Source: an uncultured Bacilli bacterium (GTDB lineage Bacteria; Bacillota_I; Bacilli_A; RF39; UBA660). From it: a DNA stretch of 64,000 nucleotides. The notes beneath the pieces are model-generated. The model was not told the DNA's origin. It saw only the letters and a list, made by a program, of their open reading frames with translations, and did not search any database. This document shows, piece by piece, positions 1-64,000 of this stretch (position 1 is the stretch's first letter; every line of letters begins with the position of its first letter). The stretch spans positions 449-64,448 of the forward strand of contig CALVKA010000002.1 in assembly GCA_944332475.1 (NCBI GenBank). The letters run 5' to 3'. Both the position numbers and the translations under genes were made by a program.

Positions 1-3000
1 TGATAGATTGTATCCATATAAGTATAATCTAGACTAAAACTATCCCAGGCAATCGGTATATTAGGTTTAAATGTTAAAGTATCACCTTTCTTTCTAAGAC
101 CAACAATTTCTTGGATACCAACATAATAATACCAACCAGCTGTACCAGTATACCAAGTCCATCCACCTCTACCAGGATAACGTTCTGCAGAATAAATATC
201 AGCAGCAACAACATAAGGCTCTACTACATATTTATTAACAGCCTCACTATCCAAACTTCGATTAACAGGATTAATCATCTGATAATAACGGAAAGCTCTA
301 TCATAATAACCCGTTTGAATAAGTGCCATAATATACCAAGAAGTAGCATGTGTATACTGTCCACCATTTTCACGTAATCCTTTAGGATAATTCATAATAT
401 ATCCTGGATTATTTAAAGATTTTTCAAAAGGTGGTGTAAGCAATTTAATAATTTTATTTTTATCATCTACTAAGTTCTCTTCTACAGCCGTAATTACTTT
501 TTGAATTCTATCTTTTAATGCAACACCACTTAAAATAGAATAACTTTGAGAAATCAAATCAATCTTACATTCTTTATTTTCATGACTTCCTAACTTATCT
601 CCATTATCGAAATAAGCTCTTAAGTAATAAGCACCATCCCAAGCCTTTTTATTTAGATTATCTTTTAATTTTTCATTAAAATCTTTAAACTCTTTTAATT
701 TAAATCTCTTATTATAAACCTTCATAAAAGACACGAATTGATCAATAACTTGATATAAGAAGAAACCTAACCAAACACTTTCACCATTTCCTTTACTACC
801 AACCTTATTCATTCCATCATTCCAATCACCACCACCCATAAGTGGTAATCCATGACTACCCAAAGAATCCATTGCCAAGTGTAAAGATGTTAAACAATGA
901 TCAAGTAAACTAACTTTCTCATCTGTATAACTGAAAGAAATACCTTTTTCTTGTTCATAATTACTAAGCTCTGGTCCAACGACATAAGGAACTTTTTCAT
1001 CCAAAATAGAATAATCATTGGTAATCTCAATATATCTACTAGTAGCATAAACAAGCCATAAATAATCATCTTTATAACGACTTCTAAGTCCAAAATGATT
1101 CTTTTCATGCCACCAATGTAGAACATCACCCTGTTCAAACTGATGAGCAGCATTAATTAAAATCTGACGTCTTGCCTGATCCGGACGAACCAAAGCAACA
1201 TTCATAGAATCTTGTAACTGATCACGATATCCGAACGCTCCACTAACTTGATAGAATCCAGCTCTTGCAAAAATACGAGAAGCAAGTGCTTGATACAAAT
1301 ACCAACCATTTACCATATAGTTAAAACTCTTATCTGGACTTTTAACATGAACAACATTTAATGTCTTTTTCCAATAATCTTTTACACGTTTTAACTCACT
1401 CTTAGCTTTTTTAACATCCGCAAATTTAGTAAGCATATCAGGAATAGTATCACTATCCATACTACTTCCAAGAACAAATACACAAGTACTCTCTTCTTTT
1501 GAATCTAAATGTAACCTTGTATGAATATCCTTAACCAAAATTTTATCGTTAATCGTAGAATCAATCTTTAAATCGGTAGACATAAAGACACATACATCAC
1601 CATAAGTAACACTATAAACATTACGAAGTTTTAAGTAATTATCATCACCCATAAACTCTGTCAAAATATGTCTTGCAGTCTTTTCTTCAAAATTTCCAAA
1701 GACTGGATTAATCCAAAAATCAATATCAACATCAACTGCTTTATCTAATTTATTAGTTAACTTAACCAAATAAAATTTAACGGTATCTTCAAAAGCTACA
1801 AACTCAGTAATTTCTTTCTTTAATTCATCATTTTCACTCTCTAAAATACTATAACCAAATCCATGTGTACATTTCATTGGATCAAAAATTTTACCATTAA
1901 ACTTAAACCCTTCTGATTTATCATTAGCAACCATATCATTGGTCCAAGAGGTAATCTTAAACTCACCTGAATTATAAGCATAAGTATATCCACAACCATT
2001 ATTTGTAACAATGGTACCAAAATTTTTATTAGCAATAACATTACTCCAAGGAGCTGGTGTATTTGGATTATAAATGACATATTCACTACCATGGTTTTTA
2101 AATCCACCATATCCATTATCAAATGTCAATCTCTCATGAGAAGTAGACTCTGTATGTGTTTCTGTTTCTACCTTTTGATAATCACTAACTTTATTATGTT
2201 GTTGTAACTCCTCTACTTCTTCCTGTAGAGAATGATGATCATGAATTGGAAAAGCAAGTCTTGCCACCATATAAAGTAGACTCTTCTCTTCACGAGTTAA
2301 TTCATTACCATCAATAACAGTAACAGAACCTGGAATATGATAAAAACTATTTAATGTATACATACGATAAAGTTCATCATCGATTTCTTTCTTAATAATC
2401 TTTGCATATTGGCTAGATTCACTATTGATAATTACAACATCTACAAAGATAGAATTATTCTTATAATATTCAAATGCTTTCAATACATCATAAACAAAAG
2501 TCAAATCTGCAATATCAGAAATTTCTACCAAAACAATTGGACGGTCTCCACTGACACCGAATTTCCAAAGACCAGATTGTCCTAACGCATTTCTTCGTAA
2601 TAAATCCATTCTCTCTTCTGTAACGGAAAGGCGCGTAGTTTGATATAAATAATCCAACATGATATTAAAGATTCTCATCTCTTTACCAGTAAGATTCATA
2701 TTCTTAGTATTAATAACATTCATCAAAGTAGAAACTTTAAATGCCTTTTCAATAGAATAATCATCGTTATAAAATGAAATAATATCATGAATTTGCTCCA
2801 TACTACGACCAAAACCGGTAATTACATAAACAGTAGTAGAACTATTTGGCAACACTTCTATCGTATTACGAATACTTAAAACTGGATCCAAATTTGTACC
2901 TGCAGTATTACTAAGTTTAACATGCATTCCTCTAGGATCTTGCATCGTTTGATTACGTCCTAAGAAATTCTTACGTTCTGTCTCATAACTATACTCATCC

Positions 3001-6000
3001 ATAGGTTCCTCAATCAACAAACGATGTAACATATAACTAGTAATATTAGTATCATTTCTACTCTTTCGACGAACAATCAAAGAATTACTATCACTTTCAT
3101 ATTTACTAGTCAAAAACATACTGTTAAATACTCTATGAGAAACATCATCCATATTTTCAGACAGAATTGGTTCTGTATAAGTAGTAAGTTCCAATCTTTT
3201 AATATCTTCACTTTCATTCTTAAAAGTTATTTTTCGAATTTCAGCATGATGATTCTTTGTAACAACAATCTCTGTCTTTGTTGTAATCTTACCATCCGTA
3301 CGTAAAAACTTGATCTTATCAGCTGCAAAAACAACTTCATACTTATCTGGTTTCTTATTCATAGGGGCATAAGTATTAGACCAAATATAATTGGTATCTA
3401 AATCTTTAACATACAAGAAAATACCATAATCTTGTTCTGTAACTTTACGATAACGATTTAATTGCAATGTACGATATCTAGAGAAACTGTCTCCCCTATC
3501 ATTCATAAGCAAACAATATTTTTTATTAGATAATACACTAACTTCTGGTAAATAAGAAATATAATTAAAGGTTCTTATATCATTTTCAATTGCTTCCTTA
3601 TCATAATCATATTTTTTATACTTAGCCATCTTCATATCAATACTAGTACGAACTTGAACTTTTTCTTTTAATAAAATATCAAATGTCTTAATATTAACAT
3701 TCTGATGAAAATAATTTTGAATAAGACCAGGTTTTAAATAATTTGCAAGTCCTACCAAACTCATTCCTTGATGATGAGCAAAGAATGCTTTAACTACTCC
3801 TCTATTATCATAATCATAAGATTCATAGAATCCATAATCTCCTAACATATCTAATTTCTTAAATTTATCAAAATTTTCATAAACATCCTTAGGAAACATT
3901 GCCATTGCCATCAAAGATGCATATGGAGCAATAACAATTCTATTTTCTGTATCTTCTTTCGCTTTTAAATAAGGAGTAGAAAATGCACGATACTTATAAT
4001 TTAGAGAATTATCTAACTCATTATAAGCAGACTCACTAATACCCCATGGTAAAGATCTAGAAACACTTTCCATATAATCTTGTTGACAGAACTTTGCAAA
4101 ATGATAACTCTCATCTAATAAAGTATTAGGATAATTCTTCATAAATAGATATGGCATAAAATATTCAAAAGAAGTACCTGACCAAGAAATAAGTCCCTTT
4201 CTTCCTTTATAAGTAGTAAGAGATTTATCCAAACAGAACCAATGTTTACTTGGGGCATCCCCAAAACAAATCGTCAAATAACTAGTTAAACGAGACTCAC
4301 TAGCAAATTTATTATAGTTATAAATAGAAAGTTTACCCTCTAATTCATCATAACCAATACTAAAGACATCACGTTTTGTATATAGTTTCTTAAAGTTTGC
4401 ATTACGGATTAATTTATCACAAAGCTTGCGACTTTCTTGTTCACCATGACTCTTTAAAAACTCACGAACCACAACTAAGCTAGCAACAAAGTTACCAGAA
4501 TCAATGGTAGATACAAAACTTGGATGCATAACTTTTAAACTATTAATATCATACCAGTTATATAAATGACCATGCCACTTTTCTAAAGAATCTACTGTAC
4601 CTAAAATATGAGAAATCAAATCTTTTCCTTCTTCATAAGAAATAAACTCTAAGTCTACTGCACAAACAACACTAAGTAAAGAAAAGCCAATTCCTGTAGG
4701 AGAAGCACGTAAATCTAATTTAGGCTCCCTATTTTCTTGATAATTATCTGGAATCAAATAATGATACTCTTCTTTTAAACTATCTTTAAAATAACACCAG
4801 GTACGATAAGCGATATCTTGAACTTCTTCTACTTCTTTTTCTTTTAATTCTTTTCTCTGAGGATCTATATCACGACTGACATAATATAACAAGAATGGTG
4901 CCGTAATAAATACAATAGCAAGTAAACAAGCATAAACATTAAAGAAAGCAAGACCAATAATTAATAAGACAAAACTAAATACCAAATGGAAAGTAAAATG
5001 TCTTAAATAACTAATAAAATCTTTATCCGCATGTTTAGCCGCATCCTCAGCAGTTACCCAGTTAAGTAAATTATTATGACTAATTAATAGACGATAACAA
5101 GTTCTAAAGAAAGCATCTAAATATAATTTTGTATAAAAAGGTAAGGTTGCTAAAACGATATAAGCTCGTAAAAACAAACTCTTTCCGCCAAACAATAAAT
5201 GTTTATAATAAACTGTTGCTTTTTCCTTTTTAGATTCTCTTTGATAAACCTTACTCTGTAAGAAGAACAAAATTGGAACCGCAATTTCTAATAAGACAAG
5301 ACCAATCCACCATAAAGGACTCGTTTTACTTGCAAAAATAGCAAACAACAATACAAGTAACAAAGTAGGATATAAAAACATACGAACAATATTATCAAAA
5401 ATTTTCCACTTACCTAATAGATTAATTGGATTTCTAACTTTCTTACCCTGTTTATTCCTAACAAATGGTAAAAGCCAGCCAATAATCTGAACATCTCCAC
5501 GTGCCCATCTATGATGTCTAGTTGTATCTGTTAAAAACTTAGATGGAAAATCATCAATTAATTCAATATCACAAACATATCCACAACGTAAATAATTACC
5601 CTCTAGTAAATCATGACTCAAAATCAAATTATCAGGAAAAACATTAGATAAAACTTGATCAAACACTTTTAAATCATAGATACCCTTACCAATAAAACTA
5701 CCTTCACCAAAAGTATCTTGATAAACATTCGGAACAATAGCACTATAGGTATCAAAACCACCAATACCAGCAAAAATTTGACTATACAAACTCTTATTAG
5801 TAGCTTCAATATCTAAACTAACTCTAGGTTGCATCAACCCGTAACCTCTAACAACTTTCGTTCCTTCTTTATTCAAAACAGGACGATTCATAGGGTGTGC
5901 CATAGCTCCAACTAAATTTAAAGCCGTATTTAATACCAAACGATTATCCTGATCCAACGTAATAACATAACGAATCTCTTCAGAAAAATCTCCTAATGTA

Positions 6001-7538
6001 TTAGCAAAGTACCAATAATCCTGTTCTTTCTTATTCATCTTTTTTAATAAAAGCTGATTAAACTGAAGCAATGCTCCACGCTTTCTTTCATGACCCAAAT
6101 AACTATTTTCATGTTCATTCCAAAAACGTTTACGATATAAAAAATAAAATAAATCTTTCTTATATTTTTTATTTAATTTTTCTGCATAAGAAACACCATA
6201 TTCTGATAATTCTTGATCAATATCTAACACTTCTTGATTACTAGCAGTAACATCACCAAGTAATGTAAAATACAAATTATCCGTTTTATTCATCAAATAA
6301 AAGGTCTCTAAGGTATCAAACATATTCTTAATTTTTTCTTTACTACCAATAATAGTCGGAATAACAACCATCGTTTTAGCCTCATCAGGAATTCCCTTAG
6401 AATAATCCAACTTTGGTAACGGATAAGTTGGTACAAACTTCATTAATATCTGATTAAAAATCTGCACAAATAACTGACTAATTGGAATTAATAACAAAAG
6501 AAAACCTAACCATCTCCAAGTAATAAAATAACTGGATAAAAAGAAACTAATACCAACAGTCGCAAAAACAACAACTAAAATATAAAGCAAAACACGAAAC
6601 ATATAATTTTTCTTAGGAAACAACTGAAATCCGATATGATACTCATTGCCATCGGCCTTATCTAATAACTCTTGTAAATAAGTAAGCTCATCCTTATGAT
6701 ACTTATTAGCTAATTTCAAAAGTTGACGACGATACAATACTTTAGATTCTGCTGTCATTTTAGAATAGACTTCATCTTCTAACAACAACTTTTCTGTTTT
6801 ACTAACCTTTTTAAATAAATCCTCTTCTGTAAATTCAAAAAATTCTTTTAAATCACCAAAAATATTAGAAATTAAAATATCATTATCAATATTCTTCTGA
6901 TATTCATTATTAATAATCTCTTTTAAACTAATTCTTTTTTCCTCTAATAATTCATTTAACTCCTTAAATAATCGATTACTTTTTGCTCCTACTGCCTTCA
7001 ACTGATTATTAATCTCGAATATATAATTAGCTTCTTCTTGAATAGAGATATGATCGCTTAAAAAATTAGACAATTCAATATCTTTTTCTTCTCTGCTTTC
7101 AATAATTCTTGCTACTTTTTCCTTATTAACTAAATTCCGATATTCTTCATGACACAAATCAGCAAGTCGTTTTGTATATAAAAATAACAAACAATTTTTT
7201 ACTCCAACAAGTTCCGGATAAGAAAAGGTAATTTTAGTCTTTTTTTGGTACTCCTTTAACTCAGAAACTAAAAGCCTAAAACTAATATTATAATTATTAC
7301 GTACAACAATTTCTTTTAAACAATAGAAAATACGATCATATTTCTTTAATTTTTTCATGATTTCTTTCTTATCATGAATAATATTAGTTTTATGCTCTAC
7401 CAACAAATAAAAATTGTCAATTAACCATTCATTTGTAATTCCTACATATTCTTTTTTCTTTGTCTTATCAACTAAAAAAGTATAATACTCATTAATATCC
7501 TCAAAATCCGTTAAAAAGTTCTTTACTAAGTTTGCCAT
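1..7538 (-). CDS. cyclic beta-1,2-glucan synthase-like giant protein (TM segments + GT84 glycosyltransferase + GH94 phosphorylase-type domain); C-terminus runs off the window
   Basis: ATG at 7538 follows AGGAGTGA plus a 7-nt spacer. The frame stays open to position 1 (about 2512 codons); the track lists no stop-bounded ORF in this frame. Hand translation gives GT84 motifs HERKRGALLQF, ITLDQDN, SHDLLEGNYLRCGY and TRHHRWARGDVQ (about 5400-6400). Hydrophobic TM stretches lie at about 4900-5400 and 6480-6620. GH94-type YQVSGAFGYRDQLQD...HQFEQGDVLHWWH lies at about 1000-1320. Confidence 0.85.
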   Translation of the reverse strand, partial: MANLVKNFLTDFEDINEYYTFLVDKTKKKEYVGITNEWLIDNFYLLVEHKTNIIHDKKEIMKKLKKYDRIFYCLKEIVVRNNYNISFRLLVSELKEYQKKTKITFSYPELVGVKNCLLFLYTKRLADLCHEEYRNLVNKEKVARIIESREEKDIELSNFLSDHISIQEEANYIFEINNQLKAVGAKSNRLFKELNELLEEKRISLKEIINNEYQKNIDNDILISNIFGDLKEFFEFTEEDLFKKVSKTEKLLLEDEVYSKMTAESKVLYRRQLLKLANKYHKDELTYLQELLDKADGNEYHIGFQLFPKKNYMFRVLLYILVVVFATVGISFFLSSYFITWRWLGFLLLLIPISQLFVQIFNQILMKFVPTYPLPKLDYSKGIPDEAKTMVVIPTIIGSKEKIKNMFDTLETFYLMNKTDNLYFTLLGDVTASNQEVLDIDQELSEYGVSYAEKLNKKYKKDLFYFLYRKRFWNEHENSYLGHERKRGALLQFNQLLLKKMNKKEQDYWYFANTLGDFSEEIRYVITLDQDNRLVLNTALNLVGAMAHPMNRPVLNKEGTKVVRGYGLMQPRVSLDIEATNKSLYSQIFAGIGGFDTYSAIVPNVYQDTFGEGSFIGKGIYDLKVFDQVLSNVFPDNLILSHDLLEGNYLRCGYVCDIELIDDFPSKFLTDTTRHHRWARGDVQIIGWLLPFVRNKQGKKVRNPINLLGKWKIFDNIVRMFLYPTLLLVLLFAIFASKTSPLWWIGLVLLEIAVPILFFLQSKVYQRESKKEKATVYYKHLLFGGKSLFLRAYIVLATLPFYTKLYLDAFFRTCYRLLISHNNLLNWVTAEDAAKHADKDFISYLRHFTFHLVFSFVLLIIGLAFFNVYACLLAIVFITAPFLLYYVSRDIDPQRKELKEKEVEEVQDIAYRTWCYFKDSLKEEYHYLIPDNYQENREPKLDLRASPTGIGFSLLSVVCAVDLEFISYEEGKDLISHILGTVDSLEKWHGHLYNWYDINSLKVMHPSFVSTIDSGNFVASLVVVREFLKSHGEQESRKLCDKLIRNANFKKLYTKRDVFSIGYDELEGKLSIYNYNKFASESRLTSYLTICFGDAPSKHWFCLDKSLTTYKGRKGLISWSGTSFEYFMPYLFMKNYPNTLLDESYHFAKFCQQDYMESVSRSLPWGISESAYNELDNSLNYKYRAFSTPYLKAKEDTENRIVIAPYASLMAMAMFPKDVYENFDKFKKLDMLGDYGFYESYDYDNRGVVKAFFAHHQGMSLVGLANYLKPGLIQNYFHQNVNIKTFDILLKEKVQVRTSIDMKMAKYKKYDYDKEAIENDIRTFNYISYLPEVSVLSNKKYCLLMNDRGDSFSRYRTLQLNRYRKVTEQDYGIFLYVKDLDTNYIWSNTYAPMNKKPDKYEVVFAADKIKFLRTDGKITTKTEIVVTKNHHAEIRKITFKNESEDIKRLELTTYTEPILSENMDDVSHRVFNSMFLTSKYESDSNSLIVRRKSRNDTNITSYMLHRLLIEEPMDEYSYETERKNFLGRNQTMQDPRGMHVKLSNTAGTNLDPVLSIRNTIEVLPNSSTTVYVITGFGRSMEQIHDIISFYNDDYSIEKAFKVSTLMNVINTKNMNLTGKEMRIFNIMLDYLYQTTRLSVTEERMDLLRRNALGQSGLWKFGVSGDRPIVLVEISDIADLTFVYDVLKAFEYYKNNSIFVDVVIINSESSQYAKIIKKEIDDELYRMYTLNSFYHIPGSVTVIDGNELTREEKSLLYMVARLAFPIHDHHSLQEEVEELQQHNKVSDYQKVETETHTESTSHERLTFDNGYGGFKNHGSEYVIYNPNTPAPWSNVIANKNFGTIVTNNGCGYTYAYNSGEFKITSWTNDMVANDKSEGFKFNGKIFDPMKCTHGFGYSILESENDELKKEITEFVAFEDTVKFYLVKLTNKLDKAVDVDIDFWINPVFGNFEEKTARHILTEFMGDDNYLKLRNVYSVTYGDVCVFMSTDLKIDSTINDKILVKDIHTRLHLDSKEESTCVFVLGSSMDSDTIPDMLTKFADVKKAKSELKRVKDYWKKTLNVVHVKSPDKSFNYMVNGWYLYQALASRIFARAGFYQVSGAFGYRDQLQDSMNVALVRPDQARRQILINAAHQFEQGDVLHWWHEKNHFGLRSRYKDDYLWLVYATSRYIEITNDYSILDEKVPYVVGPELSNYEQEKGISFSYTDEKVSLLDHCLTSLHLAMDSLGSHGLPLMGGGDWNDGMNKVGSKGNGESVWLGFFLYQVIDQFVSFMKVYNKRFKLKEFKDFNEKLKDNLNKKAWDGAYYLRAYFDNGDKLGSHENKECKIDLISQSYSILSGVALKDRIQKVITAVEENLVDDKNKIIKLLTPPFEKSLNNPGYIMNYPKGLRENGGQYTHATSWYIMALIQTGYYDRAFRYYQMINPVNRSLDSEAVNKYVVEPYVVAADIYSAERYPGRGGWTWYTGTAGWYYYVGIQEIVGLRKKGDTLTFKPNIPIAWDSFSLDYTYMDTIY

Positions 7539-7634
7539 AATCTTATCACTCCTAAAAGTGATTATATCATAAAAAGACCAACTCGCCTAGTAAAAGCACA
7601 CAAAAAAAGAGCAATAAAGCTCTTGATTTCTAAA

Positions 7635-7725
7635 TGGCGGAGTAGGAGAGATTTGAACTCTCGCGCCAGTTGCCCGACCTACACCCTTAGCAGGGGCGCC
7701 TCTTCAGCCTCTTGAGTACTACTCC
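7635..7725 (-). tRNA. tRNA-Ser(GCU): tRNA-Ser (anticodon GCU)
   Basis: Cloverleaf read by eye on the minus strand. Acceptor GGAGTAG/CTACTCC, anticodon loop CT-GCT-AA, long variable arm, encoded CCA. Confidence 0.85.
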
Positions 7726-7752
7726 ACATCTCAAATTGCATCCGCACATATA

Positions 7753-7781
7753 ATATTACATGACAACCAAGGAAAAGTCAA
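7753..7781 (-). promoter_or_regulatory. putative sigma-A promoter for tRNA-Ser(GCU)
   Basis: Minus strand reads TTGACT, 17 nt, TAATAT just upstream of the tRNA. Confidence 0.35.
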
Positions 7782-7800
7782 TATAAAATAAAGATTTTGA

Positions 7801-7823
7801 AAATAAAAAAACTCCATCGGAGT
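7801..7823 (-). terminator. weak hairpin plus U-run after tRNA-Glu
   Basis: Minus strand reads ACTCC-GAT-GGAGT followed by TTTTTTATTT. The stem is only 5 bp. Confidence 0.3.
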
Positions 7824-7834
7824 GAACTTCTAAT

Positions 7835-7911
7835 TGGTGACGGGTACGGAATTCGAATCCGTGAATGCTGCCGTGAAAGGGCAGTGTGTTAAGCCGCTTC
7901 ACCAACCCGCC
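7835..7911 (-). tRNA. tRNA-Glu(UUC): tRNA-Glu (anticodon UUC)
   Basis: Acceptor GGCGGGT/ACCCGTC, anticodon stem CTGCC/GGCAG, loop CT-TTC-AC, encoded CCA. Confidence 0.85.
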
Positions 7912-7914
7912 ATA

Positions 7915-7991
7915 TGGCGCCCCAACTAGGACTTGAACCTAGGACCCCTTGATTAACAGTCAAGTGCTCTAACCAACTGAGCTATTGAGGC
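7915..7991 (-). tRNA. tRNA-Asn(GUU): tRNA-Asn (anticodon GUU)
   Basis: D-arm TAGCTCAGTTGGTTAGAGC, anticodon stem CTTGA/TCAAG, loop CT-GTT-AA, encoded CCA. Confidence 0.85.
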
Positions 7992-7999
7992 ACTACTAA

Positions 8000-8076
<77 letters not shown>

Positions 8077-8096
8077 ATAACTAATAGTACTTATTA

Positions 8097-8125
8097 AATA
8101 TACACTATTTTTATAAAAATTGCAA
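8097..8125 (-). promoter_or_regulatory. putative sigma-A promoter of the Ile-Asn-Glu tRNA operon
   Basis: Minus strand reads TTGCAA, 17 nt, TATATT about 20 nt upstream of tRNA-Ile. Confidence 0.4.
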
Positions 8126-8186
8126 GAAAAATTTTTTCTAAATGAACTGCTTTTTCCAGTCGCAATATTAGAATACTATAAAGAAT

Positions 8187-8231
8187 AGAGGAAAGTCAAG
8201 TATTAATTGATAAATTTTATGACTTTCCTCT
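8187..8231 (-). terminator. long hairpin immediately after the P-type ATPase stop
   Basis: 12-bp arms AGAGGAAAGTCA / TGACTTTCCTCT with a 21-nt loop. T-rich flanks on both sides, so it may act in both directions. Confidence 0.45.
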
Positions 8232-8233
8232 TT

Positions 8234-10576
8234 TTATGACACTCTACTCTTCTTTTTCTTACGACGTTCTAAATAATCAATAACATTATTTTCTGTATCC
8301 TCGATTAATGCATACAAATGATGTGACATAATAATACAGATAATAATAACCAAAACCATTACAACATTAAAATGAGCAAAAGAGAATAGGTTTCGGAAAG
8401 AAAAACCTGCAATAAAAGCAATAAACATAGTAACAAATAATACTGTTCGAAGTGGATTCAATGGCAGACAAGTCTTATATAATAAAATAAAAGATGTATA
8501 ACCAGTAACCGCAACAGACAACGTAGAAGTCTCAGCATAACTAAATCCTAAAATATTACTAGCCGTAAAGACAACTACAATATTTAATACAATCGTAATT
8601 GCCGGTGGAAAAGCCCTCCGCAATACACTCGTTAAAAAGTCTCCTTTGACTCGATCATGATTCGGTTGTAATGCCAAAACAAAAGATGGAATTCCAATCG
8701 TAACGACACTTGCTAAAGTAAGTTGAATAGGAATAAAAGGATATGGCATTTCTACAAAAATAAAGCCAATTGCTAAAATAGTAGCATAAATCGTTTTAAC
8801 TAAAAATAAAGAAGCACTTCTTTCAATATTATTAATCGTTCTCCTTCCCTCAGCAACAACATGAGGCATAGAAGAAAAATTAGAATCCAACAATACCAAT
8901 TGACTGACATTTTTACTAGCATCACTACCATTCGCCATAGCAATAGAACAATCTGCTTCTTTCAAAGCTAATACATCATTAACACCATCCCCCGTCATTG
9001 CAACCGTATGACCAAGACTTTGTAAAGCCAAAATAAACTTCTTTTTCTGTTCCGGACTTACTCTACCAAAAATATCATACTTCTCTACTGCATCAATAAT
9101 TTCTTGATCACTCTTTAATGTACTAGCATCTATTTTTTTACAAGACCTTGGTAACCCTGCCCTAACAGCAATACCATAAACAGTATCAGGATTATCACCA
9201 GAAATAATCTTAATACGAACGCCTTGTTCTTTAAAATATCGAAGAGTATCAAAAGCTTCCTTACGAATCTTATCTTGTAATAATAAATAACCCAATACTT
9301 TAATACCAGAAAGCTTTTTATCTTTTGCTTGAATAAGTACTAAAACACGATAATCCTTAGCATACATATCAATTTCATCTTTATATTTTTTTATCTTACT
9401 CTTTAGCAAAAATTCTGGTGCTCCAAAAAAATAAGCACCCTCTTCATAAATAGCCCCTGAATATTTTTTCTTAGAAGAAAAAGGAATCACTTCTTTTAAA
9501 CGAAAAGTCTCCTTCTTACCAAACTTTTCTTTCAAAGCTTTTGCTGTAGGATTAGACTCATCCAAAGAAGAATTCAAATTTGCAAGAATCTCCTCGAGAG
9601 AAACGTTAGAATCTTTAAGAATAGTATCAACAACTTCCATACAACCTTCCGTAATCGTTCCTGTTTTATCTAAACAAATCGTATCTACTCTAGCCAAAGT
9701 TTCAATACAATATAAATCTTGTACTAATACTTTTCTTCGAGACAAACGGATAACACTGACAGCTAATACCGTACTAGTAAGCAACACCAATCCCTCCGGA
9801 ATCATCCCAATCAAAGCAGCAACCGTATTGACAACAGCTTGTGATACAGTATTTCCTTCCAAATACATTTGCCTAGAAAAAAGTAAAATTCCAACTGGAA
9901 CAATCAAACAAGAAATCGTAGATACAATCTTATTTAAACTACGCATAATCTCAGAAGAAATAGGTTTAATATATTTCGTATCACTAGCAATCTTAGCTGT
10001 ATAATTATCAAGACCGATATGCACAACCTGACAAGTCGCTTTTCCACTGACAATAAAACTACCAGAAACAAGCATATCGCCCTTATTTTTAAAGACCGTT
10101 TCTGCTTCTCCAGTAATAAAAGATTCATCAACCTCTACTTCACCCTCGCGAATCACACTATCTACAACAACTTGATTACCAATTTCAAAACACAAAACAT
10201 CATCTAAAACAATTTCATTAATATCTAATTTTACTTTTTCTCCATCACGAATAGAAGTAACTTTAGAACTTGCCAACACTTGAAGCTTATCTAACGTCTT
10301 TTTACTACGCAACTCTTGTACAATACTAATTAACGTATTTAAGATAATAATCATCATAAACGTTAAATTTTTAAAAGAACCAACGCAGATAACCGCAATA
10401 GCCAAAACAATATTAATCATATTAAACAACGTACATACATTTTCTCTTACAATCTGTTTGACTGACTTAGTACTTGCTTCTGTATTAAAATTAACAAGTC
10501 CCTGAGCTTTTCGTTCTTCTACTTGCTCTGTAGTAAGCCCTGTATTAATATCTGCAACAATTCTAGTTTTATTCAT
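8234..10576 (-). CDS. cation-translocating P-type ATPase (HAD superfamily, P2-like)
   Basis: 780 aa. Contains DKTGTIT phosphorylation motif, TGDGVNDVLALKEAD hinge, IPEGL motif, TGE-like FITGEAE and about 8-10 hydrophobic helices. Confidence 0.9.
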   Translation of the reverse strand: MNKTRIVADINTGLTTEQVEERKAQGLVNFNTEASTKSVKQIVRENVCTLFNMINIVLAIAVICVGSFKNLTFMMIIILNTLISIVQELRSKKTLDKLQVLASSKVTSIRDGEKVKLDINEIVLDDVLCFEIGNQVVVDSVIREGEVEVDESFITGEAETVFKNKGDMLVSGSFIVSGKATCQVVHIGLDNYTAKIASDTKYIKPISSEIMRSLNKIVSTISCLIVPVGILLFSRQMYLEGNTVSQAVVNTVAALIGMIPEGLVLLTSTVLAVSVIRLSRRKVLVQDLYCIETLARVDTICLDKTGTITEGCMEVVDTILKDSNVSLEEILANLNSSLDESNPTAKALKEKFGKKETFRLKEVIPFSSKKKYSGAIYEEGAYFFGAPEFLLKSKIKKYKDEIDMYAKDYRVLVLIQAKDKKLSGIKVLGYLLLQDKIRKEAFDTLRYFKEQGVRIKIISGDNPDTVYGIAVRAGLPRSCKKIDASTLKSDQEIIDAVEKYDIFGRVSPEQKKKFILALQSLGHTVAMTGDGVNDVLALKEADCSIAMANGSDASKNVSQLVLLDSNFSSMPHVVAEGRRTINNIERSASLFLVKTIYATILAIGFIFVEMPYPFIPIQLTLASVVTIGIPSFVLALQPNHDRVKGDFLTSVLRRAFPPAITIVLNIVVVFTASNILGFSYAETSTLSVAVTGYTSFILLYKTCLPLNPLRTVLFVTMFIAFIAGFSFRNLFSFAHFNVVMVLVIIICIIMSHHLYALIEDTENNVIDYLERRKKKKSRVS

Positions 10577-10742
10577 ACTAACACCTTACTTCTCTATAAC
10601 TATATCATAGAATAACAATTTAGAAAATTACAGTTTCGTAATATTAATGTCAATATAGATATATAATATACATCAATATAATTATTTTAATCCCACACTT
10701 TTCATCAAACGAACAAGTTAGTAATACCAACTATATTTCTTC

Positions 10743-11495
10743 TTAACCTTCTAATTCATACATGATTACACTCAATACATTTAACGCTACAGTCTCAGTT
10801 CTTAGTATTCTTTTCCCAAGTGTAACAGTCACCACATTTTTATTTTCTTGTATCATTTCAACTTCCCGAGAAGATAATCCTCCTTCTGGCCCTATTATTA
10901 CTGCTATTTTTATTTCATTTTCCCCATATTTTTCTTTCATTACTTTTAGAACTTCACTTAATTTTATTTTTTCCTCTTTTTCATATGTTAATATTACCAC
11001 ATCATATTTAAAAAGCATTTTACATATATCTTTTAACGATTTTATACCTGCTACTTTAGGTATAAAATTTCTATCACATTGTTTTGCCGAAACTTCAGCA
11101 ATTTTTTGCCATTTCTCCTGCTTTTTGTATTTATCTTTTTCTTCATATTTTACATTACATCTTTCCATTTCTACCGGTTGTATTTTATAAGCACCTAACT
11201 CTACCGATTTTTGAATTACTAAATCCATTTTGTCTTTTTCAGGTAATCCTTGCATGATTGTTACCTTTATATTTGACTTAAAATCTTCTAACTCTCTTAC
11301 TATTTTACATTCAATCATTTCATTCTCTATTTTTTTAATATCACACAAATAGGTTTTTTCATTATTACTATTACAAACAATTATCTCATCTTCAACTTTT
11401 TGTTTTAAAACTTTTTTTATATAATCTACATCTGCTCCCCGAATTTTTACTATATTGTTTTCTATTTGTTCATCTCTTACAAAAAACTTCGACAT
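10743..11495 (-). CDS. rsmE: 16S rRNA (uracil1498-N3)-methyltransferase RsmE
   Basis: 250 aa. Family-typical N-terminus MSKFFV and C-terminal SPOUT signature IIGPEGGLS..E......V.LGKRILRTET. Confidence 0.8.
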   Translation of the reverse strand: MSKFFVRDEQIENNIVKIRGADVDYIKKVLKQKVEDEIIVCNSNNEKTYLCDIKKIENEMIECKIVRELEDFKSNIKVTIMQGLPEKDKMDLVIQKSVELGAYKIQPVEMERCNVKYEEKDKYKKQEKWQKIAEVSAKQCDRNFIPKVAGIKSLKDICKMLFKYDVVILTYEKEEKIKLSEVLKVMKEKYGENEIKIAVIIGPEGGLSSREVEMIQENKNVVTVTLGKRILRTETVALNVLSVIMYELEG

Positions 11496-11886
11496 ATCAT
11501 TCTCCTTTATACTAAAATATTATAACACATTATTTTTAAATACGAACTTTCAACTGTTATATTATGAACTTTAAAATTTTTTATAACACCCTTCACTTTC
11601 ATACATTACACCAGTTAAAAAATATTAACAATAACTATTTATGTTCTAACAACATTTCAAACATATAGTTTATTTACTTCTATATTATTTTAAATCAAAA
11701 AGATAAAAAAGTTCGAAGCCTCTTATATCCACATCCATAAACCAGAACAAAAAAAACTATGTATGTTAATAGAATAAATATAAATTCAGATTTTAATTTT
11801 CTTTTTTCTATAAAAATCAACAAAAAATTAATTTTAATATTCCTTTTTCTATATTTTTATGTTATACTTATTAAGTAACTTGACTT

Positions 11887-11962
11887 GGACTGTTAGCTCA
11901 GTTGGTAGAGCAACTGACTCTTAATCAGTGGGTCTAGGGTTCGAATCCCTAACAGTCCACCA
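11887..11962 (+). tRNA. tRNA-Lys(CUU): tRNA-Lys (anticodon CUU)
   Basis: Acceptor GGACTGT/ACAGTCC, anticodon stem ACTGA/TCAGT, loop CT-CTT-AA, encoded CCA. Confidence 0.85.
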
Positions 11963-11974
11963 TAAAGAAATATA

Positions 11975-12001
11975 ATCTAACTACATAGTTAGATTTTTTT
12001 A
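11975..12001 (+). terminator. rho-independent terminator after tRNA-Lys
   Basis: ATCTAACT-ACAT-AGTTAGAT followed by TTTTTTTAT. Confidence 0.65.
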
Positions 12002-12037
12002 TAAGAAACAAAAAAGTTCTATTGTCAAATAGAGCTT

Positions 12038-12640
12038 TTATTTTGCTAAAAAGACGCGAAATAACTTTTCGCTATATAAATCTTGATCTAGTTCCAACAT
12101 TCTCTCTGGATGCCATTGTACACCGATTTGAAAATAATGATCAGGGTTTTCCACGGCTTCAATCAAACCGTCATCAGACTGAGCCACAACATCAAAATTC
12201 CCACCATCTAAAACAGTAAAGTTATGGAAAGAATTCACTCGAACATAATCCTCCCCTAAAATTTGATATAACCTACTATCTTTTTTAATCGCAACAAAAT
12301 GATGATAACCATCATGTTCTAAATTATGTTCAACATCTCCAATTCCAACCAAATCTCTTCCCGTTTTCCATAAAACCATAGACTGCATTCCCTGACAAAT
12401 ACCAAGTAATCGTAACTGATGTTTAACAGCATAATCGATTAAGAAAAAATCCCAGGGACCTACAACATCTCCACCTGGTAATAAAATACCATCTACATCT
12501 TTTAACTTTTCTAAAAACACATCTTTTGAATCTTCATCACGAACAGTAACTACCTCACCACCAAAACGCGTAATCGCATTTTGATAAAAGTGATTCCTAA
12601 CTTCATCATTTTCAGGACGAAGCAATAATAAAACCTTCAT
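12038..12640 (-). CDS. class I glutamine amidotransferase / gamma-glutamyl hydrolase-like (peptidase C26 family)
   Basis: 200 aa. Nucleophile elbow LGICQGMQ and His-Glu pair in VQWHPER. Confidence 0.75.
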   Translation of the reverse strand: MKVLLLLRPENDEVRNHFYQNAITRFGGEVVTVRDEDSKDVFLEKLKDVDGILLPGGDVVGPWDFFLIDYAVKHQLRLLGICQGMQSMVLWKTGRDLVGIGDVEHNLEHDGYHHFVAIKKDSRLYQILGEDYVRVNSFHNFTVLDGGNFDVVAQSDDGLIEAVENPDHYFQIGVQWHPERMLELDQDLYSEKLFRVFLAK

Positions 12641-12654
12641 AATAGAAAAGAAGT

Positions 12655-13881
12655 TTATCTCAACTTCCCTTTCATACCTTTTAAACCATTTACTCCTCCA
12701 TGAGCAGCAAAACCTTGAAGAATATTAGTTTCAAAAGAATGAGTTTTACTAACTCGTTTTTTATAATCCTTAACACCAATATTAATCATCTCATCCAATA
12801 CAGAAGAAAAATCAATACCTTTTGCTTCCCATAAATAGAATGCTAAACTACCAGGAATAGAATTAATCTCATTAACATAAACTTTATTTTTTTCACTATC
12901 AATCAAAAAGTCAATTCTACTATTTCCAGAAGAACCAAGTGCCCTAAATGCTTTAACAGCAATATCTTCTACTTCTTTTCTAACTTTTGCAGGTAAATCA
13001 GCTGGTAACTTTCTATTAGCAGAAGCCATACCTTTAGAAGTTCCCTTCATAGGTACTTTTCCACCTTTTAATTTACCACCTTTGCCACCACCAATATATT
13101 TATCTGCATATGTTAAAAATTTATGTCCAGAAAGAACTTCTTCAATCTCACTAACTTTTTGACGTTCATAATTACCCATAACCGCAATATTAACTTCTTT
13201 TAAATTTTGAACAACTTCTTCCACTAAAATCTTCTTATCATATTGAATAGCATCATCAATCGCATCAATTAACTCCTCACGATTACTACAAACCGCAATA
13301 CCTACACTAGAACCAGTAGTAGCAGGTTTAACAATCACAGGATAATCTAGTTTTTCTACCTTTTCAACAACTGCATCGCTATCTTGTTTATAATCAATAT
13401 CATAAAACCAAACATAATCTGTCATAGGAAGTTTGGAATTCTTCCAAATATCTTTCATAAACACCTTATCCTGTCCTACAACAGATGCATATACATCACT
13501 ACCAACAAAAGGAATACCGATAGTTTGTAAATAGCCCTGTAAACCACCATCTTCTACATTTGTTCCATGAACAACTGGTAAAACAATATCCACTTCTGTA
13601 ACAATAGTTCTAGGGAACGTTTTCTTTTGTAATACAAATGCTCCCTTTCTATAATATAAAACAACATTCTTACCATACTTTTGAATTAAAGATAAATCTT
13701 GATACACTTCGATATCTTTTAACATTTCCCCAGTATACCATTCTCTATCCTTTGTAATATAAATTGGAATAATATCATATTTTTCTTGATCCAATTTATT
13801 CATTGCTTGCATAGCAGAAATAATACTAACTTCATGTTCAACAGTTTCTCCACCAAAAATAACACCAACTTTAATTTTCAT
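12655..13881 (-). CDS. ddl: D-alanine--D-alanine ligase family ATP-grasp enzyme, long form with loop insertion
   Basis: 408 aa. N-terminus KVGVIFGGETVEHEVSIIS, HGTNVEDGGLQGYL, ATP-grasp core and C-terminal NEINSIPG. About 20 extra residues (GGGKGGKLKGGKVPMKGTSKGMASANRK) lie between the DKY and LPA positions. Confidence 0.8.
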   Translation of the reverse strand: MKIKVGVIFGGETVEHEVSIISAMQAMNKLDQEKYDIIPIYITKDREWYTGEMLKDIEVYQDLSLIQKYGKNVVLYYRKGAFVLQKKTFPRTIVTEVDIVLPVVHGTNVEDGGLQGYLQTIGIPFVGSDVYASVVGQDKVFMKDIWKNSKLPMTDYVWFYDIDYKQDSDAVVEKVEKLDYPVIVKPATTGSSVGIAVCSNREELIDAIDDAIQYDKKILVEEVVQNLKEVNIAVMGNYERQKVSEIEEVLSGHKFLTYADKYIGGGKGGKLKGGKVPMKGTSKGMASANRKLPADLPAKVRKEVEDIAVKAFRALGSSGNSRIDFLIDSEKNKVYVNEINSIPGSLAFYLWEAKGIDFSSVLDEMINIGVKDYKKRVSKTHSFETNILQGFAAHGGVNGLKGMKGKLR

Positions 13882-13892
13882 ATTCTCAACTC

Positions 13893-15506
13893 CTATTCAT
13901 TATATGTATCTGGCAAATCATTTTCAAAAAGTGCATAAACTTCTCCATCAGCAGCCAACCTTCCAATAAAAGGATATGCATCTCGAACATCATTCAATAC
14001 AATAATTCGATTCTTTTCAAACCCTTGAGAAAGTAATCCTTCTCGAATCGGTTTTGTTTTATGTTTTCCTATTAAAATAGCATAATCGGCAACATGAGCA
14101 ATCTGCTCCCCAAACTTTTTATTATATTGATCTTCTTTTTCTCCAAGTTCAATCATTCCTGGAGTAACAACAACTTTAACACCTGGCATCATACCAAGAA
14201 CTTTACAAGCATTTTCTGCTCCAACTGGATTAGAATTATAAGCATCATCTATTTGATAAAAATTACCAAGCCTCTTTAACTCTAAACGATGTTCCACCGG
14301 TCTAACCCCTTTTACAGCCTGCTGTAAATCAGAAATAGGAATATCAAATTCATATCCAAAAGCAAGACCAGCTAAAATATTATAAACATTATGATCTCCT
14401 AATAATCTAGTTTCAAAATGATATTCCTTATCATCACCAGGAAACTTCACATCAAACTCCGTTCCCCTATTAGAACATCTAATATGCATCGCTCGTACAT
14501 CTACATCAGGATTATCAATTCCAATCCAAATAACTTTTACTTTATTTTTCAACTGATAAGAAACTTGCTTAGGATCATCTCCATTTAATACCGCAAATCC
14601 ATCACTAGGAAGAGATTCAATAAGTTCAAACTTTCCATCGATAATATTCTGTTCGCTTCCAAACGTCTCCAAATGAGCAGTACCAATACGAGTTAAAATT
14701 CCATATTTAGGTCGAACCAACTTACAAAGTCCACGAATTTCCCCTTTTACATAAGCTCCCATTTCAGCAATAAAGATATCATTAAACTTCGTTAAATCAT
14801 TATTAATAGTCATAATAAGTCCATTATAAGTATTCAAATTTCTAGGTGATGGTAAAGCATTATATTTAATATTTAAAATATCACTTAAAATATTTTTACT
14901 ACTTGTTTTACCATAACTACCAGTAATACCAATAATCTTTAAACTAGGCATACTTTTTAATTTACTTTGAGCTTTATGTTTATAAAAATGATAAACCCCT
15001 CTTTCAATTGGATAATTAATAATATTAGCAACAAAAACAATAAATGGATTCAACACTATCATAATAGTTAATATAGTAAACATTCCCCAGACAAATTGAG
15101 GATTACCATTTTGCCATAGTAATAGACAAGTAGGAATCAAATACAAAATAGAAATCGTAACAATTAACCGACTCACCCTCTTAGTAACCACAAGAGGCTT
15201 TTTATTTTGGTCTTCTGCCAAACGATTTCGCCAAGCATAAGTTAAGAATAAAAACAAACCACTTAATACTAAAACTAAAATAATAGCAAACTTTTCTATA
15301 TCATAAACAACTAATAACCCTATTAAAGAAAGAAAACAAGCTGCCAAATCCAAATCCCAAAACAATTTAGCATTACGAAATACCCACTTTAAATAGCGAT
15401 TATTTTCATTATATAAATTTTGTTGTAACATATGTAAATATCTTCTAGTTTTACATACCAAACAAACAAATATGCAAAGTAATAAAAACAAATAAACAAT
15501 TATCAT
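13893..15506 (-). CDS. MurF-like Mur ligase with N-terminal 5-helix membrane domain
   Basis: 537 aa. Residues 1 to about 165 are hydrophobic helices. Then P-loop GITGSYGKTSSK, and a MurF-type C-terminal domain with DDAYNSNP and PGMIELG. Confidence 0.75.
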   Translation of the reverse strand: MIIVYLFLLLCIFVCLVCKTRRYLHMLQQNLYNENNRYLKWVFRNAKLFWDLDLAACFLSLIGLLVVYDIEKFAIILVLVLSGLFLFLTYAWRNRLAEDQNKKPLVVTKRVSRLIVTISILYLIPTCLLLWQNGNPQFVWGMFTILTIMIVLNPFIVFVANIINYPIERGVYHFYKHKAQSKLKSMPSLKIIGITGSYGKTSSKNILSDILNIKYNALPSPRNLNTYNGLIMTINNDLTKFNDIFIAEMGAYVKGEIRGLCKLVRPKYGILTRIGTAHLETFGSEQNIIDGKFELIESLPSDGFAVLNGDDPKQVSYQLKNKVKVIWIGIDNPDVDVRAMHIRCSNRGTEFDVKFPGDDKEYHFETRLLGDHNVYNILAGLAFGYEFDIPISDLQQAVKGVRPVEHRLELKRLGNFYQIDDAYNSNPVGAENACKVLGMMPGVKVVVTPGMIELGEKEDQYNKKFGEQIAHVADYAILIGKHKTKPIREGLLSQGFEKNRIIVLNDVRDAYPFIGRLAADGEVYALFENDLPDTYNE

Positions 15507-15515
15507 AAAAACCTC

Positions 15516-16256
15516 CTAAATAAAATTGTTAAGAATAGAAACTACTTGAGGTAAATTTTCTATATATGCATAATGCGTACCAGGAAGAACAATCAATGCC
15601 GCATCATACATCATATCTTCTAACATTTTTGCTTCTTCTACTGGTGCTTCTTCGTCTTGATCTCCCCATATTAACAACGTGGGCTCTTCAATCTGTTTAG
15701 CAAAACTCGACAAATCTTCATTCACAACTTCGACCAAAGTTTGTCTCATAATAGGACTAGCCGCTTTATAATCACGAGAACCAATATATTTTTTCATTTC
15801 TTCACCAATTTTATCCAATCCAGGCAAAGTTTTTAATTTCTTCAAAATTCTTGTAGATAATGGCAACTTCTTCTGCAACCGAATACAAGGACTACCAAAC
15901 AAAACCAATTTTTCAATAGGATGGTTAGAAGAATATTTAATTGCAACTCTACCACCAAAAGAATGTCCCATAACAATAGGCTTTTTTATTTTTAATTGTT
16001 TAACCAAATCTTCAATTAATAATACGTAATCGGTAATCGTCCAAGGTTTTGACGGTTCTTCACTTTCTCCAAAACCAGGAAAATCCAAAATTGTAATACG
16101 AAAACGATCAGAAAAATAATCACCTAAAAACTTCATCATCTGAATATTTTGTCCCCATCCATGAAGAAGCAAAATATCTTTTCCCTCACCATATTGTATG
16201 TAATTAACAGAAACTCCTCTAATATTTGTTTTCATATTATCACCTACTAGAAACAT
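15516..16256 (-). CDS. alpha/beta-fold hydrolase
   Basis: 246 aa. HGWGQN oxyanion region, nucleophile elbow GHSFGG and a C-terminal His (GTHYAY). Confidence 0.75.
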   Translation of the reverse strand: MFLVGDNMKTNIRGVSVNYIQYGEGKDILLLHGWGQNIQMMKFLGDYFSDRFRITILDFPGFGESEEPSKPWTITDYVLLIEDLVKQLKIKKPIVMGHSFGGRVAIKYSSNHPIEKLVLFGSPCIRLQKKLPLSTRILKKLKTLPGLDKIGEEMKKYIGSRDYKAASPIMRQTLVEVVNEDLSSFAKQIEEPTLLIWGDQDEEAPVEEAKMLEDMMYDAALIVLPGTHYAYIENLPQVVSILNNFI

Positions 16257-16335
16257 TATAGCATAAAACCATTAAACTTACCAAAAATAAGAACGAAAAC
16301 AATAAAAACAAAGTAAAGAAGACAAAAAAAAGAGG

Positions 16336-16692
16336 CTACTTATCCTCTTTCTCATCTTCATGAATTTGATCAATGATTTTTTCTATATGTTCTCCATAAG
16401 CAATAGAAGTATCATAAATAAATTTAAGTTCTGGAGTATGCCTTATATCGATACGTTCTGCAAGTTTACTACGAATAAAAGAACTTGCTCCTTCTAAGGC
16501 TTCTAAAACAACATCCTTCTTATCTTCTTCTAATACAGTAAAATATACTTTACAATAACTGTAATCACTACTAGTGTCACAATCCGTAATCGTTACAAAC
16601 TTCAAATCTTCATCTCTTACTTCTTCCATCAAAATAACACTAATTTCTTGTTGAATCAAATGATTAAGTCTTTCTATTTTAATACTTGCCAT
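16336..16692 (-). CDS. rbfA: ribosome-binding factor A
   Basis: 118 aa. Position after infB and the family pattern ...VTITDC..S.D...CKVYF.... Confidence 0.85.
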   Translation of the reverse strand: MASIKIERLNHLIQQEISVILMEEVRDEDLKFVTITDCDTSSDYSYCKVYFTVLEEDKKDVVLEALEGASSFIRSKLAERIDIRHTPELKFIYDTSIAYGEHIEKIIDQIHEDEKEDK

Positions 16693-16715
16693 AATAGTTT
16701 CCTCCTATCTGGTAT

Positions 16716-18854
16716 CTATCTTTTTACTTCTACTAAATCGTATATTTCTATGATATCTCCTTCTTTATAATCTTGGCAATTTTCTAAAGTAATACCACAG
16801 TCCATTCCTTTCGTAACTTCTTTTACTTGATCTTTCTCATGTTGCAAAGTATTAACAGCTCCATTATAAACAACAACATCATCACGAATAATACGAGCCT
16901 TTTCATTATTACGAACAGCACCATTAACAACATGACACCCAGCAATCAAACCAACTTTAGAAAATTTAAAGATTTGACGAACTTCAAGTTTACCAGTAAC
17001 CTGTTCTTCATATTCAGGATCAAGCATTCCTTTCATAGCATCTTCCATATCTTCAACAACTTTATAAATAATATCATAAGTTCTAATTTCAACACCATAT
17101 TCTTTTGCATCATCCTGAGCTTGACTATTCGCACGAACATTAAATCCAATAATAATAGCATCACTTGCTCTAGCTAAAACAATATCACTTTCCGTAATAC
17201 CACCAACAGCACCACGAATGACATTAATTTTAACACCTTCCACATCAATTTTTTCTAATGCCCCACGAACAGCTTCTAAACTTCCATTAACATCAGCCTT
17301 TAAAACAACATTAATTTCTTTTACCCCTTCTTGAATACGTCCAAATAAATCTTCTAAAGATAGTCCACTTAAATTTGTATCTTTCTCTCTAACTCTTAAA
17401 CGCCTTTCTTCTGCGATATGTTTCGCCTGTTTTTCTGATTCGAAAGCCATAAACTTATCACCGGCATTTGGAACATCACTAAGCCCTGTAACCTCTACAG
17501 GTGTAGATGGAGTAGCTTCTACCACGTTTTGACCCAAATCATTTCTTAAAGTACGAACTTTACCATAAATTGTACCAACAACAATAGGATCTCCTAAACG
17601 AAGTGTACCATTTTGAATAAGTAAAGTAGCAACAGATCCAACCTTACTATTCTTCTTAGATTCAACAACAACACCACTAGCATAACGTGATGGATTAGCC
17701 TTATACTCTTGCATCTCAGCAATTAATAAAATATTTTCAAGTAATTCATCGACACCTTCTCCAGTAACAGCAGAAATCTTATTAACAATAACATCTCCAC
17801 CCCACTCCTCTGGAGTAAGTCCATGCTCAACCAACCCAGTCATAACACGATCAACATTAGCATCTGGTTTATCAATCTTATTAATCGCAACAATAATAGG
17901 AACTCCTGCAGCCTTTGCATGATCGATAGCTTCCACCGTTTGAGGCATAACACCATCATCCGCTGCAACAATAATAATAACAATATCAGTAATAGAGGCC
18001 CCACGTGCTCTCATCTCAGTAAAAGCAGCATGTCCTGGAGTATCAATAAAAGTAATCTTCTTACCATTACAAGTAACAGAATAAGCACCAATTGCTTGTG
18101 TAATACCACCAGCTTCACCTGATGCTACATTACTTTTACGAATCATATCTAATAAAGTTGTTTTTCCATGATCAACATGACCCATAATGGTAACAACAGG
18201 AGGTCTTTCTACCAAATCTTCTTCCTTATCTTCAATTTCAAAATTTTCAAAATTAGAAATATCAGCCGTCTCTTCTTTTTTCAATGTTTTGTTATAGTCA
18301 GCAACAACAACTTCAGCCGTTTCAAAATCAATAGACTGATTAATATTAGCCATAACACCAAGTCCCATTAACTTCTTAACCAATTCAACTGGTGCCACCT
18401 CTAACAATCCAGCAAGCTCTGATACAGTCATACCATCCTTATATAAAACAACATGCTCATCAGGAGTTGCTTCATTCTTCTGTAATTTTTCACGATGTTT
18501 GTAAATCTTTTTTCTCTCTTTAAAGAAATCAGATTTTTTTGTATCATTTTTCTTTTGTGATTTTGGTTTTACCTTTTCAAAAGAAGTGGAATTATCTAAA
18601 TCAAATTTTGTGTTCATAGCCAACTCTTCAGCTTTATCATAAACCTTTTCTTCGTATAACCTAGATTCTAAATCCTCAATATCTCCCTCAACATAATCTT
18701 CCTGATCCTGTAATTCATTATCCAGTAAAATAATGTCTGTTTCATCTAAAGGTGTCGTCTCATCTTTATATTCGATTCCAATCTTATCACATAAAGCCTT
18801 GATTTCCTCAACTGTCTTGCCAACATCCAATGCATAATCTTCGATATTCATCAT
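16716..18854 (-). CDS. infB: translation initiation factor IF-2
   Basis: 712 aa. GTPase motifs [17 protein letters not shown] and NKID, plus C-terminal IF-2 domains. Confidence 0.95.
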
Positions 18855-18869
18855 TTTACTTCACCTCCA

Positions 18870-19133
18870 TTATTTTTCTAATTTTTCTTTTATATCATCA
18901 TATACACTCTCTTCTATCGTACACTCTAAATGTCGTTCTAAGATTTTTTTCTTTTTTGCTTGTTCTAAAACTTGCACATCTTTTTTAATATATGCACCTC
19001 GACCATTCAACTTTCCACTTTCATCAACAACAACCTCACCGCTTGGAGTACGAACGATACGAAGCAATTCTTTTTTAGGTAATTTCTCTTTTGTAACAAC
19101 ACAAGTCCTTAAAGGTATCTTCTTTACTTTCAT
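18870..19133 (-). CDS. ylxR: YlxR/RnpM family RNA-binding protein (DUF448)
   Basis: 87 aa. Motifs PLRTCV and GRGAYI, positioned between nusA and infB. Confidence 0.85.
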   Translation of the reverse strand: MKVKKIPLRTCVVTKEKLPKKELLRIVRTPSGEVVVDESGKLNGRGAYIKKDVQVLEQAKKKKILERHLECTIEESVYDDIKEKLEK

Positions 19134-19152
19134 AAACCCTCCTTACCAACAA

Positions 19153-20322
19153 TTATCTAAAGTTAATGCCAGCCTCTCTCGCTTGCTCTGTTGTCTTAAT
19201 ATCAATCTTATAATGCGTAAGCTTGCTAGCAAGACGAGCATTTTGACCTTTCTTACCGATAGCCAATGAGAAATTATCACCATCAGCAATAACCATAGCT
19301 TCTTGTTTCTTAGGATCTGTAATGCAAACTGTTAAATCCTTAGCAGGACTTAAAGCATTCTCGATAAAGACCGCTGGATCCTTATCATACTTAACAACAT
19401 CTAATTTTTCTCCATGTAACTCTTCGATAATACGAGCAATTCTACTACCCTTTTCACCAATACAAGCACCAATTGGATCAACATTAGAATATTCAGAATA
19501 AACAGCAACTTTACTTCTGTTTCCTGGATCTCTTGCTACACTATAAATCATAATAGTTCCATCAGAAAGTTCAGGAATTTCAAGTTCAAATAGTCTCTTA
19601 ACAAAACCATAATGACTTCTACTTAATAAAATAAGTAAATTTTTACCATTATTATCAACTTTAGTAACATAAACTTTTATCTGAGAACCCATTTCAATTT
19701 TTTCACCAGGAATAATATCTTTCTTAGGTAAAATTCCATTCGTACGACCTAAATCAATAAAATAATTATCCGTATCTTCCAAAGCAACAGTACCTACTAA
19801 CAATTCATCTTGTTTATCACCAAATTCTTCCATAATACTATTTCTTTCCGCTTCACGAATCTTTTGAATAACAACTTGTTTAGCCGTAGAAGTAGCAACT
19901 CTACCAAAATCTTTTGGAGTAACTTCTTTATCAATAGTATCTCCAACCTCAAGAGTCTTATCCATCTTTTTAGCATCGCTCAATTTTATTTCTACATCAG
20001 GATTAAAGTAGCTATATTCCTCTTTCTCGGAATCATCTTCTTCAACTTCTTCCTCATCATCGTCATCCGTATAATGTTCAAATAAATAATCTTCATATTC
20101 CTCTTTTGTCATCTTATCATCAGGTACAACTGTTAAATAAGAATAAACTTTAATATCTCCCGTATTACGATCAAATAATACTTTTACATTAGTCTTAGAA
20201 TTAAAATTCTTTTTATAAGCAGATGTAAGTGCTAATTCCATAGCATCATAAACTACTTCTGGATCAATATTTTTCTCTTTTACAATATTATTCAATGCTG
20301 TCAAAAATTCTTTTCCATTCAT
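19153..20322 (-). CDS. nusA: transcription termination/antitermination factor NusA
   Basis: 389 aa. NusA N-terminal domain, S1 and two KH domains (GACIG.KGSRI, AIGKKGQNARLA). An acidic insertion DDDDEEEVEEDDSEKEE follows the N-terminal domain. Confidence 0.9.
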   Translation of the reverse strand: MNGKEFLTALNNIVKEKNIDPEVVYDAMELALTSAYKKNFNSKTNVKVLFDRNTGDIKVYSYLTVVPDDKMTKEEYEDYLFEHYTDDDDEEEVEEDDSEKEEYSYFNPDVEIKLSDAKKMDKTLEVGDTIDKEVTPKDFGRVATSTAKQVVIQKIREAERNSIMEEFGDKQDELLVGTVALEDTDNYFIDLGRTNGILPKKDIIPGEKIEMGSQIKVYVTKVDNNGKNLLILLSRSHYGFVKRLFELEIPELSDGTIMIYSVARDPGNRSKVAVYSEYSNVDPIGACIGEKGSRIARIIEELHGEKLDVVKYDKDPAVFIENALSPAKDLTVCITDPKKQEAMVIADGDNFSLAIGKKGQNARLASKLTHYKIDIKTTEQAREAGINFR

Positions 20323-20323
20323 T

Positions 20324-20575
20324 TTAATCGTCTCCCTTCTCTTTAGAATAAATATCTACTTCATAAATATTATCATCTAATACTTGATTATCATCAATAA
20401 GTTTGTTGATTACTCTAGAAGCTTCCGTAATTAATTTTAAATCAATAGTATTAGGACTATCTAATACAATATTTAAAATATCCTTTCCCTCTTCCGTAGA
20501 CACATAAACATCATCCACAAAAACATGAAATTGAGAAATTTCGTCTCTCACCAAATTAATAATTTTTTCTTTCAT
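20324..20575 (-). CDS. rimP: ribosome maturation factor RimP, short form (N-terminal domain only)
   Basis: 83 aa. Strong SD (AGGAGGTGA), and the stop abuts the nusA start. The sequence resembles only the RimP N-terminal alpha/beta domain. Confidence 0.6.
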   Translation of the reverse strand: MKEKIINLVRDEISQFHVFVDDVYVSTEEGKDILNIVLDSPNTIDLKLITEASRVINKLIDDNQVLDDNIYEVDIYSKEKGDD

Positions 20576-20717
20576 ACTTCACCTCCTAGAAATAATAAGA
20601 GTGGGATTTTTTCTTTCCCACTCCTTTCTGTACATAGTATAGCATACTTTTTGTAAAATACCAATAAATATCTTTAATTTTAACATTTTTTATGCTATTC
20701 TTTAATAAGGTGATAGT

Positions 20718-21413
20718 ATGAAAGAAAAAGAAAAATGGATTAGTATAAAAGGACTAATAATAGGCATAGTCGCTTTTTTAATATTTTATTTTAGTGCCTA
20801 CTTCCAACTGATACCAATTTTATTATTTAACATGGATCTAAATAATATAACAGGAGCCCAAAATGTTATGTTATCCACATTTTCAAACTGCGTATTATTA
20901 ATTCTTCTATTTTTAATCTTTAGAAAAGATTTAATAGAAGAATGGAAACGTTTCAGAAAAAACTTTTTAGAAAACATTGATATAGGAATTAAATATTGGT
21001 TAGTAGGACTTGGTATAATGATGATTTCAAATATTATCATTACATTCGTTATAAACCTAGGACAAGCAGCAAACGAACAAGCAGTGCAATCAATGATTTC
21101 TTCTCTACCTTGGCTCATGTTAATTAATGCAGGATTAATTGCTCCCTGTACAGAAGAAATTATATTTAGAAAAGGATTTAAAAAAGCCTTTCCAAACAAA
21201 TGGTTATTTATTATTTTATCTGCCCTAGTATTTGGTGCATTACATGTAGTAACAAGTATGACATCTCCAATAGAATTACTATATATCATCCCATATGGAG
21301 CATTAGGTGCAGCATTCGCATACATGTATCAAAAAACAGATACCATATTTACCTCCATTGCCATGCACATGTTTCATAATACAGCACTAATTTTATTATC
21401 TATATTATTATAA
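20718..21413 (+). CDS. CPBP family intramembrane glutamic endopeptidase (CAAX protease/Abi-like)
   Basis: 231 aa, multi-TM. Motifs EEIIFRKG, FGALH and HMFHN. Confidence 0.85.
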   Translation: MKEKEKWISIKGLIIGIVAFLIFYFSAYFQLIPILLFNMDLNNITGAQNVMLSTFSNCVLLILLFLIFRKDLIEEWKRFRKNFLENIDIGIKYWLVGLGIMMISNIIITFVINLGQAANEQAVQSMISSLPWLMLINAGLIAPCTEEIIFRKGFKKAFPNKWLFIILSALVFGALHVVTSMTSPIELLYIIPYGALGAAFAYMYQKTDTIFTSIAMHMFHNTALILLSILL

Positions 21414-21471
21414 AATCTTCATTCGAAGATTTTTTTGTTGCAAAGAAAAAGATCTTCCATTCGAAGATCTT

Positions 21472-22122
21472 TTAATCTACCTCAATTCCTCTTTTCATAT
21501 TAACATCAAAGAATACTAATAAGAAACACATAATTCCTTGTAAAATAAGAGTCGCAAAATAAGATATCCAGTAATTATCAAATACTAATAAATTCATATA
21601 AATTAATGTATAGAACAAATAATTTACAACAAAAGCAAATAGATAAGTTAAATAAATCAAAATAAATGAACCTGTTGTATTTAATAAAATATACTGATAA
21701 ATGGTAAGGTTAACAAACTGACTGATAACATATCCACAAAATCCACCACAGATATCATAGAAGTTAAAATCTTCACCAATTACAAAGCTCATAAGGAAGC
21801 TAAAAACAACCAAGGCAACTCCAGAAACTGAAATACCAATAATAGACTTACTATACCCATATTTCTTTGTAATAAAATTAGTTACAAAATAAATAATTGG
21901 TATTATAAAGATGGAATATGTTAAAGTAACATTATCAAAAGAAAATGTATAGTCTTTTAAAGATTGAGCAAGAATAACGATGGTTGATAACAATAAAACA
22001 TATACCCACCAACCTTCTCTTTCAACTTCTAAAACTTGCTCCTCATCCATTTTTTTAGATTCGTATTTGCGTGTAACATTTTTTACACTTGATTTTGCTT
22101 TTCGAACGATTTTACTTGTCAT
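21472..22122 (-). CDS. integral membrane protein, possibly VUT/DUF165 (YhhQ-like transporter) family
   Basis: 216 aa, about 6 TM helices. The segment PIIYFVTNFITKKYGYSKS resembles the DUF165 signature. Recognised by eye only. Confidence 0.4.
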   Translation of the reverse strand: MTSKIVRKAKSSVKNVTRKYESKKMDEEQVLEVEREGWWVYVLLLSTIVILAQSLKDYTFSFDNVTLTYSIFIIPIIYFVTNFITKKYGYSKSIIGISVSGVALVVFSFLMSFVIGEDFNFYDICGGFCGYVISQFVNLTIYQYILLNTTGSFILIYLTYLFAFVVNYLFYTLIYMNLLVFDNYWISYFATLILQGIMCFLLVFFDVNMKRGIEVD

Positions 22123-22254
22123 ACTATCCTACCCTTTCTATTATAAAAATATTGTAACATAAAAACAAAAATAAGAGAAGTAGTTAATTAAGAAAATTTA
22201 TAGATAGGAATTTAAAAGAAAACATATTATAATTTTGTTATAGGAAGTGACAAA

Positions 22255-22839
22255 ATGGAAATAAAAAATATAAAAGAAGAATTAAAAAAGAATCTTTCAC
22301 CATATCGATATGACCATAGTTTGCGAGTAGCCGACACAGCAAAAAAACTTGCCAAACACTACCACATCGATGAACCAAAAGCCTATATAACTGGATTATT
22401 ACATGATATCGCAAAAGAATTATCAGAAGAAGAAAATCAATACTGGATTAAAAAATATCACTTAAATAAAAATTTAAACGAAGAAAAAAATAGGAAAATA
22501 AAACACGCCGATATTGGAGCCGTCATCGCAAAAGAAAAATATCATTTAGATGAGAACTGTTGTAATGCCATAAAATATCACACCATCGGAAATAAAGATA
22601 TGGATACATTAGCAAAAATCATATATATTGCCGATAAAATTGGAAGAGAAAAAATACCAGAAGAATTAAAACCAGTAGAACAACTAGCCTATAAAAACAT
22701 AAATGAAGCATTATTATACTGTATAGAACAACAAGAAAAAAAGCTAAAAGAAAAAGGCATCAAAACACATAAAGATACTCAAGAACTATTAGAAAAACTA
22801 AAAAGAAAAAAGAACTCAATTAATAGAAAAGGGAATTAA
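22255..22839 (+). CDS. yqeK: HD-domain bis(5'-nucleosyl)-tetraphosphatase YqeK
   Basis: 194 aa. RYDHSLRV, LLHDIAKE, HADIGA, KYHT and IIYIADKI. Confidence 0.8.
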   Translation: MEIKNIKEELKKNLSPYRYDHSLRVADTAKKLAKHYHIDEPKAYITGLLHDIAKELSEEENQYWIKKYHLNKNLNEEKNRKIKHADIGAVIAKEKYHLDENCCNAIKYHTIGNKDMDTLAKIIYIADKIGREKIPEELKPVEQLAYKNINEALLYCIEQQEKKLKEKGIKTHKDTQELLEKLKRKKNSINRKGN

Positions 22840-22840
22840 T

Positions 22841-24466
22841 ATGAATAATGAATTAAGAAAAGACCTTACACCAAAAGAAACAATAAAAAAAATAAAAAAA
22901 ATACTTAAAGAAAATAAAATCAATATTAAAGAAAATAAAACTAAATGTCTATACAAAAATTTTTACTCTACAAGAATCGAAATAAAGGGATTTTATCATT
23001 TAGGAACAAATGGAAAAGGAATAACTAAAGATTTAGCACTAGCTTCAGCATATGCCGAACTCATGGAACGGTTACAATCAAAAATGTTAATTAATACTTA
23101 TTATTTAGGAAAAGTAAAAAACTTAATTAGTTATAATGATGAAACAATCAAAAAAAATTATATCGTTAAAAATTTAAAGATTTTAACCAGTTTTTTTGAA
23201 AGCGATGTTAATTTACAAGATTTTTTTAAAAAGAACAATAAATTTAGCATCGTTAGTAAATATAAAAATTTAATAACTGAAAAAGAAGAATATCTTCCAT
23301 CAAAACTAATAAATGCTACTTCCTTTTCAAATGGATTATGTGCAGGGAATAGCTTCTATGAAGCAATTAATCAAGGAATATGTGAAATTTTGGAAAGAAA
23401 TTCATATCAAGAAATATTAAACAAAGAAATAATCCTTGATAATATCATAATTGAAAAAGATTTACCTATCTACAATAAAATTAAAGCAATAAAAGAAAAT
23501 GGATTCAACATCCAAATAAAAGATTGTTCTTTAAAAAAATATCCTGTAGTTGGCGTATATATAACAAATAAAGACAAAACAAAATATATATTCACAATTG
23601 GCAGTGATCCTAACATAAACATTGCAGTTCAAAGATGCTTAACAGAAGCATTCCAAGGATTAAAAAACAAAAAAGATTTAATTTTTAAAATGAAGAAAAC
23701 AAATAATACCTTTTATGAATTAAACAACGAAGAAAGAAAAATGAACTGGTTTAAAAACTATTCATCAAATAATGGAATTCATCCCACAAAAATATTTCAA
23801 TCAAATAAATTTATCAATTATAAAAATCTAAAATATTTTAGTAATATAAAAACAAATAAAGAAATATTTAATTTTTTGCTTAATATTATCAAAAGCAATA
23901 ATCTTTCCATATATATAAAGGACTTTTCGTATTTAGGTTTTAACACTTATAAAATATATATTCCCATTCTATCAAATATAGATACCATTAATAATAATGA
24001 AAAAGACTTAATTAAAAATTATGATTTTTTAAAATCTATCTATTTTAATTTAAATAATTATAACAATAAAAAAGATTTAAAGAAAGCAAGTAACATAATT
24101 GAAAGAAGTCTAAAAAGCGACAAAAGTTTATTTATAAATTTAGGTAACTACTTTCACGCATCAAACTATATAAAAACAAATTATAATAATATAACTTTTG
24201 AATTTTTATATATATTGATAAAATGTAAAATTCATGAAAATATCAATTATAAACTAATAAAAAACAAAAATTTAATAAATTATATTAAATCAATTAATTC
24301 CAACAATAAATATGAATATATAATCAATGATTTAAATTTATTATTACCAACTTGTCCAAATTGTACTACATGTCCCATAAAAAAGAAATGTTGTTACAAG
24401 ACTTGGAAACATATTAACAATGTTTTAATTTTCAAAGAAGAAGAATATTTTCACAAAAATAAATAA
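22841..24466 (+). CDS. stand-alone YcaO-domain protein with Cys-rich C-terminal tail
   Basis: 541 aa. YcaO signatures GKGITKDLALASAYAELMERL and GLCAGNSFYEAINQGICEILERNS. The tail reads TCPNCTTCPIKKKCCYK. The ATG lies 1 nt after the yqeK stop. Confidence 0.75.
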   Translation: MNNELRKDLTPKETIKKIKKILKENKINIKENKTKCLYKNFYSTRIEIKGFYHLGTNGKGITKDLALASAYAELMERLQSKMLINTYYLGKVKNLISYNDETIKKNYIVKNLKILTSFFESDVNLQDFFKKNNKFSIVSKYKNLITEKEEYLPSKLINATSFSNGLCAGNSFYEAINQGICEILERNSYQEILNKEIILDNIIIEKDLPIYNKIKAIKENGFNIQIKDCSLKKYPVVGVYITNKDKTKYIFTIGSDPNINIAVQRCLTEAFQGLKNKKDLIFKMKKTNNTFYELNNEERKMNWFKNYSSNNGIHPTKIFQSNKFINYKNLKYFSNIKTNKEIFNFLLNIIKSNNLSIYIKDFSYLGFNTYKIYIPILSNIDTINNNEKDLIKNYDFLKSIYFNLNNYNNKKDLKKASNIIERSLKSDKSLFINLGNYFHASNYIKTNYNNITFEFLYILIKCKIHENINYKLIKNKNLINYIKSINSNNKYEYIINDLNLLLPTCPNCTTCPIKKKCCYKTWKHINNVLIFKEEEYFHKNK

Positions 24467-24601
24467 ACAAATCATAAAAAAATTATAACTATTTAATAAA
24501 TAAAAAAGATTGCTCCCTGTAATTACAAGTCACAATCCTCTAATACAAAACTAACCTAAACCTATGCAATAAATCATTAATATAATTTAATTTTCATATT
24601 C

Positions 24602-26362
24602 CTACCTTGTTTTCTTTTTTACTAATCCTGGCTTAACAATTCCCTGATTACCATCAACAGTCAAATTTTTTTCATCCCATATTTTCTTCATAGCATTTCC
24701 ACCAATACCAATAACACACGGAATTCCCAATTCCCTTGCTATAATGGCAGCATGACATAAAAAACCACCAACCGCAGTCACAATACCAGATGAATGTGAA
24801 AGAATATTCATCCACTCAGGATCCGTATACCAAGCCATCAAAATATCTCCATCATTCCAATCTGTTAATTGATCAATATATCGTGCATTAACAAATCTAG
24901 CAGGACCAGATACCACTCCTGGAGATGAAGGAATCCCCCTATATACACCTTCTTCAATATCGTGATTAAGAGATTGAGATATATCTAATTTTGAAGTAAC
25001 AGGGCGATATTGCAACATTACTAAATTATTATTTAATATCATCCACTCAAAATCAGCAACATCGTTATCATCCCGGGCAACTCTTTGCTGATATTCTAAC
25101 AATTCTTTACCAACATCTCCAACATTACAAACAAGTTTCGTTTCTGGCCCCTGGCCATTTTCCCAAATTTCCCTATTAGGAGAAACTTTACCAGAAACCA
25201 ACTTTTCCCCATTACCAGACACATACTCCATATAGCCACTATTATTATTTTTACCAATCCATACACCAGCATACTCGGGCTCAACAAAATCTTGGATAAT
25301 TACAGCCATATTAGGTTGACCCAAATTGTTAGTAGCAATATATCGCTGTAATCTAGAATTATTTTTTGAATTAATAACTTTATCAATATTATCACTTAAA
25401 GAATCGAAATCAACATCTAAATAAGAATCAAACATCCCTGCAAAAGAATTATTTTTACCATCTTCAATATCAGCAGAGCTTCTTACTGAATAATGTCCAT
25501 TTTTCATTAATTCAGAGTGCTCATTTACATCAAAATTAGAAGCAGTAACAGGAATGACAAAAGTTCTAGGGATTTCCACACCGCAAGCCCTTAATACAGT
25601 AAGTCCATAAGCTTTACCACCAACTAATTTTACAAGTTCATAATCCATACCACACAAATAACATTCAGCCAATTCATCGATAGAAATTAAATCTTTAGAA
25701 CACAACTCTGCAAATTTCTTATACATAAATGGACTTTCAAATTCTACATCAAGAGGTATCAAATATCTTTTTATATAATCATCATGCAATGCTTCCAAAC
25801 TAGGTTCTATAATTGTTTGATAATAGCCATGTTGCTTATCTTGCCATTCTTTTAAAACCCTATATTTTTGTAATAAATCATCATATAAATATGAATCATC
25901 TAAGCTTGCTTCTTTTAATACCTTTTCTCCATCTACAGATAAATTTCCTTTATCAAATCTAGATATTACTTCAAGATATCTATCACCATATTTATTTTTT
26001 ATAGCTTCAATTAAATCTGTTGAAAAGGAAGCTAATTCATCTAAAGATTCTAATATACCATAATATACTAAACCTCTCGTAAACGTACGGTAATAATCTT
26101 CTCCTTTTTCTAAATTATTAGCACTTTTAATATATAAGTTTGTTTTATTTCTAAGTTCTTGCATAATAGTATCGAGTTCTTTTGCAGACACAGTATCATT
26201 TCTAATAGAAATATACTGCTTTATTTCATCCATTAAATCATGATCCTTTGCACATTCTAAAAGAACAATTGTAGACCATGTGGATAAGTTCTTAGGAAAA
26301 AAATTATCACAATAATTAAACTTAAAATCCCTTAATTCTTCTAATGATACAGCATTACTCAT
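24602..26362 (-). CDS. PEP synthase/PPDK-like phosphotransferase (ATP-grasp nucleotide domain + swivelling phospho-His domain) with unknown N-terminal domain of about 240 aa
   Basis: 586 aa. GGKAYGLTVL, RSSADIEDG..NSFAGMFDSYL and a C-terminal PEP-utilizer mobile domain GGFLCHAAIIARELGIPCVIG. Confidence 0.75.
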   Translation of the reverse strand: MSNAVSLEELRDFKFNYCDNFFPKNLSTWSTIVLLECAKDHDLMDEIKQYISIRNDTVSAKELDTIMQELRNKTNLYIKSANNLEKGEDYYRTFTRGLVYYGILESLDELASFSTDLIEAIKNKYGDRYLEVISRFDKGNLSVDGEKVLKEASLDDSYLYDDLLQKYRVLKEWQDKQHGYYQTIIEPSLEALHDDYIKRYLIPLDVEFESPFMYKKFAELCSKDLISIDELAECYLCGMDYELVKLVGGKAYGLTVLRACGVEIPRTFVIPVTASNFDVNEHSELMKNGHYSVRSSADIEDGKNNSFAGMFDSYLDVDFDSLSDNIDKVINSKNNSRLQRYIATNNLGQPNMAVIIQDFVEPEYAGVWIGKNNNSGYMEYVSGNGEKLVSGKVSPNREIWENGQGPETKLVCNVGDVGKELLEYQQRVARDDNDVADFEWMILNNNLVMLQYRPVTSKLDISQSLNHDIEEGVYRGIPSSPGVVSGPARFVNARYIDQLTDWNDGDILMAWYTDPEWMNILSHSSGIVTAVGGFLCHAAIIARELGIPCVIGIGGNAMKKIWDEKNLTVDGNQGIVKPGLVKKKTR

Positions 26363-26364
26363 AT

Positions 26365-27912
26365 TTACACCTCTTTATAATTAATACTAAAATCCTTTCT
26401 TTTCAAATAAAAATAATCACATCTATTTAATAAGTCAGACTTAATTCTATTAACTTGACAAACTTTTTTATTTTGATTAAATTTTTTTATAATTGCTTCC
26501 ATTTTTTCTCTTTTATCACCATAAAATCTATACGTAATATTAATATTACTACAATCACAATCTATTTCGTCACAAATTTGAGAATTTCTAGATAGCACAA
26601 AAACATTTAAACCAAACAAATCAATGTATTTAAAATGACTTATAAAATATAAAGTCTTATATATATTTATATAATATTCATTAGGATAACCAATCATAAA
26701 AGTAGAAGCAACAACTATGCCACTAATATAGAAATTTTTTAACACACCTTTTATACTTTTTATATCAATTCCCTTATTCATATGTTTTAATATTCTTTTA
26801 TTATAACTCTCTATTCCAAAAGATACAAATGTACAACCACTTTTAGCTAATTGTTTAACATTATCTATATCTAAATATACCTCGCTAATTCTTGTTTCCA
26901 TCATCCAACATATATTTATTTTATTACTTATTAAATAATTAGCAAAATCCAAAATAATGTTAGGAGGTATACACTCATCAACAAACACAATTTTATCAAA
27001 TCTATTATTATTATACATTTCTTTTACCATTTTAAAAATTTTCTTCACATTCATTGGCATATAATTTCCATAATGATAATAATGAGAACAAAACTTACAT
27101 CTATGATAATAACATCCATAATTTAATAACAAAGGCATTATTCTATCTCTTGATAAATATTTTTCTAAAGAAACACTTGAATAATCTAAAAAATAATTTT
27201 CCACATTATCCAAAATATTTTTTTCTATAAACCGAGTTTTATTCCTTACAATAATATTTATTAAATCAGCATTCTTACCTAAGCAATATAAAATTGCATT
27301 TTGAAAAGTCTTAAGATGATTAAAAATTATAATTGCATTTACAAAATCGACCTTATTAATTAATTCATCACAATTCCGATTTATTTGAGTTAAATAATTT
27401 CCACCCCAAATAATTTTCACACTTTTATTAACACATTTTATTCTATTAGATAAAGCAATAGCCATAGGAACTTGAAAACCATATGACACATTAACAAAGA
27501 TAATATCTTTATCATGAAAATCATCCAAAGGAAATAATTCAATAAAGTTTTTTATTTTATTACTGACAATTATAAAATCATCTATATTTTTTATAGGATA
27601 TTGAAAATTAAAGCCACGATTATTCTGATAAATTATACCAAATTGTGACAAATATTTATTAACTGCTTCAATAAACTTATGATTTGCACTTAACAAGTCT
27701 TTGGAGCTATCTTTGATATCATATTTAATTTTTTCGATATCTTCACCAAATTTTTCAAAATTTGCATTAACAAGAAGATTGTTTAAAAAATAGTCAGTGT
27801 AATCATACATTTTGTAGTTAACTTTATTATTTTTTAAATATGTGCTATAAAGTATATTTTTTATATCTGGATAACTAAAAGTAATTCCTGGCAATGTATA
27901 TAAATAAATCAT
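26365..27912 (-). CDS. B12-binding-domain-like radical SAM protein (class B-like)
   Basis: 515 aa. Rossmann-like N-terminal half (IIFVNVSYGFQVPMAIALSNRIK...IIWGGNYLT). Cys triad GCYYHRCKFC has CX4CX2C spacing. FVSFGIESYNKRILKHMNKG matches the radical SAM core. Confidence 0.65.
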   Translation of the reverse strand: MIYLYTLPGITFSYPDIKNILYSTYLKNNKVNYKMYDYTDYFLNNLLVNANFEKFGEDIEKIKYDIKDSSKDLLSANHKFIEAVNKYLSQFGIIYQNNRGFNFQYPIKNIDDFIIVSNKIKNFIELFPLDDFHDKDIIFVNVSYGFQVPMAIALSNRIKCVNKSVKIIWGGNYLTQINRNCDELINKVDFVNAIIIFNHLKTFQNAILYCLGKNADLINIIVRNKTRFIEKNILDNVENYFLDYSSVSLEKYLSRDRIMPLLLNYGCYYHRCKFCSHYYHYGNYMPMNVKKIFKMVKEMYNNNRFDKIVFVDECIPPNIILDFANYLISNKINICWMMETRISEVYLDIDNVKQLAKSGCTFVSFGIESYNKRILKHMNKGIDIKSIKGVLKNFYISGIVVASTFMIGYPNEYYINIYKTLYFISHFKYIDLFGLNVFVLSRNSQICDEIDCDCSNINITYRFYGDKREKMEAIIKKFNQNKKVCQVNRIKSDLLNRCDYFYLKRKDFSINYKEV

Positions 27913-28898
27913 TCCAATTTACTAATTCTTTCTATTACTATCTTAGAAAATTTTTCATCACTAATCCAAACTTTTATGAACATAATATCATTCATTTTAA
28001 ATTTTTGAATACCAGGAAGGTTACTAAGTAAATCATAACATTTATTGAAGTCTTTTTCTTTTTTAAAAATTAAACTTATAAAATTACTTTCTGATTTAAT
28101 AATCATAAACTTTTTATTATGCTTTAATGTTTTATAAATTAAATCTCTATTACTTTTAATATATTCGATAGTATTATTAAAAATATTCAACATTTTTTTA
28201 TCATTTAACAATTTTATCATAAATCTAGCCGAATAGGTTGAAATCGAATGTGGAGCTATAAACGTATTTCGTAATCCGCTTATTTCTTTTTTAGTAATTA
28301 AATAGCCAATTCTAAAACCAGATGCAAAATAAGTTTTAGACATACTTCTAATTATCAATATTCTATCATTTTTTAAAGCCAAATCGACTAAACCACTTTT
28401 CTTATTTGAAAAGGCAATATAGGCTTCATCAATCAATAAAGAACCATTAAAGATTAATAAAATATCTTCTATTTGCTTATCAGTAAATCTTTCACCAGAA
28501 AACCATCTAGGAGAAGATATACATAACAAATCATCTTTTGTACTTTTAATTTTTCTTAATTGATTTATAAAATCATTAGCAGTTAAACAACTAATCATCT
28601 CAGAATTTACATTATTTAATCCTATATTTCGAGTATATAGACCAAACTCCGGCAAAGAAATAAATATTTTATTCCAAATTTTCAAATTTAAAATTACCGT
28701 AATTAGCTGACTACTACCCGCCCCTAAATAAATATATTCTTTATTAATATTTAACTTTTCTGCAATTGTTGTTAATAAAGGATCAGATAATTGATTATTC
28801 ATATCGTAATTAAAATTACCATCAACAAAATCCATCTGATACTTTTTTAACCATTTTTTTAAAACTTTATTATCTTTCCATATTGAAGCTGAAGCCAT
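27909..28898 (-). CDS. PLP-dependent fold-type I enzyme, HisC/CobD-like aminotransferase/decarboxylase family
   Basis: 329 aa. IDEAY and PLP-lysine motif SMSKTYFASGFRIGY are present. The usual NPxNPTG stretch reads SSPRWFSGE. Confidence 0.65.
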   Translation of the reverse strand: MASASIWKDNKVLKKWLKKYQMDFVDGNFNYDMNNQLSDPLLTTIAEKLNINKEYIYLGAGSSQLITVILNLKIWNKIFISLPEFGLYTRNIGLNNVNSEMISCLTANDFINQLRKIKSTKDDLLCISSPRWFSGERFTDKQIEDILLIFNGSLLIDEAYIAFSNKKSGLVDLALKNDRILIIRSMSKTYFASGFRIGYLITKKEISGLRNTFIAPHSISTYSARFMIKLLNDKKMLNIFNNTIEYIKSNRDLIYKTLKHNKKFMIIKSESNFISLIFKKEKDFNKCYDLLSNLPGIQKFKMNDIMFIKVWISDEKFSKIVIERISKLE

Positions 28899-28916
28899 AT
28901 TTACCTCCTTTTGTCA

Positions 28917-29042
28917 TTAGCAAGTGTCAGAACAGTAATTACCGCCCAACTCTGCTAAAGTTGTATCATTATTTGTTGCAAATAAATTTATTACTTTTTT
29001 TCTTGAAAAAATTTTTTTCACAGCAGCAACAATTTTTTTCAC
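28917..29042 (-). CDS. candidate RiPP precursor peptide (41 aa)
   Basis: GTG at 29042 follows AAGGAGGTGAT plus a 7-nt spacer. Product: (M)KKIVAAVKKIFSRKKVINLFATNNDTTLAELGGNYCSDTC. It lies 31 nt after the rSAM stop and 18 nt before the PLP gene. The longer 74-aa track ORF overlaps the rSAM 3' end and has no SD. Confidence 0.6.
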   Translation of the reverse strand: MKKIVAAVKKIFSRKKVINLFATNNDTTLAELGGNYCSDTC

Positions 29043-29073
29043 TCTATCACCTCCTTTATTATAAGTTATAACC

Positions 29074-30261
29074 CTACAAATGATTTTCGACTCTTTGCTT
29101 TGCCGCAATACATACTCTGCTATTATTATTTTCTTTAGCAATTAATTTAAGAAACTCATATCGTTTTTTACTTAACCAAATAGTATTAAAATCTTGTTTT
29201 AACACATTACCCAAACAATAACTTTTTATAAATGGGCAACAATATACATCCCCATTATAATCAATAGTACATTTACCTATACCCGCCGAACACTTCCAAT
29301 GTTCAGTTTGCAAAAATTCTTTTTCACCATTATCCAATAAATACACCTTGCTATTACAATTCTCATCTGGCATATCTGCGTATAAAAGTCTTTGACCTTT
29401 ATCTATTTTTTTTACTTCCTTTTTTAAATTATCCATAAAATAATCATGCTGTTTTTGTGTAAGTTTCATACTAGATGTAGCATTTCCAGAATCGATTAAA
29501 TTAGATATTTGTATTTTATATACACCTATCCTACATAATAAGCCATATAATTGAGGAAGTTCCTGATAATTAAGAACTGAAAGCACCGAATTAGTAGTAA
29601 CTCTATATCCCTTAGAAACTATTAATTTTATATTTTGAATCGTTTTTTTAAAACTACCATTTCCTCTTATGATATCGTGATCTTTTTCCATACCATCAAT
29701 ACTTATAAAGAAATCTAATTTTTCGACTGGCAAGTATCCTAAAATCTTAACTAGTTTTTTTTCAAAAGTGTCCAATAATAAAGCATTAGTGAAAATATTA
29801 ACCTTAATATCATTTTGTATTAACAAGGCAACTATCTTAGGAAGCGAAGATACTAGTAATGCTTCTCCCCCAGTAACAGTAACTTCCATAACGTTACTAT
29901 TTATTAAACTACTGGTAATTTTTTTTAATTCTTTTTCACTAAGCTCTTTATTATCTAGTCTTCCTAAATAACAATGCTTACATTTCAAATTACATTTATT
30001 TGTAATTTTCCACTGTACTTTTAAAGGAAAATCCAAATTTACATTATTATCATAATATTCTATTTCTTCGATTTCTTTTTTTAATTTTTTTAGTTCTCTA
30101 TTTAAGTTAAATCTGCTCATATGTAGTTCTTTAGCAGCTTTTGAAAAATCAGTAGTAGTATAATATGAATTAATTATATCAAAAGTATACTCATTAACTA
30201 CATAATATTTATTATTAATATTAATAATAAAGCGATCATCATCAATTTTCCTTTTTTTCAT
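29074..30261 (-). CDS. radical SAM peptide-modifying enzyme with truncated (Twitch-like) auxiliary-cluster domain and possible N-terminal RRE
   Basis: 395 aa. CNLKCKHCY (CX3CX2C). C-terminal CSAGIGKCTIDYNGDVYCCPF, but no CX2CX5CX3C block. An N-terminal segment of about 70 aa precedes the rSAM core. Confidence 0.75.
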   Translation of the reverse strand: MKKRKIDDDRFIININNKYYVVNEYTFDIINSYYTTTDFSKAAKELHMSRFNLNRELKKLKKEIEEIEYYDNNVNLDFPLKVQWKITNKCNLKCKHCYLGRLDNKELSEKELKKITSSLINSNVMEVTVTGGEALLVSSLPKIVALLIQNDIKVNIFTNALLLDTFEKKLVKILGYLPVEKLDFFISIDGMEKDHDIIRGNGSFKKTIQNIKLIVSKGYRVTTNSVLSVLNYQELPQLYGLLCRIGVYKIQISNLIDSGNATSSMKLTQKQHDYFMDNLKKEVKKIDKGQRLLYADMPDENCNSKVYLLDNGEKEFLQTEHWKCSAGIGKCTIDYNGDVYCCPFIKSYCLGNVLKQDFNTIWLSKKRYEFLKLIAKENNNSRVCIAAKQRVENHL

Positions 30262-31519
30262 ACACAGCTTCTCCTATAATTCCATCTATATACAATGTAC
30301 AAAGAAAATCCCTAATATTTTCAATTCTATCAAATTTTGCTTCCAACTCGCCGCCAGTTTTATTTCCATCACAATCTAACAAAATTTTATAACCATTTTT
30401 ATCCACCTTCCTAAGTGGAACTTTAATAATCAAAAAATCCTGCTTTTCTCTACGAATTTTCCCACATTTTAAAATCAGCTTTTTATGTTTTATATTCTGC
30501 CAAGTTTTTTTTAATATACTAATTAGCAAAGCATCACACGAATTATCAAAAAACAAAAAATTCCCTTCAGCATGACACCCACCCTTACAACGTTCAAAAT
30601 CTTTACATAATCTACAAAGATTAGGTAACCAGTCAAATTTCTTATATGTTTTTAAATATTGAGAACTGGAAATCTGACTAAAATTTTTTTTAAAAGCATT
30701 ACCTAATACATAATTTGATGAAGGGCATATTTTGACATCTCCATTAGGTTCAATACTAAAAAGTGATATACCAGCCCCACAACTATGGCATAAGTATCTA
30801 TATCTAGCATTACATGAACATGCAGAAATACAATTACTTATTGAAATATATTGATATTTTTTGCTTAATTCATCAATACTTTTTAAATATAAATCAGGAT
30901 CTATAATCTGATCATTTGATGCAGCTCCTAAATAATTTAATCTACCAAAAGATAACTTAATATTTCTTTTCTTTGCAAACTTTACAATAAAAGCTAAATT
31001 ATCAAAATCAATATTATCTTTAGTTAAAGTACAATTAATATTAAGATTAATTTGAGGATATTTTAGTATTATTTTATCAATATTATCTTTTAACACTTTA
31101 AACACACCAGGCACGCCACAAAGTTTATCATGTATTTCAGGATTACCATGTAACGATATACCAACCGTATTAACATAATTCAAAATTGCTTCGTTTTTAA
31201 ATAAATCTATACCGTTTGTTATTAAGGTTTGTTCAAAACCTAGAGAATATCCATATTTCAACAATTCCAAAATGTATGGATAAGTCAAAGGCTCTCCACC
31301 TGTATAATTAATAGAAATAACTCCCATTTTTTTAAACTCACGTAATAATTTTTTTGCTTCTTCAAAATCCATATTAATTCTTTTAGAGTCTGATTGTGAA
31401 CAAAACGAACAATTTAAATTACAACAACCAGTAACTTTAAAATAAACTATAATAGGCGTTTCAAGGGTATCTAAATTATATTTAACATTAAGATTAACAG
31501 ATTTCAAAAAAGTTTTCAT
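30242..31519 (-). CDS. radical SAM/SPASM peptide-modifying enzyme with C-terminal PqqD-like extension
   Basis: CNLNCSFC (CX3CX2C) near the N-terminus. Full SPASM block CHSCGAGISLFSIEPNGDVKICP...CRLCKDFERCKGGC. A tail of about 95 aa (ILLDCDGNKTGGELEAKF...FLCTLYIDGII) follows. Start placed at ATG 31519 rather than the track's TTG 31543. Confidence 0.8.
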   Translation of the reverse strand: MKTFLKSVNLNVKYNLDTLETPIIVYFKVTGCCNLNCSFCSQSDSKRINMDFEEAKKLLREFKKMGVISINYTGGEPLTYPYILELLKYGYSLGFEQTLITNGIDLFKNEAILNYVNTVGISLHGNPEIHDKLCGVPGVFKVLKDNIDKIILKYPQINLNINCTLTKDNIDFDNLAFIVKFAKKRNIKLSFGRLNYLGAASNDQIIDPDLYLKSIDELSKKYQYISISNCISACSCNARYRYLCHSCGAGISLFSIEPNGDVKICPSSNYVLGNAFKKNFSQISSSQYLKTYKKFDWLPNLCRLCKDFERCKGGCHAEGNFLFFDNSCDALLISILKKTWQNIKHKKLILKCGKIRREKQDFLIIKVPLRKVDKNGYKILLDCDGNKTGGELEAKFDRIENIRDFLCTLYIDGIIGEAVYEKKEN

Positions 31520-31523
31520 TCTT

Positions 31524-31631
31524 CTATTTTTCCTTTTTATCAATTAAAATAATTCTACATTGTGTCATATCAGGACGTAACTCTTTAATATAAAGTTTAT
31601 TTTTTGTCTTTCGAAAAAAAATTTTAAACAT
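31524..31631 (-). CDS. candidate 35-aa small ORF translationally coupled to the SPASM gene
   Basis: GAGGTGG plus a 5-nt spacer, then ATG at 31631. Product: MFKIFFRKTKNKLYIKELRPDMTQCRIILIDKKEK. The TAG stop lies 4 nt before the rSAM ATG. Below the track's size cut-off. Confidence 0.35.
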   Translation of the reverse strand: MFKIFFRKTKNKLYIKELRPDMTQCRIILIDKKEK

Positions 31632-31673
31632 TCAAACCACCTCAAAAATAAAATAATATCTCTTTATTTATGT

Positions 31674-31700
31674 AGTATAATATTTTTAAGTATTTGTCAA
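31674..31700 (-). promoter_or_regulatory. putative promoter of the rSAM/precursor operon
   Basis: Minus strand reads TTGACA, 15 nt, TATACT. The spacer is shorter than optimal. Confidence 0.3.
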
Positions 31701-31758
31701 CCAAAAATCAATAATATAAATGAAAAGAACCCAAAATTTGAGTTCTTTTATTTTCTTA

Positions 31759-31833
31759 TGGAGCGGATGAGGGAAATCGAATCCCCGTCACAGCCTTGGC
31801 AAGGCCGTATTCTAACCACTAAACTACATCCGC
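31759..31833 (-). tRNA. tRNA-Gly(GCC): tRNA-Gly (anticodon GCC)
   Basis: Acceptor GCGGATG/CATCCGC, anticodon loop TT-GCC-AA, encoded CCA. Confidence 0.85.
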
Positions 31834-31836
31834 AAA

Positions 31837-31910
31837 TGGAGGGGCCTACCGGATTTGAACCGGTGATCAGGGTGTTGCAGACCCACGCCTTACCACTTGG
31901 CTAAAGCCCC
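31837..31910 (-). tRNA. tRNA-Cys(GCA): tRNA-Cys (anticodon GCA)
   Basis: Acceptor GGGGCTT.../...AGGCCCC, anticodon loop CT-GCA-AC, encoded CCA. Confidence 0.8.
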
Positions 31911-31995
31911 ACTCGCACTTATGATTATACCAAAGGTGTTTTAAAATTTCAACAATATTTTATCTTTTTTCTAACATATGAAAAAAGAACGGAAT

Positions 31996-33243
31996 TTATT
32001 CCGCTCTTATAAAATGATAAATATTTTGAGAATTATAAATAAATTCAGGATTACTTAAAATAGGTTTTAACCCATAAACATCCGTATAAAGATACAATGT
32101 ATCACCAACAATGAAACTAACTCCATCATCATGAACTTGCCACTCTTTAATATCATCAAATTGACATAACAAAATAGAATGTTCATAATCTTCTTCAATG
32201 ACACGATAAATACTTCCATCATCTGTCATAAAGTAATAATCATCACGATTTTTCTTAATATCTGTCGTATCATATAGTTTGGTAATTTCTTTATTAGAAG
32301 TAAGCAAAGAATCAACTTTAGGAGAACGGAAGAAATCAGTACCAGCCTCTTTTAATTTAGAATCAGAAACCTCATAAACCGTATCACTCTCTGTAAACTC
32401 CTTGCGAGCAGGATCTAAAACATATTGTTTTTCTTCTTTGGGATCCGCAACATATAACAAGCCATCATGAACACCATTAAAATAAGAATCCTGAGAAATA
32501 TTAATATCTACAACCGTTTTTCCCCCATCTGCTAAATTATAAACAATAAGTTGATAATAATTCAATTGATCTTGTTCATCATCGGTATTAACTGTAACAT
32601 AGTATTTATCAACAACAGTAGACAAATTATTTTCATAATGATCAAAATTCAAAAATTGTTTTTCCTCAATACCATCTGAATTTACAATATAAATTCCTTT
32701 ATAATTCCAAATTGCAAAAATATAATTTTTTGGAAGAAAGTCATAATAAATAGAAAGATTGTTTTCCTTATCAGGAGTCGCACTTAAATCATAATAAATA
32801 TCTTTATATCCTTCTTCAGAAAACTTTTTCGAAATATAAGAAAAATCCTCATTACTTTGCGATGCTAAATAAAAACTACTAACTTGTTCTCCGTCTAGTA
32901 AACAAGAAACATCATAAGCATGATCTCGTTTATAAATAGGAAAAATACATTCCAAATTATTTCTTTTATAATATTTAATGTCAGTAATCACTCGATCCTG
33001 TTTATCAAAATCTTCTTCGACTTCAAATAAATATCTTTTTTTCTTATTCTGATTTAAAACGGAGAAAGTATAATAATGACGATCTCCTTCTTTTTTATAG
33101 TTCTCAGAAATTGTATAATGCTTCTGATCATTAGCAATCAAAGAATATGTAATTTCATGTTCCGTAATAAAAAATATAACAATAAATTGATAACAAAAAG
33201 CAACAAAAGCAAGTAACACTAATATTGGCAAAATTTTCTTCAT
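31996..33243 (-). CDS. membrane-anchored hypothetical protein (single N-terminal TM, large extracytoplasmic domain)
   Basis: 415 aa. N-terminal hydrophobic helix, Tyr/Asp-rich repetitive beta-like body. No motif recognised. Confidence 0.5.
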   Translation of the reverse strand: MKKILPILVLLAFVAFCYQFIVIFFITEHEITYSLIANDQKHYTISENYKKEGDRHYYTFSVLNQNKKKRYLFEVEEDFDKQDRVITDIKYYKRNNLECIFPIYKRDHAYDVSCLLDGEQVSSFYLASQSNEDFSYISKKFSEEGYKDIYYDLSATPDKENNLSIYYDFLPKNYIFAIWNYKGIYIVNSDGIEEKQFLNFDHYENNLSTVVDKYYVTVNTDDEQDQLNYYQLIVYNLADGGKTVVDINISQDSYFNGVHDGLLYVADPKEEKQYVLDPARKEFTESDTVYEVSDSKLKEAGTDFFRSPKVDSLLTSNKEITKLYDTTDIKKNRDDYYFMTDDGSIYRVIEEDYEHSILLCQFDDIKEWQVHDDGVSFIVGDTLYLYTDVYGLKPILSNPEFIYNSQNIYHFIRAE

Positions 33244-33291
33244 CTTATCACCTACTATTACAGTATATCAAAAAAAAAGAAGGAAAAAAAG

Positions 33292-33738
33292 TTATTTTTG
33301 ACCTTCCCTAGTAACACCATACTTCTTTTTCTCTTCCATCATATAACCAGAAATAGCATTTTCTATCTCATCCAAAGAATCTTTAGCAAGATGAGATATA
33401 ATAACAAATTCTTTAATAGTATCAATATATATTTTACCCCAGATAACACCACTAGTTATCTTTAAATCATTAAACATATCAGGAGTAATAGAATTTAAAA
33501 AATATCCAATAACAACTCTTTTACGCCCAATTAAAATTCTCTTATTCGTAATAGCTACAACAGCACTACTCCATAAATTAAATGGATTATTATTTTTTTG
33601 TCCAATAAAAGCATATAGTACCTGTTCATCTGAATTAATATGATGATCAACAACAGAAGCATTCTGTTTGATTCTCCACCCGATAGTCATTGGATGTTTC
33701 CTCTTATATTCTAAAGCAAATTCATAAGCACTTTTCAT
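33292..33738 (-). CDS. bacterial PH-domain (YokE-like) protein
   Basis: 148 aa. EQVLYAFIGQ...AVVAITNKRILIG pattern. Confidence 0.5.
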   Translation of the reverse strand: MKSAYEFALEYKRKHPMTIGWRIKQNASVVDHHINSDEQVLYAFIGQKNNNPFNLWSSAVVAITNKRILIGRKRVVIGYFLNSITPDMFNDLKITSGVIWGKIYIDTIKEFVIISHLAKDSLDEIENAISGYMMEEKKKYGVTREGQK

Positions 33739-33749
33739 AACACTCTCAC

Positions 33750-34325
33750 CTATCCCTCAATAAATCCATTATCAGTAAAGAAATCGACGTAAGTAGCGGT
33801 ATCAACTAAACCATTAATCATATCAACAACTTCACCATCAGAAACCACAATCAATAGTGGCGTACCATAGCCATTACTAAAGAAATCATCAGACTCTAAT
33901 AATTTACTATTATCATCATCATCCATTTCATCAACATTCACATTATAGATAGTAAAATCATATTGATAAGAAATATGACGTAAAATTGGTTCTGCAATTT
34001 GACAAAATCCACAAGTAGGTCTTGAGAATAATACAACAGCATTCTCACTCCCATTATATAAATCTAAATATTGGTCTGTATCAATTTCTTCAAAAGCTTT
34101 TTGTTCATCTTCTGAAACACTATCACTTTCTTCTTGAGCTCTAGCAATTAGCTGATCAGCCTCACTATCAGAATCATCAGTTGTCTCTGTCGTACTATCT
34201 GTAGTAGAATTCTTTCCCGCACCAGAAGTAACAGCAGAGGAAGCAAAATAACATAATGCACAAAGTAAAAGAATAACAATAGTAATACATAGACCAATCA
34301 AAATCTTCTTCGTTCTTTCGCTCAT
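33750..34325 (-). CDS. membrane-anchored thioredoxin-fold protein
   Basis: 191 aa. N-terminal TM, acidic Ser/Asp/Glu linker, CxxC motif TCGFCQ, then a thioredoxin-like GTPLLIV stretch. Confidence 0.65.
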   Translation of the reverse strand: MSERTKKILIGLCITIVILLLCALCYFASSAVTSGAGKNSTTDSTTETTDDSDSEADQLIARAQEESDSVSEDEQKAFEEIDTDQYLDLYNGSENAVVLFSRPTCGFCQIAEPILRHISYQYDFTIYNVNVDEMDDDDNSKLLESDDFFSNGYGTPLLIVVSDGEVVDMINGLVDTATYVDFFTDNGFIEG

Positions 34326-34399
34326 ATGATAACTCCTTCCATCACTAATAACAATTATAACATACTTTAATCACAATTCTATGAATTTTCACAAATAAA

Positions 34400-34429
34400 T
34401 TGTCGAAAGAAAAAAATATTTTTTATAAT
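34400..34429 (+). promoter_or_regulatory. putative sigma-A promoter of the activase/DUF2229 operon
   Basis: TTGTCG, 18 nt, TATAAT about 30 nt upstream of the SD. Confidence 0.4.
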
Positions 34430-34463
34430 TCATATACATAAATTGAAATAAGGAAGTGATATC

Positions 34464-35390
34464 ATCAAAACAAAAATAGGAATACCAAGAGCTTTACTTT
34501 ATTATTATGACAAAGATCTATGGATTGAATTTTTCAAAAAACTAAATTTACAAATAATAATCAGCAATCCTACTACAAAGAAAACAATAGAAGAAGGAAC
34601 AAAAATTGCCCCCACTGAAGCTTGTCTAGCATTAAAAATATACTTAGGACACATCATAGAACTAAAAGGAAAATGTGACTACATTCTAATACCAAGAATC
34701 TTTTCCTTAGAAAAACACAATCAAGTCTGTACTAATTTTAATGCCTTATTCGATTTAGTAAACAATCTTTTTGAAATGGACATTCTAAACTACAACGTCG
34801 ATGTATCAGCCAAAAACTATCAAGTACTGGCCTTTTTAAAAATGGGAGAACAACTAGGATTTTCTTACATAAAAACATATACAGCGTATAAATATGCAGA
34901 AAAAATAAAGAACATGAAAAGGAAAAAACAAGAACAAGAGCAACAGTCTCTATTAAAAAAACAAAATATTAAAATACTATTAGCTGGACATCCATATAAC
35001 TTATATGACAATTTAATTGGTAAAGTGGTAACTGACTTCCTAAAAGAAAATAATATTACTATCTTTTACAGTAACAAAATAGACCACACAAAAGTAAAAG
35101 AAGAATATCAAAAAATTGCTCCTGATATGCATTGGACCCATAATAAAGAAATTGTAGCCAGTACAAAATATTATGAAGATTATGTAGATGGAATTATACT
35201 AATATCATCCTTTCCCTGTGGACCAGATTCCCTAATGAATGAACAAATTGCTCATAAAATTAAAAAGATACCATTAATAACACTAATCTTCGAAGACTTG
35301 AATAATGAAACAGGAATCATTACTAGACTAGAAAGCTTTATCGATATCCTAACCAATTTAAAGGAGGAAAAAAATGGACAAAATAATTAG
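34464..35390 (+). CDS. 2-hydroxyacyl-CoA dehydratase-related / DUF2229-type protein, apparent non-ATG (ATC) start
   Basis: The frame is open from the TAA at 34449-34451. The family-typical N-terminus KIGIPRALLYYY..LW..FF..L lies upstream of the track's first Met (34776). SD AAGGAAGTGA, then ATC ATC. No in-frame ATG/GTG/TTG before 34776. Confidence 0.65.
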   Translation: MKTKIGIPRALLYYYDKDLWIEFFKKLNLQIIISNPTTKKTIEEGTKIAPTEACLALKIYLGHIIELKGKCDYILIPRIFSLEKHNQVCTNFNALFDLVNNLFEMDILNYNVDVSAKNYQVLAFLKMGEQLGFSYIKTYTAYKYAEKIKNMKRKKQEQEQQSLLKKQNIKILLAGHPYNLYDNLIGKVVTDFLKENNITIFYSNKIDHTKVKEEYQKIAPDMHWTHNKEIVASTKYYEDYVDGIILISSFPCGPDSLMNEQIAHKIKKIPLITLIFEDLNNETGIITRLESFIDILTNLKEEKNGQNN

Positions 35391-36462
35391 TTTTCCTCAT
35401 GTAGGGAATTACTACTACCCTATTTCTAAATTACTAAAGTTATTGACAGATGCCAAAGTACAGATAGCCCCACCCATCACAAAAAAAACATTAGAAATAG
35501 GTACAAAATATGCACCAGATATGGTATGCATTCCCTTCAAATATAACCTAGGAAATTTTATAGAAAGCCTAGATAACGGAGCTAATGTCTTATTCACCGC
35601 AGGTGGTGGCTGTCGTTACAGATATTATGCTGAAGTAACAGAAACAATATTAAAAGATTTAGGATACGATTTTGAATTTTATAAAATAATGAAAACAGAT
35701 ACTCTCAAAATAAATGAAGTATACACAATTTTCAAAAATATAAATCAAACTTTAACATACAAAAAATTCATTCACAGCTTTTTATATACAATCATTTTTA
35801 TTTTCTATATGGATGAAATAGATAAAATAATAAGAAAAAATGTAGGTTTTGAAACAATAGAAGGAAGCCATCAAAAACTTCAAAAGAAAATGTTACAAGA
35901 ATTCCATAATACAAACTCTATTTTAAAACTTCATCATTTGTACAAAAAATATAAAAAGAAATTTAAAAAAATAGAAATAAATAAACCAAAAAATTGCTTA
36001 AAAGTAGGAATTATAGGAGAATTATACACCAATATGGAACCTTTCGCTAATTATGACTTAGAAAAAACACTAGCCAAAGAAAAAGTAGAAATCAAGCGAT
36101 TTACTAATTTTTCATACTTAATATGGCAAAAAAAATTATGGATACGACATATGAGAAAAGTAGTCAAACCCTACTGTAAATATAAATTAGGTGCAGATGG
36201 ACTAGATAATATTTATCGAACTCTTTATTTATCAAAAAGAAAATGTGATGGAATCATTCATATCAAACCATTCGGATGTACTCCAGAAATAACAGCAATA
36301 CCTATTATTCAAAAAATTTGTGAACAAAAACAAATGCCAATTATATTTTTTTCATATGATGAAGAATCTGGTACAGAAGGCATTAAAACAAGATTAGAAG
36401 CCTTTCAAGATTTAATAACAATTAGGAGGGAAAATGAAGAAAAAAGCATATCTAGGAATTGA
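35374..36462 (+). CDS. DUF2229 / CoA-enzyme-activase-associated domain protein
   Basis: 362 aa. FPHVGNYY....K.L......V..PP.T.KT.E.G.KYAPD.VCIPFK....GGGCRYRYY pattern. Overlaps the upstream gene by 17 nt. Confidence 0.65.
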   Translation: MDKIISFPHVGNYYYPISKLLKLLTDAKVQIAPPITKKTLEIGTKYAPDMVCIPFKYNLGNFIESLDNGANVLFTAGGGCRYRYYAEVTETILKDLGYDFEFYKIMKTDTLKINEVYTIFKNINQTLTYKKFIHSFLYTIIFIFYMDEIDKIIRKNVGFETIEGSHQKLQKKMLQEFHNTNSILKLHHLYKKYKKKFKKIEINKPKNCLKVGIIGELYTNMEPFANYDLEKTLAKEKVEIKRFTNFSYLIWQKKLWIRHMRKVVKPYCKYKLGADGLDNIYRTLYLSKRKCDGIIHIKPFGCTPEITAIPIIQKICEQKQMPIIFFSYDEESGTEGIKTRLEAFQDLITIRRENEEKSISRN

Positions 36463-37393
36463 TATTGGTTCTATTTCTACAAAAGGAGTCATTATTGATC
36501 AAGAAAACCAAATTCTAGCAAGTATCTACCTTTGGACAAAAGGAAATCCTCTGCAAGCAGTCAAAGAAGTGTTAAAGGAACTACAAAGCCAAATGCCCAA
36601 AGAATATCAAATTGTTGGTGTAGGAACAACCGGCTCAGCCAGAAAACTAATTGGAACTATTTTAGGAGCAAACATTATAAAAAATGAAATAACCGCTCAT
36701 GCCATTGGCACATTATCCAAATATCCAGATATAAGAACAATTATAGAAATTGGAGGACAAGACTCTAAAATTATCCTCATCAAAGATAAAATTGTTATCG
36801 ACTATGCTATGAACACATTATGTGCCGCTGGAACAGGAGCCTTTTTATCCAGTCAAGCCGAACGACTAGATATTCCTGTAGAAGAATTCGGAAGCATTGC
36901 TTTAAAAAGTAAAAACCCTACTCCTATTGCAGCAAGATGCACTGTATTTGCTGAAAGTGATTTAGTTCACAAGGCACAAATGGGGCATAAAAAAGAAGAC
37001 ATCGTAGCTGGTCTCTGTAAAAGTGTAGCGATGAACTACTTAAACAACGTAGGAAAAGGGAAAAAAATACAAGCCCCCATTATTTTTCAAGGAGGAGTTT
37101 CAAAAAATATCGGCGTAGTAAAAGCATTTGAAAATATTTTAGGAGAAAAAATTATAACAGATGAAAATGGTCATCTAATGGGTGCCTTAGGAGTTGCTAT
37201 CTTATCTAAAAAAGAACCCGAAATAAATTTTACGTTTCATATCATAGAAGATCATTTTAAAACAACTAGTACCAATTGTTCAGGATGTCCAAACAATTGT
37301 GAAATCATCTGTGTAAAAAAAGATAATAAATTATTAGATTCCTGGGGTAACCGCTGTGAAATAGGAAAAAACTTAGTAACAAAAAAAAGATAA
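36434..37393 (+). CDS. BadF/BadG/BcrA/BcrD-type ATPase (acyl-CoA dehydratase activase-like)
   Basis: 319 aa. LGIDIGSISTKGV, VGTTGSAR, EIGGQDSK and CAAGTGAF. C-terminal Cys cluster CSGCPNNCEIICV. Confidence 0.8.
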   Translation: MKKKAYLGIDIGSISTKGVIIDQENQILASIYLWTKGNPLQAVKEVLKELQSQMPKEYQIVGVGTTGSARKLIGTILGANIIKNEITAHAIGTLSKYPDIRTIIEIGGQDSKIILIKDKIVIDYAMNTLCAAGTGAFLSSQAERLDIPVEEFGSIALKSKNPTPIAARCTVFAESDLVHKAQMGHKKEDIVAGLCKSVAMNYLNNVGKGKKIQAPIIFQGGVSKNIGVVKAFENILGEKIITDENGHLMGALGVAILSKKEPEINFTFHIIEDHFKTTSTNCSGCPNNCEIICVKKDNKLLDSWGNRCEIGKNLVTKKR

Positions 37394-37399
37394 GATAAC

Positions 37400-38989
37400 T
37401 TATCTTTTATTTTTTTCCAAATACTCTTCATAAGGAACTGCTCGATCAATAATTTTACCATTATCTAAAATCTCAATTACTCGATTACTAACTGTACTAT
37501 TTAGCTCATAATCACGAGAAGTAAATAAAACCTCACCTTTAAAGTTAACCAATCCTTTATTTAAAGAAGTAATACTTTCCAAATCTAAATGGTTAGTAGG
37601 TTCATCTAAAATCAAAAAATTAGGTTCTTCTAACATCATCTTAGACAACATACAACGAGCTTTCTCTCCACCTGATAACACAGAAACCTTTTTAAAAACA
37701 TCATCCCCAGAAAACAACATTCTTCCTAAAAAGCCACGAAGAACTGTCTCATCCTTTACATCATAATATTGTCCAATCCATTCCATAATATTTTTATCAG
37801 TATGAAAATAATTCGTATTATCCTGTGGTAAATAACCAAATTTTATTGTTTTTCCCCATTCAACCGTTCCTTCATCATAATCTTCTTCACCAGATAAAAT
37901 ATTGAATAGCGTCGTTTTAGCCAAATCATCTTGTGCTAAAACAGTAATCTTATCACCTTTTAAAACAGTAAAAGAAATATGATCTAAAATAGTTTTTCCA
38001 TCTACTACTTTCGTCAAATTCTCTACCTTTAAAATTTCTTTACCAGCCTCTTTTTCAATCTTAAAATCGATATATGGATATTTACGAGAAGAAGGAACAA
38101 TCTCATCCAATTGAATTTTATCAAGTAACTTCTTACGAGAAGTAGCTTGTCTAGACTTAGATGCATTGGCACTAAATCTAGCAATAAATGCCTGCAACTC
38201 TTTTATTTTCTCCTCTTTTTTCTTATTAGACTCTCTCATCTGTTTTTGTAATAATTCACTAGATTCATACCAAAAGTCATAATTACCAACATATAATTTT
38301 ATTTTTCCATAATCAATATCTGCAATATGGGTACAAACTTTATTTAAAAAATGACGATCATGAGAAACGATAATAACCGTATTATTAAAATTAATTAAAA
38401 ATTCTTCTAACCATTGAATTGCCTCTAAATCCAAACTATTAGTAGGCTCATCCAAAAGCAAAATATCTGGATTTCCAAACAAAGCTTGTGCAAGCAAAAC
38501 TTTTACTCTCAACTTAACAGGAATCTCTTTCATCTTCATAGAATGAAATAAAACATCAACTCCCAAACTATTCAACAAGGTAGCAGCATCACTTTCAGCA
38601 TTCCAACCATCCAATTCCATAAACTCAGCTTCCAAATTAGCAAGCTTCATACCATCTTCTTCACTAAATTCTGTCTGCATATACATTTTATTTTTTTCCG
38701 TCATAATTTGATACAACTTTTCATTACCCATAATAACCACATCTAAAACAGAATCTTCTTCATATTGATAATGATCCTGTCTTAAAAATGAAATTCTTTC
38801 TCCTTTAGAAATAAGAATTTCTCCTGTCGTTGGCTCAATTTCACCAGATAACACTTTTAAAAATGTACTTTTTCCAGAACCATTTGCTCCAATAAGACCA
38901 TAACAGTTTCCACTTGTAAATTTAATATTAACTTCTTCAAATAAAGTTCTTTTCCCAAACTTTAAACTAACATTATTTACCTGTATCAT
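37400..38989 (-). CDS. ABC-F family ATPase (two tandem ABC domains, no TMD)
   Basis: 529 aa. Two Walker A sites (GANGSGKST and the second-domain equivalent), two LSGG signatures (LSGGEK..) and an inter-domain linker. Confidence 0.85.
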   Translation of the reverse strand: MIQVNNVSLKFGKRTLFEEVNIKFTSGNCYGLIGANGSGKSTFLKVLSGEIEPTTGEILISKGERISFLRQDHYQYEEDSVLDVVIMGNEKLYQIMTEKNKMYMQTEFSEEDGMKLANLEAEFMELDGWNAESDAATLLNSLGVDVLFHSMKMKEIPVKLRVKVLLAQALFGNPDILLLDEPTNSLDLEAIQWLEEFLINFNNTVIIVSHDRHFLNKVCTHIADIDYGKIKLYVGNYDFWYESSELLQKQMRESNKKKEEKIKELQAFIARFSANASKSRQATSRKKLLDKIQLDEIVPSSRKYPYIDFKIEKEAGKEILKVENLTKVVDGKTILDHISFTVLKGDKITVLAQDDLAKTTLFNILSGEEDYDEGTVEWGKTIKFGYLPQDNTNYFHTDKNIMEWIGQYYDVKDETVLRGFLGRMLFSGDDVFKKVSVLSGGEKARCMLSKMMLEEPNFLILDEPTNHLDLESITSLNKGLVNFKGEVLFTSRDYELNSTVSNRVIEILDNGKIIDRAVPYEEYLEKNKR

Positions 38990-39042
38990 TCTATCACCTC
39001 AAAACTTCTTAAATTTTACTATAAATATGAAAAAAAGACAAG

Positions 39043-39753
39043 TTATAAAACTTTTCTTTTAACATAACTTGCCAAATTACTTTCACAAATATCTTCTGTA
39101 ATAAACTCCATCAAAGAAATACCCCTATTCTGTGCTTGTTTTTATATACCATATAATTTAGAAAAACAATAACCATACTTTTCAAACTCATGAATAGCAT
39201 ATCGATTTAAAACCCTAAAAAACAAAAAATTATCAACAGCATTCTTATTTTTTGAATGATTTCCTCTACTGAATATTGATAGTTTCTAAAATACCTCCCT
39301 GAATCAATAAAATAAAGACCATCACGAAAAGAATGATTACATATTCTATAATCTTTCGCCATAAAATCAGCAACTAAAACATGATGACTACCTAAAGTAG
39401 AACAGTCTGTCTGTAATAATTTAAAATTAGAAAGAACAAGACTAGTTGGTAACAACATAAAATGCAATAATCCTAAGTTTTCTATATAACAAGTAGTATA
39501 CCCCTTAAATTGTCCCCAAATAGAATATAACGTTGTTTGCGGTAACAAAATACGACTAGTAGAAAGAATTTCCAAAAATTGAACATCATCAAAACTTAAA
39601 CAATCACAAAAAGAAAAAATGATAACACTTATAAGCAACATCACCTTTTCAATAAACCGTTGCCTCTTGTCCCTTCCCAGTATAATCTTTTAAAAATAAT
39701 AGATGAGCCCCTTGTTCATTAACAACAACTTTCAAAGAAATCACATCTTTCAC
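39043..39753 (-). pseudogene. decayed tandem paralogue of the downstream... adjacent kinase-like gene (39761-40477)
   Basis: Hand translation aligns along the full length of the neighbour: ...DYTGKGQEATVY*KGDVAYKCYH..., STSRILLPQ..., GQFKGYTT.YIE..., VLVADF..., ...NLASYVKRKVL*. It is interrupted by an in-frame TGA and frame changes. The track ORF 39207-39644 is one fragment. Confidence 0.75.
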
Positions 39754-39760
39754 ATTTTAA

Positions 39761-40477
39761 CTATTTTTTTAATACTTTTCTTTTTATATATTCACCCAAA
39801 TTTTTTTCATGAATATCAGATTCTATATAATCCATAAGTCCAACTGAAGTATAGGTGGTATCACAAGACCACTCCTTCATAGCTTCAGCCACTTGAGGAG
39901 AAGATCCTAAAAAATTACCATACTTCATAATAATACCATGATAAATAACATCATCTACCATAGAAGAATTATAAGCAATAATTTCACTAGAAGAAAAACT
40001 AGTATCATAGCGAAACTTACCCGGATCAAAAAAATAAACACCATCATGAAAAGAATAATTATGGACATCAGAATTTCCAGGTAAAAAGTCAGCCACCAAA
40101 ACAGATTGTTCTCCCAGAATAGTACAATCTTGCTTTAATCGATGAAATTCGTCAATTAAAAAATCCGTAGGTAACTGCAAAATATTTTCAATGCCATAAT
40201 CTTCCACATACTTTGTTGTATATCCCTTAAATTTCCCAGTAAGACTCCATAAAATTTCTTGAGGTAACAAAATACGACTAGTAGAAAGCTTGCGTAATTT
40301 TTGCACTTCTTCTAAACTCAAACGATCTGTATAAAAGAAAGGATGATAACATTTATATGCTGTATTCCCTTTTCGATAAACCGTAGCCTCAGTACCTTTA
40401 CCAATAAAATCATAAGAATATAAATGAATAATACCCCTTTCCGTTCTAATTGTTCTCACAACACCACATACTTCCAA
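39761..40477 (-). CDS. small protein-kinase-like fold protein (atypical kinase)
   Basis: 238 aa. Gly-rich loop IGKGTEATVY, AYK lysine, VLVADF....N and FFDPG (DFG-like). Confidence 0.45.
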   Translation of the reverse strand: MEVCGVVRTIRTERGIIHLYSYDFIGKGTEATVYRKGNTAYKCYHPFFYTDRLSLEEVQKLRKLSTSRILLPQEILWSLTGKFKGYTTKYVEDYGIENILQLPTDFLIDEFHRLKQDCTILGEQSVLVADFLPGNSDVHNYSFHDGVYFFDPGKFRYDTSFSSSEIIAYNSSMVDDVIYHGIIMKYGNFLGSSPQVAEAMKEWSCDTTYTSVGLMDYIESDIHEKNLGEYIKRKVLKK

Positions 40478-40492
40478 TCCTAATATTAAGTA

Positions 40493-41428
40493 TTATAATT
40501 CTATAAATTCCTTTAACACATGATAAACTTTCTCTATTTCTAAACATTCCTCTTTCTTTTTACCTAATGATTTTAAGAGAGCTAAAACATCAATAGTATT
40601 CTTTTTTGTCTGTTTCTTACTTTGTAAATTTTCTAACTTTTTCTCAACAAATTCAATACTTTCAACATCGCTAAGAATCCTTTTGGTATCTACTTGCATA
40701 ATTCCCTGCTTCTTTGGTACATGATCAAACTGATAACGAAAATAATCAATTTGTCTAAAAAAAGTAGGACGTTTATAATTTTCAAAAATCATTAACGCAT
40801 AAATTAGAAGTCTCATATCACCCTTTACTCGAATATCAGAACCATATTTCTGTTTCATCTTAGTATATTGATGAATAATATATTGTTTGCGATCTCCCAA
40901 ATCAAGTGATTTTCTATCACGATCTTTAATAAAAGATAACTTCTCTTTTTGATGAAAAAAATGATAAAAAAATAAAATAATAAATACCCATAATAAAAAT
41001 TTTAATTGTTCTGGATTTAAAAAAACCATTTCAACTTGACGAATAATAAATTGATTTAACAAATAAGCAACAACAACATTACCTAAATATAAAGGCAACA
41101 CTCCATCTTCTTTAGCAAAAAAATCTTTATCTAATAAATAACTAGTATAAAGCATTCGAATTAAAAATTCAAAAACTACAATAATAAAAATATCATCACA
41201 AAATGTTAAAAAATGAAAATAACTTGCTATAGCGGCTAAAAAGACCAAGAAAATATTAGTAAACAAAATATATTCCACTTTGGTCAACGAAAACTTTTTC
41301 ATCATATAATTAAGAAATAAAAATAACAAAAAGGCAAACAAAAAATAACTAAGAAATACTAAAAACTCCATATCAAATGCCCCCTTAAAATTTATGCTTA
41401 TTATACAACCAAAAAGAAAAAAAGGCAA
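40493..41428 (-). CDS. polytopic membrane protein with C-terminal soluble domain (weak SLT-like GIMQV motif)
   Basis: The true start is probably the internal Met (MEFLVFLSYF...), which follows AAGGGGG. About 6 TM helices. The tail contains MIFENYKRP...KKQGIMQVD, reminiscent of lytic transglycosylase motifs. Confidence 0.45.
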   Translation of the reverse strand: MPFFLFGCIISINFKGAFDMEFLVFLSYFLFAFLLFLFLNYMMKKFSLTKVEYILFTNIFLVFLAAIASYFHFLTFCDDIFIIVVFEFLIRMLYTSYLLDKDFFAKEDGVLPLYLGNVVVAYLLNQFIIRQVEMVFLNPEQLKFLLWVFIILFFYHFFHQKEKLSFIKDRDRKSLDLGDRKQYIIHQYTKMKQKYGSDIRVKGDMRLLIYALMIFENYKRPTFFRQIDYFRYQFDHVPKKQGIMQVDTKRILSDVESIEFVEKKLENLQSKKQTKKNTIDVLALLKSLGKKKEECLEIEKVYHVLKEFIEL

Positions 41429-41569
41429 TATTACATCACCCTTCTTAATAAATTTTTATCAATATATTATAACCAAGTAATAATAAAATCTTTTAACCCA
41501 TAAATGAAACTATAACTAAGATAAACACAACAACATATAAGTAAGTATTCTAATGACCAATCCAAGCTA

Positions 41570-41878
41570 TCAAGAACAATTCTTGTATTTATCCATCTCT
41601 TTTAATCTTCTCTTTATCATAAACACTAATTCCATAGAAGCATCAATTTTATACAAGACAAGTAAACTATCTTGCAATTTTGTTCGCAAAGACATCGTAT
41701 CCTTAATATGTTCAGCTTCTTTTTTATAATCAAAGTCAGATATCGGATTTTCTTTCAAAAAAGAACGAATATAATTTTCTATATCTTTTAGCACATAAAC
41801 TTTCAAATCATATTCATCCATTTCAGCAACACCATAGTATCCGCCAACCAAATATTTAAATTCATCTTGTAATATCAT
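41570..41878 (-). CDS. hypothetical protein
   Basis: 102 aa. 4-nt overlap with the upstream DUF4186 gene. No motif recognised. Confidence 0.4.
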   Translation of the reverse strand: MILQDEFKYLVGGYYGVAEMDEYDLKVYVLKDIENYIRSFLKENPISDFDYKKEAEHIKDTMSLRTKLQDSLLVLYKIDASMELVFMIKRRLKEMDKYKNCS

Positions 41879-42252
41879 AATCTCACCTCTTTTTTAATCC
41901 ATCTCATAATAACTTGAACCACATAATCTATTTCTTCTTTTGTTAAATCTCGATCTTTTGAAATGTGATGCCATTTAAATAAACACCCTCTACAACAAGT
42001 GGCAGTCGCATGTTGGGCAAGAAAGACAGGATGTCCTTTCATAGGTGTTTGTTTTCCATCATTTTCTAAATGACAAGGAGCTAAACGTTTAATAATAAAA
42101 TCATAAGCATGTTGTTGAATCGTCTCCACACCTTTTTCTAAAACATACTCCTTATCCTTCTTAGATAAATGAAATCGACTACGAAACTTAGATTTAGCTA
42201 AACGATAAAACAATTGATTGATTTCAAAATCTTGATATTCAGAAATGGTCAT
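41875..42252 (-). CDS. DUF4186 family protein
   Basis: 125 aa. HPVFLAQHATATCCRGCLFKWH signature. Confidence 0.6.
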   Translation of the reverse strand: MTISEYQDFEINQLFYRLAKSKFRSRFHLSKKDKEYVLEKGVETIQQHAYDFIIKRLAPCHLENDGKQTPMKGHPVFLAQHATATCCRGCLFKWHHISKDRDLTKEEIDYVVQVIMRWIKKEVRL

Positions 42253-42253
42253 A

Positions 42254-42727
42254 CTATCTCTCCTCTACAAGAAAGGCAAATTGACAATCAAGACTCTCCT
42301 CTAAATCTGAAACAGAAACTTCTACTTGATATCCAACTTTACCAGCACTAAAAATAATACTCGAAAAATTTTTAGCGCTTTCATGAACAACAACAGGAAA
42401 TTTTTTCTTCATTCCAAAAGGAGAACAACCACCATGAACATAACCGGTAAGCGGTAACAATTCCTTCGCTGGTAACATAGAAACAGATTTTTCACCAACA
42501 CTTTTTGCCGCCTTTTTCAAGTCTAACTCTTCCGCAACAGGAATCATAAAAACATAGTATTTTTTAGAAGAAGAAACCGTAACTAAAGTCTTAAAAACTT
42601 GACAAACATCTTGCTGTAACACAGTCGCAACATCAACACCACTAATAGCGTCCGTATCTCCATAATAATAAGAGTGATAAGAAATTCTCTTCTGATCCAA
42701 TAATCGCATTACATTAGTCTTTTCCAT
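42254..42727 (-). CDS. ybaK: Cys-tRNA(Pro)/Cys-tRNA(Cys) deacylase YbaK
   Basis: 157 aa. N-terminus TNVMRLLDQ..I.Y, KTLV and GYVHGGCSPFG motifs. Confidence 0.8.
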   Translation of the reverse strand: MEKTNVMRLLDQKRISYHSYYYGDTDAISGVDVATVLQQDVCQVFKTLVTVSSSKKYYVFMIPVAEELDLKKAAKSVGEKSVSMLPAKELLPLTGYVHGGCSPFGMKKKFPVVVHESAKNFSSIIFSAGKVGYQVEVSVSDLEESLDCQFAFLVEER

Positions 42728-42785
42728 GCTAACACCTTCCTACAACATTATATCATAGAAAAAGTAGATTAAAAAATCTACTAAC

Positions 42786-43274
42786 TTAGCTTAAAAGTGC
42801 CTTCACACTATCAATCACATATTGCCTCGTTTCATCAAATGTTAAATCTAAGCTAACCGACAACTCATTATATAATCTTTTTTCAGCTAATTGAAAATAA
42901 TTATCATCTTTCTCTCCAATTTTTTTCTTCTGATTCAACCGTTCCCGATTCCGTAAATAAGCAGTTTTTATAATTTTTACTAAATTCTCTAATGTTCCTT
43001 CATCCAAAAGCCGTTTATATTCATATTCTAAGTCTTTATCATCTGCATCAATCATATCAATAGACGGTATTTGAGAAATCAAATCATTCGCTTCCTTTTT
43101 AGAAACAACTTCCCGAAGATAACAAGAAGCCTCTACTGGAACCTTAATAATTAAAGAATCATCATCGATAGGACTCATAATATAATAATCCTTATCAAAG
43201 AATAATTTCCCTTTAATTTCTTTAATCTGACAAACATCTCTTCTATAAATAACAAAATCACCGACTTTAAACAT
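42786..43274 (-). CDS. CarD/CdnL family transcriptional regulator
   Basis: 162 aa. N-terminus MFKVGDFVIYRRDVCQI (CarD_CdnL_TRCF domain). Confidence 0.75.
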   Translation of the reverse strand: MFKVGDFVIYRRDVCQIKEIKGKLFFDKDYYIMSPIDDDSLIIKVPVEASCYLREVVSKKEANDLISQIPSIDMIDADDKDLEYEYKRLLDEGTLENLVKIIKTAYLRNRERLNQKKKIGEKDDNYFQLAEKRLYNELSVSLDLTFDETRQYVIDSVKALLS

Positions 43275-43474
43275 AATTCCCCTCCCAAAAAAATAGCTAT
43301 CAGCTGGATTTACACCAATAAATAGCTACACGTTGTACTTAAATTATATCATTTTTTTTATTTTTTCATAAGTAAAAATTTTGACTTTTATCACAAGAAA
43401 ATGAAAAAATTGGGCGTTTGTTATCAAATGTCACCAACCAATTGCTTATATTATAATGAAAGGAATGAAGTAAT

Positions 43475-43630
43475 ATGTACGGAATGTATCCTTATTATCC
43501 ATATAATTATGGAAACAATGATGGATTTGGTTCTGGATGGATTTGGGCTATCATCATTGTTATCATCATTATTTTCTTCATATGGGGAGGAAATAATAAT
43601 TGCTGCAACAATGGAAACGGTTGCAGATAA
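43475..43630 (+). CDS. tiny TM protein, YjcZ-like (Gly/Tyr-rich N-terminus, one TM, Cys-rich tail)
   Basis: 51 aa: MYGMYPYYPYNYGNNDGFGSGWIWAIIIVIIIIFFIWGGNNNCCNNGNGCR. SD-like AAAGGAATGAAG upstream and a terminator directly downstream. Not in the track (under 60 aa). Confidence 0.55.
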   Translation: MYGMYPYYPYNYGNNDGFGSGWIWAIIIVIIIIFFIWGGNNNCCNNGNGCR

Positions 43631-43656
43631 AAAGCACATTAATTGTGCTTTTTTAT
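43631..43656 (+). terminator. rho-independent terminator
   Basis: AAAGCACA-TTAAT-TGTGCTTT followed by TTTTAT. Confidence 0.7.
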
Positions 43657-43741
43657 TGGCCAAAAATCCATTGATATAAAATTGTAAATCTACTAGATAA
43701 TCTATAAAAGGAAAGAAAGGAAAAGGCAGGTAAAGGGCAGG

Positions 43742-43773
43742 TAAAAAAATAAAAACCGTTGATAAACAACGGT
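43742..43773 (-). terminator. rho-independent terminator after tRNA-Ala
   Basis: Minus strand reads ACCGTTG-TTTAT-CAACGGT followed by TTTTTATTTTTTT. Confidence 0.65.
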
Positions 43774-43784
43774 AATCATCAATA

Positions 43785-43860
43785 TGGTGGAGCATAGCGG
43801 GATCGAACCGCTGACCTCCACGGTGCAAACGTGGCGCTCTCCCAGCTGAGCTAATGCCCC
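43785..43860 (-). tRNA. tRNA-Ala(UGC): tRNA-Ala (anticodon UGC)
   Basis: GGGGCAT acceptor, anticodon stem CCACG/CGTGG, loop TT-TGC-AC, encoded CCA. Confidence 0.85.
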
Positions 43861-43919
43861 ATATTTGTCATCCCTTTTTCAAGTCGACAAATAGATTATA
43901 GCAAGCACAAAGTTAATTG

Positions 43920-44633
43920 TCAACAACTTTTGTACTTTTTTTCTAAATATTCTCTTTCCAAATAATAGTTATCACCATCCTTAATCAAGTGACGATAACT
44001 CCTTTGAAACTGATCAAAAGATGAAATCACCTTACTCTTTTGAAAACAAAAATGATTTAAATATCGCTCCAACAAAAAACGCTCATAATAATAAGGTACT
44101 TTTCTAAATTCCATCATAAGTTTTATAAACAAAAAAGCAGTAAAAAAAAACACATTAATAGAAAAAGAAACAAAACAAAAATAAAAAAAACAAAACAATA
44201 ACAAATACCCTAAAAGAAAAGTAGAATAAAAAGCCTTCTTATACGGTAAAAAATGATGAAACAATAAACAAACCAATTTCCCACCATCCAAAGGATAAAT
44301 AGGAAGTAAATTAAAAAATAAAATCCCCCAATGATAAGTAAAAATCAAATTTTGTTTTTCTGGAAAAAGAAAAACTAAAAAACAGCAGGCAAGAATTTGA
44401 AAGATTGGACCAAAAATCAAAATTAAGAACTCTTTAACCAGTGATAAATTAAAGGATGTTGAAAACTTAGAAATGCCTCCCAATGGATAAATCAAAATTT
44501 TAAGCACTTTCCCACCACAAAGATAAGCCATCAAAAGATGTCCTATCTCATGAATGACAATTAAAAAAGTAATAACAAAAAACGAGAAAAAAGATGCTGT
44601 CAAAACAGCAAAAAAAGCAACTAAATAAAACAA
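43920..44633 (-). CDS. M50 site-2 protease family protein (SpoIVFB-like)
   Basis: 237 aa, multi-TM. HEIGHLL and NLLPIYPLDGG. Confidence 0.8.
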   Translation of the reverse strand: MFYLVAFFAVLTASFFSFFVITFLIVIHEIGHLLMAYLCGGKVLKILIYPLGGISKFSTSFNLSLVKEFLILIFGPIFQILACCFLVFLFPEKQNLIFTYHWGILFFNLLPIYPLDGGKLVCLLFHHFLPYKKAFYSTFLLGYLLLFCFFYFCFVSFSINVFFFTAFLFIKLMMEFRKVPYYYERFLLERYLNHFCFQKSKVISSFDQFQRSYRHLIKDGDNYYLEREYLEKKYKSC

Positions 44634-44652
44634 TGGATGAAATTCAAAATAC

Positions 44653-45228
44653 TTAAATATAATCTTTATAATTTAAATATTCTCCATCTTTTTGAAAAAT
44701 TAAATACAAATTTTTATCTTGTGCTTCTCCTAATAAACTCCCTTTTTCAACATAATCATATAATTGTATCCCCTCTGTTGAAATATTAGAATAATACACA
44801 TCCACCCCATCAATTTGCTCTATCACAACGGTATCTCCATAATCTTCTTTTTCACCCATAAAAATAACAATGCCACTTTCTAAAACAGGCACCATATAAT
44901 GATCACTAACTTTAAGTTTAACACCATCTAAATAAGTATCCGCTTTCTCATAAGAAAGTTTTTCTTTAAATACAGGTTGCTCTTCAACCATTAACTGATC
45001 AATAGACAAAATATTACCAAAATATTTTTGATAAAAATCTTTAATTTTAGTAAATTTAAAATTATTATCATATACCTCATCTAAAATAATATTTTTAAAA
45101 TCAGAGTTACTTTTCACTAAAATCATCCCTACTAAAAATATAATAACAGTAATTAAAACTCTAGTAATAAAATTACGAACGCTTTTCTTTAATACCAACT
45201 TTTTCTTTACAGTTTTCCTTGTATCCAT
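44653..45228 (-). CDS. membrane-anchored degenerate LytM/M23-domain protein (SpoIVFA-like)
   Basis: 191 aa. N-terminal TM and a C-terminal M23-like beta core (SGIVIFMGEKEDYGDTVVIEQIDGVDVYYSNI...GSLLG) lacking the metal-binding His residues. Confidence 0.5.
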   Translation of the reverse strand: MDTRKTVKKKLVLKKSVRNFITRVLITVIIFLVGMILVKSNSDFKNIILDEVYDNNFKFTKIKDFYQKYFGNILSIDQLMVEEQPVFKEKLSYEKADTYLDGVKLKVSDHYMVPVLESGIVIFMGEKEDYGDTVVIEQIDGVDVYYSNISTEGIQLYDYVEKGSLLGEAQDKNLYLIFQKDGEYLNYKDYI

Positions 45229-45284
45229 ATCTCAGTCTCCTCTATAAAGGATATGAAAAAAAGAAAGTAAATATTCTACTTTCT

Positions 45285-45797
45285 TTAAGAATTAATAGCG
45301 ATTTTTTTATATTTCTTTGGCAACAACCAAATAATAAAATAAAGAAACTCGCCATAAAATAAATTGAGTAACAGACTATGAGAAACCTTATAAATCAAAC
45401 GAGAAAATGTCATTGGTACCAATTGAAATATCAAAATAATAATAGCATTCATACATTCATATCCCACAATAGCAACCACAAGAAATAATAAAGTACTAAG
45501 CCATGTACGACGAATATAGCGATTCATAAACATCGTAATGCAACCAACAGCTAAAAACAAAATAGCATTATAAAACAATAAATTGGTATACATAAAATCA
45601 TATAGAAGCCCTATAACAAAACAACTAAAAAAATAATACTTTAATCTCTTCGTAAACAAAGGATAAACAATAACCAAAGAAACTATAGTAATCATAGGAG
45701 TAAAAAGTGATAAATCGCCTACCATATAAGGTAAAAAGTTAGAAAGAATACCATCTAAAAAGAAAGACACAACAAGTATAACAATAGCAACAACCAT
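45285..45797 (-). CDS. mreD: rod shape-determining protein MreD
   Basis: 170 aa polytopic membrane protein directly after mreC. Confidence 0.75.
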   Translation of the reverse strand: MVVAIVILVVSFFLDGILSNFLPYMVGDLSLFTPMITIVSLVIVYPLFTKRLKYYFFSCFVIGLLYDFMYTNLLFYNAILFLAVGCITMFMNRYIRRTWLSTLLFLVVAIVGYECMNAIIILIFQLVPMTFSRLIYKVSHSLLLNLFYGEFLYFIIWLLPKKYKKIAINS

Positions 45798-45798
45798 A

Positions 45799-46617
45799 TT
45801 ATTCTTTCTCCTTCAAAACAGTAACATAATGAATATTATTAAAATCCTGTGACGTTTTAATATATAATGTCTTACTTAAATCATACTTATCACTTTGAAC
45901 ATCTTGTACAACTCCTACATAAATACCCGCTGGAAACATTCCACCAAGTCCACTTGTAACAATCGTATCTCCCTTAGCAACATTACTCATTTTGTCAACA
46001 CCAGTAACAGTAACACACTCCGTATCCGCATCATATCCATTTAATATAGCATAACTATCACCATTACCAGTTTGAATAGCAACACTAACTTTAAAATTAA
46101 CATCATCTGATGTAATCAACTTAATTTCACTAGAATTACGATATACCCTAGAAATTTTTCCTACTAATCCATTTTTTGTAATAACAGCCATATCCTTTTC
46201 GATACCATCTTTAGAACCCTTATCAATCATAATTTGATTAAACCAATAATTCTTATTTCTAGATAAAATAGTAGCATTAACAGCTGTATACTCTGTCAAA
46301 GTACTATTTAAATCTAGCATATCCTTCAATTCTTGAATTTCTTGTTCCAAAGAAGCATTTACATTCTTTTGAATCAAATAACTTTCCGTCTGGTCAACAT
46401 CTTTTTCAGTATTTAAAGCCGTAAAAGGATACATAACTACTTTATCAATAGCCATTACAACATTTTTAATAAGTCCCTCTCCTAAAAAATTAGAACGACT
46501 CAAATAAACAGATAAACTTAATCCAAGAAGCACCATAACAATAGAAATTGCTACAATAATTTTTATGTTTAATTGTTTTCTCTTTTTATTCTTATACATA
46601 ACATCATCCCATTCCAA
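45799..46617 (-). CDS. mreC: rod shape-determining protein MreC
   Basis: 272 aa. N-terminal TM, coiled-coil LEQEIQELKD, and beta domains with NGLVGKISRV and TSGLGGMFPAGI. Confidence 0.85.
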   Translation of the reverse strand: MEWDDVMYKNKKRKQLNIKIIVAISIVMVLLGLSLSVYLSRSNFLGEGLIKNVVMAIDKVVMYPFTALNTEKDVDQTESYLIQKNVNASLEQEIQELKDMLDLNSTLTEYTAVNATILSRNKNYWFNQIMIDKGSKDGIEKDMAVITKNGLVGKISRVYRNSSEIKLITSDDVNFKVSVAIQTGNGDSYAILNGYDADTECVTVTGVDKMSNVAKGDTIVTSGLGGMFPAGIYVGVVQDVQSDKYDLSKTLYIKTSQDFNNIHYVTVLKEKE

Positions 46618-46649
46618 CTTATTATAATATAAATCAAATTTAGTCGCAA

Positions 46650-47375
46650 CTATAGATTTAAAATATTATGATGTTCATAAAAACTATAATAACTATCCTC
46701 CCCAACAATGATATGATCGCGTATTGGTATTCCCTGAATATAACCAGTTTTTACCAAATGATCCGTTAAAAGTACATCTTCTTTACTAGGAGTAACACAA
46801 TTAGAAGGATGATTATGAATACACACGATACTAGATGCACTAAGTCGATAAGCTTCCTTAAAAACTTCTCTTGGATGTACAATACTACGATTAATAGTTC
46901 CCATAAATAACAACTTCCTCTCTAACAATTCTTGTCTCTGATTAAAATAATAGCAATAAAAATATTCTTGCTTAGCATTTGTAATAAAATAACGAACATC
47001 TTTCCAAATATCTGCAGCACTACTCAATTGCACTAACTTTTTCTGCTTTCTAAGAAAAATTCTTTTTCCAAATTCAATTGCTGCTAAAATCTCAATAGCT
47101 TTTACTTTCCCTACTCCTTTAACAGAAATAAGATCATAAAAACTACAATTTTGAATATCTGATAATGGAAATCGTTTTAAAATATCCAAAGCTAAATCAT
47201 AAACATTTTTATCCTGATAACCATTTCTAAGTAATATAGCTAATAATTGAGAATCAGATAAAGCATCTGCACCATAATAAATAAATCTTTCTCTTGGCCG
47301 TTCTTCATCTGGCAATTCTTTTATTTTATAACTAATATAAATCACCTCTACTATATTATTAGAAAAAAGGCCCAA
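46650..47375 (-). CDS. radC: RadC-like JAB domain protein
   Basis: KIKELPDEERPRERF N-terminus, HhH region and JAMM motif HNHPS. The start is ambiguous: TTG 47375, GTG, or ATT 47336 after GAGGTGA. Confidence 0.8.
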   Translation of the reverse strand: MGLFSNNIVEVIYISYKIKELPDEERPRERFIYYGADALSDSQLLAILLRNGYQDKNVYDLALDILKRFPLSDIQNCSFYDLISVKGVGKVKAIEILAAIEFGKRIFLRKQKKLVQLSSAADIWKDVRYFITNAKQEYFYCYYFNQRQELLERKLLFMGTINRSIVHPREVFKEAYRLSASSIVCIHNHPSNCVTPSKEDVLLTDHLVKTGYIQGIPIRDHIIVGEDSYYSFYEHHNILNL

Positions 47376-47377
47376 GT

Positions 47378-47854
47378 TTACACATTAAAAATTTGTTCAT
47401 AATTAGCCAAAACCACTTCTTCTACTGTCAATACATCTTCATCAGTATCAGACTCTTGTACCAATAAATCAAACTGACTAACATTACTTGCAAATTCCTC
47501 ATTATCTAATGTCATTTTTTTAATATAAATTTGATATCCCATATTCTCATAAATTTTCTTTATCTTATTCGCGTTATCCTGATCCATAGTAATACCAACA
47601 TATACATAATATTTATTATCTTCTAAAACTGCCAACTTATTCATCAAATCCCCAACATTCTCTTGCATAATATCTTTAGAAGAATAAATTCCTTCTTGTA
47701 AGAAATAAAATGTTTGATTAGTTTGAAACACAGAAACGGTATCAGGTGCTTTCTTATACAAATAATTACCACAAACTGCTCCTAAAACCACAAAAATTAC
47801 AGCTAATAACATTGTCTTTTTCATCAAATCACCATCTATAAGATAACAAAACAT
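47378..47854 (-). CDS. membrane-anchored SPOR-like domain protein
   Basis: 158 aa. N-terminal TM and the pattern FYFLQEGIY....YYVYVGIT.DQDNA.KI.... Confidence 0.4.
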   Translation of the reverse strand: MFCYLIDGDLMKKTMLLAVIFVVLGAVCGNYLYKKAPDTVSVFQTNQTFYFLQEGIYSSKDIMQENVGDLMNKLAVLEDNKYYVYVGITMDQDNANKIKKIYENMGYQIYIKKMTLDNEEFASNVSQFDLLVQESDTDEDVLTVEEVVLANYEQIFNV

Positions 47855-47905
47855 CTATTAGAATTTTGTCGAAAAAAAAAGACATTTTCCTTTTTATTAA
47901 AAATG

Positions 47906-48760
47906 TCAACACTTTTTTACAAATTGATACACATACGCTTCCTCCTGATAAGGTTCCAATGAAGAAGTAAAAGAATAACGAGAAAACTTTAAATCAAATG
48001 TTGTAAGATCAGAAATAGTATCCATCACAATAAATCCTGGAACACCAGCTGGAAAATCTTTATAATGATGATCATGACTCAACGTTGGAAGTTTAATAAA
48101 ATCATCACCAAATCTGCTTTTATGAGCATGACCAGTAATTGTAAACGGCAAAGCAATCAATCGATATTGAGGTCGTATAGTACAATGATGTTCAAAAGAA
48201 AAAGGATAACCAAAAATTGTAAAATAAGATTGAGCATACCCTAAAGGATATACATTCTTTTTCTCACTTGCTAACACTTTTAATAAATCAATGCCATATT
48301 TATGATATTTAGAATCATGATTACCACCGAGAATAAACTGACGCACTTTCTTATCTTCAAGGTAAACATCTAAAATATGTTCTACTTGTTTGATTGGTGT
48401 ATGATAATTCTTTCCTGGTTGAATCATACCATCACCAATATCTCCTCCATGAAATAAATAATGAATACCATTAGTATGACAAAAATCTAACACAATCGGA
48501 AAATAATCTGGATATTCAAATTTACTAGCAAAATGCGTATCTGAAACAAACATAACACGTTCTCCTTGAAAATCAATCATACTATAACTATCCATATAAA
48601 TAGATTTTAACTGTTCTTTTTGCTCATGCTGAAAATATTTTTTATGAGATATTACCTCATCACGTAAAGATTCCAACAACTCATACTTATTCAACTGATA
48701 CTCCTCTAAAACAGTATCAAAATCCTCCCCTGCAATCAAATGTTCCAAAGCCTCTCTCAC
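47906..48760 (-). CDS. metallophosphoesterase
   Basis: 284 aa. SDTH, GGDIGDG, GGNHD and GHAH motifs. Confidence 0.75.
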   Translation of the reverse strand: MREALEHLIAGEDFDTVLEEYQLNKYELLESLRDEVISHKKYFQHEQKEQLKSIYMDSYSMIDFQGERVMFVSDTHFASKFEYPDYFPIVLDFCHTNGIHYLFHGGDIGDGMIQPGKNYHTPIKQVEHILDVYLEDKKVRQFILGGNHDSKYHKYGIDLLKVLASEKKNVYPLGYAQSYFTIFGYPFSFEHHCTIRPQYRLIALPFTITGHAHKSRFGDDFIKLPTLSHDHHYKDFPAGVPGFIVMDTISDLTTFDLKFSRYSFTSSLEPYQEEAYVYQFVKKC

Positions 48761-48831
48761 ATCTACCCTCCTACTATCAGAATACTAAAACAATCAAAAA
48801 AAAGCAATAGAAATATTCTATTGCTACAAAT

Positions 48832-51375
48832 TTATAATTGTGCTTTCAAAGATTGTAATTTTTCTTTTTCCTCTTGTAATTTTTGACGATCTAAATCAAC
48901 AATATTCTTTGGAGCCTTATTTACATAATTTTCATTAGAAAGAAGCTTCTCACGTCTTTCAATAGAAGATTGTAATTTTTTAATTTCCTCCTCTAATTGT
49001 TCTTTATTAACTTCATTTTCAAAATAATAAGTAATTTGAACAAAAGTAGATTGATAAGAAATAGATTGATATTGAGAAACATCCTCATCAGTCATTAATA
49101 AATTATCATCATTAATTTTAAGCTGTGAGCGATAAATATAAATCAAATCATCCTGAGTCTCAAGACTAACTTTCGCATCCTTTTTAACTCCATTAGATAC
49201 TTTCAAATTACGAATTTCAGTTAAATCAGAAATAACTTTTACAACTTCCTCAAAATCCTGTTCAAATATCTCATCTTTATTATAAACTGGATAAGAACTG
49301 ATCATAATAGATTCACTATCTTTAATTGGTAATTTAGAATAAATCTCCTCCGTAACATAAGGCATAAATGGATGCAATAATTTTAATATTGTAGTAAGAA
49401 CATCTAATAAAACACTCTTAGTAGTATCATTCATAAAAGCCTTACTAAGTTCAATATAATTATCACAAAAATCTTCCCATATAAACTGATATAATGCACT
49501 TCCTACATGATGGAATTCATAATGGTCCATATTTTTAATAACCTCTTGTATTAAACGATTCTTAGCAGTTAAAATCCACTTATCCGCTTTACTTAAATTT
49601 TCTAAAGTAAAGTTTTCTTTTGTCAAATCATCAATATTCATCAAAACATAACGAGAAGCATTCCATAATTTATTAATAAAATTCCAAGTAGATTTTACTT
49701 TTTCTTCGTCATAACGTAAATCTGTACCAGGAGCAGTATTCGTTGTTAAATAAAAACGTAAACTATCTGCCCCATATTGATCAATAACATCCATTGGATC
49801 TACACCATTACCTAAAGACTTACTCATTTTTACACCATGTTTATCTCTAATAAGTCCGTGAATAAGACAATCTTTAAATGGTCGTTTACCTGTAAACTCT
49901 AGTCCTTGGAAAGTCATACGATTTACCCAAAAAGGAATAATATCATATGCCGTAACTAATACATTGTTTGGATAATATCTTTTAAAATCCCCAGTCTCTT
50001 CCGGCCATCCCAAAGTTGAAAATGGCCATAGAGCTGATGAAAACCAAGTATCAAGAACATCTTCATCCTGTACCCAACCATCATCCTCTGGAGGAACAAG
50101 TCCAACATAAACTTCATCTCCACGATACCAGGCAGGAATTCTATGGCCCCACCATAACTGTCTCGAAATACACCAATCATAAGTAATCTCCATCCAATGA
50201 TTCATTGTCTTTTCATAACGTTCCGGTACAAAATTAACTTTTGTATCTTTATTTTTTTGATTTTCCAAAACCCTATCAGCAAGAGGCCTCATCTTAACAA
50301 ACCATTGTTTAGAAAGGGTTGGCTCAACTACCGCATCACTTCTCTCACTATGACCAACATTATGAATCATTTCTTCAATACGAATTAACAAATCTTGATT
50401 TTTTAAATCTTCTACTAATTTTTCACGGCACTCTTCACGGGTCATTCCTTCATATCCAGGTGCATTCTCATTCATCGTAGCATCCAAATTCATAACAACT
50501 ACCCTAGGCAAATTATGACGCATTCCTACTTCATAATCATTAGGATCATGAGCAGGTGTAATTTTAACAACACCAGTACCAAACTCAGGGTCTGCATGTA
50601 TATCTCCAACAATAGGAATCTCTTTATTAACAATTGGTAAAATTACCGTTTTCCCAATTAAATGTTTATAACGTTCATCCTTAGGATTAACAGCAACCGC
50701 CGTATCACCAAATAAAGTTTCAGGACGAGTCGTCGCTACATCCAAATAATCATCTGTTCCAGCAATAAAATACTTAATATGATAAAAAGCACCTTTATCT
50801 TCTTTATAAATAACTTCTTCATTAGAAAGAGCTGTCATTTGTACAGGATCCCAATTGATAATTCTTTCACCACGATAAATTAATCCTTTTTCATATAATT
50901 TTACAAAAACATAATTAACCGCATCATTAAGACCTTTATCTAAAGTAAATCTTTCCTTGGAATAATCCAAACTAAGTCCTAACTTAGCCCATTGCTCATG
51001 AATAGTATTAGCATACTCATCTTTCCAACTCCACGCATGTTTTAACCACTCTTCACGAGAAATACTCCGAGGATCAATTCCCATATCACGAAGACGCCTA
51101 TCAACTTTAGCTTGAGTAGCAATACCAGCATGATCCATCCCAGGAAGCCATAACGCATCATAGCCTTGCATTCTTTTATATCGAATAAGAATATCTTGAA
51201 GAGTCGTATCCCAGGCATGTCCTAAATGTAATTTTCCTGTTACATTTGGAGGAGGTATTACAATACAATATGGAGTTTTATCACTTTTACTATCAGATTT
51301 AAAATAACCCTTACTCTTCCATTCTTCATATTTATTTTTTTCAACATCTATATGATTATATTTTTTATCTAACAT
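48832..51375 (-). CDS. valS: valine--tRNA ligase
   Basis: 847 aa. HLGH (HIGH) and KMSKS motifs and a C-terminal coiled coil. Confidence 0.95.
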   Translation of the reverse strand: MLDKKYNHIDVEKNKYEEWKSKGYFKSDSKSDKTPYCIVIPPPNVTGKLHLGHAWDTTLQDILIRYKRMQGYDALWLPGMDHAGIATQAKVDRRLRDMGIDPRSISREEWLKHAWSWKDEYANTIHEQWAKLGLSLDYSKERFTLDKGLNDAVNYVFVKLYEKGLIYRGERIINWDPVQMTALSNEEVIYKEDKGAFYHIKYFIAGTDDYLDVATTRPETLFGDTAVAVNPKDERYKHLIGKTVILPIVNKEIPIVGDIHADPEFGTGVVKITPAHDPNDYEVGMRHNLPRVVVMNLDATMNENAPGYEGMTREECREKLVEDLKNQDLLIRIEEMIHNVGHSERSDAVVEPTLSKQWFVKMRPLADRVLENQKNKDTKVNFVPERYEKTMNHWMEITYDWCISRQLWWGHRIPAWYRGDEVYVGLVPPEDDGWVQDEDVLDTWFSSALWPFSTLGWPEETGDFKRYYPNNVLVTAYDIIPFWVNRMTFQGLEFTGKRPFKDCLIHGLIRDKHGVKMSKSLGNGVDPMDVIDQYGADSLRFYLTTNTAPGTDLRYDEEKVKSTWNFINKLWNASRYVLMNIDDLTKENFTLENLSKADKWILTAKNRLIQEVIKNMDHYEFHHVGSALYQFIWEDFCDNYIELSKAFMNDTTKSVLLDVLTTILKLLHPFMPYVTEEIYSKLPIKDSESIMISSYPVYNKDEIFEQDFEEVVKVISDLTEIRNLKVSNGVKKDAKVSLETQDDLIYIYRSQLKINDDNLLMTDEDVSQYQSISYQSTFVQITYYFENEVNKEQLEEEIKKLQSSIERREKLLSNENYVNKAPKNIVDLDRQKLQEEKEKLQSLKAQL

Positions 51376-51705
51376 AATATCACCTTTCTCCTTACAAATT
51401 TAATTTAAAATACGATTTATAAATAGAAATTGACTCGTACATAATCACTTCGATATATAGCTTTCATATAATAATCACCTCTAATAAAAAAGAGCCTCAT
51501 CCAAAGGACGAAAGCTCGTGGTACCACCTTATTTTATAGAATTAAAATTCTACCTTAACATCTTAACGCGATGAACGGAACAACTTACTATTAGTTCAGA
51601 AATTCTGCTCCACTGCTACCTTCAAAATAGTCCACTAGTTATTTTCACCATCCATAACCTCTCTAAAAGTTTTCTATTTTTACTCCTCAGTTTCCCTGCA
51701 TATAT
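51376..51705 (-). promoter_or_regulatory. T-box riboswitch leader of valS (with intrinsic terminator about 51486-51520)
   Basis: Minus strand shows AGAGAG (GA/K-turn region), a putative specifier region GAAGGUAGC containing GUA (Val), the T-box core AAUAAGGUGGUACCACGAG, then a hairpin and UUUUUU. Confidence 0.8.
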
Positions 51706-51710
51706 AACAT

Positions 51711-51739
51711 AGTATAAACTATTTAATAAAAATTTACAA
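51711..51739 (-). promoter_or_regulatory. putative sigma-A promoter of the valS leader
   Basis: Minus strand reads TTGTAA, 17 nt, TATACT. Confidence 0.45.
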
Positions 51740-51763
51740 GAAAAAATACTGAAAACAAAAAGA

Positions 51764-52432
51764 TTAGCTTTCACTAATCTTTTCAACTTCAGGATATTCT
51801 TTCCCTTTTAAATCTATAATAGCCTTTTTAATAGTCAAATTATGAGTAAGTTTTCCTGTATCAGGATCAGAAACACCTTCATTTCTAACAATACGATTAA
51901 CAATTTCCTTTCCATCAATTACCCTTCCAAAAGCAGCATATTGACCATCCAATGATTCAGCATCACCTAACATGATAAAGAATTGACTACCAGCAGAATC
52001 ATAATCTTGACTTCTAGCCATAGAAACAACCCACTTCTCATGTTTTAAATCATTTTCAAAACCATTCTCGCTAAATTCCCCCTCAATCGTATAACCAGGA
52101 CCGCCAGTACCAGTACCATTAGGGTCCCCTCCCTGCAAAACAAAATTAGGAACTAAACGATGAAATGAATTATTATCATAAAAACCTGATGTTACTAACG
52201 AAATAAAATTATTTACTGTATTAGGGGCTACATCAGGATATAACTCCATTACAATAGAACCGTAATCTTCAATATACATCGCTACAACAGGATTTTCCGT
52301 ATCATATTGATCTAGTTGCTCCACATTTCCATCCTGATCATAAGAAATTCCTAGCAAATCTTCTTCAGCACCACAACCAGTCAAACAAAATGCAGAGACA
52401 AAAATCATACAAATAAATAAAATTTTTTTCAT
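51764..52432 (-). CDS. cyclophilin-type peptidyl-prolyl isomerase, lipoprotein
   Basis: 222 aa. Lipobox LTGC, FHRLVPNFVLQGGDP and MARS...SAGSQFFI. Confidence 0.85.
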   Translation of the reverse strand: MKKILFICMIFVSAFCLTGCGAEEDLLGISYDQDGNVEQLDQYDTENPVVAMYIEDYGSIVMELYPDVAPNTVNNFISLVTSGFYDNNSFHRLVPNFVLQGGDPNGTGTGGPGYTIEGEFSENGFENDLKHEKWVVSMARSQDYDSAGSQFFIMLGDAESLDGQYAAFGRVIDGKEIVNRIVRNEGVSDPDTGKLTHNLTIKKAIIDLKGKEYPEVEKISES

Positions 52433-52433
52433 A

Positions 52434-53852
52434 CTATTTCTCCTTTTCTAAAATATCCCTAGCAGCAACAAGACCTGTAGCTGCTGCAACAACAATATTA
52501 CCAGCCTTCCCAGCACCATCACCAATAAAATAAATATCTTCATTTTTTAATTTGAAATGATTATCAGTTTCTATTTCATTACTAAAAAATTTAATCTCTG
52601 GCCCATAAAGTAAAGTTTCATCATTATTAACACCAGGAATGATTTTATCAAATTTTTCTAATCCTTCTAAAATATTAGTAATAATACGATGTGGCAATAC
52701 CAATGCCAAGTCTCCCGCGACACAATCTTTCAATGTGGGTTCAACAAAACCTTGATTAATACGATGCCAAGTAGATCTTCTTCCACGTCTCAAATCTTTT
52801 AATGACTGAATAATAGGTTTCGAATCACCTAATACATTTGCAATTCTAGCAATCGATTCTCCATAAAGACGTGTGTTCGTAACTGGTTCTGTAAGATGCA
52901 CACGACTAATAAAAGCAAAATTACTATTATTAGATTTAACATCTTTCAAAGCATGCCCATTAACGCAAATGTATCCATAATAATTTTCTTTGGCAACAAA
53001 TCCACCAGGATTCGTACAAAAAGTACGAATTTGATCACCATAAGTATCGGTACGAATAAAAATAGTTGGATCATAAATTATATTAGTAATCGCTTCTAAA
53101 ATTTCTTTTCGAACTTCCACTCTAACTCCAATTTCAATACTTTGGGACAAATATGGAATATGATATTTATCTGCCAATTCCTGTATCCATTTAGCCCCTG
53201 TTCTACCTGGTGCAACAATCACTTTATGAGCATGTATTTTTTGATTCTCATTATATAAAACATCATAACCATTTTCAACAGAAACAATATCCTGAACATT
53301 TGTATTCTCAAACAAAGTAACACCATGTTTTTCTAAAAACTCGCTAAACGCATCAATATATTCAGGAAGATGATCGCTCCCTAAATGTTTTTGTCTAATC
53401 AATAGCAGTTTAGCACCTTGAATAGCAACCTTTCTTTTAATCTCCATAGCCTCATCAAGATTGCTAGGAAAAACATCACTATCCATCCCGAATTGAGTAA
53501 ATATTTTCTCCGTATCATCTATTAATTGCTCTGCCTGACTTTGACTCATATACTTAAACAAATCACTTTTACCAAGTTTAGGAATAAAATTTAACTTTCC
53601 ATCAGAAAAAGTACCTGCACCACCATATCCAGATAAAATACGACAAGGATTACAATTGACACAATTTGTTTTATTTTTATTCATTGGACAAAATCGAGTT
53701 TTCACCTTTGGACCTTTATCCATTAATGCAATTTTTAATTTTTTGTTTTTTATAATTAATTCATAGGCTGAAAACAAACCAGCAGGGCCAGCCCCTACAA
53801 TTACAACATCATATTTCATTTCTATCACCATTATTATTGTATCATAAAACAA
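52434..53852 (-). CDS. FAD-dependent oxidoreductase (COG2509-like)
   Basis: Probable start at MKYDVVIVGAGPAG (dinucleotide-binding GxGxxG). C-terminal GDGAG. Confidence 0.7.
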   Translation of the reverse strand: MFYDTIIMVIEMKYDVVIVGAGPAGLFSAYELIIKNKKLKIALMDKGPKVKTRFCPMNKNKTNCVNCNPCRILSGYGGAGTFSDGKLNFIPKLGKSDLFKYMSQSQAEQLIDDTEKIFTQFGMDSDVFPSNLDEAMEIKRKVAIQGAKLLLIRQKHLGSDHLPEYIDAFSEFLEKHGVTLFENTNVQDIVSVENGYDVLYNENQKIHAHKVIVAPGRTGAKWIQELADKYHIPYLSQSIEIGVRVEVRKEILEAITNIIYDPTIFIRTDTYGDQIRTFCTNPGGFVAKENYYGYICVNGHALKDVKSNNSNFAFISRVHLTEPVTNTRLYGESIARIANVLGDSKPIIQSLKDLRRGRRSTWHRINQGFVEPTLKDCVAGDLALVLPHRIITNILEGLEKFDKIIPGVNNDETLLYGPEIKFFSNEIETDNHFKLKNEDIYFIGDGAGKAGNIVVAAATGLVAARDILEKEK

Positions 53853-53951
53853 AATGGAAGAAAACAGATGAGAAAATGTAAATTTCCAATATTTTAATAC
53901 TCTACCCTCCTACTTTTACACAAATTATGGTACAATAATAATGGTGGTACA

Positions 53952-54872
53952 ATGATAACACGAACAGAAAAAAATGAAGAAAAGCAAAAAGAAATTATAA
54001 AAGAAGAAAATCGTGAACTTCGTAAAAAAATTGTTTTAACAAGTTTAAAAGTTATCTTTATTATAATTATCATAAGTATGCTTTTCTATTTATATACAAC
54101 CTATATATCATCCAAAATAATTACAGTAAAAGAAGAAAGAATTATTAGTGAAAAACTTCCTTCAAATTTTGATGGTTTAAAAATAATTCAAATATCAGAC
54201 ATTCACTATGGATCAACAATATTTATGGATGATATAAAAAAACTAGTATCATTGGTAAATAGGAGAAACCCAGATTTAGTAGTTTTTACTGGGGATTTAA
54301 TAAACAAGGGTTATAAAATTAACTCAAAAGAACAAGAAAATTTAATTAAGCAACTAAAAAAAATAAAATCTACAATTGGAAAATATGCTATTATGGGGGA
54401 AGAAGATACAGACCAATTCACTACTATTATGAATCAAAGTGAATTTACAATATTAAATAACGATTATGACTTGATTTATAAAGATAGTAATACCCCTATT
54501 TTATTAATCGGACTAAGTAGTAGTATCAGTAATAATATAAATATTAATCAAGGATATGAATACTTTACACAACCAACTCATAATTCTAATATTTACACAA
54601 TAACCCTATTACATGAACCAGATAATGTAGATGAAATTACTGCAAGTTATCAAACAGACCTATTTTTAGCTGGACATTCTCACAACGGACAAGTATATAT
54701 ACCATATATTGGAGGATTATTCAGAAAAGAAGGAGCCGAACACTATATAAACGGTTTTTATCAATTAGAAAATTCGAAATTATATATATCAAGCGGAATT
54801 GGAACAACAGGTAATGGATTTAGACTATTTTGTAGGCCAAGCATTAACTTTTTTAGACTTTCATCTAAATAA
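53952..54872 (+). CDS. membrane-anchored metallophosphoesterase (YkuE-like)
   Basis: 306 aa. N-terminal TM, SDIHYG, TGDL, LHEP and GHSHNGQ. Confidence 0.8.
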   Translation: MITRTEKNEEKQKEIIKEENRELRKKIVLTSLKVIFIIIIISMLFYLYTTYISSKIITVKEERIISEKLPSNFDGLKIIQISDIHYGSTIFMDDIKKLVSLVNRRNPDLVVFTGDLINKGYKINSKEQENLIKQLKKIKSTIGKYAIMGEEDTDQFTTIMNQSEFTILNNDYDLIYKDSNTPILLIGLSSSISNNININQGYEYFTQPTHNSNIYTITLLHEPDNVDEITASYQTDLFLAGHSHNGQVYIPYIGGLFRKEGAEHYINGFYQLENSKLYISSGIGTTGNGFRLFCRPSINFFRLSSK

Positions 54873-55928
54873 ATCTTTTAACCAATCAAAGAAAGAATGA
54901 GTTTCTTTCTTTTTTTCCTGCACAAAAACAGGGACTTCACCTATTTTTTCTTTTTTCAAATATATATCAATTTTACCAATTTTATCAGACGATGATTGAT
55001 CAAAAAAATGTACTATCGTTTTAATATCATCAACCTCTTTTTCTGTCAGTGGATAATAAAAAGACTCCTTTAAATAAACATCTTTATCAACAAATTGGGA
55101 ATCAACAGAAAAATGATTTTTATCAATAATTTTATATCGATGATATTTAGAAAAAATATTTTCATATAAATTTTGATGATTATTATAACTATCTCCATCA
55201 GATAAACTCACAATTGTTAAATTTAGTCCATCTTTTGACGCAGTAGTGACTAGTGTTTTACCAGCTTTTGGAGTATAACCATTTTTGCCACCAGTACAAT
55301 ATTCATAATCTGTCAACAACTGATTACGATTATACCAAAGATATGTCTTCTTCCCAGTAGATACCTCATACTTATTAGTAGAAACAATATTACGATAGGT
55401 TTTATTCTGATAAGCATACTGAGAAAGCAAAGCCATATCATAAGCAGTAGAATAATTTTCAGTTACCTCATCTAATCCATGAGGATTTTGAAAAGAAGTA
55501 TGTTCCATACCTATTTCTTTCGCTTTAGTATTCATCATTTTAACAAATTTTTTTTCATTCCCCCCTACTTCTTTTGCAATAACAACAGAAGCATCATTTC
55601 CACTTCGAAGAAGTAAACCATAAAGCAAATCACGTAAGCGCATTTGTTCTCCTACTTCAAGATATATATTAGTACCATACATAGTCAAAACTTCTTCGTC
55701 AACGATAACTTTTTTATTAAGATTGCCATTTTCGATAGCCAAAATAGCAGTCATAATTTTTGTAGTAGAAGCAATTAATCTCTCCTCATAAGCATTATTT
55801 TCGTACAAAACTCTCCCACTATCCAAATCCATAACAATACTTGATCTAGAAGAATCCGCAAAAACACGAACTGGTATAAAAAAAATAAAAATAAATAAAC
55901 TGACAATTATTTTTTTCAAGATAATCAC
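54861..55928 (-). CDS. D-alanyl-D-alanine carboxypeptidase (S11 PBP)
   Basis: 355 aa. Signal/TM segment, SxxK as ASTTKIMT, SGN as RSGND, and KxG-like GGKNG. Confidence 0.8.
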   Translation of the reverse strand: MIILKKIIVSLFIFIFFIPVRVFADSSRSSIVMDLDSGRVLYENNAYEERLIASTTKIMTAILAIENGNLNKKVIVDEEVLTMYGTNIYLEVGEQMRLRDLLYGLLLRSGNDASVVIAKEVGGNEKKFVKMMNTKAKEIGMEHTSFQNPHGLDEVTENYSTAYDMALLSQYAYQNKTYRNIVSTNKYEVSTGKKTYLWYNRNQLLTDYEYCTGGKNGYTPKAGKTLVTTASKDGLNLTIVSLSDGDSYNNHQNLYENIFSKYHRYKIIDKNHFSVDSQFVDKDVYLKESFYYPLTEKEVDDIKTIVHFFDQSSSDKIGKIDIYLKKEKIGEVPVFVQEKKKETHSFFDWLKDLFR

Positions 55929-55997
55929 CTATTACACTATATGTAAATTTAAAAAAATTTATTTGATGAAATCATCATAAATCAAAAATTCATTTTA

Positions 55998-56026
55998 TTG
56001 CGAAGAAAAAAAGATTATGATAAAAT
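55998..56026 (+). promoter_or_regulatory. putative extended -10 promoter of proS
   Basis: TTGCGA, 17 nt, TAAAAT, preceded by TGa. Confidence 0.45.
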
Positions 56027-56053
56027 GAACTACATATAAAAGGAGGAGCTAAA

Positions 56054-57496
56054 ATGCCAAAAGAAAAAAAACTTGTTGAATCTATTACATCTAGAGATGA
56101 AGATTTTGCACAATGGTACACAGATGTGGTAAGAGAAGCAAAACTTTGTGATTACTCAAGTGTAAAAGGATGCTTAAATTATTTACCGAATGGTTATGCA
56201 ATTTGGGAAAACATTCAATCTATTCTTGACAAAAGATTTAAAGAAACCGGAGTCGAAAATGTATATCTACCAATTCTAATTCCCGAAAGCTTACTTCAAA
56301 AAGAAAGTGACCATATAGAAGGATTTGCACCTGAAGTTGCATGGGTAACACACGGTGGACTTGAAAAACTAGAAGAAAAACTTTGTATTAGACCAACTTC
56401 AGAGACGTTATTTTGTGACTACTGGCAAAAAAATATAAAATCATATCGTGATTTACCAAAAATATGGAATCAATGGAATTCTGTTCTACGCTGGGAAAAA
56501 ACAACAAGACCATTTCTTCGATCAAGAGAGTTTTTATGGCAAGAAGGACATACACTTCATGCAACTGCGAAAGAAGCAAAAGAAAGAACACAACAAATGT
56601 TAAATATTTACTATGACTTCATAACAAAAGATTTAGCAATTCCATTAATAAAAGGTAGAAAAACTGAAAGTGAAAAATTTGCTGGAGCTGAAGCAACCTA
56701 CACAATTGAAGCTATGATGCATGACGGAAAAGCACTTCAATCAGGAACGAGCCACTACTTCGGTAATGAATTCCCAGATGCATTTAATATTAAGTATTTA
56801 GATAAAGACAATAAATTACACAGCGCATATGAAACATCGTGGGGACTTTCAACAAGAATCATTGGCGCAATAATCATGGTCCATGGAGACAACTCCGGAT
56901 TAATTTTACCACCCAAAATAGCACCTACACAAACTATGATTATTCCAATAGCTCAACACAAAGAAGGAATATTAGAAAAAGCAAATGATTTACTAACAAA
57001 ATTAAAAAAAGAAGAGATTAGAGTAAAATTAGATGATTCTGATAAAACACCAGGGTACAAATTCGCTGAGCAAGAAATGTTAGGAATTCCAACTAGAATT
57101 GAATTAGGACCGAAAGATATTGAAAAAAATCAAGCAGTCATAGTAAGAAGAGATACCAATGAAAAAATAATTGTATCTCTAAATGAAATTAATAAAAAAT
57201 TAACAGAAATTCTAGAAACAATACAACATGATATGTATCAAAAAGCCGAAAAATTCTTAAACTCACATATTCAAACCGCAACAACAATTCAAGAAATGAT
57301 TGAAAAATGTAATAACGAAAAGGGATTCATAAAAGCTATGTGGTGCGGAAACGAAGAATGTGAAGATAAAATAAAAGCATTAACCGGTGGAGCGGGATCC
57401 AGGTGCATTCCTTTTGAAAAAGAAAAGCTTTCAGAAAAATGTATTTGCTGTGGAAAAGATGCTAAACATATGGTAATTTGGGGAAAATCATATTAA
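56054..57496 (+). CDS. proS: proline--tRNA ligase, archaeal/eukaryote-like type without INS editing domain
   Basis: 480 aa. Class II core, anticodon-binding domain and a C-terminal Cys-rich domain ([11 protein letters not shown]...CIPF...CICCGK). Confidence 0.9.
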
Positions 57497-57571
57497 TGAT
57501 TTTCTTTTTTTTATAAAACAAAACAAAAAGCCTTAATTTTTTCTAATAATATAAATATAAGGAGGAATGAT

Positions 57572-58321
57572 ATTATAATAAAAAAAGTAATTGATGAACT
57601 AAATTTAGAATTTTTAAAAATTAAAGAGAAAGGATGGATTGAAGCAAATTCACACGGAAACGGAAATGTAGGAATTACTTTTGAATATTCATTGGGAAAA
57701 GAAAGAGAAAACTTTCCCATTGCAGATTACAAAGGAATAGAAATAAAAACAAATACAGAGTTACATGGAAGACCGTTCATTACCTTGTTTAGTGCAACGC
57801 CTGATGGAAAACATATATTTCAAACACAAATATTACTAAAAAAATATGGAACAAAATATGATGACTTTCCAATGTTTAACAAATTTTACGTTAGGTTATC
57901 AGCAACAACCTTTACAAAAACAAATAATTTCTATATGAAAATAAAAATAAACTATAAGGAAAAAAGAATCATACTAGAAGTATATGATAAATACTTAAAT
58001 TTAATTGATAATGACTGTTTTTGGGATTTTGACACAATAGAAAAAAGGTTATCAAATAAAATAAAATATTTAGCATATGTTACAGCAAAACGAAAATATG
58101 AAAATCATAAAGTATATTTTTTCTATAAAGATATAAAATTCTATGAATTAAAAGGATTAGATGAATTTTTAAACCTAATAGAAAAAGGAGTTATCAAAAT
58201 ATGCTTTAAAGTTGGTGTATATAAAAAAGGAAGAAAGTTAGGAAATATATATGATCATGGAACAGGATTTGAAATAAGCAAAAAAGATTTATCAAAACTA
58301 TATAAAAGAATAAATTATTAG
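57572..58321 (+). CDS. MvaI/BcnI-family (MutH-like fold) restriction endonuclease homologue, apparent non-ATG start
   Basis: The frame is open upstream of the track's TTG (57692). SD AAGGAGG, then ATT ATA ATA AAA. Product: IIKKVIDELNLEFLKIKEKGW...GNGNVGITFEYSLG...PIADYKGIEIKT (D...ExK) and C-terminal YDHGTGFEISKKDLSKLY. Confidence 0.65.
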   Translation: MIIKKVIDELNLEFLKIKEKGWIEANSHGNGNVGITFEYSLGKERENFPIADYKGIEIKTNTELHGRPFITLFSATPDGKHIFQTQILLKKYGTKYDDFPMFNKFYVRLSATTFTKTNNFYMKIKINYKEKRIILEVYDKYLNLIDNDCFWDFDTIEKRLSNKIKYLAYVTAKRKYENHKVYFFYKDIKFYELKGLDEFLNLIEKGVIKICFKVGVYKKGRKLGNIYDHGTGFEISKKDLSKLYKRINY

Positions 58322-58391
58322 TACAATAATGATATAAGATGCCAAGGGGTTGCACAAAAAAAACGTTGAAAATCAACGTTTAAATTCAAAA

Positions 58392-58468
58392 TGGTCGGGA
58401 AGACAGGATTTGAACCTGCAACCCCTTGGTCCCAAACCAAGTGCTCTACCAAGTTGAGCCACTTCCCG
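58392..58468 (-). tRNA. tRNA-Pro(UGG): tRNA-Pro (anticodon UGG)
   Basis: Acceptor CGGGAAG/CTTCCCG, loop TT-TGG-GA, encoded CCA. Confidence 0.85.
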
Positions 58469-58471
58469 AAG

Positions 58472-58548
58472 TGGTGCGCTCGAAGGGATTCGAACCCCTG
58501 ACCTTTTGGTTCGTAGCCAAACACTCTATCCAACTGAGCTACGAGCGC
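58472..58548 (-). tRNA. tRNA-Arg(ACG): tRNA-Arg (anticodon ACG)
   Basis: Acceptor GCGCTCG/CGAGCGC, loop CT-ACG-AA, encoded CCA. Confidence 0.85.
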
Positions 58549-58593
58549 ATGTCACGTAACCAAATTTATATAAATGTAAATTGATTAACAAAA

Positions 58594-58669
58594 TGGTGGC
58601 TCCAGCGGGAATCGAACCAGCGACACAGGGATTTTCAGTCCCTTGCTCTACCGACTGAGCTATGAAGCC
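58594..58669 (-). tRNA. tRNA-Phe(GAA): tRNA-Phe (anticodon GAA)
   Basis: Acceptor GGCTTCA/..GGAGCC, anticodon stem AGGGA/TCCCT, loop CT-GAA-AA, encoded CCA. Confidence 0.85.
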
Positions 58670-58673
58670 AAAC

Positions 58674-58750
58674 TGGCGGTCTCAACGGGACTCGAACCCG
58701 CGATCTTCTGCGTGACAGGCAGACGTGTTAACCAGCTGCACCATGAGACC
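58674..58750 (-). tRNA. tRNA-Asp(GUC): tRNA-Asp (anticodon GUC)
   Basis: Acceptor GGTCTCA/TGAGACC, loop CT-GTC-AC, encoded CCA. Confidence 0.85.
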
Positions 58751-58752
58751 AT

Positions 58753-58829
<77 letters not shown>

Positions 58830-58859
58830 ATATAAAATATTCTTGATGATAACAATTAA

Positions 58860-58952
58860 TGGCGGAGGAAAAGGGATTCGAACCCCTGCGCCGCTCGCAC
58901 GACCTCCCGGTTTTCAAGACCGGTCCCTTCAACCAGACTTGGGTATTCCTCC
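58860..58952 (-). tRNA. tRNA-Ser(UGA): tRNA-Ser (anticodon UGA)
   Basis: Anticodon stem CCGGT/ACCGG, loop CT-TGA-AA, long variable arm, encoded CCA. Confidence 0.85.
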
Positions 58953-58979
58953 AACTGTCTTTTTTCAGACGACAAAATG

Positions 58980-59009
58980 ATTATAACACAACAAATGAAA
59001 TTGTGTCAA
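58980..59009 (-). promoter_or_regulatory. internal sigma-A promoter inside the tRNA array (drives Ser-fMet-Asp-Phe-Arg-Pro)
   Basis: Minus strand reads TTGACA, 18 nt, TATAAT with TGt extended -10. Confidence 0.55.
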
Positions 59010-59035
59010 CAATTATTTCATATAATATATCTTTT

Positions 59036-59066
59036 TATAAAAAAACTCATCAACAAGTAATGAGTA
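59036..59066 (-). terminator. hairpin plus U-run after tRNA-Leu
   Basis: Minus strand reads ACTCAT-TACTTGTTG-ATGAGT followed by TTTTTTTAT. Confidence 0.45.
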
Positions 59067-59076
59067 ATTAACAAAG

Positions 59077-59165
59077 TGGTGCCTAAGGCCGGACTTGAAC
59101 CGGCACGAGGGTTGAATCTCGCAGGATTTTAAGTCCTGTGCGTCTACCAATTCCGCCACTCAGGC
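59077..59165 (-). tRNA. tRNA-Leu(UAA): tRNA-Leu (anticodon UAA)
   Basis: Acceptor GCCTGAG/CTTAGGC, loop CT-TAA-AA, long variable arm, encoded CCA. Confidence 0.85.
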
Positions 59166-59167
59166 AA

Positions 59168-59243
59168 TGGTGATCTGTATGAGATTCGAACTCATGACCC
59201 TTTGATTAAAAGTCAAATGCTCTACCGACTGAGCTAACAGATC
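59168..59243 (-). tRNA. tRNA-Lys(UUU): tRNA-Lys (anticodon UUU)
   Basis: Acceptor GATCTGT/ACAGATC, loop CT-TTT-AA, encoded CCA. Confidence 0.85.
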
Positions 59244-59250
59244 AAAATAA

Positions 59251-59325
59251 TGGCTGCCTCGGTTAGATTCGAACTAACGCATGTCAGAGTCAAAGTCTGA
59301 TGCCTTACCACTTGGCTACGAGGCA
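59251..59325 (-). tRNA. tRNA-Gln(UUG): tRNA-Gln (anticodon UUG)
   Basis: Acceptor TGCCTCG/CGAGGCA, loop CT-TTG-AC, encoded CCA. Confidence 0.85.
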
Positions 59326-59331
59326 ATACAG

Positions 59332-59415
59332 TGGTGGAGAGGAATGGATTCGAACCATTGAACCCGAAGGAACAGATTTACAGTCTGTCGCGTTTAGCCA
59401 CTTCGCTACCTCTCC
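59332..59415 (-). tRNA. tRNA-Tyr(GUA): tRNA-Tyr (anticodon GUA)
   Basis: Acceptor GGAGAGG/CCTCTCC, loop CT-GTA-AA, long variable arm, encoded CCA. Confidence 0.85.
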
Positions 59416-59423
59416 AAAAAAAA

Positions 59424-59499
59424 TGGTGCCGAAACCAGGACTTGAACCCGGAACCTACTGATTACAAATCAGTTGCTCTACCAATTGAGCTATTTCGGC
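59424..59499 (-). tRNA. tRNA-Thr(UGU): tRNA-Thr (anticodon UGU)
   Basis: Acceptor GCCGAAA/TTTCGGC, loop TT-TGT-AA, encoded CCA. Confidence 0.85.
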
Positions 59500-59500
59500 A

Positions 59501-59577
59501 TGGTGGGCGATATAGGACTCGAACCTGTGACCCCCTGCTTGTAAGGCAGGTGCTCTAACCAACTGAGCTAATCGCCC
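59501..59577 (-). tRNA. tRNA-Val(UAC): tRNA-Val (anticodon UAC)
   Basis: Acceptor GGGCGAT/ATCGCCC, loop CT-TAC-AA, encoded CCA. Confidence 0.85.
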
Positions 59578-59646
59578 AAAATGTCAGTTGACAGTACTAA
59601 ATATATCAACATTTCAAATATTTGTCAATACCATCAACTTATTTTT

Positions 59647-60048
59647 TTAATTTTTTTGCATCTTTATTTGTATTTCTTGTTTCTTTTGAGAAATCCATTG
59701 TGGTAAATACTGTGATAACGTATTAAATCCATTAGGTGTTTCTATAATTTTCTTTTTTCTTTTTCTCGAAAATTTATAGTCAATATTTTTAATACTTAAT
59801 TTTACATGATAAGAATCAACATCACTATCATCTATTACAAGAGCCTTAATAGTTTCTCCTACATGAACATAGTCAGAAGGATCCTTAACAAAAAACTCTG
59901 AAATTTCTGAAATGTGAATCAAACCACTGTAATATTCATCTAAACTTACAAAAATACCATACTTTTCTATTCCAGTAACACACCCAGTGACCATTTCTCC
60001 TTTTTTATATCGATTCATTAAAACACTTCCTATTACATAGTATATCAT
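59647..60048 (-). CDS. S1 RNA-binding domain protein (YabR/GSP13-like)
   Basis: S1 OB-fold pattern GEMVTGCVTGIEKYGIFVSL....GLIHISE......D......G..I.A.V. Confidence 0.75.
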   Translation of the reverse strand: MIYYVIGSVLMNRYKKGEMVTGCVTGIEKYGIFVSLDEYYSGLIHISEISEFFVKDPSDYVHVGETIKALVIDDSDVDSYHVKLSIKNIDYKFSRKRKKKIIETPNGFNTLSQYLPQWISQKKQEIQIKMQKN

Positions 60049-60127
60049 TAAAAAAAAATATTCTCAAGAATAAGTAATATTGCTTTACTCTAATACAAAA
60101 AATTTATATAATAAAAATGGTGATAAA

Positions 60128-60364
60128 ATGAAAGAAAACGAAATTGAAATCAAAATTAAAAATTTAATAGAAAAAATAAGACCATATTTAATAAACGATG
60201 GTGGTAATATAGAATTTATTAAATATGAAGATAATATTGTTTATGTAAAATTAACAGGAGCTTGTGATGGTTGCCCTATGTTAGACATAACACTAAAAGA
60301 CGGAATAGAAGATTTATTAATTAATGAAATTCCAGAAATAAAAGAAGTAAGAAATGTTTCATAA
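60128..60364 (+). CDS. NifU-like (Nfu C-terminal domain) Fe-S cluster protein
   Basis: Probable start MKENEIE. IRPYLINDGGNIEF...V.VKLTGACDGCPM signature. Confidence 0.75.
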   Translation: MKENEIEIKIKNLIEKIRPYLINDGGNIEFIKYEDNIVYVKLTGACDGCPMLDITLKDGIEDLLINEIPEIKEVRNVS

Positions 60365-61246
60365 CATTTCTTTTTTTAACCAAGAAACTTCAGGAATTGG
60401 ATAAAAACAACAAATAATTTGATAAATATTATGAAGAAAAACTTCATACTCGGGCTGACGAGAAATGATAACTTTTAACTTTGTATTATCCGTTTTTTTA
60501 TTTAAAAATTCATCATATACATCAAAATAGTATGATGGAAAAAGAAGTCTAGCATAAACCAAAATAAAATCATAATAAGTAAAACTTAACGTAGAAAAAA
60601 AATCATAAAAAGAAAAGGTTTGATACAGTTCAGAAAAAAACAAAAATTTAATATATTCAGCAATATCTCTCGCATAATAATCAATAGTTAAATTTAACGG
60701 ATTAAAAAAATTTTTTTCACTAATTCTATTGTGACATAAATATAATTTTCTTTCAGGGACATCATAAGAAAAATTATAATTAATATAAGAAATAGCATTT
60801 TCTGCTAAACCTTCATAATAATTAAAACTTTCTGACAAAATGGGATATATATTGTGAACATGAAGCATTTGATATTCATAATAATTCATTTTTTGAATCC
60901 ATAAGTAATCCCAACGTAAATTAAAAGTAAAATCTAAATGATGATAAATAAAAATAGGATGCAAAATCTCATATAACAAATTAACCTTTTCATTTTTATG
61001 GCGTAATAAAACAAACCACTCTTCACCAATATTAGTAAATTCCAAGTGATATATATTATAAACAATTTCAAACCCCTTATTATAATGAATTTGTTTTAAA
61101 ACAGAAAAAACAGCCTTTGTTTTAGAAAGATTATAAACCGGATTAAAAGAATATAAATTATTTTGAAACCAAAAAAAATAAATATCATCTTGTTTAGACA
61201 ATTCTACTTCATCAAAATTATAGTAAAACATAATATGACTTTTCAT
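60359..61246 (-). CDS. hypothetical protein, possibly CotS/YutH-like spore-coat kinase-fold protein
   Basis: 295 aa, Tyr/Phe-rich. LCHNRISEKNF...NLTIDYYARDIAEYI resembles the HxDxxxxN...D region of CotS-type phosphotransferases. By eye only. Confidence 0.35.
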   Translation of the reverse strand: MKSHIMFYYNFDEVELSKQDDIYFFWFQNNLYSFNPVYNLSKTKAVFSVLKQIHYNKGFEIVYNIYHLEFTNIGEEWFVLLRHKNEKVNLLYEILHPIFIYHHLDFTFNLRWDYLWIQKMNYYEYQMLHVHNIYPILSESFNYYEGLAENAISYINYNFSYDVPERKLYLCHNRISEKNFFNPLNLTIDYYARDIAEYIKFLFFSELYQTFSFYDFFSTLSFTYYDFILVYARLLFPSYYFDVYDEFLNKKTDNTKLKVIISRQPEYEVFLHNIYQIICCFYPIPEVSWLKKEML

Positions 61247-61331
61247 AATACATTATATGTCATTTATCATAAATTATATAATAAAAAAAGAATAGTAAAA
61301 ACTATTCTTCTTATTTTATCCCATTTGATAA

Positions 61332-62690
61332 TTATGCTACTTTTTGTTTTCGATACTGTTTATGTTCAGATACGCTAGCCCTCAACTCATTTAACTCAAG
61401 AATGTCAGCCTCAATTTTTTGCCTAGCTGCGTTATTTTGAGCTGTTCTAGCTTTCAAATCGTTAGCCTCTTGGTCGAAAGCCTTCGTTGACGCTTTTAAA
61501 CTTTCTGCTTGTAAACGAAGATTATTAGCCTCTTCCTTACGCTTTTCACTAGATTTTTTGAATTCAACAACAGAAGTTTCATATTCCTCTTGTGCAGATT
61601 CAACTCTTTTTTGAGCCTCAGCATTATCTCGTTGTAATTTAACAATTTCATTACGAAGTAGATCAATATCTTCAACTTCGTCATCAAAAACTGCAGGTCC
61701 AGAAGCACTAGTTTCATTCTTCATTGTTGCAACGTCCTCAGCAGGTATTTCAAATAAAAATTTCGTATCCGTATCGGTAACAGTATCACTCTTTTCATTC
61801 ACTTTAGTAGTAATAGAATCTGGTCGTTCAGCCACTACAATAGGAACATCTCTATTAGAAACTGGCTCTACTGCAACCTCTTTAGGTTTTTCTTCCTCTA
61901 CTCTAGGCTCTTGCTCAGTAACCTTAGACTGACTCTGGTTAAAAATATCATTTCCAGTAAATCTTGGTAACTCAATAACAGTTTTTTCTGGAACATTATA
62001 TTTCTCAACATTTGCTTTCGTATAAGATGCTTTCTTTACTTTTTTAGTAGGAGCATCCATTTCACCCATACTATTATCAACAACAGGAGCAACTTCTGGA
62101 ACAGAAGTAAAAGCATCATTAACTGCCTCTTGCATTTCTGTTACATCAACTTTTGCAGTATCAACATCCTCAGTAGAAGGTTGAACCTCAGAAACAGCTT
62201 CTTCTTTCTGATCAACAGTAGTCACTTCTTCAGGAGTACTAATATCTCCTAATTCAACTGTAGGCTCAACATTGGCTGGAGCAGTATTAACACCAACTTT
62301 GATATACATATCATCTGTTAAACGAATCATTCTTGCCCTTAAGCTATTAACAGTATGAGAAACAAAATCTGAAAGACCTCTCAATGTAACATTGTCCAAT
62401 ACACTTCCCCTAGCGTTTTTTTCAACAGTTGCAACTGATGGTGTTACGGGAATCTCCTGTGGTGTAGTTTGTACTGGAGTACTAGTAACTTCATTAGAAA
62501 CTACGCTAGGTGTACTCTCTTGCGTAGAAGGAGTAGAAACAAAATCATTCACTGTTGTAGAAATTGAATTTCTAATTTTAGTAAAAAGTCCCTTTTGTGA
62601 TCTTTCACTTATTTTAATTCTTCTTGGTTGTTGTATTTGTTGAACTGGATCTGAAAGTTCAGTTCCTAATCTTAAATCAACATTATCCAC
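61332..62690 (-). CDS. hypothetical protein with Pro/Thr/Val/Glu-rich low-complexity centre and C-terminal coiled coil
   Basis: 452 aa. No enzymatic motif. The last approx. 110 aa show heptad-like repeats (LQRDNAEAQKRVESAQEEYE...LKARTAQNNAARQKIEADILEL). Confidence 0.5.
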   Translation of the reverse strand: MDNVDLRLGTELSDPVQQIQQPRRIKISERSQKGLFTKIRNSISTTVNDFVSTPSTQESTPSVVSNEVTSTPVQTTPQEIPVTPSVATVEKNARGSVLDNVTLRGLSDFVSHTVNSLRARMIRLTDDMYIKVGVNTAPANVEPTVELGDISTPEEVTTVDQKEEAVSEVQPSTEDVDTAKVDVTEMQEAVNDAFTSVPEVAPVVDNSMGEMDAPTKKVKKASYTKANVEKYNVPEKTVIELPRFTGNDIFNQSQSKVTEQEPRVEEEKPKEVAVEPVSNRDVPIVVAERPDSITTKVNEKSDTVTDTDTKFLFEIPAEDVATMKNETSASGPAVFDDEVEDIDLLRNEIVKLQRDNAEAQKRVESAQEEYETSVVEFKKSSEKRKEEANNLRLQAESLKASTKAFDQEANDLKARTAQNNAARQKIEADILELNELRASVSEHKQYRKQKVA

Positions 62691-62706
62691 TTAAATCCCT
62701 CCTTAA

Positions 62707-62976
62707 CTATTCACCTTTAGCAAGCTCGCGTAAAACATCCTTAATGCGATTCCACTCTTCTTCACTCTCAACACCTAAAAGCTTAGTTTCTCCATTTGAA
62801 CGATCAACATTAGAAACATAAACTGTAATATTATTGTCTTCATCACGTTCATTTTTAGTGTATATTACGTACTCTTTTTTTGTATCTTTAAATTCAAATG
62901 CGAAAACAACTTCTACATCTTCACTAGAACCGTCATTTGAAACAATTTTCATCATTTTCTTTTCTTCCATATCCAT
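62707..62976 (-). CDS. DUF1292 family protein
   Basis: 89 aa. Acidic small protein with a ...EVVFAFEF....KEYVIYT....EEEW..I..VL pattern. Confidence 0.6.
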   Translation of the reverse strand: MDMEEKKMMKIVSNDGSSEDVEVVFAFEFKDTKKEYVIYTKNERDEDNNITVYVSNVDRSNGETKLLGVESEEEWNRIKDVLRELAKGE

Positions 62977-63037
62977 AATAAATCCTCCCTTTATTATCCA
63001 TATAATACAATTATATCGTATTTTGAAGAAATTACAA

Positions 63038-63319
63038 CTATTTTTTATGAACTTTTTTTAATAAAAAAGTTTTAGCTCCAATATTACAATAATCTTTTTT
63101 ATAGCTTTCTAAATATTTGATATCATTATATCTTTTTGCTTTTTTATTTTTTGTATCAAAAAAGCCTTTTAATCGAACTTTATCTCCAGAAAAATCCCCA
63201 AATACATAATCAAAATCATAAAAATAATCCGTAAGATATTCTTTTACTATATCGATAGAAAAACAATTATCATCAGAAACCAAATCATATAAAATACCAT
63301 TAATCTCATATTGTTTCAT
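63038..63319 (-). CDS. yutD: YutD-like protein (DUF1027)
   Basis: 93 aa. YEL..D....F......Y.......DY.FGDFSGDKVRLKGFF pattern. Confidence 0.6.
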   Translation of the reverse strand: MKQYEINGILYDLVSDDNCFSIDIVKEYLTDYFYDFDYVFGDFSGDKVRLKGFFDTKNKKAKRYNDIKYLESYKKDYCNIGAKTFLLKKVHKK

Positions 63320-63358
63320 ACTAATACTATCACCTCTATATCATTATAACACAAGATA

Positions 63359-64000
63359 TTAATCATCAAGTAGAAAAAAAGTAGTCTGAGAATTCTTACC
63401 AATTACCCCTCCATAATACTCTGGCACAACACCAGAAATAACTTGCACACTAATTGGAGCATCCACTTTAATAACCACTTCATCAGATGATTTAGGTAAA
63501 GATATCCGCTCCTTAATTTCTACATGCACAAATAACTCTAATAATAAATTATTAATACCATAACTCGTAACTTTTGTTTCCAAACTACTACTAACCTGCC
63601 CCATAAATGATATATTAATAGGAATAATAGGACCAAGATTAGACAAAAAACCATTACCAGTTAAAGAACCAAAAGGAATCTCACACACAACACCCGAGTC
63701 AAGAAATCGATACTTAGTTCCAGATAAAGAAGAAGATAAATCAAAGTCATCAATCTTCCCCTCTTCTAACTGCAATAATTTAGAATAGACAACCTGATTC
63801 ACTTTTTTCAACAACAAATTTACCTCTTTAGAATTATAGTCAATCATCTCTACTTCATTATCATTATTGCGTGAAATAGAAATTAAATTGTCATCAATTT
63901 CTTTCGCTAATAAATCATTAATACTTACATCAATAACATTTGAAGTAACACGCTCTACTTCTGTATTCAAATAATTTATCAAAATAGGATTTACTTTTGA
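63359..64000 (-). CDS. yunB: sporulation protein YunB-like, N-terminus probably beyond the window
   Basis: The frame is open to the window edge upstream of the track's TTG (63982). YunB-like pattern ...NYLNTEVERV.....I......EIPFGSLTGN.FL.NLGP.IPI.... Confidence 0.6.
   Translation of the reverse strand, partial: SKVNPILINYLNTEVERVTSNVIDVSINDLLAKEIDDNLISISRNNDNEVEMIDYNSKEVNLLLKKVNQVVYSKLLQLEEGKIDDFDLSSSLSGTKYRFLDSGVVCEIPFGSLTGNGFLSNLGPIIPINISFMGQVSSSLETKVTSYGINNLLLELFVHVEIKERISLPKSSDEVVIKVDAPISVQVISGVVPEYYGGVIGKNSQTTFFLLDD

Follow-up and report, generated by a model that had tools for sequence, protein, structure and literature searches.

A MurF-like ligase with a five-helix membrane domain in place of domain 1 in an uncultured Bacilli bacterium

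The window analyzed here, a stretch of 64,000 nucleotides from an uncultured gut bacterium of the Bacilli, encodes on its minus strand (13893..15506) a protein of 537 aa, hereafter TM-MurF, in which an N-terminal five-helix membrane domain is followed by the central and C-terminal domains of MurF. The hydrophobic helices and the ligase are confirmed to form one translated protein in which domain 1 is replaced. This protein is closest to MurF, yet it fails both the score cut-off of the curated family and the requirement for domain 1. Taken together, the sequence evidence firmly supports the view that TM-MurF carries out D-Ala-D-Ala addition at the cytoplasmic side of the membrane, and we give about an even chance to the more precise reading that it is the host's housekeeping MurF, a UDP-MurNAc-tripeptide:D-Ala-D-Ala ligase that is integral to the membrane.

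Architecture of TM-MurF

The gene is a single unbroken frame of 537 codons (13893-15506, minus strand). The ATG at 15506 follows, after 5-6 nt, an AGGAGG Shine-Dalgarno sequence that shares bases with the TAG stop codon of the alpha/beta hydrolase gene upstream, and this strong ribosome-binding site indicates that the hydrophobic N-terminus is translated. The membrane domain (residues 1-194; 14925..15506, minus strand) stands in place of MurF domain 1, and the Mur-ligase central and C-terminal domains occupy residues 194-537 (13893..14927, minus strand). An earlier note, made from the DNA letters alone, had described five hydrophobic helices over residues 1 to about 165. Hydropathy analysis agreed, with hydrophobic stretches centered on residues ~10-15, 56-85 (two helices), 115-124 and 146-158, and the combination of hydropathy with two AlphaFold2 models placed the helices at about 2-22/29, 52-66, 71-92/98, 109-131 and 136-162/184. 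The P-loop GITGSYGKTSSK was found at residues 193-204, that is, about 30 residues past the last membrane helix, as had been claimed.

To look at the architecture more widely, the N-terminal 185 residues alone were used as a query and matched 1022 database proteins, nearly all of them 520-550 aa long, the usual size of this architecture, and carrying both Mur-ligase domains. Since it is kept in more than 1000 proteins, the fusion is neither a matter of chance nor an assembly artefact. A stand-alone membrane-domain family was not found among proteins of 82-356 aa: the 186 matches in this size range were mostly singletons on short contigs, many of them with a partial Mur_ligase_M domain, and they look like fragments. 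It might be supposed that a small membrane protein and a cut-down Mur ligase have been misread as one gene, or that the hydrophobic leader is not translated, and the odd architecture is all that speaks for this. We consider it vanishingly improbable, since the frame is continuous from a first ATG with a strong ribosome-binding site, the identical 520-550 aa fusion occurs in over 1000 database proteins and in closed genomes, the short matches are mostly fragments, and the N-terminal part carries invariant motifs; the conservation data rule it out.

The ligase part resembles MurF more than any other Mur ligase. Pfam assigned Mur_ligase_M (PF08245, E 2e-38) to residues 194-382 and Mur_ligase_C (PF02875) to residues 406-523, and the core motifs are GITGSYGKTSSK, AEMGA, AHLExFGS, GxHNxxN, DDAYNSNP and TPGMIELG. 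The MurF-like character that the earlier note had read from DDAYNSNP (residues 420-427) and PGMIELG (449-455) was thereby substantiated. Among NCBIfam models the best match was MurF with 213 bits, compared with 75-84 for MurE, 71 for MurC, 61 for MurD and 24 for MurT, and the top matches in both sequence and fold were the MurF structures 1gg4, 4cvk, 4qdi and 3zl8 (Foldseek E 1e-19 to 1e-21). In 36 diverse homologues, the DDxYNxNP motif is invariant, as are the P-loop and the residues for Mg/ATP. TM-MurF scored 212.8 bits with the NCBIfam murF model TIGR01143, below the cut-off of 288.6; only positions 68-367 of the 418 in the model were matched and positions 1-67 were not. E. coli MurF aligned to TM-MurF only from its residue 99 on, and no Pfam family was found for residues 1-190 in a scan at E<=10. 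These three results indicate that domain 1 is truly missing, as the earlier note had proposed, and not a normal domain misread as hydrophobic. The C-terminal tail LFENDLPDTYNE sets the membrane-form clade apart: its members end with the motif LxENDLPDxFNE where canonical MurF ends with KGSxGMxLE.

TM-MurF therefore shares with canonical MurF the ATP-binding central and C-terminal domains, the catalytic motifs, a gene order beside ddl and the MurF slot in an otherwise complete pathway. It differs in that domain 1 has given way to a five-helix membrane domain of ~190 aa, in its sub-cut-off family score, in its ENDLPDxFNE tail, in forming its own clade and in its tie to an alpha/beta hydrolase.

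The membrane domain is itself conserved. Our alignment covers 43 N-terminal domains sampled throughout the phylum, which share 19-68% identity with that of TM-MurF. Q28, Y32, T108, R113, P166, E168 and A179 are invariant in this alignment, and Q29 and R110 are nearly so. The conserved polar residues form the sets QQxxY after helix 1, TxRxxR before helix 4 and PxE after helix 5, and in the predicted topology the invariant ones lie in loops on the cytoplasmic side or adjacent to the membrane. The mean number of Lys and Arg residues is 4.8 in the segment after helix 1, 7.7 in that before helix 4 and 6.4 in that after helix 5, all three on the cytoplasmic side, versus 0.3 and 0.4 in the first and second outer loops. 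By the positive-inside rule, these counts place the N-terminus outside and the ligase together with the conserved polar residues in the cytoplasm; the predicted topology of the membrane domain is thus N-terminus outside and C-terminus inside. Folded alone with its own alignment, the membrane domain gave a pLDDT of 94.5 and a pTM of 0.87 (AlphaFold2), values that indicate a defined bundle and not a loose anchor. The isolated domain had no PDB match at E<=1e-3 with Foldseek, and a wide VIA-align search returned generic helical proteins only (best Z 7.0); the absence of a fold match for a predicted model is not proof of a new fold.

Host pathway, distribution and phylogeny

The host assembly is 1.43 Mb long, 95%-complete and of about 30% GC. 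A whole-genome search with the MurF model retrieved five Mur ligases, namely TM-MurF, MurC, MurD and two MurE paralogues, the last four each above their own family cut-off. No canonical MurF was found by this search in the 95%-complete genome, leaving TM-MurF as the sole MurF-like gene. The genome also encodes MraY (295 bits, above its cut-off), MurG (303 bits), at least five PBP transpeptidase domains and a single Ddl, the gene directly downstream of TM-MurF. The presence of MraY, MurG, PBPs and Ddl indicates that the host makes peptidoglycan and that TM-MurF is the sole candidate for the D-Ala-D-Ala-adding step. Judged from this gene content, a sole MurF-like gene amid an otherwise complete pathway, TM-MurF is almost certainly the housekeeping D-Ala-D-Ala-adding enzyme. 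The earlier note had counted the lack of a second, canonical murF as the first of two points against its own proposal of a lipid-linked or otherwise non-UDP substrate, and none was detected; the idea of an accessory paralogue did not hold up in this host either, the genome search having yielded no second MurF and just the one, adjoining Ddl.

We then considered how widespread the membrane form is. A scan of a genome collection found TM-MurF in at least 541 species genomes. Carriers include uncultured Bacilli, Tenericutes, Mycoplasmatota and Erysipelotrichaceae MAGs from guts and rumens, as well as Clostridium sp. CAG:417 and Mycoplasma sp. CAG:877. More distant copies occur in Turicibacter faecis, Turicibacter sp. 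TJ11 and KK003, Culicoidibacter larvae, Mycoplasma sp. P36-A1, Mycoplasmatota bacterium zrk1 and further Erysipelotrichaceae MAGs, and at NCBI these distant copies are named MurF or 'Mur ligase family protein'. A profile search over 399 genomes sampled from the phylum-level group detected the membrane domain in 84 of them; it was present in walled families (for example in 36/48, 4/4, 4/4 and 6/7 genomes) and absent from every wall-less family of this sample.

The pattern was resolved further in 201 genomes of the host's order. The membrane domain is present in 123 of these and a full-length canonical MurF in about 80 (75 above the cut-off and about 5 just below it or truncated). About 98 genomes have the membrane form only, about 55 the canonical form only, 25 have both and 23 have neither at the thresholds used. 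Counted by its membrane domain (in 123 genomes, of which about 98 have no canonical form), the membrane form thus serves as MurF in the majority of these reduced genomes with a wall. The 25 genomes that hold both show that the two forms do not strictly exclude each other, and the retention of both in genomes this small suggests that the two forms are not fully redundant. In one of these two-form genomes (G185), the membrane form has decayed to a pseudogene.

To place the membrane form among Mur ligases, a maximum-likelihood tree was computed from the ligase cores only of 99 sequences and rooted on the two MurE of the host. All 41 sampled membrane forms fell into one clade (SH-aLRT 99), which groups with the canonical MurF clade (support 97) and with a third clade, 'type 3', of soluble MurF-like proteins of about 460-480 aa (support 100). 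Sequences of the host's order are monophyletic (87) within the membrane-form clade, whereas the canonical MurF sequences of the same order are interleaved with those of other families. In phmmer searches, the TM-MurF core scored 190-614 bits against membrane forms versus 64-164 bits against canonical MurF proteins of the same order. This clade structure, with which the phmmer scores agree, indicates that the membrane form is old, of single origin and follows taxonomy, and is no recent derivative of a local canonical gene; the pattern fits vertical inheritance of an essential gene. In a large clade to which cultured gut genera belong, no other MurF-type gene is as common as the membrane form.

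The hydrolase and the other neighbors

Directly upstream of TM-MurF lies a gene for an alpha/beta-fold serine hydrolase of 246 aa (15516..16256, minus strand). Downstream are a D-Ala-D-Ala ligase (Ddl) of 408 aa, a long form with a Gly/Lys-rich insertion (12655..13881, minus strand), and a C26/class I glutamine amidotransferase-like protein of 200 aa (12038..12640, minus strand). The order hydrolase, TM-MurF, Ddl is preserved in 79-80 of 80 related loci, all of them from relatives with 63-85% identity. Ddl directly follows TM-MurF in 80/80 of these, versus 7/20 loci from other orders. The C26 amidotransferase gene occurs in 23 of the 80 and rbfA/infB in 18-20; the C26 gene is a variable neighbor outside the conserved unit. 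The earlier note had seen a trio of TM-MurF, Ddl and C26 and raised the question of whether the first always sits beside the other two: the association with Ddl stands among related loci and is much looser in other orders, and that with C26 does not stand, so that the trio falls apart. A MurT/GatD-like trio is ruled out by the same scarcity of C26, which moreover belongs to another family than GatD.

The hydrolase, which the earlier note had passed over, is the more faithful companion. An orthologue was found in 124 of the 201 genomes of the order, namely in all 123 genomes with the membrane domain and, as one weak match, in 1 of the 78 without it. In five canonical-only genomes, the best hydrolase match reached E 1.6e-8 with 26% identity. 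The membrane form was gained or lost many times among the sampled genera with the hydrolase tracking each time, and these counts are to be read with related genomes as non-independent samples. In 16 of 20 loci from other orders, among them those of Turicibacter and Culicoidibacter, the hydrolase gene again immediately precedes TM-MurF. Ser99 (in GHSFGG), Asp201 and His228 are invariant, so that the protein is probably an active serine hydrolase; among solved structures, its nearest relatives are esterases, lipases and C-C hydrolases of a generic kind. Prediction of a TM-MurF-hydrolase complex, run without controls, gave an ipSAE of 0.00 in two runs, which speaks neither for nor against binding. 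As for Ddl, four of five two-form genomes checked contain two, a short one of ~327 aa and a long one of ~400 aa beside TM-MurF.

Substrate, rival readings and significance

We infer that TM-MurF uses UDP-MurNAc-tripeptide, a substrate favored because TM-MurF is the sole MurF in most carriers and MraY looks ordinary. The ATP-binding central and C-terminal domains would act in the cytoplasm as in any MurF, activating the C-terminal carboxylate of the stem tripeptide and joining it to D-Ala-D-Ala from the adjacent Ddl. The five-helix membrane domain would take the place of domain 1, the part of MurF that normally binds the substrate by its uridine-diphosphate end. The QQxxY, TxRxxR and PxE residues, cytoplasmic and near the junction of membrane domain and ligase, may hold the diphosphate end, and the Gln/Gln/Tyr and Arg/Arg set is a plausible replacement uridine-diphosphate site. 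The last cytoplasmic precursor step would then take place on the membrane surface beside MraY, with hand-over of the product to MraY, and the co-inherited alpha/beta serine hydrolase would be a functional partner. Several observations weigh against a UDP-linked substrate. To our knowledge, every Mur-ligase relative without domain 1 (MurT, FPGS, CapB) acts on a substrate that is not UDP-linked. Moreover, five conserved and tightly packed helices far exceed the needs of a simple anchor, and both forms coexist in 25 of 201 small genomes, with two Ddl in four of the five checked.

These same observations lend some weight to a reordered pathway, which we regard as possible but clearly less probable, in which MraY would first move the tripeptide precursor onto the lipid carrier and D-Ala-D-Ala would then be added to undecaprenyl-diphospho-MurNAc-tripeptide (lipid I or II with a tripeptide). 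Of this carrier, the polyprenyl chain would be bound by the membrane domain and the diphosphate by the conserved arginines at the membrane face. The loss of the UDP-binding domain 1 agrees with this, and so does the geometry. In MurE and MurF complexes, the substrate pyrophosphate lies at the boundary of the N-terminal and middle domains, and for MurT this boundary was argued to be the point where lipid II leaves the membrane (PMC6113224). In TM-MurF the corresponding boundary falls where helix 5 emerges from the membrane, and the invariant or near-invariant R110/R113, Q28/Q29/Y32 and E168 lie at this interface. A conserved five-helix bundle predicted with a pLDDT of 94.5 is likewise more than a single anchor, and coexistence with canonical MurF in 25 of 201 genomes is simpler if the substrates differ. 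However, where TM-MurF is the sole MurF, as in about 98 of the 201 genomes, MraY would have to take UDP-MurNAc-tripeptide routinely, and the host MraY is an ordinary above-cut-off match with no sign of alteration. In addition, D-Ala-D-Ala addition at the lipid stage has no known biochemical precedent, and the conserved Gln/Tyr/Arg set would suit a uridine-diphosphate equally well. That a walled, small-genome, phylum-level group (Turicibacter, Culicoidibacter, Erysipelotrichaceae and RF39-like gut lineages) adds D-Ala-D-Ala to a lipid-linked tripeptide at the membrane with the aid of a dedicated serine hydrolase is put forward as a tentative proposal; if true, MraY would act before MurF in these bacteria, contrary to the textbook sequence.

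Less probable again, and in our view unlikely, is a specialised paralogue, in which hydrolase and TM-MurF, perhaps with Ddl, would form a unit for making or editing an alternative stem-peptide ending or for precursor recycling or repair at the membrane, and only a secondary loss of the canonical gene would have left TM-MurF as the sole MurF. The 25 two-form genomes and the two Ddl types in four of five checked would suit such a role, as would the strict tie to an intact serine hydrolase (123/123 versus 1/78 genomes, triad invariant), the unusual Gly/Lys-rich insertion of the long Ddl and the membrane form turning into a pseudogene in one genome with canonical MurF (G185). On the other side, most carriers have no other MurF or Ddl and retain PBPs, which depend on donors with D-Ala-D-Ala, the clade of the membrane form follows taxonomy over the phylum as a core gene would, and the canonical genes of the order do not group together in the tree but fall among those of other families, which would suit secondary arrivals. 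We retain the housekeeping MurF with a UDP-linked substrate as the preferred reading.

Other enzymes help to place TM-MurF. In CapB/PgsB, the poly-gamma-glutamate synthetase, and in FPGS, a Mur-ligase core works without domain 1, and CapB does so with membrane partners. These enzymes differ from TM-MurF in substrates and motifs, show no specific similarity to it and were not among its significant NCBIfam matches. MurT of MurT/GatD (NF045635; 6H5E, 9SQ9) also has the Mur-ligase fold without domain 1 and acts at the membrane on a lipid-linked precursor, which makes it a geometric precedent for TM-MurF (PMC6113224). In this respect, the comparison with MurT drawn in the earlier note was a fair structural analogy: MurT has the ligase core but no domain 1, and its substrate is lipid II. 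Unlike TM-MurF, MurT is soluble, contains a zinc ribbon and a DNAAD motif, requires GatD, a CobQ-type amidotransferase, and amidates with no dipeptide ligation. The MurT model NF045635 gave TM-MurF 24.4 bits versus a cut-off of 800; judged by these features, TM-MurF is not MurT. Nor is the neighboring C26 protein (Peptidase_C26/GATase) GatD; it is of another amidotransferase family and is not conserved. Fused Mur enzymes (MurE-MurF, 8F5D; MurC-Ddl; MurF-Alr) set a precedent for rearranged domains and channelled substrates in the late steps of precursor synthesis, but they retain domain 1 and are soluble, whereas TM-MurF swaps the domain for a membrane module.

A MurF tree of Erysipelotrichales has been published, and the passages of that paper that mention MurF contain no word on a membrane domain (PMC12786226); the murF of Erysipelothrix has been listed as ordinary (PMC9637936). 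No account of a membrane-anchored or membrane-integral MurF was found in the literature searched, whose coverage is incomplete, so that absence is unproven. Annotation pipelines name TM-MurF as MurF or 'Mur ligase family protein' and leave the membrane domain unmentioned. In the textbook view, all Mur ligases are soluble cytoplasmic enzymes and MraY catalyzes the first membrane step. In TM-MurF, the last Mur ligase is an integral membrane protein without the UDP-recognising domain. MurF inhibitors that occupy the uridine pocket of domain 1 are not expected to bind it, and the strictly co-inherited hydrolase may be a player in wall synthesis. These features make TM-MurF of interest to cell-wall biochemists, for whom the cultured carriers Turicibacter and Culicoidibacter exist. 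If the UDP-linked substrate is kept, TM-MurF would be a natural case of the replacement of a substrate-binding domain, with channelling of the product to MraY; if the substrate is lipid-linked, the order of the pathway would differ in the bacteria that carry TM-MurF.

Gene neighbourhood and the two forms of Ddl

The genes infB and rbfA (window positions 16336-18854, minus strand) lie directly upstream of the unit formed by the alpha/beta hydrolase, the membrane-form MurF and Ddl, on the same strand, and this linkage is found in only 18-20 of the 80 related loci, which share 63-85% identity. The genome's sole Ddl is the one in this unit (window positions 12655-13881, minus strand), a long-form protein with 408 aa. 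It carries a Gly/Lys-rich insertion at approximately residues 263-300, by which the match to the Ddl model is split into two pieces. Most genomes having both MurF forms additionally encode a shorter Ddl, about 327 aa in length. The source genome G000 also encodes, outside the window, a second alpha/beta hydrolase (G000:C1:89481-90239) sharing 37% identity with the MurF-linked one, and many relatives likewise contain similar second copies.

MurF-like genes among relatives

A third type of MurF-like protein, soluble and about 460-480 aa long, was observed in larger genomes of the same phylum (sequences L197-L204 of the comparison set). These proteins match positions 35-406 of the MurF profile at 240-258 bits, below the cut-off, and form a clade with an SH-aLRT of 100. 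Their genes, such as G227:C1:1091517-1092662, are frequently present as tandem copies (pairs on G259:C65 and G283:C1) in company of a membrane-form MurF.

In one related genome that has a canonical MurF as well, the membrane form is a pseudogene (G185:C2:103463-103971), with several TAA and TAG stops within its membrane part. The adjoining alpha/beta hydrolase gene is still intact. Finally, neither MurF type was detected at E<=1e-48 in 23 of the 201 near-complete genomes of the order, possibly because the wall was lost in some lineages or because the genes are more divergent.

Two MurE paralogues in the source genome

Outside the window, the source genome encodes two MurE paralogues (G000:C2:249074-250480 and G000:C1:111529-112983; 466 and 482 aa), which score 352 and 420 bits, in both cases above the cut-off for the MurE subfamily. 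In so small a genome, the extra MurE might attach another kind of residue, such as the bridge or branch amino acids of type-B peptidoglycan.

Follow-up and report, generated by a model that had tools for sequence, protein, structure and literature searches.

A total of eight genes were found in an 8.8-kb island of the 64,000-nt stretch of DNA analysed here (the window), between yqeK (22255-22839, plus strand) and the genes for tRNA-Gly (31759-31833) and tRNA-Cys (31837-31910). Seven of them lie on the minus strand as an operon that starts with a 35-aa sORF, pepX (31524-31631; supported by ORF call, SD sequence and conservation), and continues with two genes matching Pfam Radical_SAM and SPASM, SPASM1 (30242-31519, alternative TTG start at 31543) and the accessory maturase SPASM2 (29074-30261). 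These are followed by the 41-aa precursor peptide gene pepY (28917-29042; ORF call and homologues), a HisC/CobD-like PLP enzyme gene (27909-28898, 329 aa; Pfam Aminotran_1_2), a class-B-like, B12-like rSAM gene (26365-27912, 515 aa) and a PPDK-like phosphotransferase gene (24602-26362, 586 aa; Pfam PPDK_N and PEP-utilizers). The eighth, a stand-alone YcaO gene (22841-24466, plus strand, 541 aa; Pfam YcaO), converges on the operon. The genes are closely spaced, with a 20-nt overlap between SPASM1 and SPASM2, a 4-nt overlap between the PLP and B12-like rSAM genes and a 2-nt gap between the latter and the PPDK-like gene. The ORFs, spacings, overlaps and domain calls of the initial annotation were all reproduced by our ORF and Pfam/NCBIfam analysis.

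The extra AT-richness that had been noted for the block was also recovered, as its GC content of 24.95% (30.1% in the remaining window) is below that of all 377 other 8.8-kb intervals, whose minimum is 28.4%. The operon start region (31674-31749, minus strand) was delimited by a terminator scan and by reading the sequence. A terminator-like hairpin at 31749-31723 ends the tRNA-Cys/Gly unit and is followed by TTGACA (31700-31695), a 15-nt spacer and TATACT (31679-31674). This pair is a candidate operon promoter by its resemblance to the consensus; its spacer is short, and it is absent from the list of our promoter scanner, which wants 16-18 nt. As the initial annotation had stated, no exporter, protease, regulator, recombinase or flanking direct repeat was found in the block or its flanks in this window. 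An immunity gene and a leader protease were likewise looked for in vain in the window.

A scan of species-representative genomes seeded with the PPDK-like protein returned 49 full-length relatives, every one from MAGs of uncultured gut organisms. Co-localisation of the homologues elsewhere, which had been named as the point on which the proposal of a RiPP-like unit could fail, was observed by phmmer mapping in about 29 of the 49, each a different species-level genome, in varied gene orders and in unrelated contexts where yqeK is not alongside. At least five gene orders occur, with types A, A' and B and locus L061 identified by phmmer mapping and loci L070, L071 and L073 through look-ups seeded with SPASM1. 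The YcaO gene adjoins the cluster in all 26 loci with a long enough contig, in varying orientations and contexts, which bears out the inclusion of this convergent gene in the unit. The eight genes are therefore a conserved unit, shared by many uncultured Bacilli and Clostridia of the gut, and not a chance juxtaposition. The enzymes do not form one set as had been supposed, however; pepY, SPASM1 (found wherever the locus is intact), the PPDK-like enzyme and YcaO make up an invariant module, whereas the Twitch-type SPASM2, the pair of PLP enzyme and B12-like rSAM (both absent from type B, L061 and L073) and pepX are accessory modules. Orphan or decayed copies were found in several genomes (L021, L024, L029, L041, L052). 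The clusters of the relatives are often adjoined by an S51 peptidase, SAM methyltransferases and large serine recombinases, and phage-like genes also occur beside them, so that the reported lack of a protease holds for this window but not for the family. The gene families that recur in the flanks of the 28 loci examined include neither an exporter nor an immunity gene.

Two peptides are encoded in the cluster. The GTG start of pepY at 29042 is preceded by a strong SD sequence (AAAGGAGGTGA), and its product, (M)KKIVAAVKKIFSRKKVINLFATNNDTTLAELGGNYCSDTC, has a basic leader and the C-terminal core G-G-N-Y-C-S-D-T-C. This gene is annotated as a 41-aa gene in several assemblies, and its homologues, present in all cluster types, end in the motif G-x-x-x-C-x-D(-x-C), in which G(-4), C(0) and D(+2) are invariant. 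The core is kept whether the leader is basic or, in one case (L071), acidic, and substitutions fall mainly on the third codon position. Neither Tyr(-1) nor Ser(+1) is invariant, so that the hydroxyl groups to which a phosphotransferase would most obviously transfer are not conserved. The initial annotation had described a single tiny precursor, which was an error, as pepX is a second conserved leader-bearing peptide. Its sequence, MFKIFFRKTKNKLYIKELRPDMTQCRIILIDKKEK, has a basic N-terminal region and the conserved motif EL(K/R)P(E/D)MTQCR(I/V)(I/V), and an SD sequence (GAGGTGG) is located 6 nt upstream. It is annotated as a gene in metagenome assemblies, and in loci of types A and A' and in L061 it lies directly 5' of SPASM1. 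A comparison of 17 unique DNA versions of pepX placed 888 of 1367 substitutions at codon position 3, and the codon differences are 702 synonymous against 335 non-synonymous. Both peptides evolve as coding sequence.

These observations bear on the reading in which the genes are chance neighbours, YcaO being a housekeeping modifier of ribosomal protein that shares a transcript with yqeK, the PLP enzyme a HisC, the phosphotransferase a PEP synthase fragment and the short ORFs noise. The YcaO gene does start 1 nt past the yqeK stop on the same strand, and the names of the best NCBIfam matches do sound like primary metabolism. However, all scores are 2- to 10-fold under the equivalog cut-offs, the set turns up again in about 29 genomes with no yqeK beside it, the YcaO is basic whereas the uL16-modifying group is acidic (PMC13063428), the PPDK-like protein has no PEP/pyruvate domain and both peptides are under coding constraint. 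Already contradicted by the relatives scan, the phmmer mapping and the codon-substitution data, this reading has a negligible probability.

In its predicted structure SPASM1 is closest to peptide-modifying rSAM/SPASM enzymes, the top Foldseek matches of its AF2 model (pLDDT 94) being SkfB, SuiB, PqqE, CteB and anSME; its top PDB sequence match is PqqE. A full SPASM domain is followed by an RRE-like C-terminal domain (aa ~345-425). The call of the second maturase as an rSAM enzyme was confirmed, but SPASM2 was found to have an auxiliary-cluster domain as well, a truncated and Twitch-like one that appears in the alignment as CxAG..C...CC...C without the CxxCx5Cx3C motif. Its closest PDB sequence is SkfB, and its N-terminal extension of ~80 aa is RRE-like/HTH-like with weak HTH matches at aa 18-67. 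It is the predicted topology (beta-beta-beta-alpha-alpha-alpha for the SPASM1 domain) that points to the RRE-like assignment, as sequence search detected no RRE in the cluster proteins. SPASM2 occurs only where pepY has the extra C-terminal x-C, and the two co-vary in six arrangements against one, a correlation which, like the other correlations between enzymes and core positions, is drawn from only ~5-7 independent lineages. All NCBIfam matches of SPASM1 are below cut-off, with MftC and PqqE the best; MftC is the best match of both rSAM/SPASM proteins (91-107 bits against a cut-off of 265), PqqE scores 81 against 381 and PapB 53 against 340, and the SCIFF, AlbA and SkfB models are likewise far below.

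Among the nearest known systems are the ranthi- and sactipeptides (PapB/freyrasin, CteB, SkfB, AlbA; also QhpD), which share a short Cys-containing core after a leader and rSAM maturases with SPASM/Twitch and RRE-like domains, and among which SkfB, CteB and SuiB are the top structural or sequence matches of the cluster rSAMs. PapB, which makes Cys-Asp/Glu thioethers (PMC9413430, PMC10739248), and QhpD join a Cys...Asp pair, and that pair is invariant in pepY. Besides the equivalog scores far below cut-off, the cluster differs in that the RRE-like domain of SPASM1 is C-terminal, YcaO and a PPDK-like phosphotransferase are obligatory, the core has only 5-8 residues, a second precursor is present and the thioether is a predicted one. 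In mycofactocin (MftC/MftB) and PQQ (PqqE/PqqD), too, an RRE assists an rSAM/SPASM enzyme that works at the C-terminus of a small peptide, but their core motif differs and their remaining pathway genes are all missing from the cluster.

This likeness raises the alternative of a peptide-derived cofactor or small molecule made by PQQ/mycofactocin logic, with pepY as a sacrificial scaffold whose C-x-D(-x-C) end would be cross-linked, excised and tailored by the PLP enzyme, methyltransferases and the phosphotransferase into an intracellular product. Consistent with this are the MftC and PqqE matches, the lack of an exporter or immunity gene in the window and in the recurrent flanking families of the 28 loci, the usual requirement of PLP aminotransferases for a free amine or keto group, and the S51 and M16-like peptidases and MBL-fold protein beside family members, which recall PqqF and PqqB. 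On the other hand, the MftC and PqqE scores are far under their cut-offs, homologues of PqqB/C and MftD/E/F are missing from the cluster and Tyr is not invariant. The distribution is also patchy, serine recombinases and phage-like genes adjoin the cluster, its composition is atypical and its copies are often decayed, and for these reasons an accessory or competitive trait fits better than a cofactor, which we consider unlikely.

Three domains make up the PPDK-like protein: an N-domain that is all-helical (aa 1-240), an ATP-grasp domain and, with the motif GGFLCH, a phospho-His domain whose H537 is invariant in 45 sequences; neither Pfam nor structural matches gave a PEP/pyruvate domain. Its top PDB sequence matches are RPH-Lm and PEP synthases, its AF2 model (pLDDT 87.6) has PPDK 1kbl and RPH 5hv3 as top Foldseek matches, and in NCBIfam it scores 124-164 bits where the cut-offs are 598-1300. 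It shares the ATP-grasp domain and the swivelling phospho-His domain with its invariant His with RPH, PigC/RedH and PEP synthase/PPDK, but has neither the PEP/pyruvate TIM-barrel nor the rifampin-binding domain of RPH, and carries instead its own 240-aa all-helical N-terminal domain. Only 60 representatives of this N-domain were found among 1.84 billion proteins, nearly all 545-640 aa long, and it delimits a small family of its own. To our knowledge no member of the PPDK/RPH/PEP synthase superfamily has been assigned to RiPP maturation, and a full-text literature search returned none.

RPH is a resistance enzyme that inactivates rifampin, and its place among the closest solved relatives would suit a PPDK-like protein that acts as a self-protection or regulatory kinase, inactivating the product or controlling it, or as an ATP-driven rSAM helper, with the peptide modified only by the rSAMs and YcaO. 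The gene is always immediately 3' of an rSAM gene, whichever rSAM it is, and orphan copies exist, as do copies whose surroundings resemble a defence island and include an HTH regulator and an MBL-fold protein (L011, L012, L031). Many of the orphans adjoin remnants of decayed clusters, however, and the gene belongs to the invariant core, where it is translationally coupled to maturase genes; its family-specific N-domain is moreover almost confined to proteins of that length. We regard a role outside maturation as improbable.

The YcaO protein (PF02624, E = 3.8e-38; pI 9.5) has E. coli YcaO (EcYcaO, PDB 4q84) as its closest solved and curated relative, with conserved ATP-site motifs and, as in EcYcaO, no E1-like, ocin-ThiF or TfuA partner. 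EcYcaO is a stand-alone uL16 backbone thioamidase from an acidic group, and PMC13063428 places non-acidic members of that group in putative RiPP clusters (its Fig. S33). The YcaOs of our cluster differ from EcYcaO in their pI (~9 against 4.4), in a score of 166 bits against the 700 cut-off of the EcYcaO model, which is the best NCBIfam match, and in the Cys-rich C-terminal motif CPNCxxCPxxxxCC carried by the YcaO of the window and by types A and B; they are genetically tied to a small peptide and rSAM enzymes, whereas EcYcaO stands alone.

Type A and A' loci invariably show translational coupling between the PLP gene and the B12-like rSAM gene. The PLP enzyme keeps the SxSK lysine and an IDEAY motif, and its best NCBIfam matches are hisC with 125 bits (cut-off 277) and CobD with 82 (cut-off 291). 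A PLP class I/II enzyme beside a short precursor is also seen in daptides, but here the peptide ends in Cys or Asp instead of Thr, a companion dehydrogenase is lacking, the enzyme resembles HisC/CobD and several cluster variants do without its gene. The initial description of the other enzyme as a B12-domain-like rSAM stands as far as its likeness to PhpK and RiPP C-methyltransferases is concerned, although the B12-binding domain itself is only weakly detectable (PF02310, E = 0.018). Its rSAM motif GC(Y/F)xxxCxFC (CX4CX2C) is invariant, and in NCBIfam it is matched best by the PhpK family with 82 bits (cut-off 600) and by the RiPP C-methyltransferase TIGR03975 with 63 (cut-off 282). As PhpK leads and ArsL and other P/As-methylase models match as well, a phosphonate or phosphinate small-molecule pathway could be envisaged in which a PhpK-like P-methyltransferase works together with a PEP-utilising enzyme and an aminotransferase. 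The PhpK score is nevertheless far from its cut-off, PEP mutase and phosphonopyruvate decarboxylase are not in the cluster, the PPDK-like enzyme has no PEP-binding domain and the B12-like rSAM and PLP genes are dispensable (type B, L061, L073), which leaves such a pathway extremely improbable.

No cluster protein reaches a curated NCBIfam/Pfam cut-off for a characterised RiPP or cofactor system, and no description of this cluster was found by full-text literature search. The set of rSAMs, YcaO and PEP-synthase-like phosphotransferase fits no described peptide natural-product class, in agreement with the initial annotation, and no chemistry can be transferred by homology because every family-specific model is far below cut-off. 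The cluster very probably modifies two tiny ribosomal peptides, and we hold with considerable confidence that it is a RiPP-type maturation system. The fuller reading that we favour, as a reasonably probable one, is of a RiPP-type biosynthetic cluster that moves horizontally and encodes two precursor peptides, each with a leader.

By this favoured reading, the basic leader motif (F)xxKK...(L/V)(I/Y)x(L) common to pepY and pepX would bind to the C-terminal RRE-like domain of SPASM1 and to the N-terminal one of SPASM2. SPASM1 would then form a radical cross-link at the invariant Cys, for which a Cys-S to Asp-C-beta thioether in C-x-D is the likeliest product by analogy with PapB and QhpD, an assignment that we make tentatively. 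A second link from the C-terminal Cys of x-C cores might be made by SPASM2, which is a real possibility that falls short of an even chance. The EcYcaO-like YcaO would use ATP to activate a core backbone amide, and a thioamide or a Cys-derived azoline has about an even chance of being the outcome; a Cys(0) held in a thioether is unavailable for an azoline. In the PPDK-like enzyme, His537 might be autophosphorylated from ATP and hand the phosphoryl group on, the acceptor being the peptide or a modified intermediate held by the helical N-domain, creating a leaving group (phospho-ester, acyl-phosphate or enol-phosphate) by RPH/PigC logic, a proposal that could equally prove right or wrong. The PLP enzyme and B12-like rSAM would serve as an optional tailoring pair, and leader cleavage and export may depend on enzymes encoded elsewhere; an S51 peptidase is commonly adjacent in relatives. 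The combination of Cys-Asp thioether, YcaO backbone activation and phosphoryl activation is our best guess, and our confidence that the stepwise chemistry is correct as a whole is low.

A more distant clade of PPDK-like genes lies directly after StrB-like rSAM genes, with a KGDGW peptide upstream in two of the four loci (L053, L056). This likeness to streptide (StrA/StrB, KxxxW) belongs to the relatives, as the window peptides have no K...W motif. The position of the clade and its KGDGW peptides suggest that members of the PPDK-like family partner peptide rSAM maturases in general.

The window comes from a metagenomic scaffold of an uncultured Bacilli bacterium. Re-mapping of the 20.5-34 kb region reproduced exactly the open reading frames of the initial annotation, and its domain assignments were all upheld by Pfam and NCBIfam. 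The YcaO gene (22841-24466, forward strand) starts one base after the stop codon of yqeK (22255-22839, forward strand) and converges on a reverse-strand operon. This operon comprises the 35-aa sORF pepX (31631-31524), the rSAM/SPASM enzyme SPASM1 (31519/31543-30242), a second rSAM enzyme, SPASM2 (30261-29074, with a 20-nt overlap with the SPASM1 gene), the 41-aa peptide pepY (29042-28917, GTG start), a PLP enzyme (28898-27909), a class-B-like rSAM enzyme, here termed the B12-like rSAM (27912-26365, overlapping the PLP gene by 4 nt), and a PPDK-like His-swivel phosphotransferase (26362-24602, after a 2-nt gap). Beyond pepX lie the tRNA-Gly and tRNA-Cys genes (31759-31910), a unit closed by a terminator-like hairpin (31749-31723). 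A candidate TTGACA/TATACT pair and good Shine-Dalgarno sites were found upstream of the 35-aa and 41-aa reading frames, and an Rfam scan of 20-34 kb returned tRNAs only, with no riboswitch or leader RNA.

The block had been described as unusually AT-rich, and its GC content of 24.95% (30.1% in the remaining window) was indeed lower than that of all 377 other windows of the same length. The absences listed in the initial annotation were also borne out, as no exporter, protease, regulator, recombinase or flanking direct repeat was found in the block or its flanks. As to signatures of integration, neither convincing direct repeats nor a recombinase were found within the window, and adjacency to tRNA genes was observed in only about five of 23 loci. 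A 21-nt inverted match (86%) containing AAAAGAACTCAA occurs at both borders of the block, with one copy at the end of yqeK (22799-22819) and the other in the terminator hairpin after tRNA-Gly (31738-31758); it may be the remnant of a terminator split at an insertion site or a chance match in AT-rich DNA. An Rce1/CPBP-like intramembrane protease, of a family frequently linked to bacteriocin immunity, is encoded 1.4 kb to the left of the block (20718-21413, forward strand) and a PedC-like thioredoxin-fold protein 2 kb to the right (33750-34325, reverse strand). Neither is kept beside the cluster in other genomes and both are therefore probably unrelated to it. A T-box leader (51501-51705, reverse strand, 126 bits) and two reverse-strand tRNA arrays of 13 and 4 genes (58392-59577 and 7635-8076) are commonplace on a low-GC Bacillota chromosome.

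Full-length relatives of the PPDK-like protein number in the hundreds, with identities down to 40%. An alignment built from them, run against a single genome of each species, gave 57 loci, 49 of them with full-length relatives, every one in MAGs from animal or human gut. The six enzymes of the window were mapped onto the open reading frames of all loci with phmmer and the peptides were sought in six frames. Eight species share the gene order of the window (type A), whereas type A' (15 species) has the order PLP enzyme, B12-like rSAM, pepX, SPASM1, SPASM2, PPDK-like and pepY with a convergent YcaO gene; one variant locus, L061, has neither the PLP nor the B12-like rSAM gene. The minimal type B (five species) consists of a small NrdG/MoaA-like rSAM, SPASM1, PPDK-like, pepY and YcaO on a single strand. 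Reciprocal look-ups seeded independently with SPASM1 homologues yielded three further orders, namely SPASM1, SPASM2, a split PPDK-like gene and pepY (L070), an acidic-leader peptide, SPASM1-like, SPASM2-like and B12-like rSAM followed by the contig end (L071), and PPDK-like, pepY, YcaO, SPASM1 and SPASM2 (L073). Flanking genes vary among the cluster types, and the YcaO gene adjoins the cluster in 26 of 26 loci with a sufficiently long contig. Homologues thus co-localise in other genomes, as expected if the block is a unit in the way the initial annotation had proposed, and this conservation contradicts the explanation that the genes are chance neighbours.

The cluster is widespread among gut Bacilli and Clostridia that are uncultured and have small genomes, from hosts that include humans, rabbits and sheep. 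Decayed copies were found in at least four loci (L024, L029, L041 and L052), and about twelve PPDK-like genes are orphans, many of which may be all that survives of clusters since lost. These four loci and L070 show truncated YcaO or SPASM fragments or a split PPDK-like gene, with pepY variants such as ELDGNYCQD and ...GGNGNCSDK. Large serine recombinases are encoded 1-4 kb from the cluster in six loci (L028:14061-15071, L032:29-1939, L039:14053-15747, L040:507-2261, L043:13213-14862 and L054:14194-15837), and L073 is flanked by phage-like genes (DNA_pol_A/DUF5906 and Phage_T7_tail), which suggests carriage on mobile elements; a scan of IMG/VR for phage carriage found no relatives. The possibility that the product is a peptide-derived cofactor, following the logic of PQQ or mycofactocin, fits poorly with such a patchy, mobile and often decaying distribution and is considered improbable.

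In the window, pepY reads (M)KKIVAAVKKIFSRKKVINLFATNNDTTLAELGGNYCSDTC. A protein-database search with this peptide returned only itself, short peptides being poorly indexed, and its homologues were found by six-frame regular-expression searches of the fetched loci. The peptide ends in ...LGGNYCSD(T/S/V/W)C in type A, ...MAG(N/H)G(N/D)CSD(C/Q/A)C in type A' and ...LGGNYCQD in type B, and in ...FGGDYCGDVC, ...MGGNYCSDLC and ...CGGNYCSDVC in L061, L070 and L073 respectively. Counting from the invariant Cys as C(0), invariance across the arrangements is limited to G(-4), C(0) and D(+2) and does not extend to the hydroxyl residues near the Cys. The distant cluster L071, in which SPASM1 is 32% identical and the contig stops before a possible PPDK-like or YcaO gene, encodes a peptide (L071:6625-6735) that ends in ...TVGPYCNDVC under a strongly acidic, unrelated leader, which points to the C-terminal motif rather than the leader as the conserved functional part.

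The 35-aa pepX, MFKIFFRKTKNKLYIKELRPDMTQCRIILIDKKEK in the window, had been listed without comment in the initial annotation and is a second conserved peptide. Its motif EL(K/R)P(E/D)MTQCR(I/V)(I/V) was found directly upstream of SPASM1 in L061 and in all type A and A' loci that cover the site. Third codon positions account for 888 of 1367 differences in pepX and for 302 of 455 and 342 of 470 in two sets of pepY, and synonymous changes exceed non-synonymous ones in both, so the two peptides are translated and under purifying selection. Both have a basic N-terminal pattern, (F)xxKK...(L/V)(I/Y)x(L), of the kind that would be expected if one recognition domain reads both leaders. As short peptides with a leader and a core beside modifying enzymes they have the general make-up of RiPP precursors, an assignment supported by the Shine-Dalgarno sites, the coding-type substitutions and the retention of the core under divergent leaders, including the acidic one. 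None of the NCBIfam or Pfam models matches either peptide. In four type A' loci (L034, L038, L040 and L048, at about 6380-6600 in each) pepX is in frame with the C-terminus of the B12-like rSAM and no stop codon separates the two, which could reflect a natural enzyme-precursor fusion or read-through.

The cluster is very probably a RiPP-type maturation system. The individual chemical steps proposed for it are each more tentative, from doubtful to evenly balanced at most. SPASM1 has a CxxxCxxC motif and the complete SPASM cysteine set, and its AF2 model (pLDDT 94) is nearest to SkfB, SuiB, BlsE, PqqE, CteB and anSME. Its last ~80 residues (aa 345-425) are predicted to form a beta-beta-beta-alpha-alpha-alpha fold, and beta3-alpha3 is the topology of the RiPP recognition element (RRE; PqqD-like wHTH). 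SPASM2 carries an N-terminal extension of ~80 residues with weak HTH matches in aa 18-67 and a truncated, Twitch-like auxiliary domain, its best PDB match being SkfB. By sequence, no Pfam (E <= 10) or PDB profile match to an RRE was obtained for the candidate domains, and hhalign gave 4% probability between the two. The leaders would dock on these RRE-like domains, after which SPASM1 would make a cross-link from the invariant Cys, for which the likeliest partner is the beta-carbon of the invariant D(+2), and SPASM2 would use the additional C-terminal Cys. QhpD forms the same Cys-Asp linkage as PapB. PapB is described as joining both Cys/Asp and Cys/Glu pairs (PMC9413430, PMC10739248). The idea that pepX is the substrate of SPASM2 is weakened by L073, which has SPASM2 and no recognisable pepX.

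All cluster proteins score below the curated cut-offs of the specific NCBIfam families. Despite the presence of SPASM/Twitch domains, the rSAM enzymes fall short of the cut-offs of the ranthi- and sactipeptide maturase models, that of the SCIFF maturase among them (PapB, 53 bits against 340 required; SkfB, 56-72 against 300; AlbA, 61 against 850; StsB, 58-68 against 625). Scores with the mycofactocin and PQQ models are likewise too low (MftC, 107 and 91 against 265; PqqE, 81 against 381), and none of the remaining genes of those pathways is in the cluster. PADLOC gave only generic viperin-like matches to the rSAM cores, and a defence-system reading of the window was rejected.

The YcaO enzyme has kept its ATP/Mg motifs, and among solved and curated proteins it is nearest to E. 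coli YcaO (EcYcaO). TOMM YcaO cyclodehydratases work with an E1-like or ocin-ThiF partner, usually together with an FMN dehydrogenase. No such partner was found among the cluster proteins, and the SagD-family model gives 58 bits against 219; similarly, a TfuA domain, as in YcaO-TfuA thioamidation, is in no cluster protein, and the McrA-type YcaO model gives 56 against 365. With ATP, the enzyme may activate a backbone amide to yield a thioamide, as EcYcaO does, or an azoline; sulfide is available in the gut. A thioether and an azoline on the same Cys are mutually exclusive. EcYcaO thioamidates ribosomal protein uL16 directly, without TfuA, and non-acidic members of its group occur in putative RiPP clusters (PMC13063428). 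The 23 family YcaOs have a pI of 8.6-9.5, compared with 4.4 for EcYcaO, and the window enzyme, basic and scoring 166 bits against 700, falls outside the acidic, uL16-acting EcYcaO group (NF040716). A link to RimO/S12 methylthiolation, drawn from the old annotation of EcYcaO, was dropped after its reassignment to uL16 thioamidation (PMC13063428). In types A and B the enzyme ends in a Cys-rich tail, CP(N/D)CxxCxxxxxC(x)YKxW (24340-24466 in the window), that may be a binding site for a metal or an Fe-S cluster; type A' YcaOs are without this tail and appear to have long N-terminal extensions instead.

The AF2 model of the 586-aa PPDK-like enzyme (pLDDT 87.6, pTM 0.86) is all-helical over its N-terminal domain (aa 1-240), which precedes an ATP-grasp domain and a swivelling His domain whose GGFLCH motif holds the invariant His537. 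Its best structural and sequence matches are PPDK and rifampin phosphotransferase (RPH), although the protein ends with the His domain and has neither the PEP/pyruvate barrel nor the rifampin-binding domain. Of the three domains of PEP synthase and PPDK, which include a C-terminal TIM barrel, only PPDK_N and PEP-utilizers are present (164 bits against 598 and 63 against 843). A phosphonate pathway is contradicted by these sub-threshold scores and by the missing PEP-binding domain and PEP mutase. RPH and PigC/RedH carry a substrate domain between the ATP-grasp and His domains, whereas the extra helical domain here is N-terminal, and their models are also far from reached (RPH, 124 against 999; PigC, 128 against 1300). 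Only 60 representatives of the helical N-domain (E <= 1e-3) were found among 1.84 billion cluster representatives, and almost all proteins bearing it are 545-640 aa long, marking a small dedicated family. The PPDK-like gene always directly follows an rSAM gene. RPH and PigC share a phosphoryl leaving-group logic; by analogy, the PPDK-like enzyme would phosphorylate itself on His537 and hand the phosphate to a peptide or modified intermediate bound by the N-domain, creating a leaving group. That it serves instead for self-protection or as a regulatory kinase is rather unlikely. Electrostatic complementarity between acidic PPDK-like enzymes and basic leaders, true of most members and not all, was given no weight.

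The PLP enzyme retains the Schiff-base lysine motif. The B12-like rSAM has an invariant CX4CX2C motif and a faint B12-domain signal (PF02310, E = 0.018, 15 bits against 32), with class-B families as best matches, all far under the cut-off. Together they may carry out further tailoring. Daptides are marked by a precursor with a C-terminal Thr and by an oxidative decarboxylase/aminotransferase/reductase set; the cores found here end in Cys or Asp, and of that set the PLP enzyme alone is present.

Across the arrangements the core consists of pepY, SPASM1, the PPDK-like enzyme and YcaO. SPASM2 accompanies every pepY with a further x-C beyond the Asp (types A and A', L061, L070, L071 and L073) and is missing from type B, whose pepY stops at the Asp. 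Types A and A' and L061 contain pepX, none being recognisable in L073, and the pair of PLP enzyme and B12-like rSAM is found in types A and A', L071 having at least the latter. From the minimal type B through L073 and L061 to the full type A, these clusters offer a natural series for assigning enzymes to core positions; resting on about five to seven independent lineages, the correlations are suggestive only. A proposed association of Ser(+1) with the PLP/B12-like pair failed, as the cores of L070 and L073 read CSD in the absence of both genes, and in L047 a CQD core accompanies another PLP enzyme.

The closest systems by part are ranthi- and sactipeptide clusters for the rSAM enzymes, EcYcaO for YcaO, RPH, PigC and PPDK for the phosphotransferase, and daptides for the PLP enzyme, besides mycofactocin and PQQ. 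From each of them the window cluster departs in at least one defining feature tested. Full-text literature searches found no account of the architecture; the one possible earlier notice is Fig. S33 of PMC13063428. We regard it as a RiPP cluster in which both the precursor family and an obligatory enzyme type are new. Our joint reading, which we hold at somewhat less than an even chance, is that the PPDK-like enzyme represents a new type of RiPP maturase, transferring an ATP phosphate via His537 onto a ribosomal peptide or an rSAM-made intermediate, that it installs with the EcYcaO-like stand-alone YcaO and an rSAM/SPASM enzyme an undescribed class-defining modification on a 5-8-residue G-x-x-x-C-x-D core, and that its sister clade tailors streptide-like KGDGW peptides. 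Interest centres on the phosphotransferase and on the peptide substrate for the YcaO. If confirmed, the PEP-utilising His-swivel phosphotransferases would join the RiPP toolbox as a new enzyme superfamily, a new precursor family with a very small core would be defined, and the EcYcaO-like branch of YcaO enzymes, which is poorly understood, would gain a peptide substrate amenable to genetics. Given the frequent recombinase and phage-like neighbours, the product may matter for competition or signalling in as yet unculturable gut communities.

Distant PPDK-like genes (33-37% identity; L051, L053, L056 and L058) directly follow, and often overlap, a StrB-like rSAM gene whose product scores 159 bits with the KxxxW maturase model. 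Small upstream reading frames in two of these loci (L053:7579-7686 and L056:7570-7674) encode ...DNLIDNSRF(S/A)KGDGW(K/S)K, in which KGDGW is the streptide motif, and in L051 and L053 an M16-like peptidase gene follows the rSAM and PPDK-like genes. Orphan PPDK-like genes with the same N-domain (41% identity; L011:1658-4800, L012 and L031) lie between genes for an HTH_3 regulator and an MBL-fold hydrolase, with no pepY-like peptide nearby, in surroundings reminiscent of a defence island (AbiEii, type I RM, NERD helicase).

Additional enzymes were observed near some clusters. A Peptidase_S51 protein of the dipeptidase E/cyanophycinase family (L030:12951-13796, Pfam E = 2.6e-30), of which there is none within the 64-kb window, was found near eight loci (L030, L018, L026, L034, L035, L039, L048 and L054), beside the YcaO gene in seven type A' loci and ~3 kb off the other end of the cluster in L018. 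S51 enzymes cleave at Asp, the residue type of the invariant D(+2) in the pepY core. A TehB/TPMT-like methyltransferase lies near the cluster in six loci, a UbiE/BioC-like methyltransferase in L032 and L061, and a GntC-like PLP enzyme in L047.

Follow-up and report, generated by a model that had tools for sequence, protein, structure and literature searches.

The window (the whole stretch of 64,000 nucleotides analysed here, from an uncultured Bacilli bacterium) contains a set of minus-strand genes in which two radical SAM enzymes lie between two small peptide genes. These are the peptide A gene (31524..31631, 35 aa, MFKIFFRKTKNKLYIKELRPDMTQCRIILIDKKEK), rSAM1 (30242..31519, 425 aa from an ATG also used by public gene callers), rSAM2 (29074..30261, 395 aa, Radical_SAM and SPASM) and the peptide B gene (28917..29042, 41 aa). 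Beyond them on the same strand are a PLP enzyme (27909..28898, 329 aa, Aminotran_1_2) that is HisC/CobD-like and keeps the SMSK lysine motif, a class-B-like (B12-type) radical SAM enzyme (26365..27912) with a conserved CX4CX2C motif whose best, weak, matches were the PhpK family and a RiPP C-methyltransferase family, and a putative phosphotransferase of 586 aa (24602..26362) combining PPDK_N (ATP-grasp) with a PEP-utilizer swivel-His domain. This PPDK-like protein keeps the swivel-His motif GGFLCHAAIIARE; its likeness to PEP synthase and rifampin phosphotransferase is confined to the ATP-grasp and His domains, and its N-terminal ~280 residues gave no match. A convergent gene on the plus strand (22841..24466) encodes a YcaO of the E. 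coli type, with E. coli YcaO (4q84) as nearest structure, and the generic YcaO kinase-domain model was the sole NCBIfam cut-off reached by any cassette enzyme. Upstream of peptide A are a promoter-like site, tRNA-Cys, tRNA-Gly and a terminator-like hairpin, and an Rfam scan of 20-36 kb returned two tRNAs only and no riboswitch.

The peptide B gene starts 31 nt after rSAM2 and lies inside the 175-nt gap between the end of rSAM2 (29074) and the start of the PLP gene (28898), the coordinates confirming the space given for it in an initial annotation of this DNA. The gene has a GTG start and a TAA stop (28919-28917, minus strand), and its full translation is VKKIVAAVKKIFSRKKVINLFATNNDTTLAELGGNYCSDTC (KKIVAAVKKIFSRKKVINLFATNNDTTLAELGGNYCSDTC after the first residue, V or M). 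Retranslation of the 41 codons matched the earlier translation exactly, and public gene callers made the same 41-aa call independently in public assemblies. The C-terminal block GGNYCSDTC (28920..28946, minus strand) was located from alignments and homologue sequences. A Shine-Dalgarno sequence, AAGGAGGTGAT (29046..29056, minus strand), has a GGAGG core ending 7 nt 5' of the GTG, and its duplex energy with the anti-Shine-Dalgarno sequence (-15.9 kcal/mol) was the strongest among the genes of the operon, bearing out the earlier statement that the strongest such signal of the operon sits 7 nt before the GTG at 29042. Weaker energies were obtained for the PLP gene (-13.0 kcal/mol), peptide A (-10.1 kcal/mol) and the PPDK-like gene (-9.6 kcal/mol). 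The same Shine-Dalgarno sequence, AAAGGAGGTGA, was also found in relatives.

Related loci were gathered through homologues of rSAM2 in genomes and metagenomes, among the matches listed. All relatives were metagenome-assembled with the sole exception of Anaerocolumna sp. MB42-C2, whose cluster lies at about 4.636-4.656 Mb of CP133190.1, and taxon labels are those of the depositors ("Bacilli bacterium"), two bins labelled Roseburia and Muribaculaceae being possibly mis-binned. Conservation in syntenic clusters had been named earlier as the check on peptide B, and a CxDxC peptide adjoined the radical SAM pair in 17 of the 17 listed loci whose contig covers the module. A profile of seven peptides compared with 5.8 billion proteins returned homologues in 49 clusters at 90% identity, and a HMMER scan of 1.84 billion representatives returned 26 representatives at 50% identity. 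Loci with enzymes 60-70% identical to those of the window had a 41-aa ORF at the same position, for example ...ATLAELGGNYCSDSC and ...ATLSELGGNYCSDCC. Clusters of ~40% identity were arranged in the order PLP enzyme, B12-type radical SAM enzyme, peptide A, rSAM1, rSAM2 and PPDK-like gene, without peptide B after rSAM2, and a homologous 40-aa ORF was located 3' of the PPDK-like gene, for example MIKFFKKLFKKDSNVLINLNNVNKTLSMSMAGNGNCSDCC. Three more divergent clusters, L006, L093 (Anaerocolumna sp. MB42-C2) and L098, shared the tail but had a third type of leader (...ASEAAGYCSDQC and ...EMAAHCGDQC), the peptides ending in ...AAHCGDQC and ...AGYCSDQC. The site of peptide B shifts, being after rSAM2, the PPDK-like gene or a B12-type radical SAM gene, and is always inside the cassette.

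Between subfamily-1 genes, pS was 0.79 and pN 0.14 over the last 12 codons of peptide B, as against 0.58 and 0.39 in the leader, and the large excess of pS over pN indicates purifying selection that is strongest at the C-terminus. Almost the entire peptide was conserved in subfamily 2, and an identical peptide B was present on many gut-metagenome contigs. The expected number of ORFs ending in CxDxC and a stop was 0.2 per shuffled 64-kb window in six frames. Neither peptide A nor peptide B had a family match in Pfam or NCBIfam even at E <= 10, and neither is covered by the curated models of NCBIfam June 2026 or Pfam 2025. The short length of peptide B, its GTG start and this absence of a Pfam or NCBIfam match could suggest that the ORF arose by chance in an AT-rich spacer, or that it is a regulatory leader without peptide function. 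Such an explanation is refuted by the conservation data and is extremely improbable, as the amino acids of peptide B are conserved while synonymous change is saturated, the peptide is found at differing positions in rearranged cassettes, and its family counts 26-49 clusters. The peptide B gene is real, conserved and under purifying selection, and the earlier description of a genuine precursor-like peptide within a radical SAM cluster is supported by its conservation and by pS and pN.

Across the three leader subfamilies of peptide B, the invariant residues were G(-9), C(-5), D(-3) and C(-1), where C(-1) is the free C-terminus and the last residue in every sequence. Position -6 was Y, N, D or H, position -4 was S, G, T, Q or E, position -2 was T, S, C, A, L, V, N, F or Q, and the site occupied by GG in the window read GG, SG, CG or A-G-N-G in relatives. 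This variation leaves Cys, Asp and Cys as the functional triad. The leader is basic and beta-strand-prone, of the form KK[IL]F...[IV][ND]L, with motifs conserved within subfamilies. The basic leader and the conserved C-terminal Cys/Asp block agree with the precursor-like peptide of the initial annotation, whereas the Gly-Gly junction and the seven-residue core that it had proposed are not supported, the invariant part being only the four residues above. Double-glycine processing of peptide B was rejected because the GG varies and a Peptidase_C39 was absent from every gene table of the loci examined. Conserved phosphorylation at Ser(-4), Thr(-2) or Tyr(-6) was likewise rejected since these residues vary; among the residues suggested earlier as acceptors or phosphorylation sites, Asp is still reasonable as a thioether acceptor, while Tyr, Ser and Thr are variable.

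The two radical SAM enzymes differ in their accessory domains. Like rSAM2, rSAM1 matched Radical_SAM and SPASM; it has a radical SAM CX3CX2C motif and eight invariant post-core Cys, including CX2CX5CX3C, which make up a full SPASM domain. Its C-terminal extension of ~95 aa appeared PqqD-like by eye; compared with Pfam, one member of the family gave PqqD at 0.051 and one gave PaaA-like_N at 0.008. A profile search of this domain against the PDB gave no significant match, its alignment with the RRE of rSAM2 in hhalign had a probability of 1%, and an AF2 model of rSAM1 built without an alignment was unusable (pLDDT 37.5).

For rSAM2, an AF2 model built with 56 homologs reached a pLDDT of 86.7. 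Residues 3-66 were modelled as a beta-beta-beta-alpha-alpha-alpha domain of RRE topology with the radical SAM barrel after it, while sequence-only searches for this domain gave weak wHTH matches alone. The best Foldseek matches of the model, over ~400 columns, were SkfB, SuiB and CteB, and SkfB was also the nearest PDB sequence (2.8e-18). In their solved structures, these three RiPP maturases have an N-terminal peptide-recognition (RRE-type) domain. Four invariant Cys follow the core of rSAM2, in a twitch-like or partial SPASM domain. With no more than four, rSAM2 probably binds a single auxiliary cluster, in the manner of SkfB and of twitch domains. The model shows rSAM2 with the predicted RRE, radical SAM and twitch/SPASM architecture of RiPP maturases. 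Neither rSAM1 nor rSAM2 reached the curated NCBIfam cut-off of a known maturase family. In a co-variation analysis with the B-leader subfamilies, identity in the putative peptide-binding domain of each enzyme was set against identity in its core; for rSAM1 the ratio was 0.82 inside subfamilies and 0.80 across them, and for rSAM2 0.71 and 0.66.

Peptide A, which carries the motif KELRPDMTQCRI, had been overlooked in the initial annotation. Its stop codon in the window is 4 nt before the rSAM1 ATG. Across loci the ORF was 33-60 aa long and matched [IV]K[EK][ILV][KR]P[ED][MIV]T[QE]CR[ILV][IV]; its family of 103 clusters kept E, P, T, Q, C and R without exception. Peptide A was located directly upstream of the radical SAM genes in all loci among the matches listed, with a stop codon that either adjoins the start of the radical SAM gene behind it or overlaps with it, which indicates translational coupling. 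The ORF was in frame with the preceding B12-type radical SAM gene in two loci (L001 and L087) and with a methyltransferase gene in another (L006). In L094 and L095, peptide A precedes a single radical SAM gene encoding a full-length ortholog of rSAM2 (41% identity) and not of rSAM1, and neither rSAM1 nor a CxDxC peptide was found at these two loci. The earlier proposal that the two cysteines of peptide B match the two radical SAM enzymes was not sustained. Since peptide A shares the module and the unit of peptide A and rSAM2 also stands alone, the two enzymes may correspond to two peptides and not to the two cysteines.

Peptide A could be the real substrate of the radical SAM pair, with peptide B an accessory, either a regulator or a carrier of metal or sulfur on its CxDxC tail, and the larger family of peptide A (103 against 49 clusters), its occurrence with an rSAM2 ortholog where peptide B is absent and its constant place directly 5' of the radical SAM genes are consistent with this. 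However, we consider this very unlikely, as the strong Shine-Dalgarno sequence of peptide B's own, its mobile position and its leader/core-like conservation are typical of precursors, the tight coupling of peptide A to the radical SAM gene that follows is more typical of a protein partner, and every module with two radical SAM genes contains peptide B.

The constant module consisted of peptide A, rSAM1, rSAM2 and peptide B, and the remaining genes were optional. The PPDK-like and YcaO genes always co-occurred, and their adjacency was kept through at least four arrangements among the matches listed; the position and orientation of YcaO changed between loci while it remained adjacent to the cassette. 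Given this adjacency through rearrangements and the strict co-occurrence with the PPDK-like gene, unrelated housekeeping synteny was judged unlikely for YcaO. The PLP enzyme and the class-B-like radical SAM enzyme came as a pair, both being absent from L096 and L101, and the PLP enzyme was also absent from L093, L098 and L006. A SAM methyltransferase gene was located beside the PLP gene in subfamily-2 cassettes. Anaerocolumna-type clusters lacked the PLP enzyme, class-B-like radical SAM enzyme, PPDK-like protein and YcaO, and carried further radical SAM enzymes, methyltransferases, an S8 peptidase, an ACP and two ABC transporters. The S8 peptidase and the two transporters fit a processed, exported peptide in these clusters. 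No leader peptidase or transporter was present among the genes of the window-type, type II and type III cassettes. As the optional genes are missing from some clusters, the radical SAM pair would perform the class-defining step on the tail and the others would serve in tailoring.

Peptide B and its partners are probably an uncharacterised peptide-modification system of gut Bacilli, and judged from its sequences it would work like a radical SAM-modified RiPP of the ranthipeptide or sactipeptide kind. Generic attributes of a RiPP precursor were found in the location of the small ORF B beside rSAM2, a maturase with an RRE in its predicted fold, and in the conserved site residues and recognisable leader across homologous clusters; the window-type cassettes lack the further attribute of a leader peptidase and/or exporter. 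Ranthipeptides (freyrasin/PapB, NxxcA/NxxcB and thermocellin/CteB) similarly have a small Cys-containing precursor beside an RRE-bearing radical SAM-SPASM maturase, and CteB of thermocellin was among the top structural matches of rSAM2. Their links join the Cys sulfur to C-beta of an Asp or Asn a few residues away (PMC8326336), and the invariant Cys/Asp pattern of peptide B appears compatible with such a non-alpha (C-beta/C-gamma) thioether. The present system differs from ranthipeptides in having two distinct radical SAM enzymes and one more conserved peptide, in its genes for a PPDK-like kinase, YcaO and PLP enzyme, and in a putative modification site at the extreme C-terminus. SCIFF peptides have six Cys in ~45 residues, whereas peptide B has two and no SCIFF signature, and the PapB model (NF047865) scored 53.5 bits for rSAM1 against a cut-off of 340 and was outside the top 25 matches of rSAM2.

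Among sactipeptides, the closest system was the sporulation killing factor, SkfA, with its maturase SkfB. SkfB was the best match of rSAM2 in both sequence and structure, and the two share an N-terminal RRE, a radical SAM core and a single auxiliary-cluster (twitch-like) domain, as predicted for rSAM2. SkfB makes one Cys thioether. The identity between the two enzymes was however 21% and the TIGR04403 score of rSAM2 was 71.7 against a cut-off of 300, SkfA is unrelated to peptide B, and no skf-type protease, immunity or export genes were present at the locus. Other sactipeptide cut-offs were also missed, including AlbA (61.3 against 850) and StsB (67.5 against 625).

Several further systems shared individual features with the cassette. 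The AviCamCys precursor (SycA/SycC/SycD) is very short (22 aa), and the radical SAM-SPASM enzyme SycC forms a bond between its C-terminal Cys and the beta-carbon of an Asn further upstream in N-x-x-C-COOH (PMC10989515, section 14), while peptide B ends in D-x-C-COOH. The acceptor in peptide B would be Asp, at i/i+2 rather than i/i+3, a second Cys is invariant, and the LanD-like flavoprotein that AviCamCys needs was absent here. Mycofactocin (MftA/MftC) and PQQ (PqqA/PqqE) are similar in that a radical SAM-SPASM enzyme acts near the C-terminus of a short peptide without a dedicated exporter, and these maturases were the best, weak, family matches of both radical SAM enzymes. The MftC scores were 106.8 and 90.9 bits against a cut-off of 265, peptide B ends in CSDTC without the Val-Tyr or Glu...Tyr motif, and no MftB/D/E/F or PqqB/C/D genes were found at the locus. 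In daptides (MpaA-D, M) an invariant C-terminal residue is remodelled in an RRE-dependent manner with a PLP aminotransferase and a methyltransferase (PMC10028931), but that residue is Thr and not Cys, the decarboxylase is NAD(P)-dependent and not a radical SAM enzyme, and the aminotransferase is of class III, the PLP enzyme of the window being of class I/II. The radical SAM-SPASM enzyme QhpD makes Cys-Asp (S-C-beta) and Cys-Glu thioethers in the small Cys/Asp-rich polypeptide QhpC (PMC8326336). Unlike peptide B, QhpC is an enzyme subunit (quinohemoprotein amine dehydrogenase gamma) with CTQ; the QhpD model scored 57 against 453 and Qhp genes were absent. The YcaO scored 58.4 against 219 with TIGR03604, the model for SagD-type cyclodehydratases of TOMM/azol(in)e RiPPs, and no gene for an E1-like or Ocin-ThiF partner was found. 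The system thus fell outside the SCIFF/ranthipeptide, SkfB/AlbA sactipeptide, mycofactocin, double-glycine, TOMM and daptide families.

On balance we think it likely that peptide B is a genuine RiPP-type precursor whose CxDxC tail becomes cross-linked, probably through Cys-to-Asp thioethers, a view drawn by analogy with the systems above. Peptide B would be translated efficiently from its own strong Shine-Dalgarno sequence and its leader (KK[IL]F...[IV][ND]L) would be held by the RRE-type domain of one of the radical SAM enzymes. The reaction site would be Cys-x-Asp-x-Cys-COOH, where radical SAM-dependent sulfur-to-carbon cross-linking would most likely join the Cys thiols to Asp. Freyrasin has six Cys-Asp thioether links, NxxcA a Cys-Asn link and the product of QhpD both Cys-Asp and Cys-Glu links (PMC8326336). 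By the precedents of freyrasin and QhpD, Asp is a reasonable guess as acceptor, and the link would be a beta-carbon thioether as with PapB, NxxcB and QhpD, possibly with added chemistry at the C-terminal Cys. Two optional pairs, the PPDK-like phosphotransferase and YcaO on the one hand and the HisC-like PLP enzyme and class-B-like radical SAM enzyme on the other, may provide further tailoring where present, and peptide A may be a second substrate or a small partner of the radical SAM pair. We infer in this manner the modification of peptide B, the enzyme that acts, the thioether chemistry and the fate of the product.

Some observations weigh against a thioether RiPP. The window-type cassette is without protease or exporter, the only natural sub-module in the listed loci pairs the RRE-bearing rSAM2 with peptide A and not with peptide B, neither radical SAM enzyme is at the curated cut-off of a known maturase family, and in two related loci (L085/L086) ACG replaces GTG/ATG at the start of the peptide B gene. 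In addition, we know of no thioether RiPP with an E. coli-type YcaO and a PPDK-like kinase, and the true chemistry may for this reason differ.

It is conceivable, although unlikely, that the C-terminal Cys is itself the reaction centre and that a radical SAM enzyme oxidatively decarboxylates Cys(-1) in the manner of MftC. The resulting enethiol would then join the beta-carbon of Asp(-3) as in SycC/AviCamCys, or would hydrolyse to an aldehyde that the HisC-like PLP enzyme transaminates by the logic of daptides, with methylation and phosphorylation to follow. Precedents include SycC, by which the enethiol derived from a C-terminal Cys is attached to Asn C-beta (PMC10989515, section 14), and daptides, whose remodelled C-terminus can be the substrate of a PLP aminotransferase (PMC10028931). 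The Cys is always the final residue of peptide B, the best NCBIfam match of both radical SAM enzymes was MftC, and the methyltransferase beside the PLP gene of subfamily-2 cassettes would have a place in such a route. The MftC scores of 91-107 bits were however far below the cut-off of 265, several cassettes keep CxDxC without a PLP enzyme, the daptide aminotransferases are of class III and not HisC-like (PMC10028931), and a LanD-type decarboxylase is absent.

A different fate of the product, that peptide B together with peptide A is the scaffold of an intracellular peptide-derived cofactor or small molecule that, as with PQQ or mycofactocin, is not secreted, seems to us quite improbable. This would explain why the cassette is kept in small-genome gut Bacilli without protease or exporter, and it would agree with the lack of peptidase and transporter in the window-type, type II and type III cassettes, the identical peptide on many gut-metagenome contigs, the conservation of nearly the whole peptide in subfamily 2 and the cofactor maturases MftC and PqqE as generic best matches. 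Against it are the S8 peptidase and ABC transporters of Anaerocolumna-type clusters, the lack of a linked dependent oxidoreductase, and the location of the L096 cassette, which is surrounded by conjugation and mobile-element genes as is more typical of accessory traits.

Among the papers searched, none had the peptide motifs, CxDxC or this enzyme combination. If peptide B is modified as favoured above, it would represent an uncharacterised family of radical SAM-modified peptides, common in MAGs of human and animal gut Bacilli, with a very small reaction site of only Cys-x-Asp-x-Cys-COOH. No described RiPP class is known to combine two different radical SAM-SPASM enzymes with a third, class-B-like radical SAM enzyme, a PPDK-like kinase, a HisC-like PLP enzyme and an E. 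coli-type YcaO, and for the non-TOMM YcaO family such a system would supply a substrate context open to testing. With its chemistry worked out, the system could turn out to be a RiPP class of its own. At a rather low probability, peptide A, rSAM1, rSAM2 and peptide B may be an undescribed two-peptide module in which each radical SAM enzyme has its own peptide or the two peptides are joined to each other. In small-genome gut Bacilli this module would be extended by the PPDK-like phosphotransferase, YcaO, PLP enzyme and class-B-like radical SAM enzyme, and its product would be a heavily remodelled peptide-derived molecule that no dedicated system exports. Such a module would represent a new RiPP class or a new peptide-derived cofactor, and the enigmatic YcaO of the E. 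coli type would for the first time be placed beside a peptide substrate. Curated family libraries either miss the two small genes or do not name them, a caution for genome mining. Anaerocolumna sp. MB42-C2, which is cultured and has a complete genome with a related cluster, is a tractable starting point.

Upstream of rSAM1, the radical SAM gene with a full SPASM domain, lies peptide A, a small conserved open reading frame of 35 aa at 31524-31631 on the reverse strand that carries the motif KELRPDMTQCRI and to which rSAM1 is translationally coupled. The peptide A family comprised 103 clusters and had no name in any gene-family library (Pfam, NCBIfam). Peptide A is putatively either a second substrate or a small partner. 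At three related loci no stop codon separated peptide A from the preceding gene in the same frame, which encoded a class-B-like rSAM in L001 (~6500-6735) and L087 (3086-4858) and a SAM methyltransferase in L006 (5821-6735). These arrangements could be natural fusions, or only a stop codon could have been lost ahead of an internal start.

Peptide A is immediately preceded by a tRNA pair, tRNA-Cys(GCA) and tRNA-Gly(GCC), at 31759-31910 on the reverse strand, which has a strong promoter-like site of its own (31952-31924) and a terminator-like hairpin on each side. In the other loci with gene tables covering that side, no such pair was called ahead of the cassette, and its position next to peptide A is therefore probably coincidental.

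An E. coli-type YcaO gene is located at 22841-24466 on the forward strand and is preceded after a 1-nt gap by a YqeK-type HD gene (22255-22839). Across the window and all related loci YcaO adjoined the cassette despite several rearrangements, being convergent, upstream and co-directional, or downstream, and it strictly co-occurred with the PPDK-like gene. The class-B-like rSAM (26365-27912, reverse strand) features a CX4CX2C motif (GCYYHRCKFC) at residues ~265-275 in place of the canonical CX3CX2C, a replacement kept in its orthologs. A B12-binding domain was not detected in this protein by Pfam.

The constant module of peptide A, rSAM1, rSAM2 and the CxDxC peptide B was enclosed within a larger cluster in L093 (Anaerocolumna sp. 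MB42-C2, CP133190.1 4636088-4656264), L098 and L006, which included additional rSAMs, two B12-binding rSAMs, two methyltransferases, an S8 peptidase, an ACP and two ABC transporters. Among the matches listed, this Anaerocolumna-type arrangement in L093 was the sole version of the module from a cultured, completely sequenced organism. A variant cluster in L094 and L095 (9392-15667) paired peptide A with an rSAM2 ortholog as the sole rSAM of the pair and was without rSAM1, the CxDxC peptide, YcaO and PPDK. This cluster also included an NAD_binding_8/amine-oxidase-like protein, a GT2 glycosyltransferase and a 714-aa protein with no Pfam match, and its peptide, P0265, was present on more than 200 contigs.

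A cassette of A-rSAM1-rSAM2-B-PPDK-YcaO lacking the PLP enzyme and B12-rSAM was located in L096 (1-9900) beside genes for TrbL, a sortase, a DNA methylase and an rve integrase. This cassette and its neighbours may be a mobile element, and the surroundings hint that the module has been horizontally transferred.

The peptide B gene of L085 and L086 (~9217-9342) carries ACG, preceded by an intact GGAGGTGAT, at the position of the GTG or ATG of its relatives and was passed over by gene callers. This may reflect a non-canonical start or decay in that lineage. At the edge of the window, a reading frame that stays open for over 2,500 codons (1-7586, reverse strand) extends beyond the window start.
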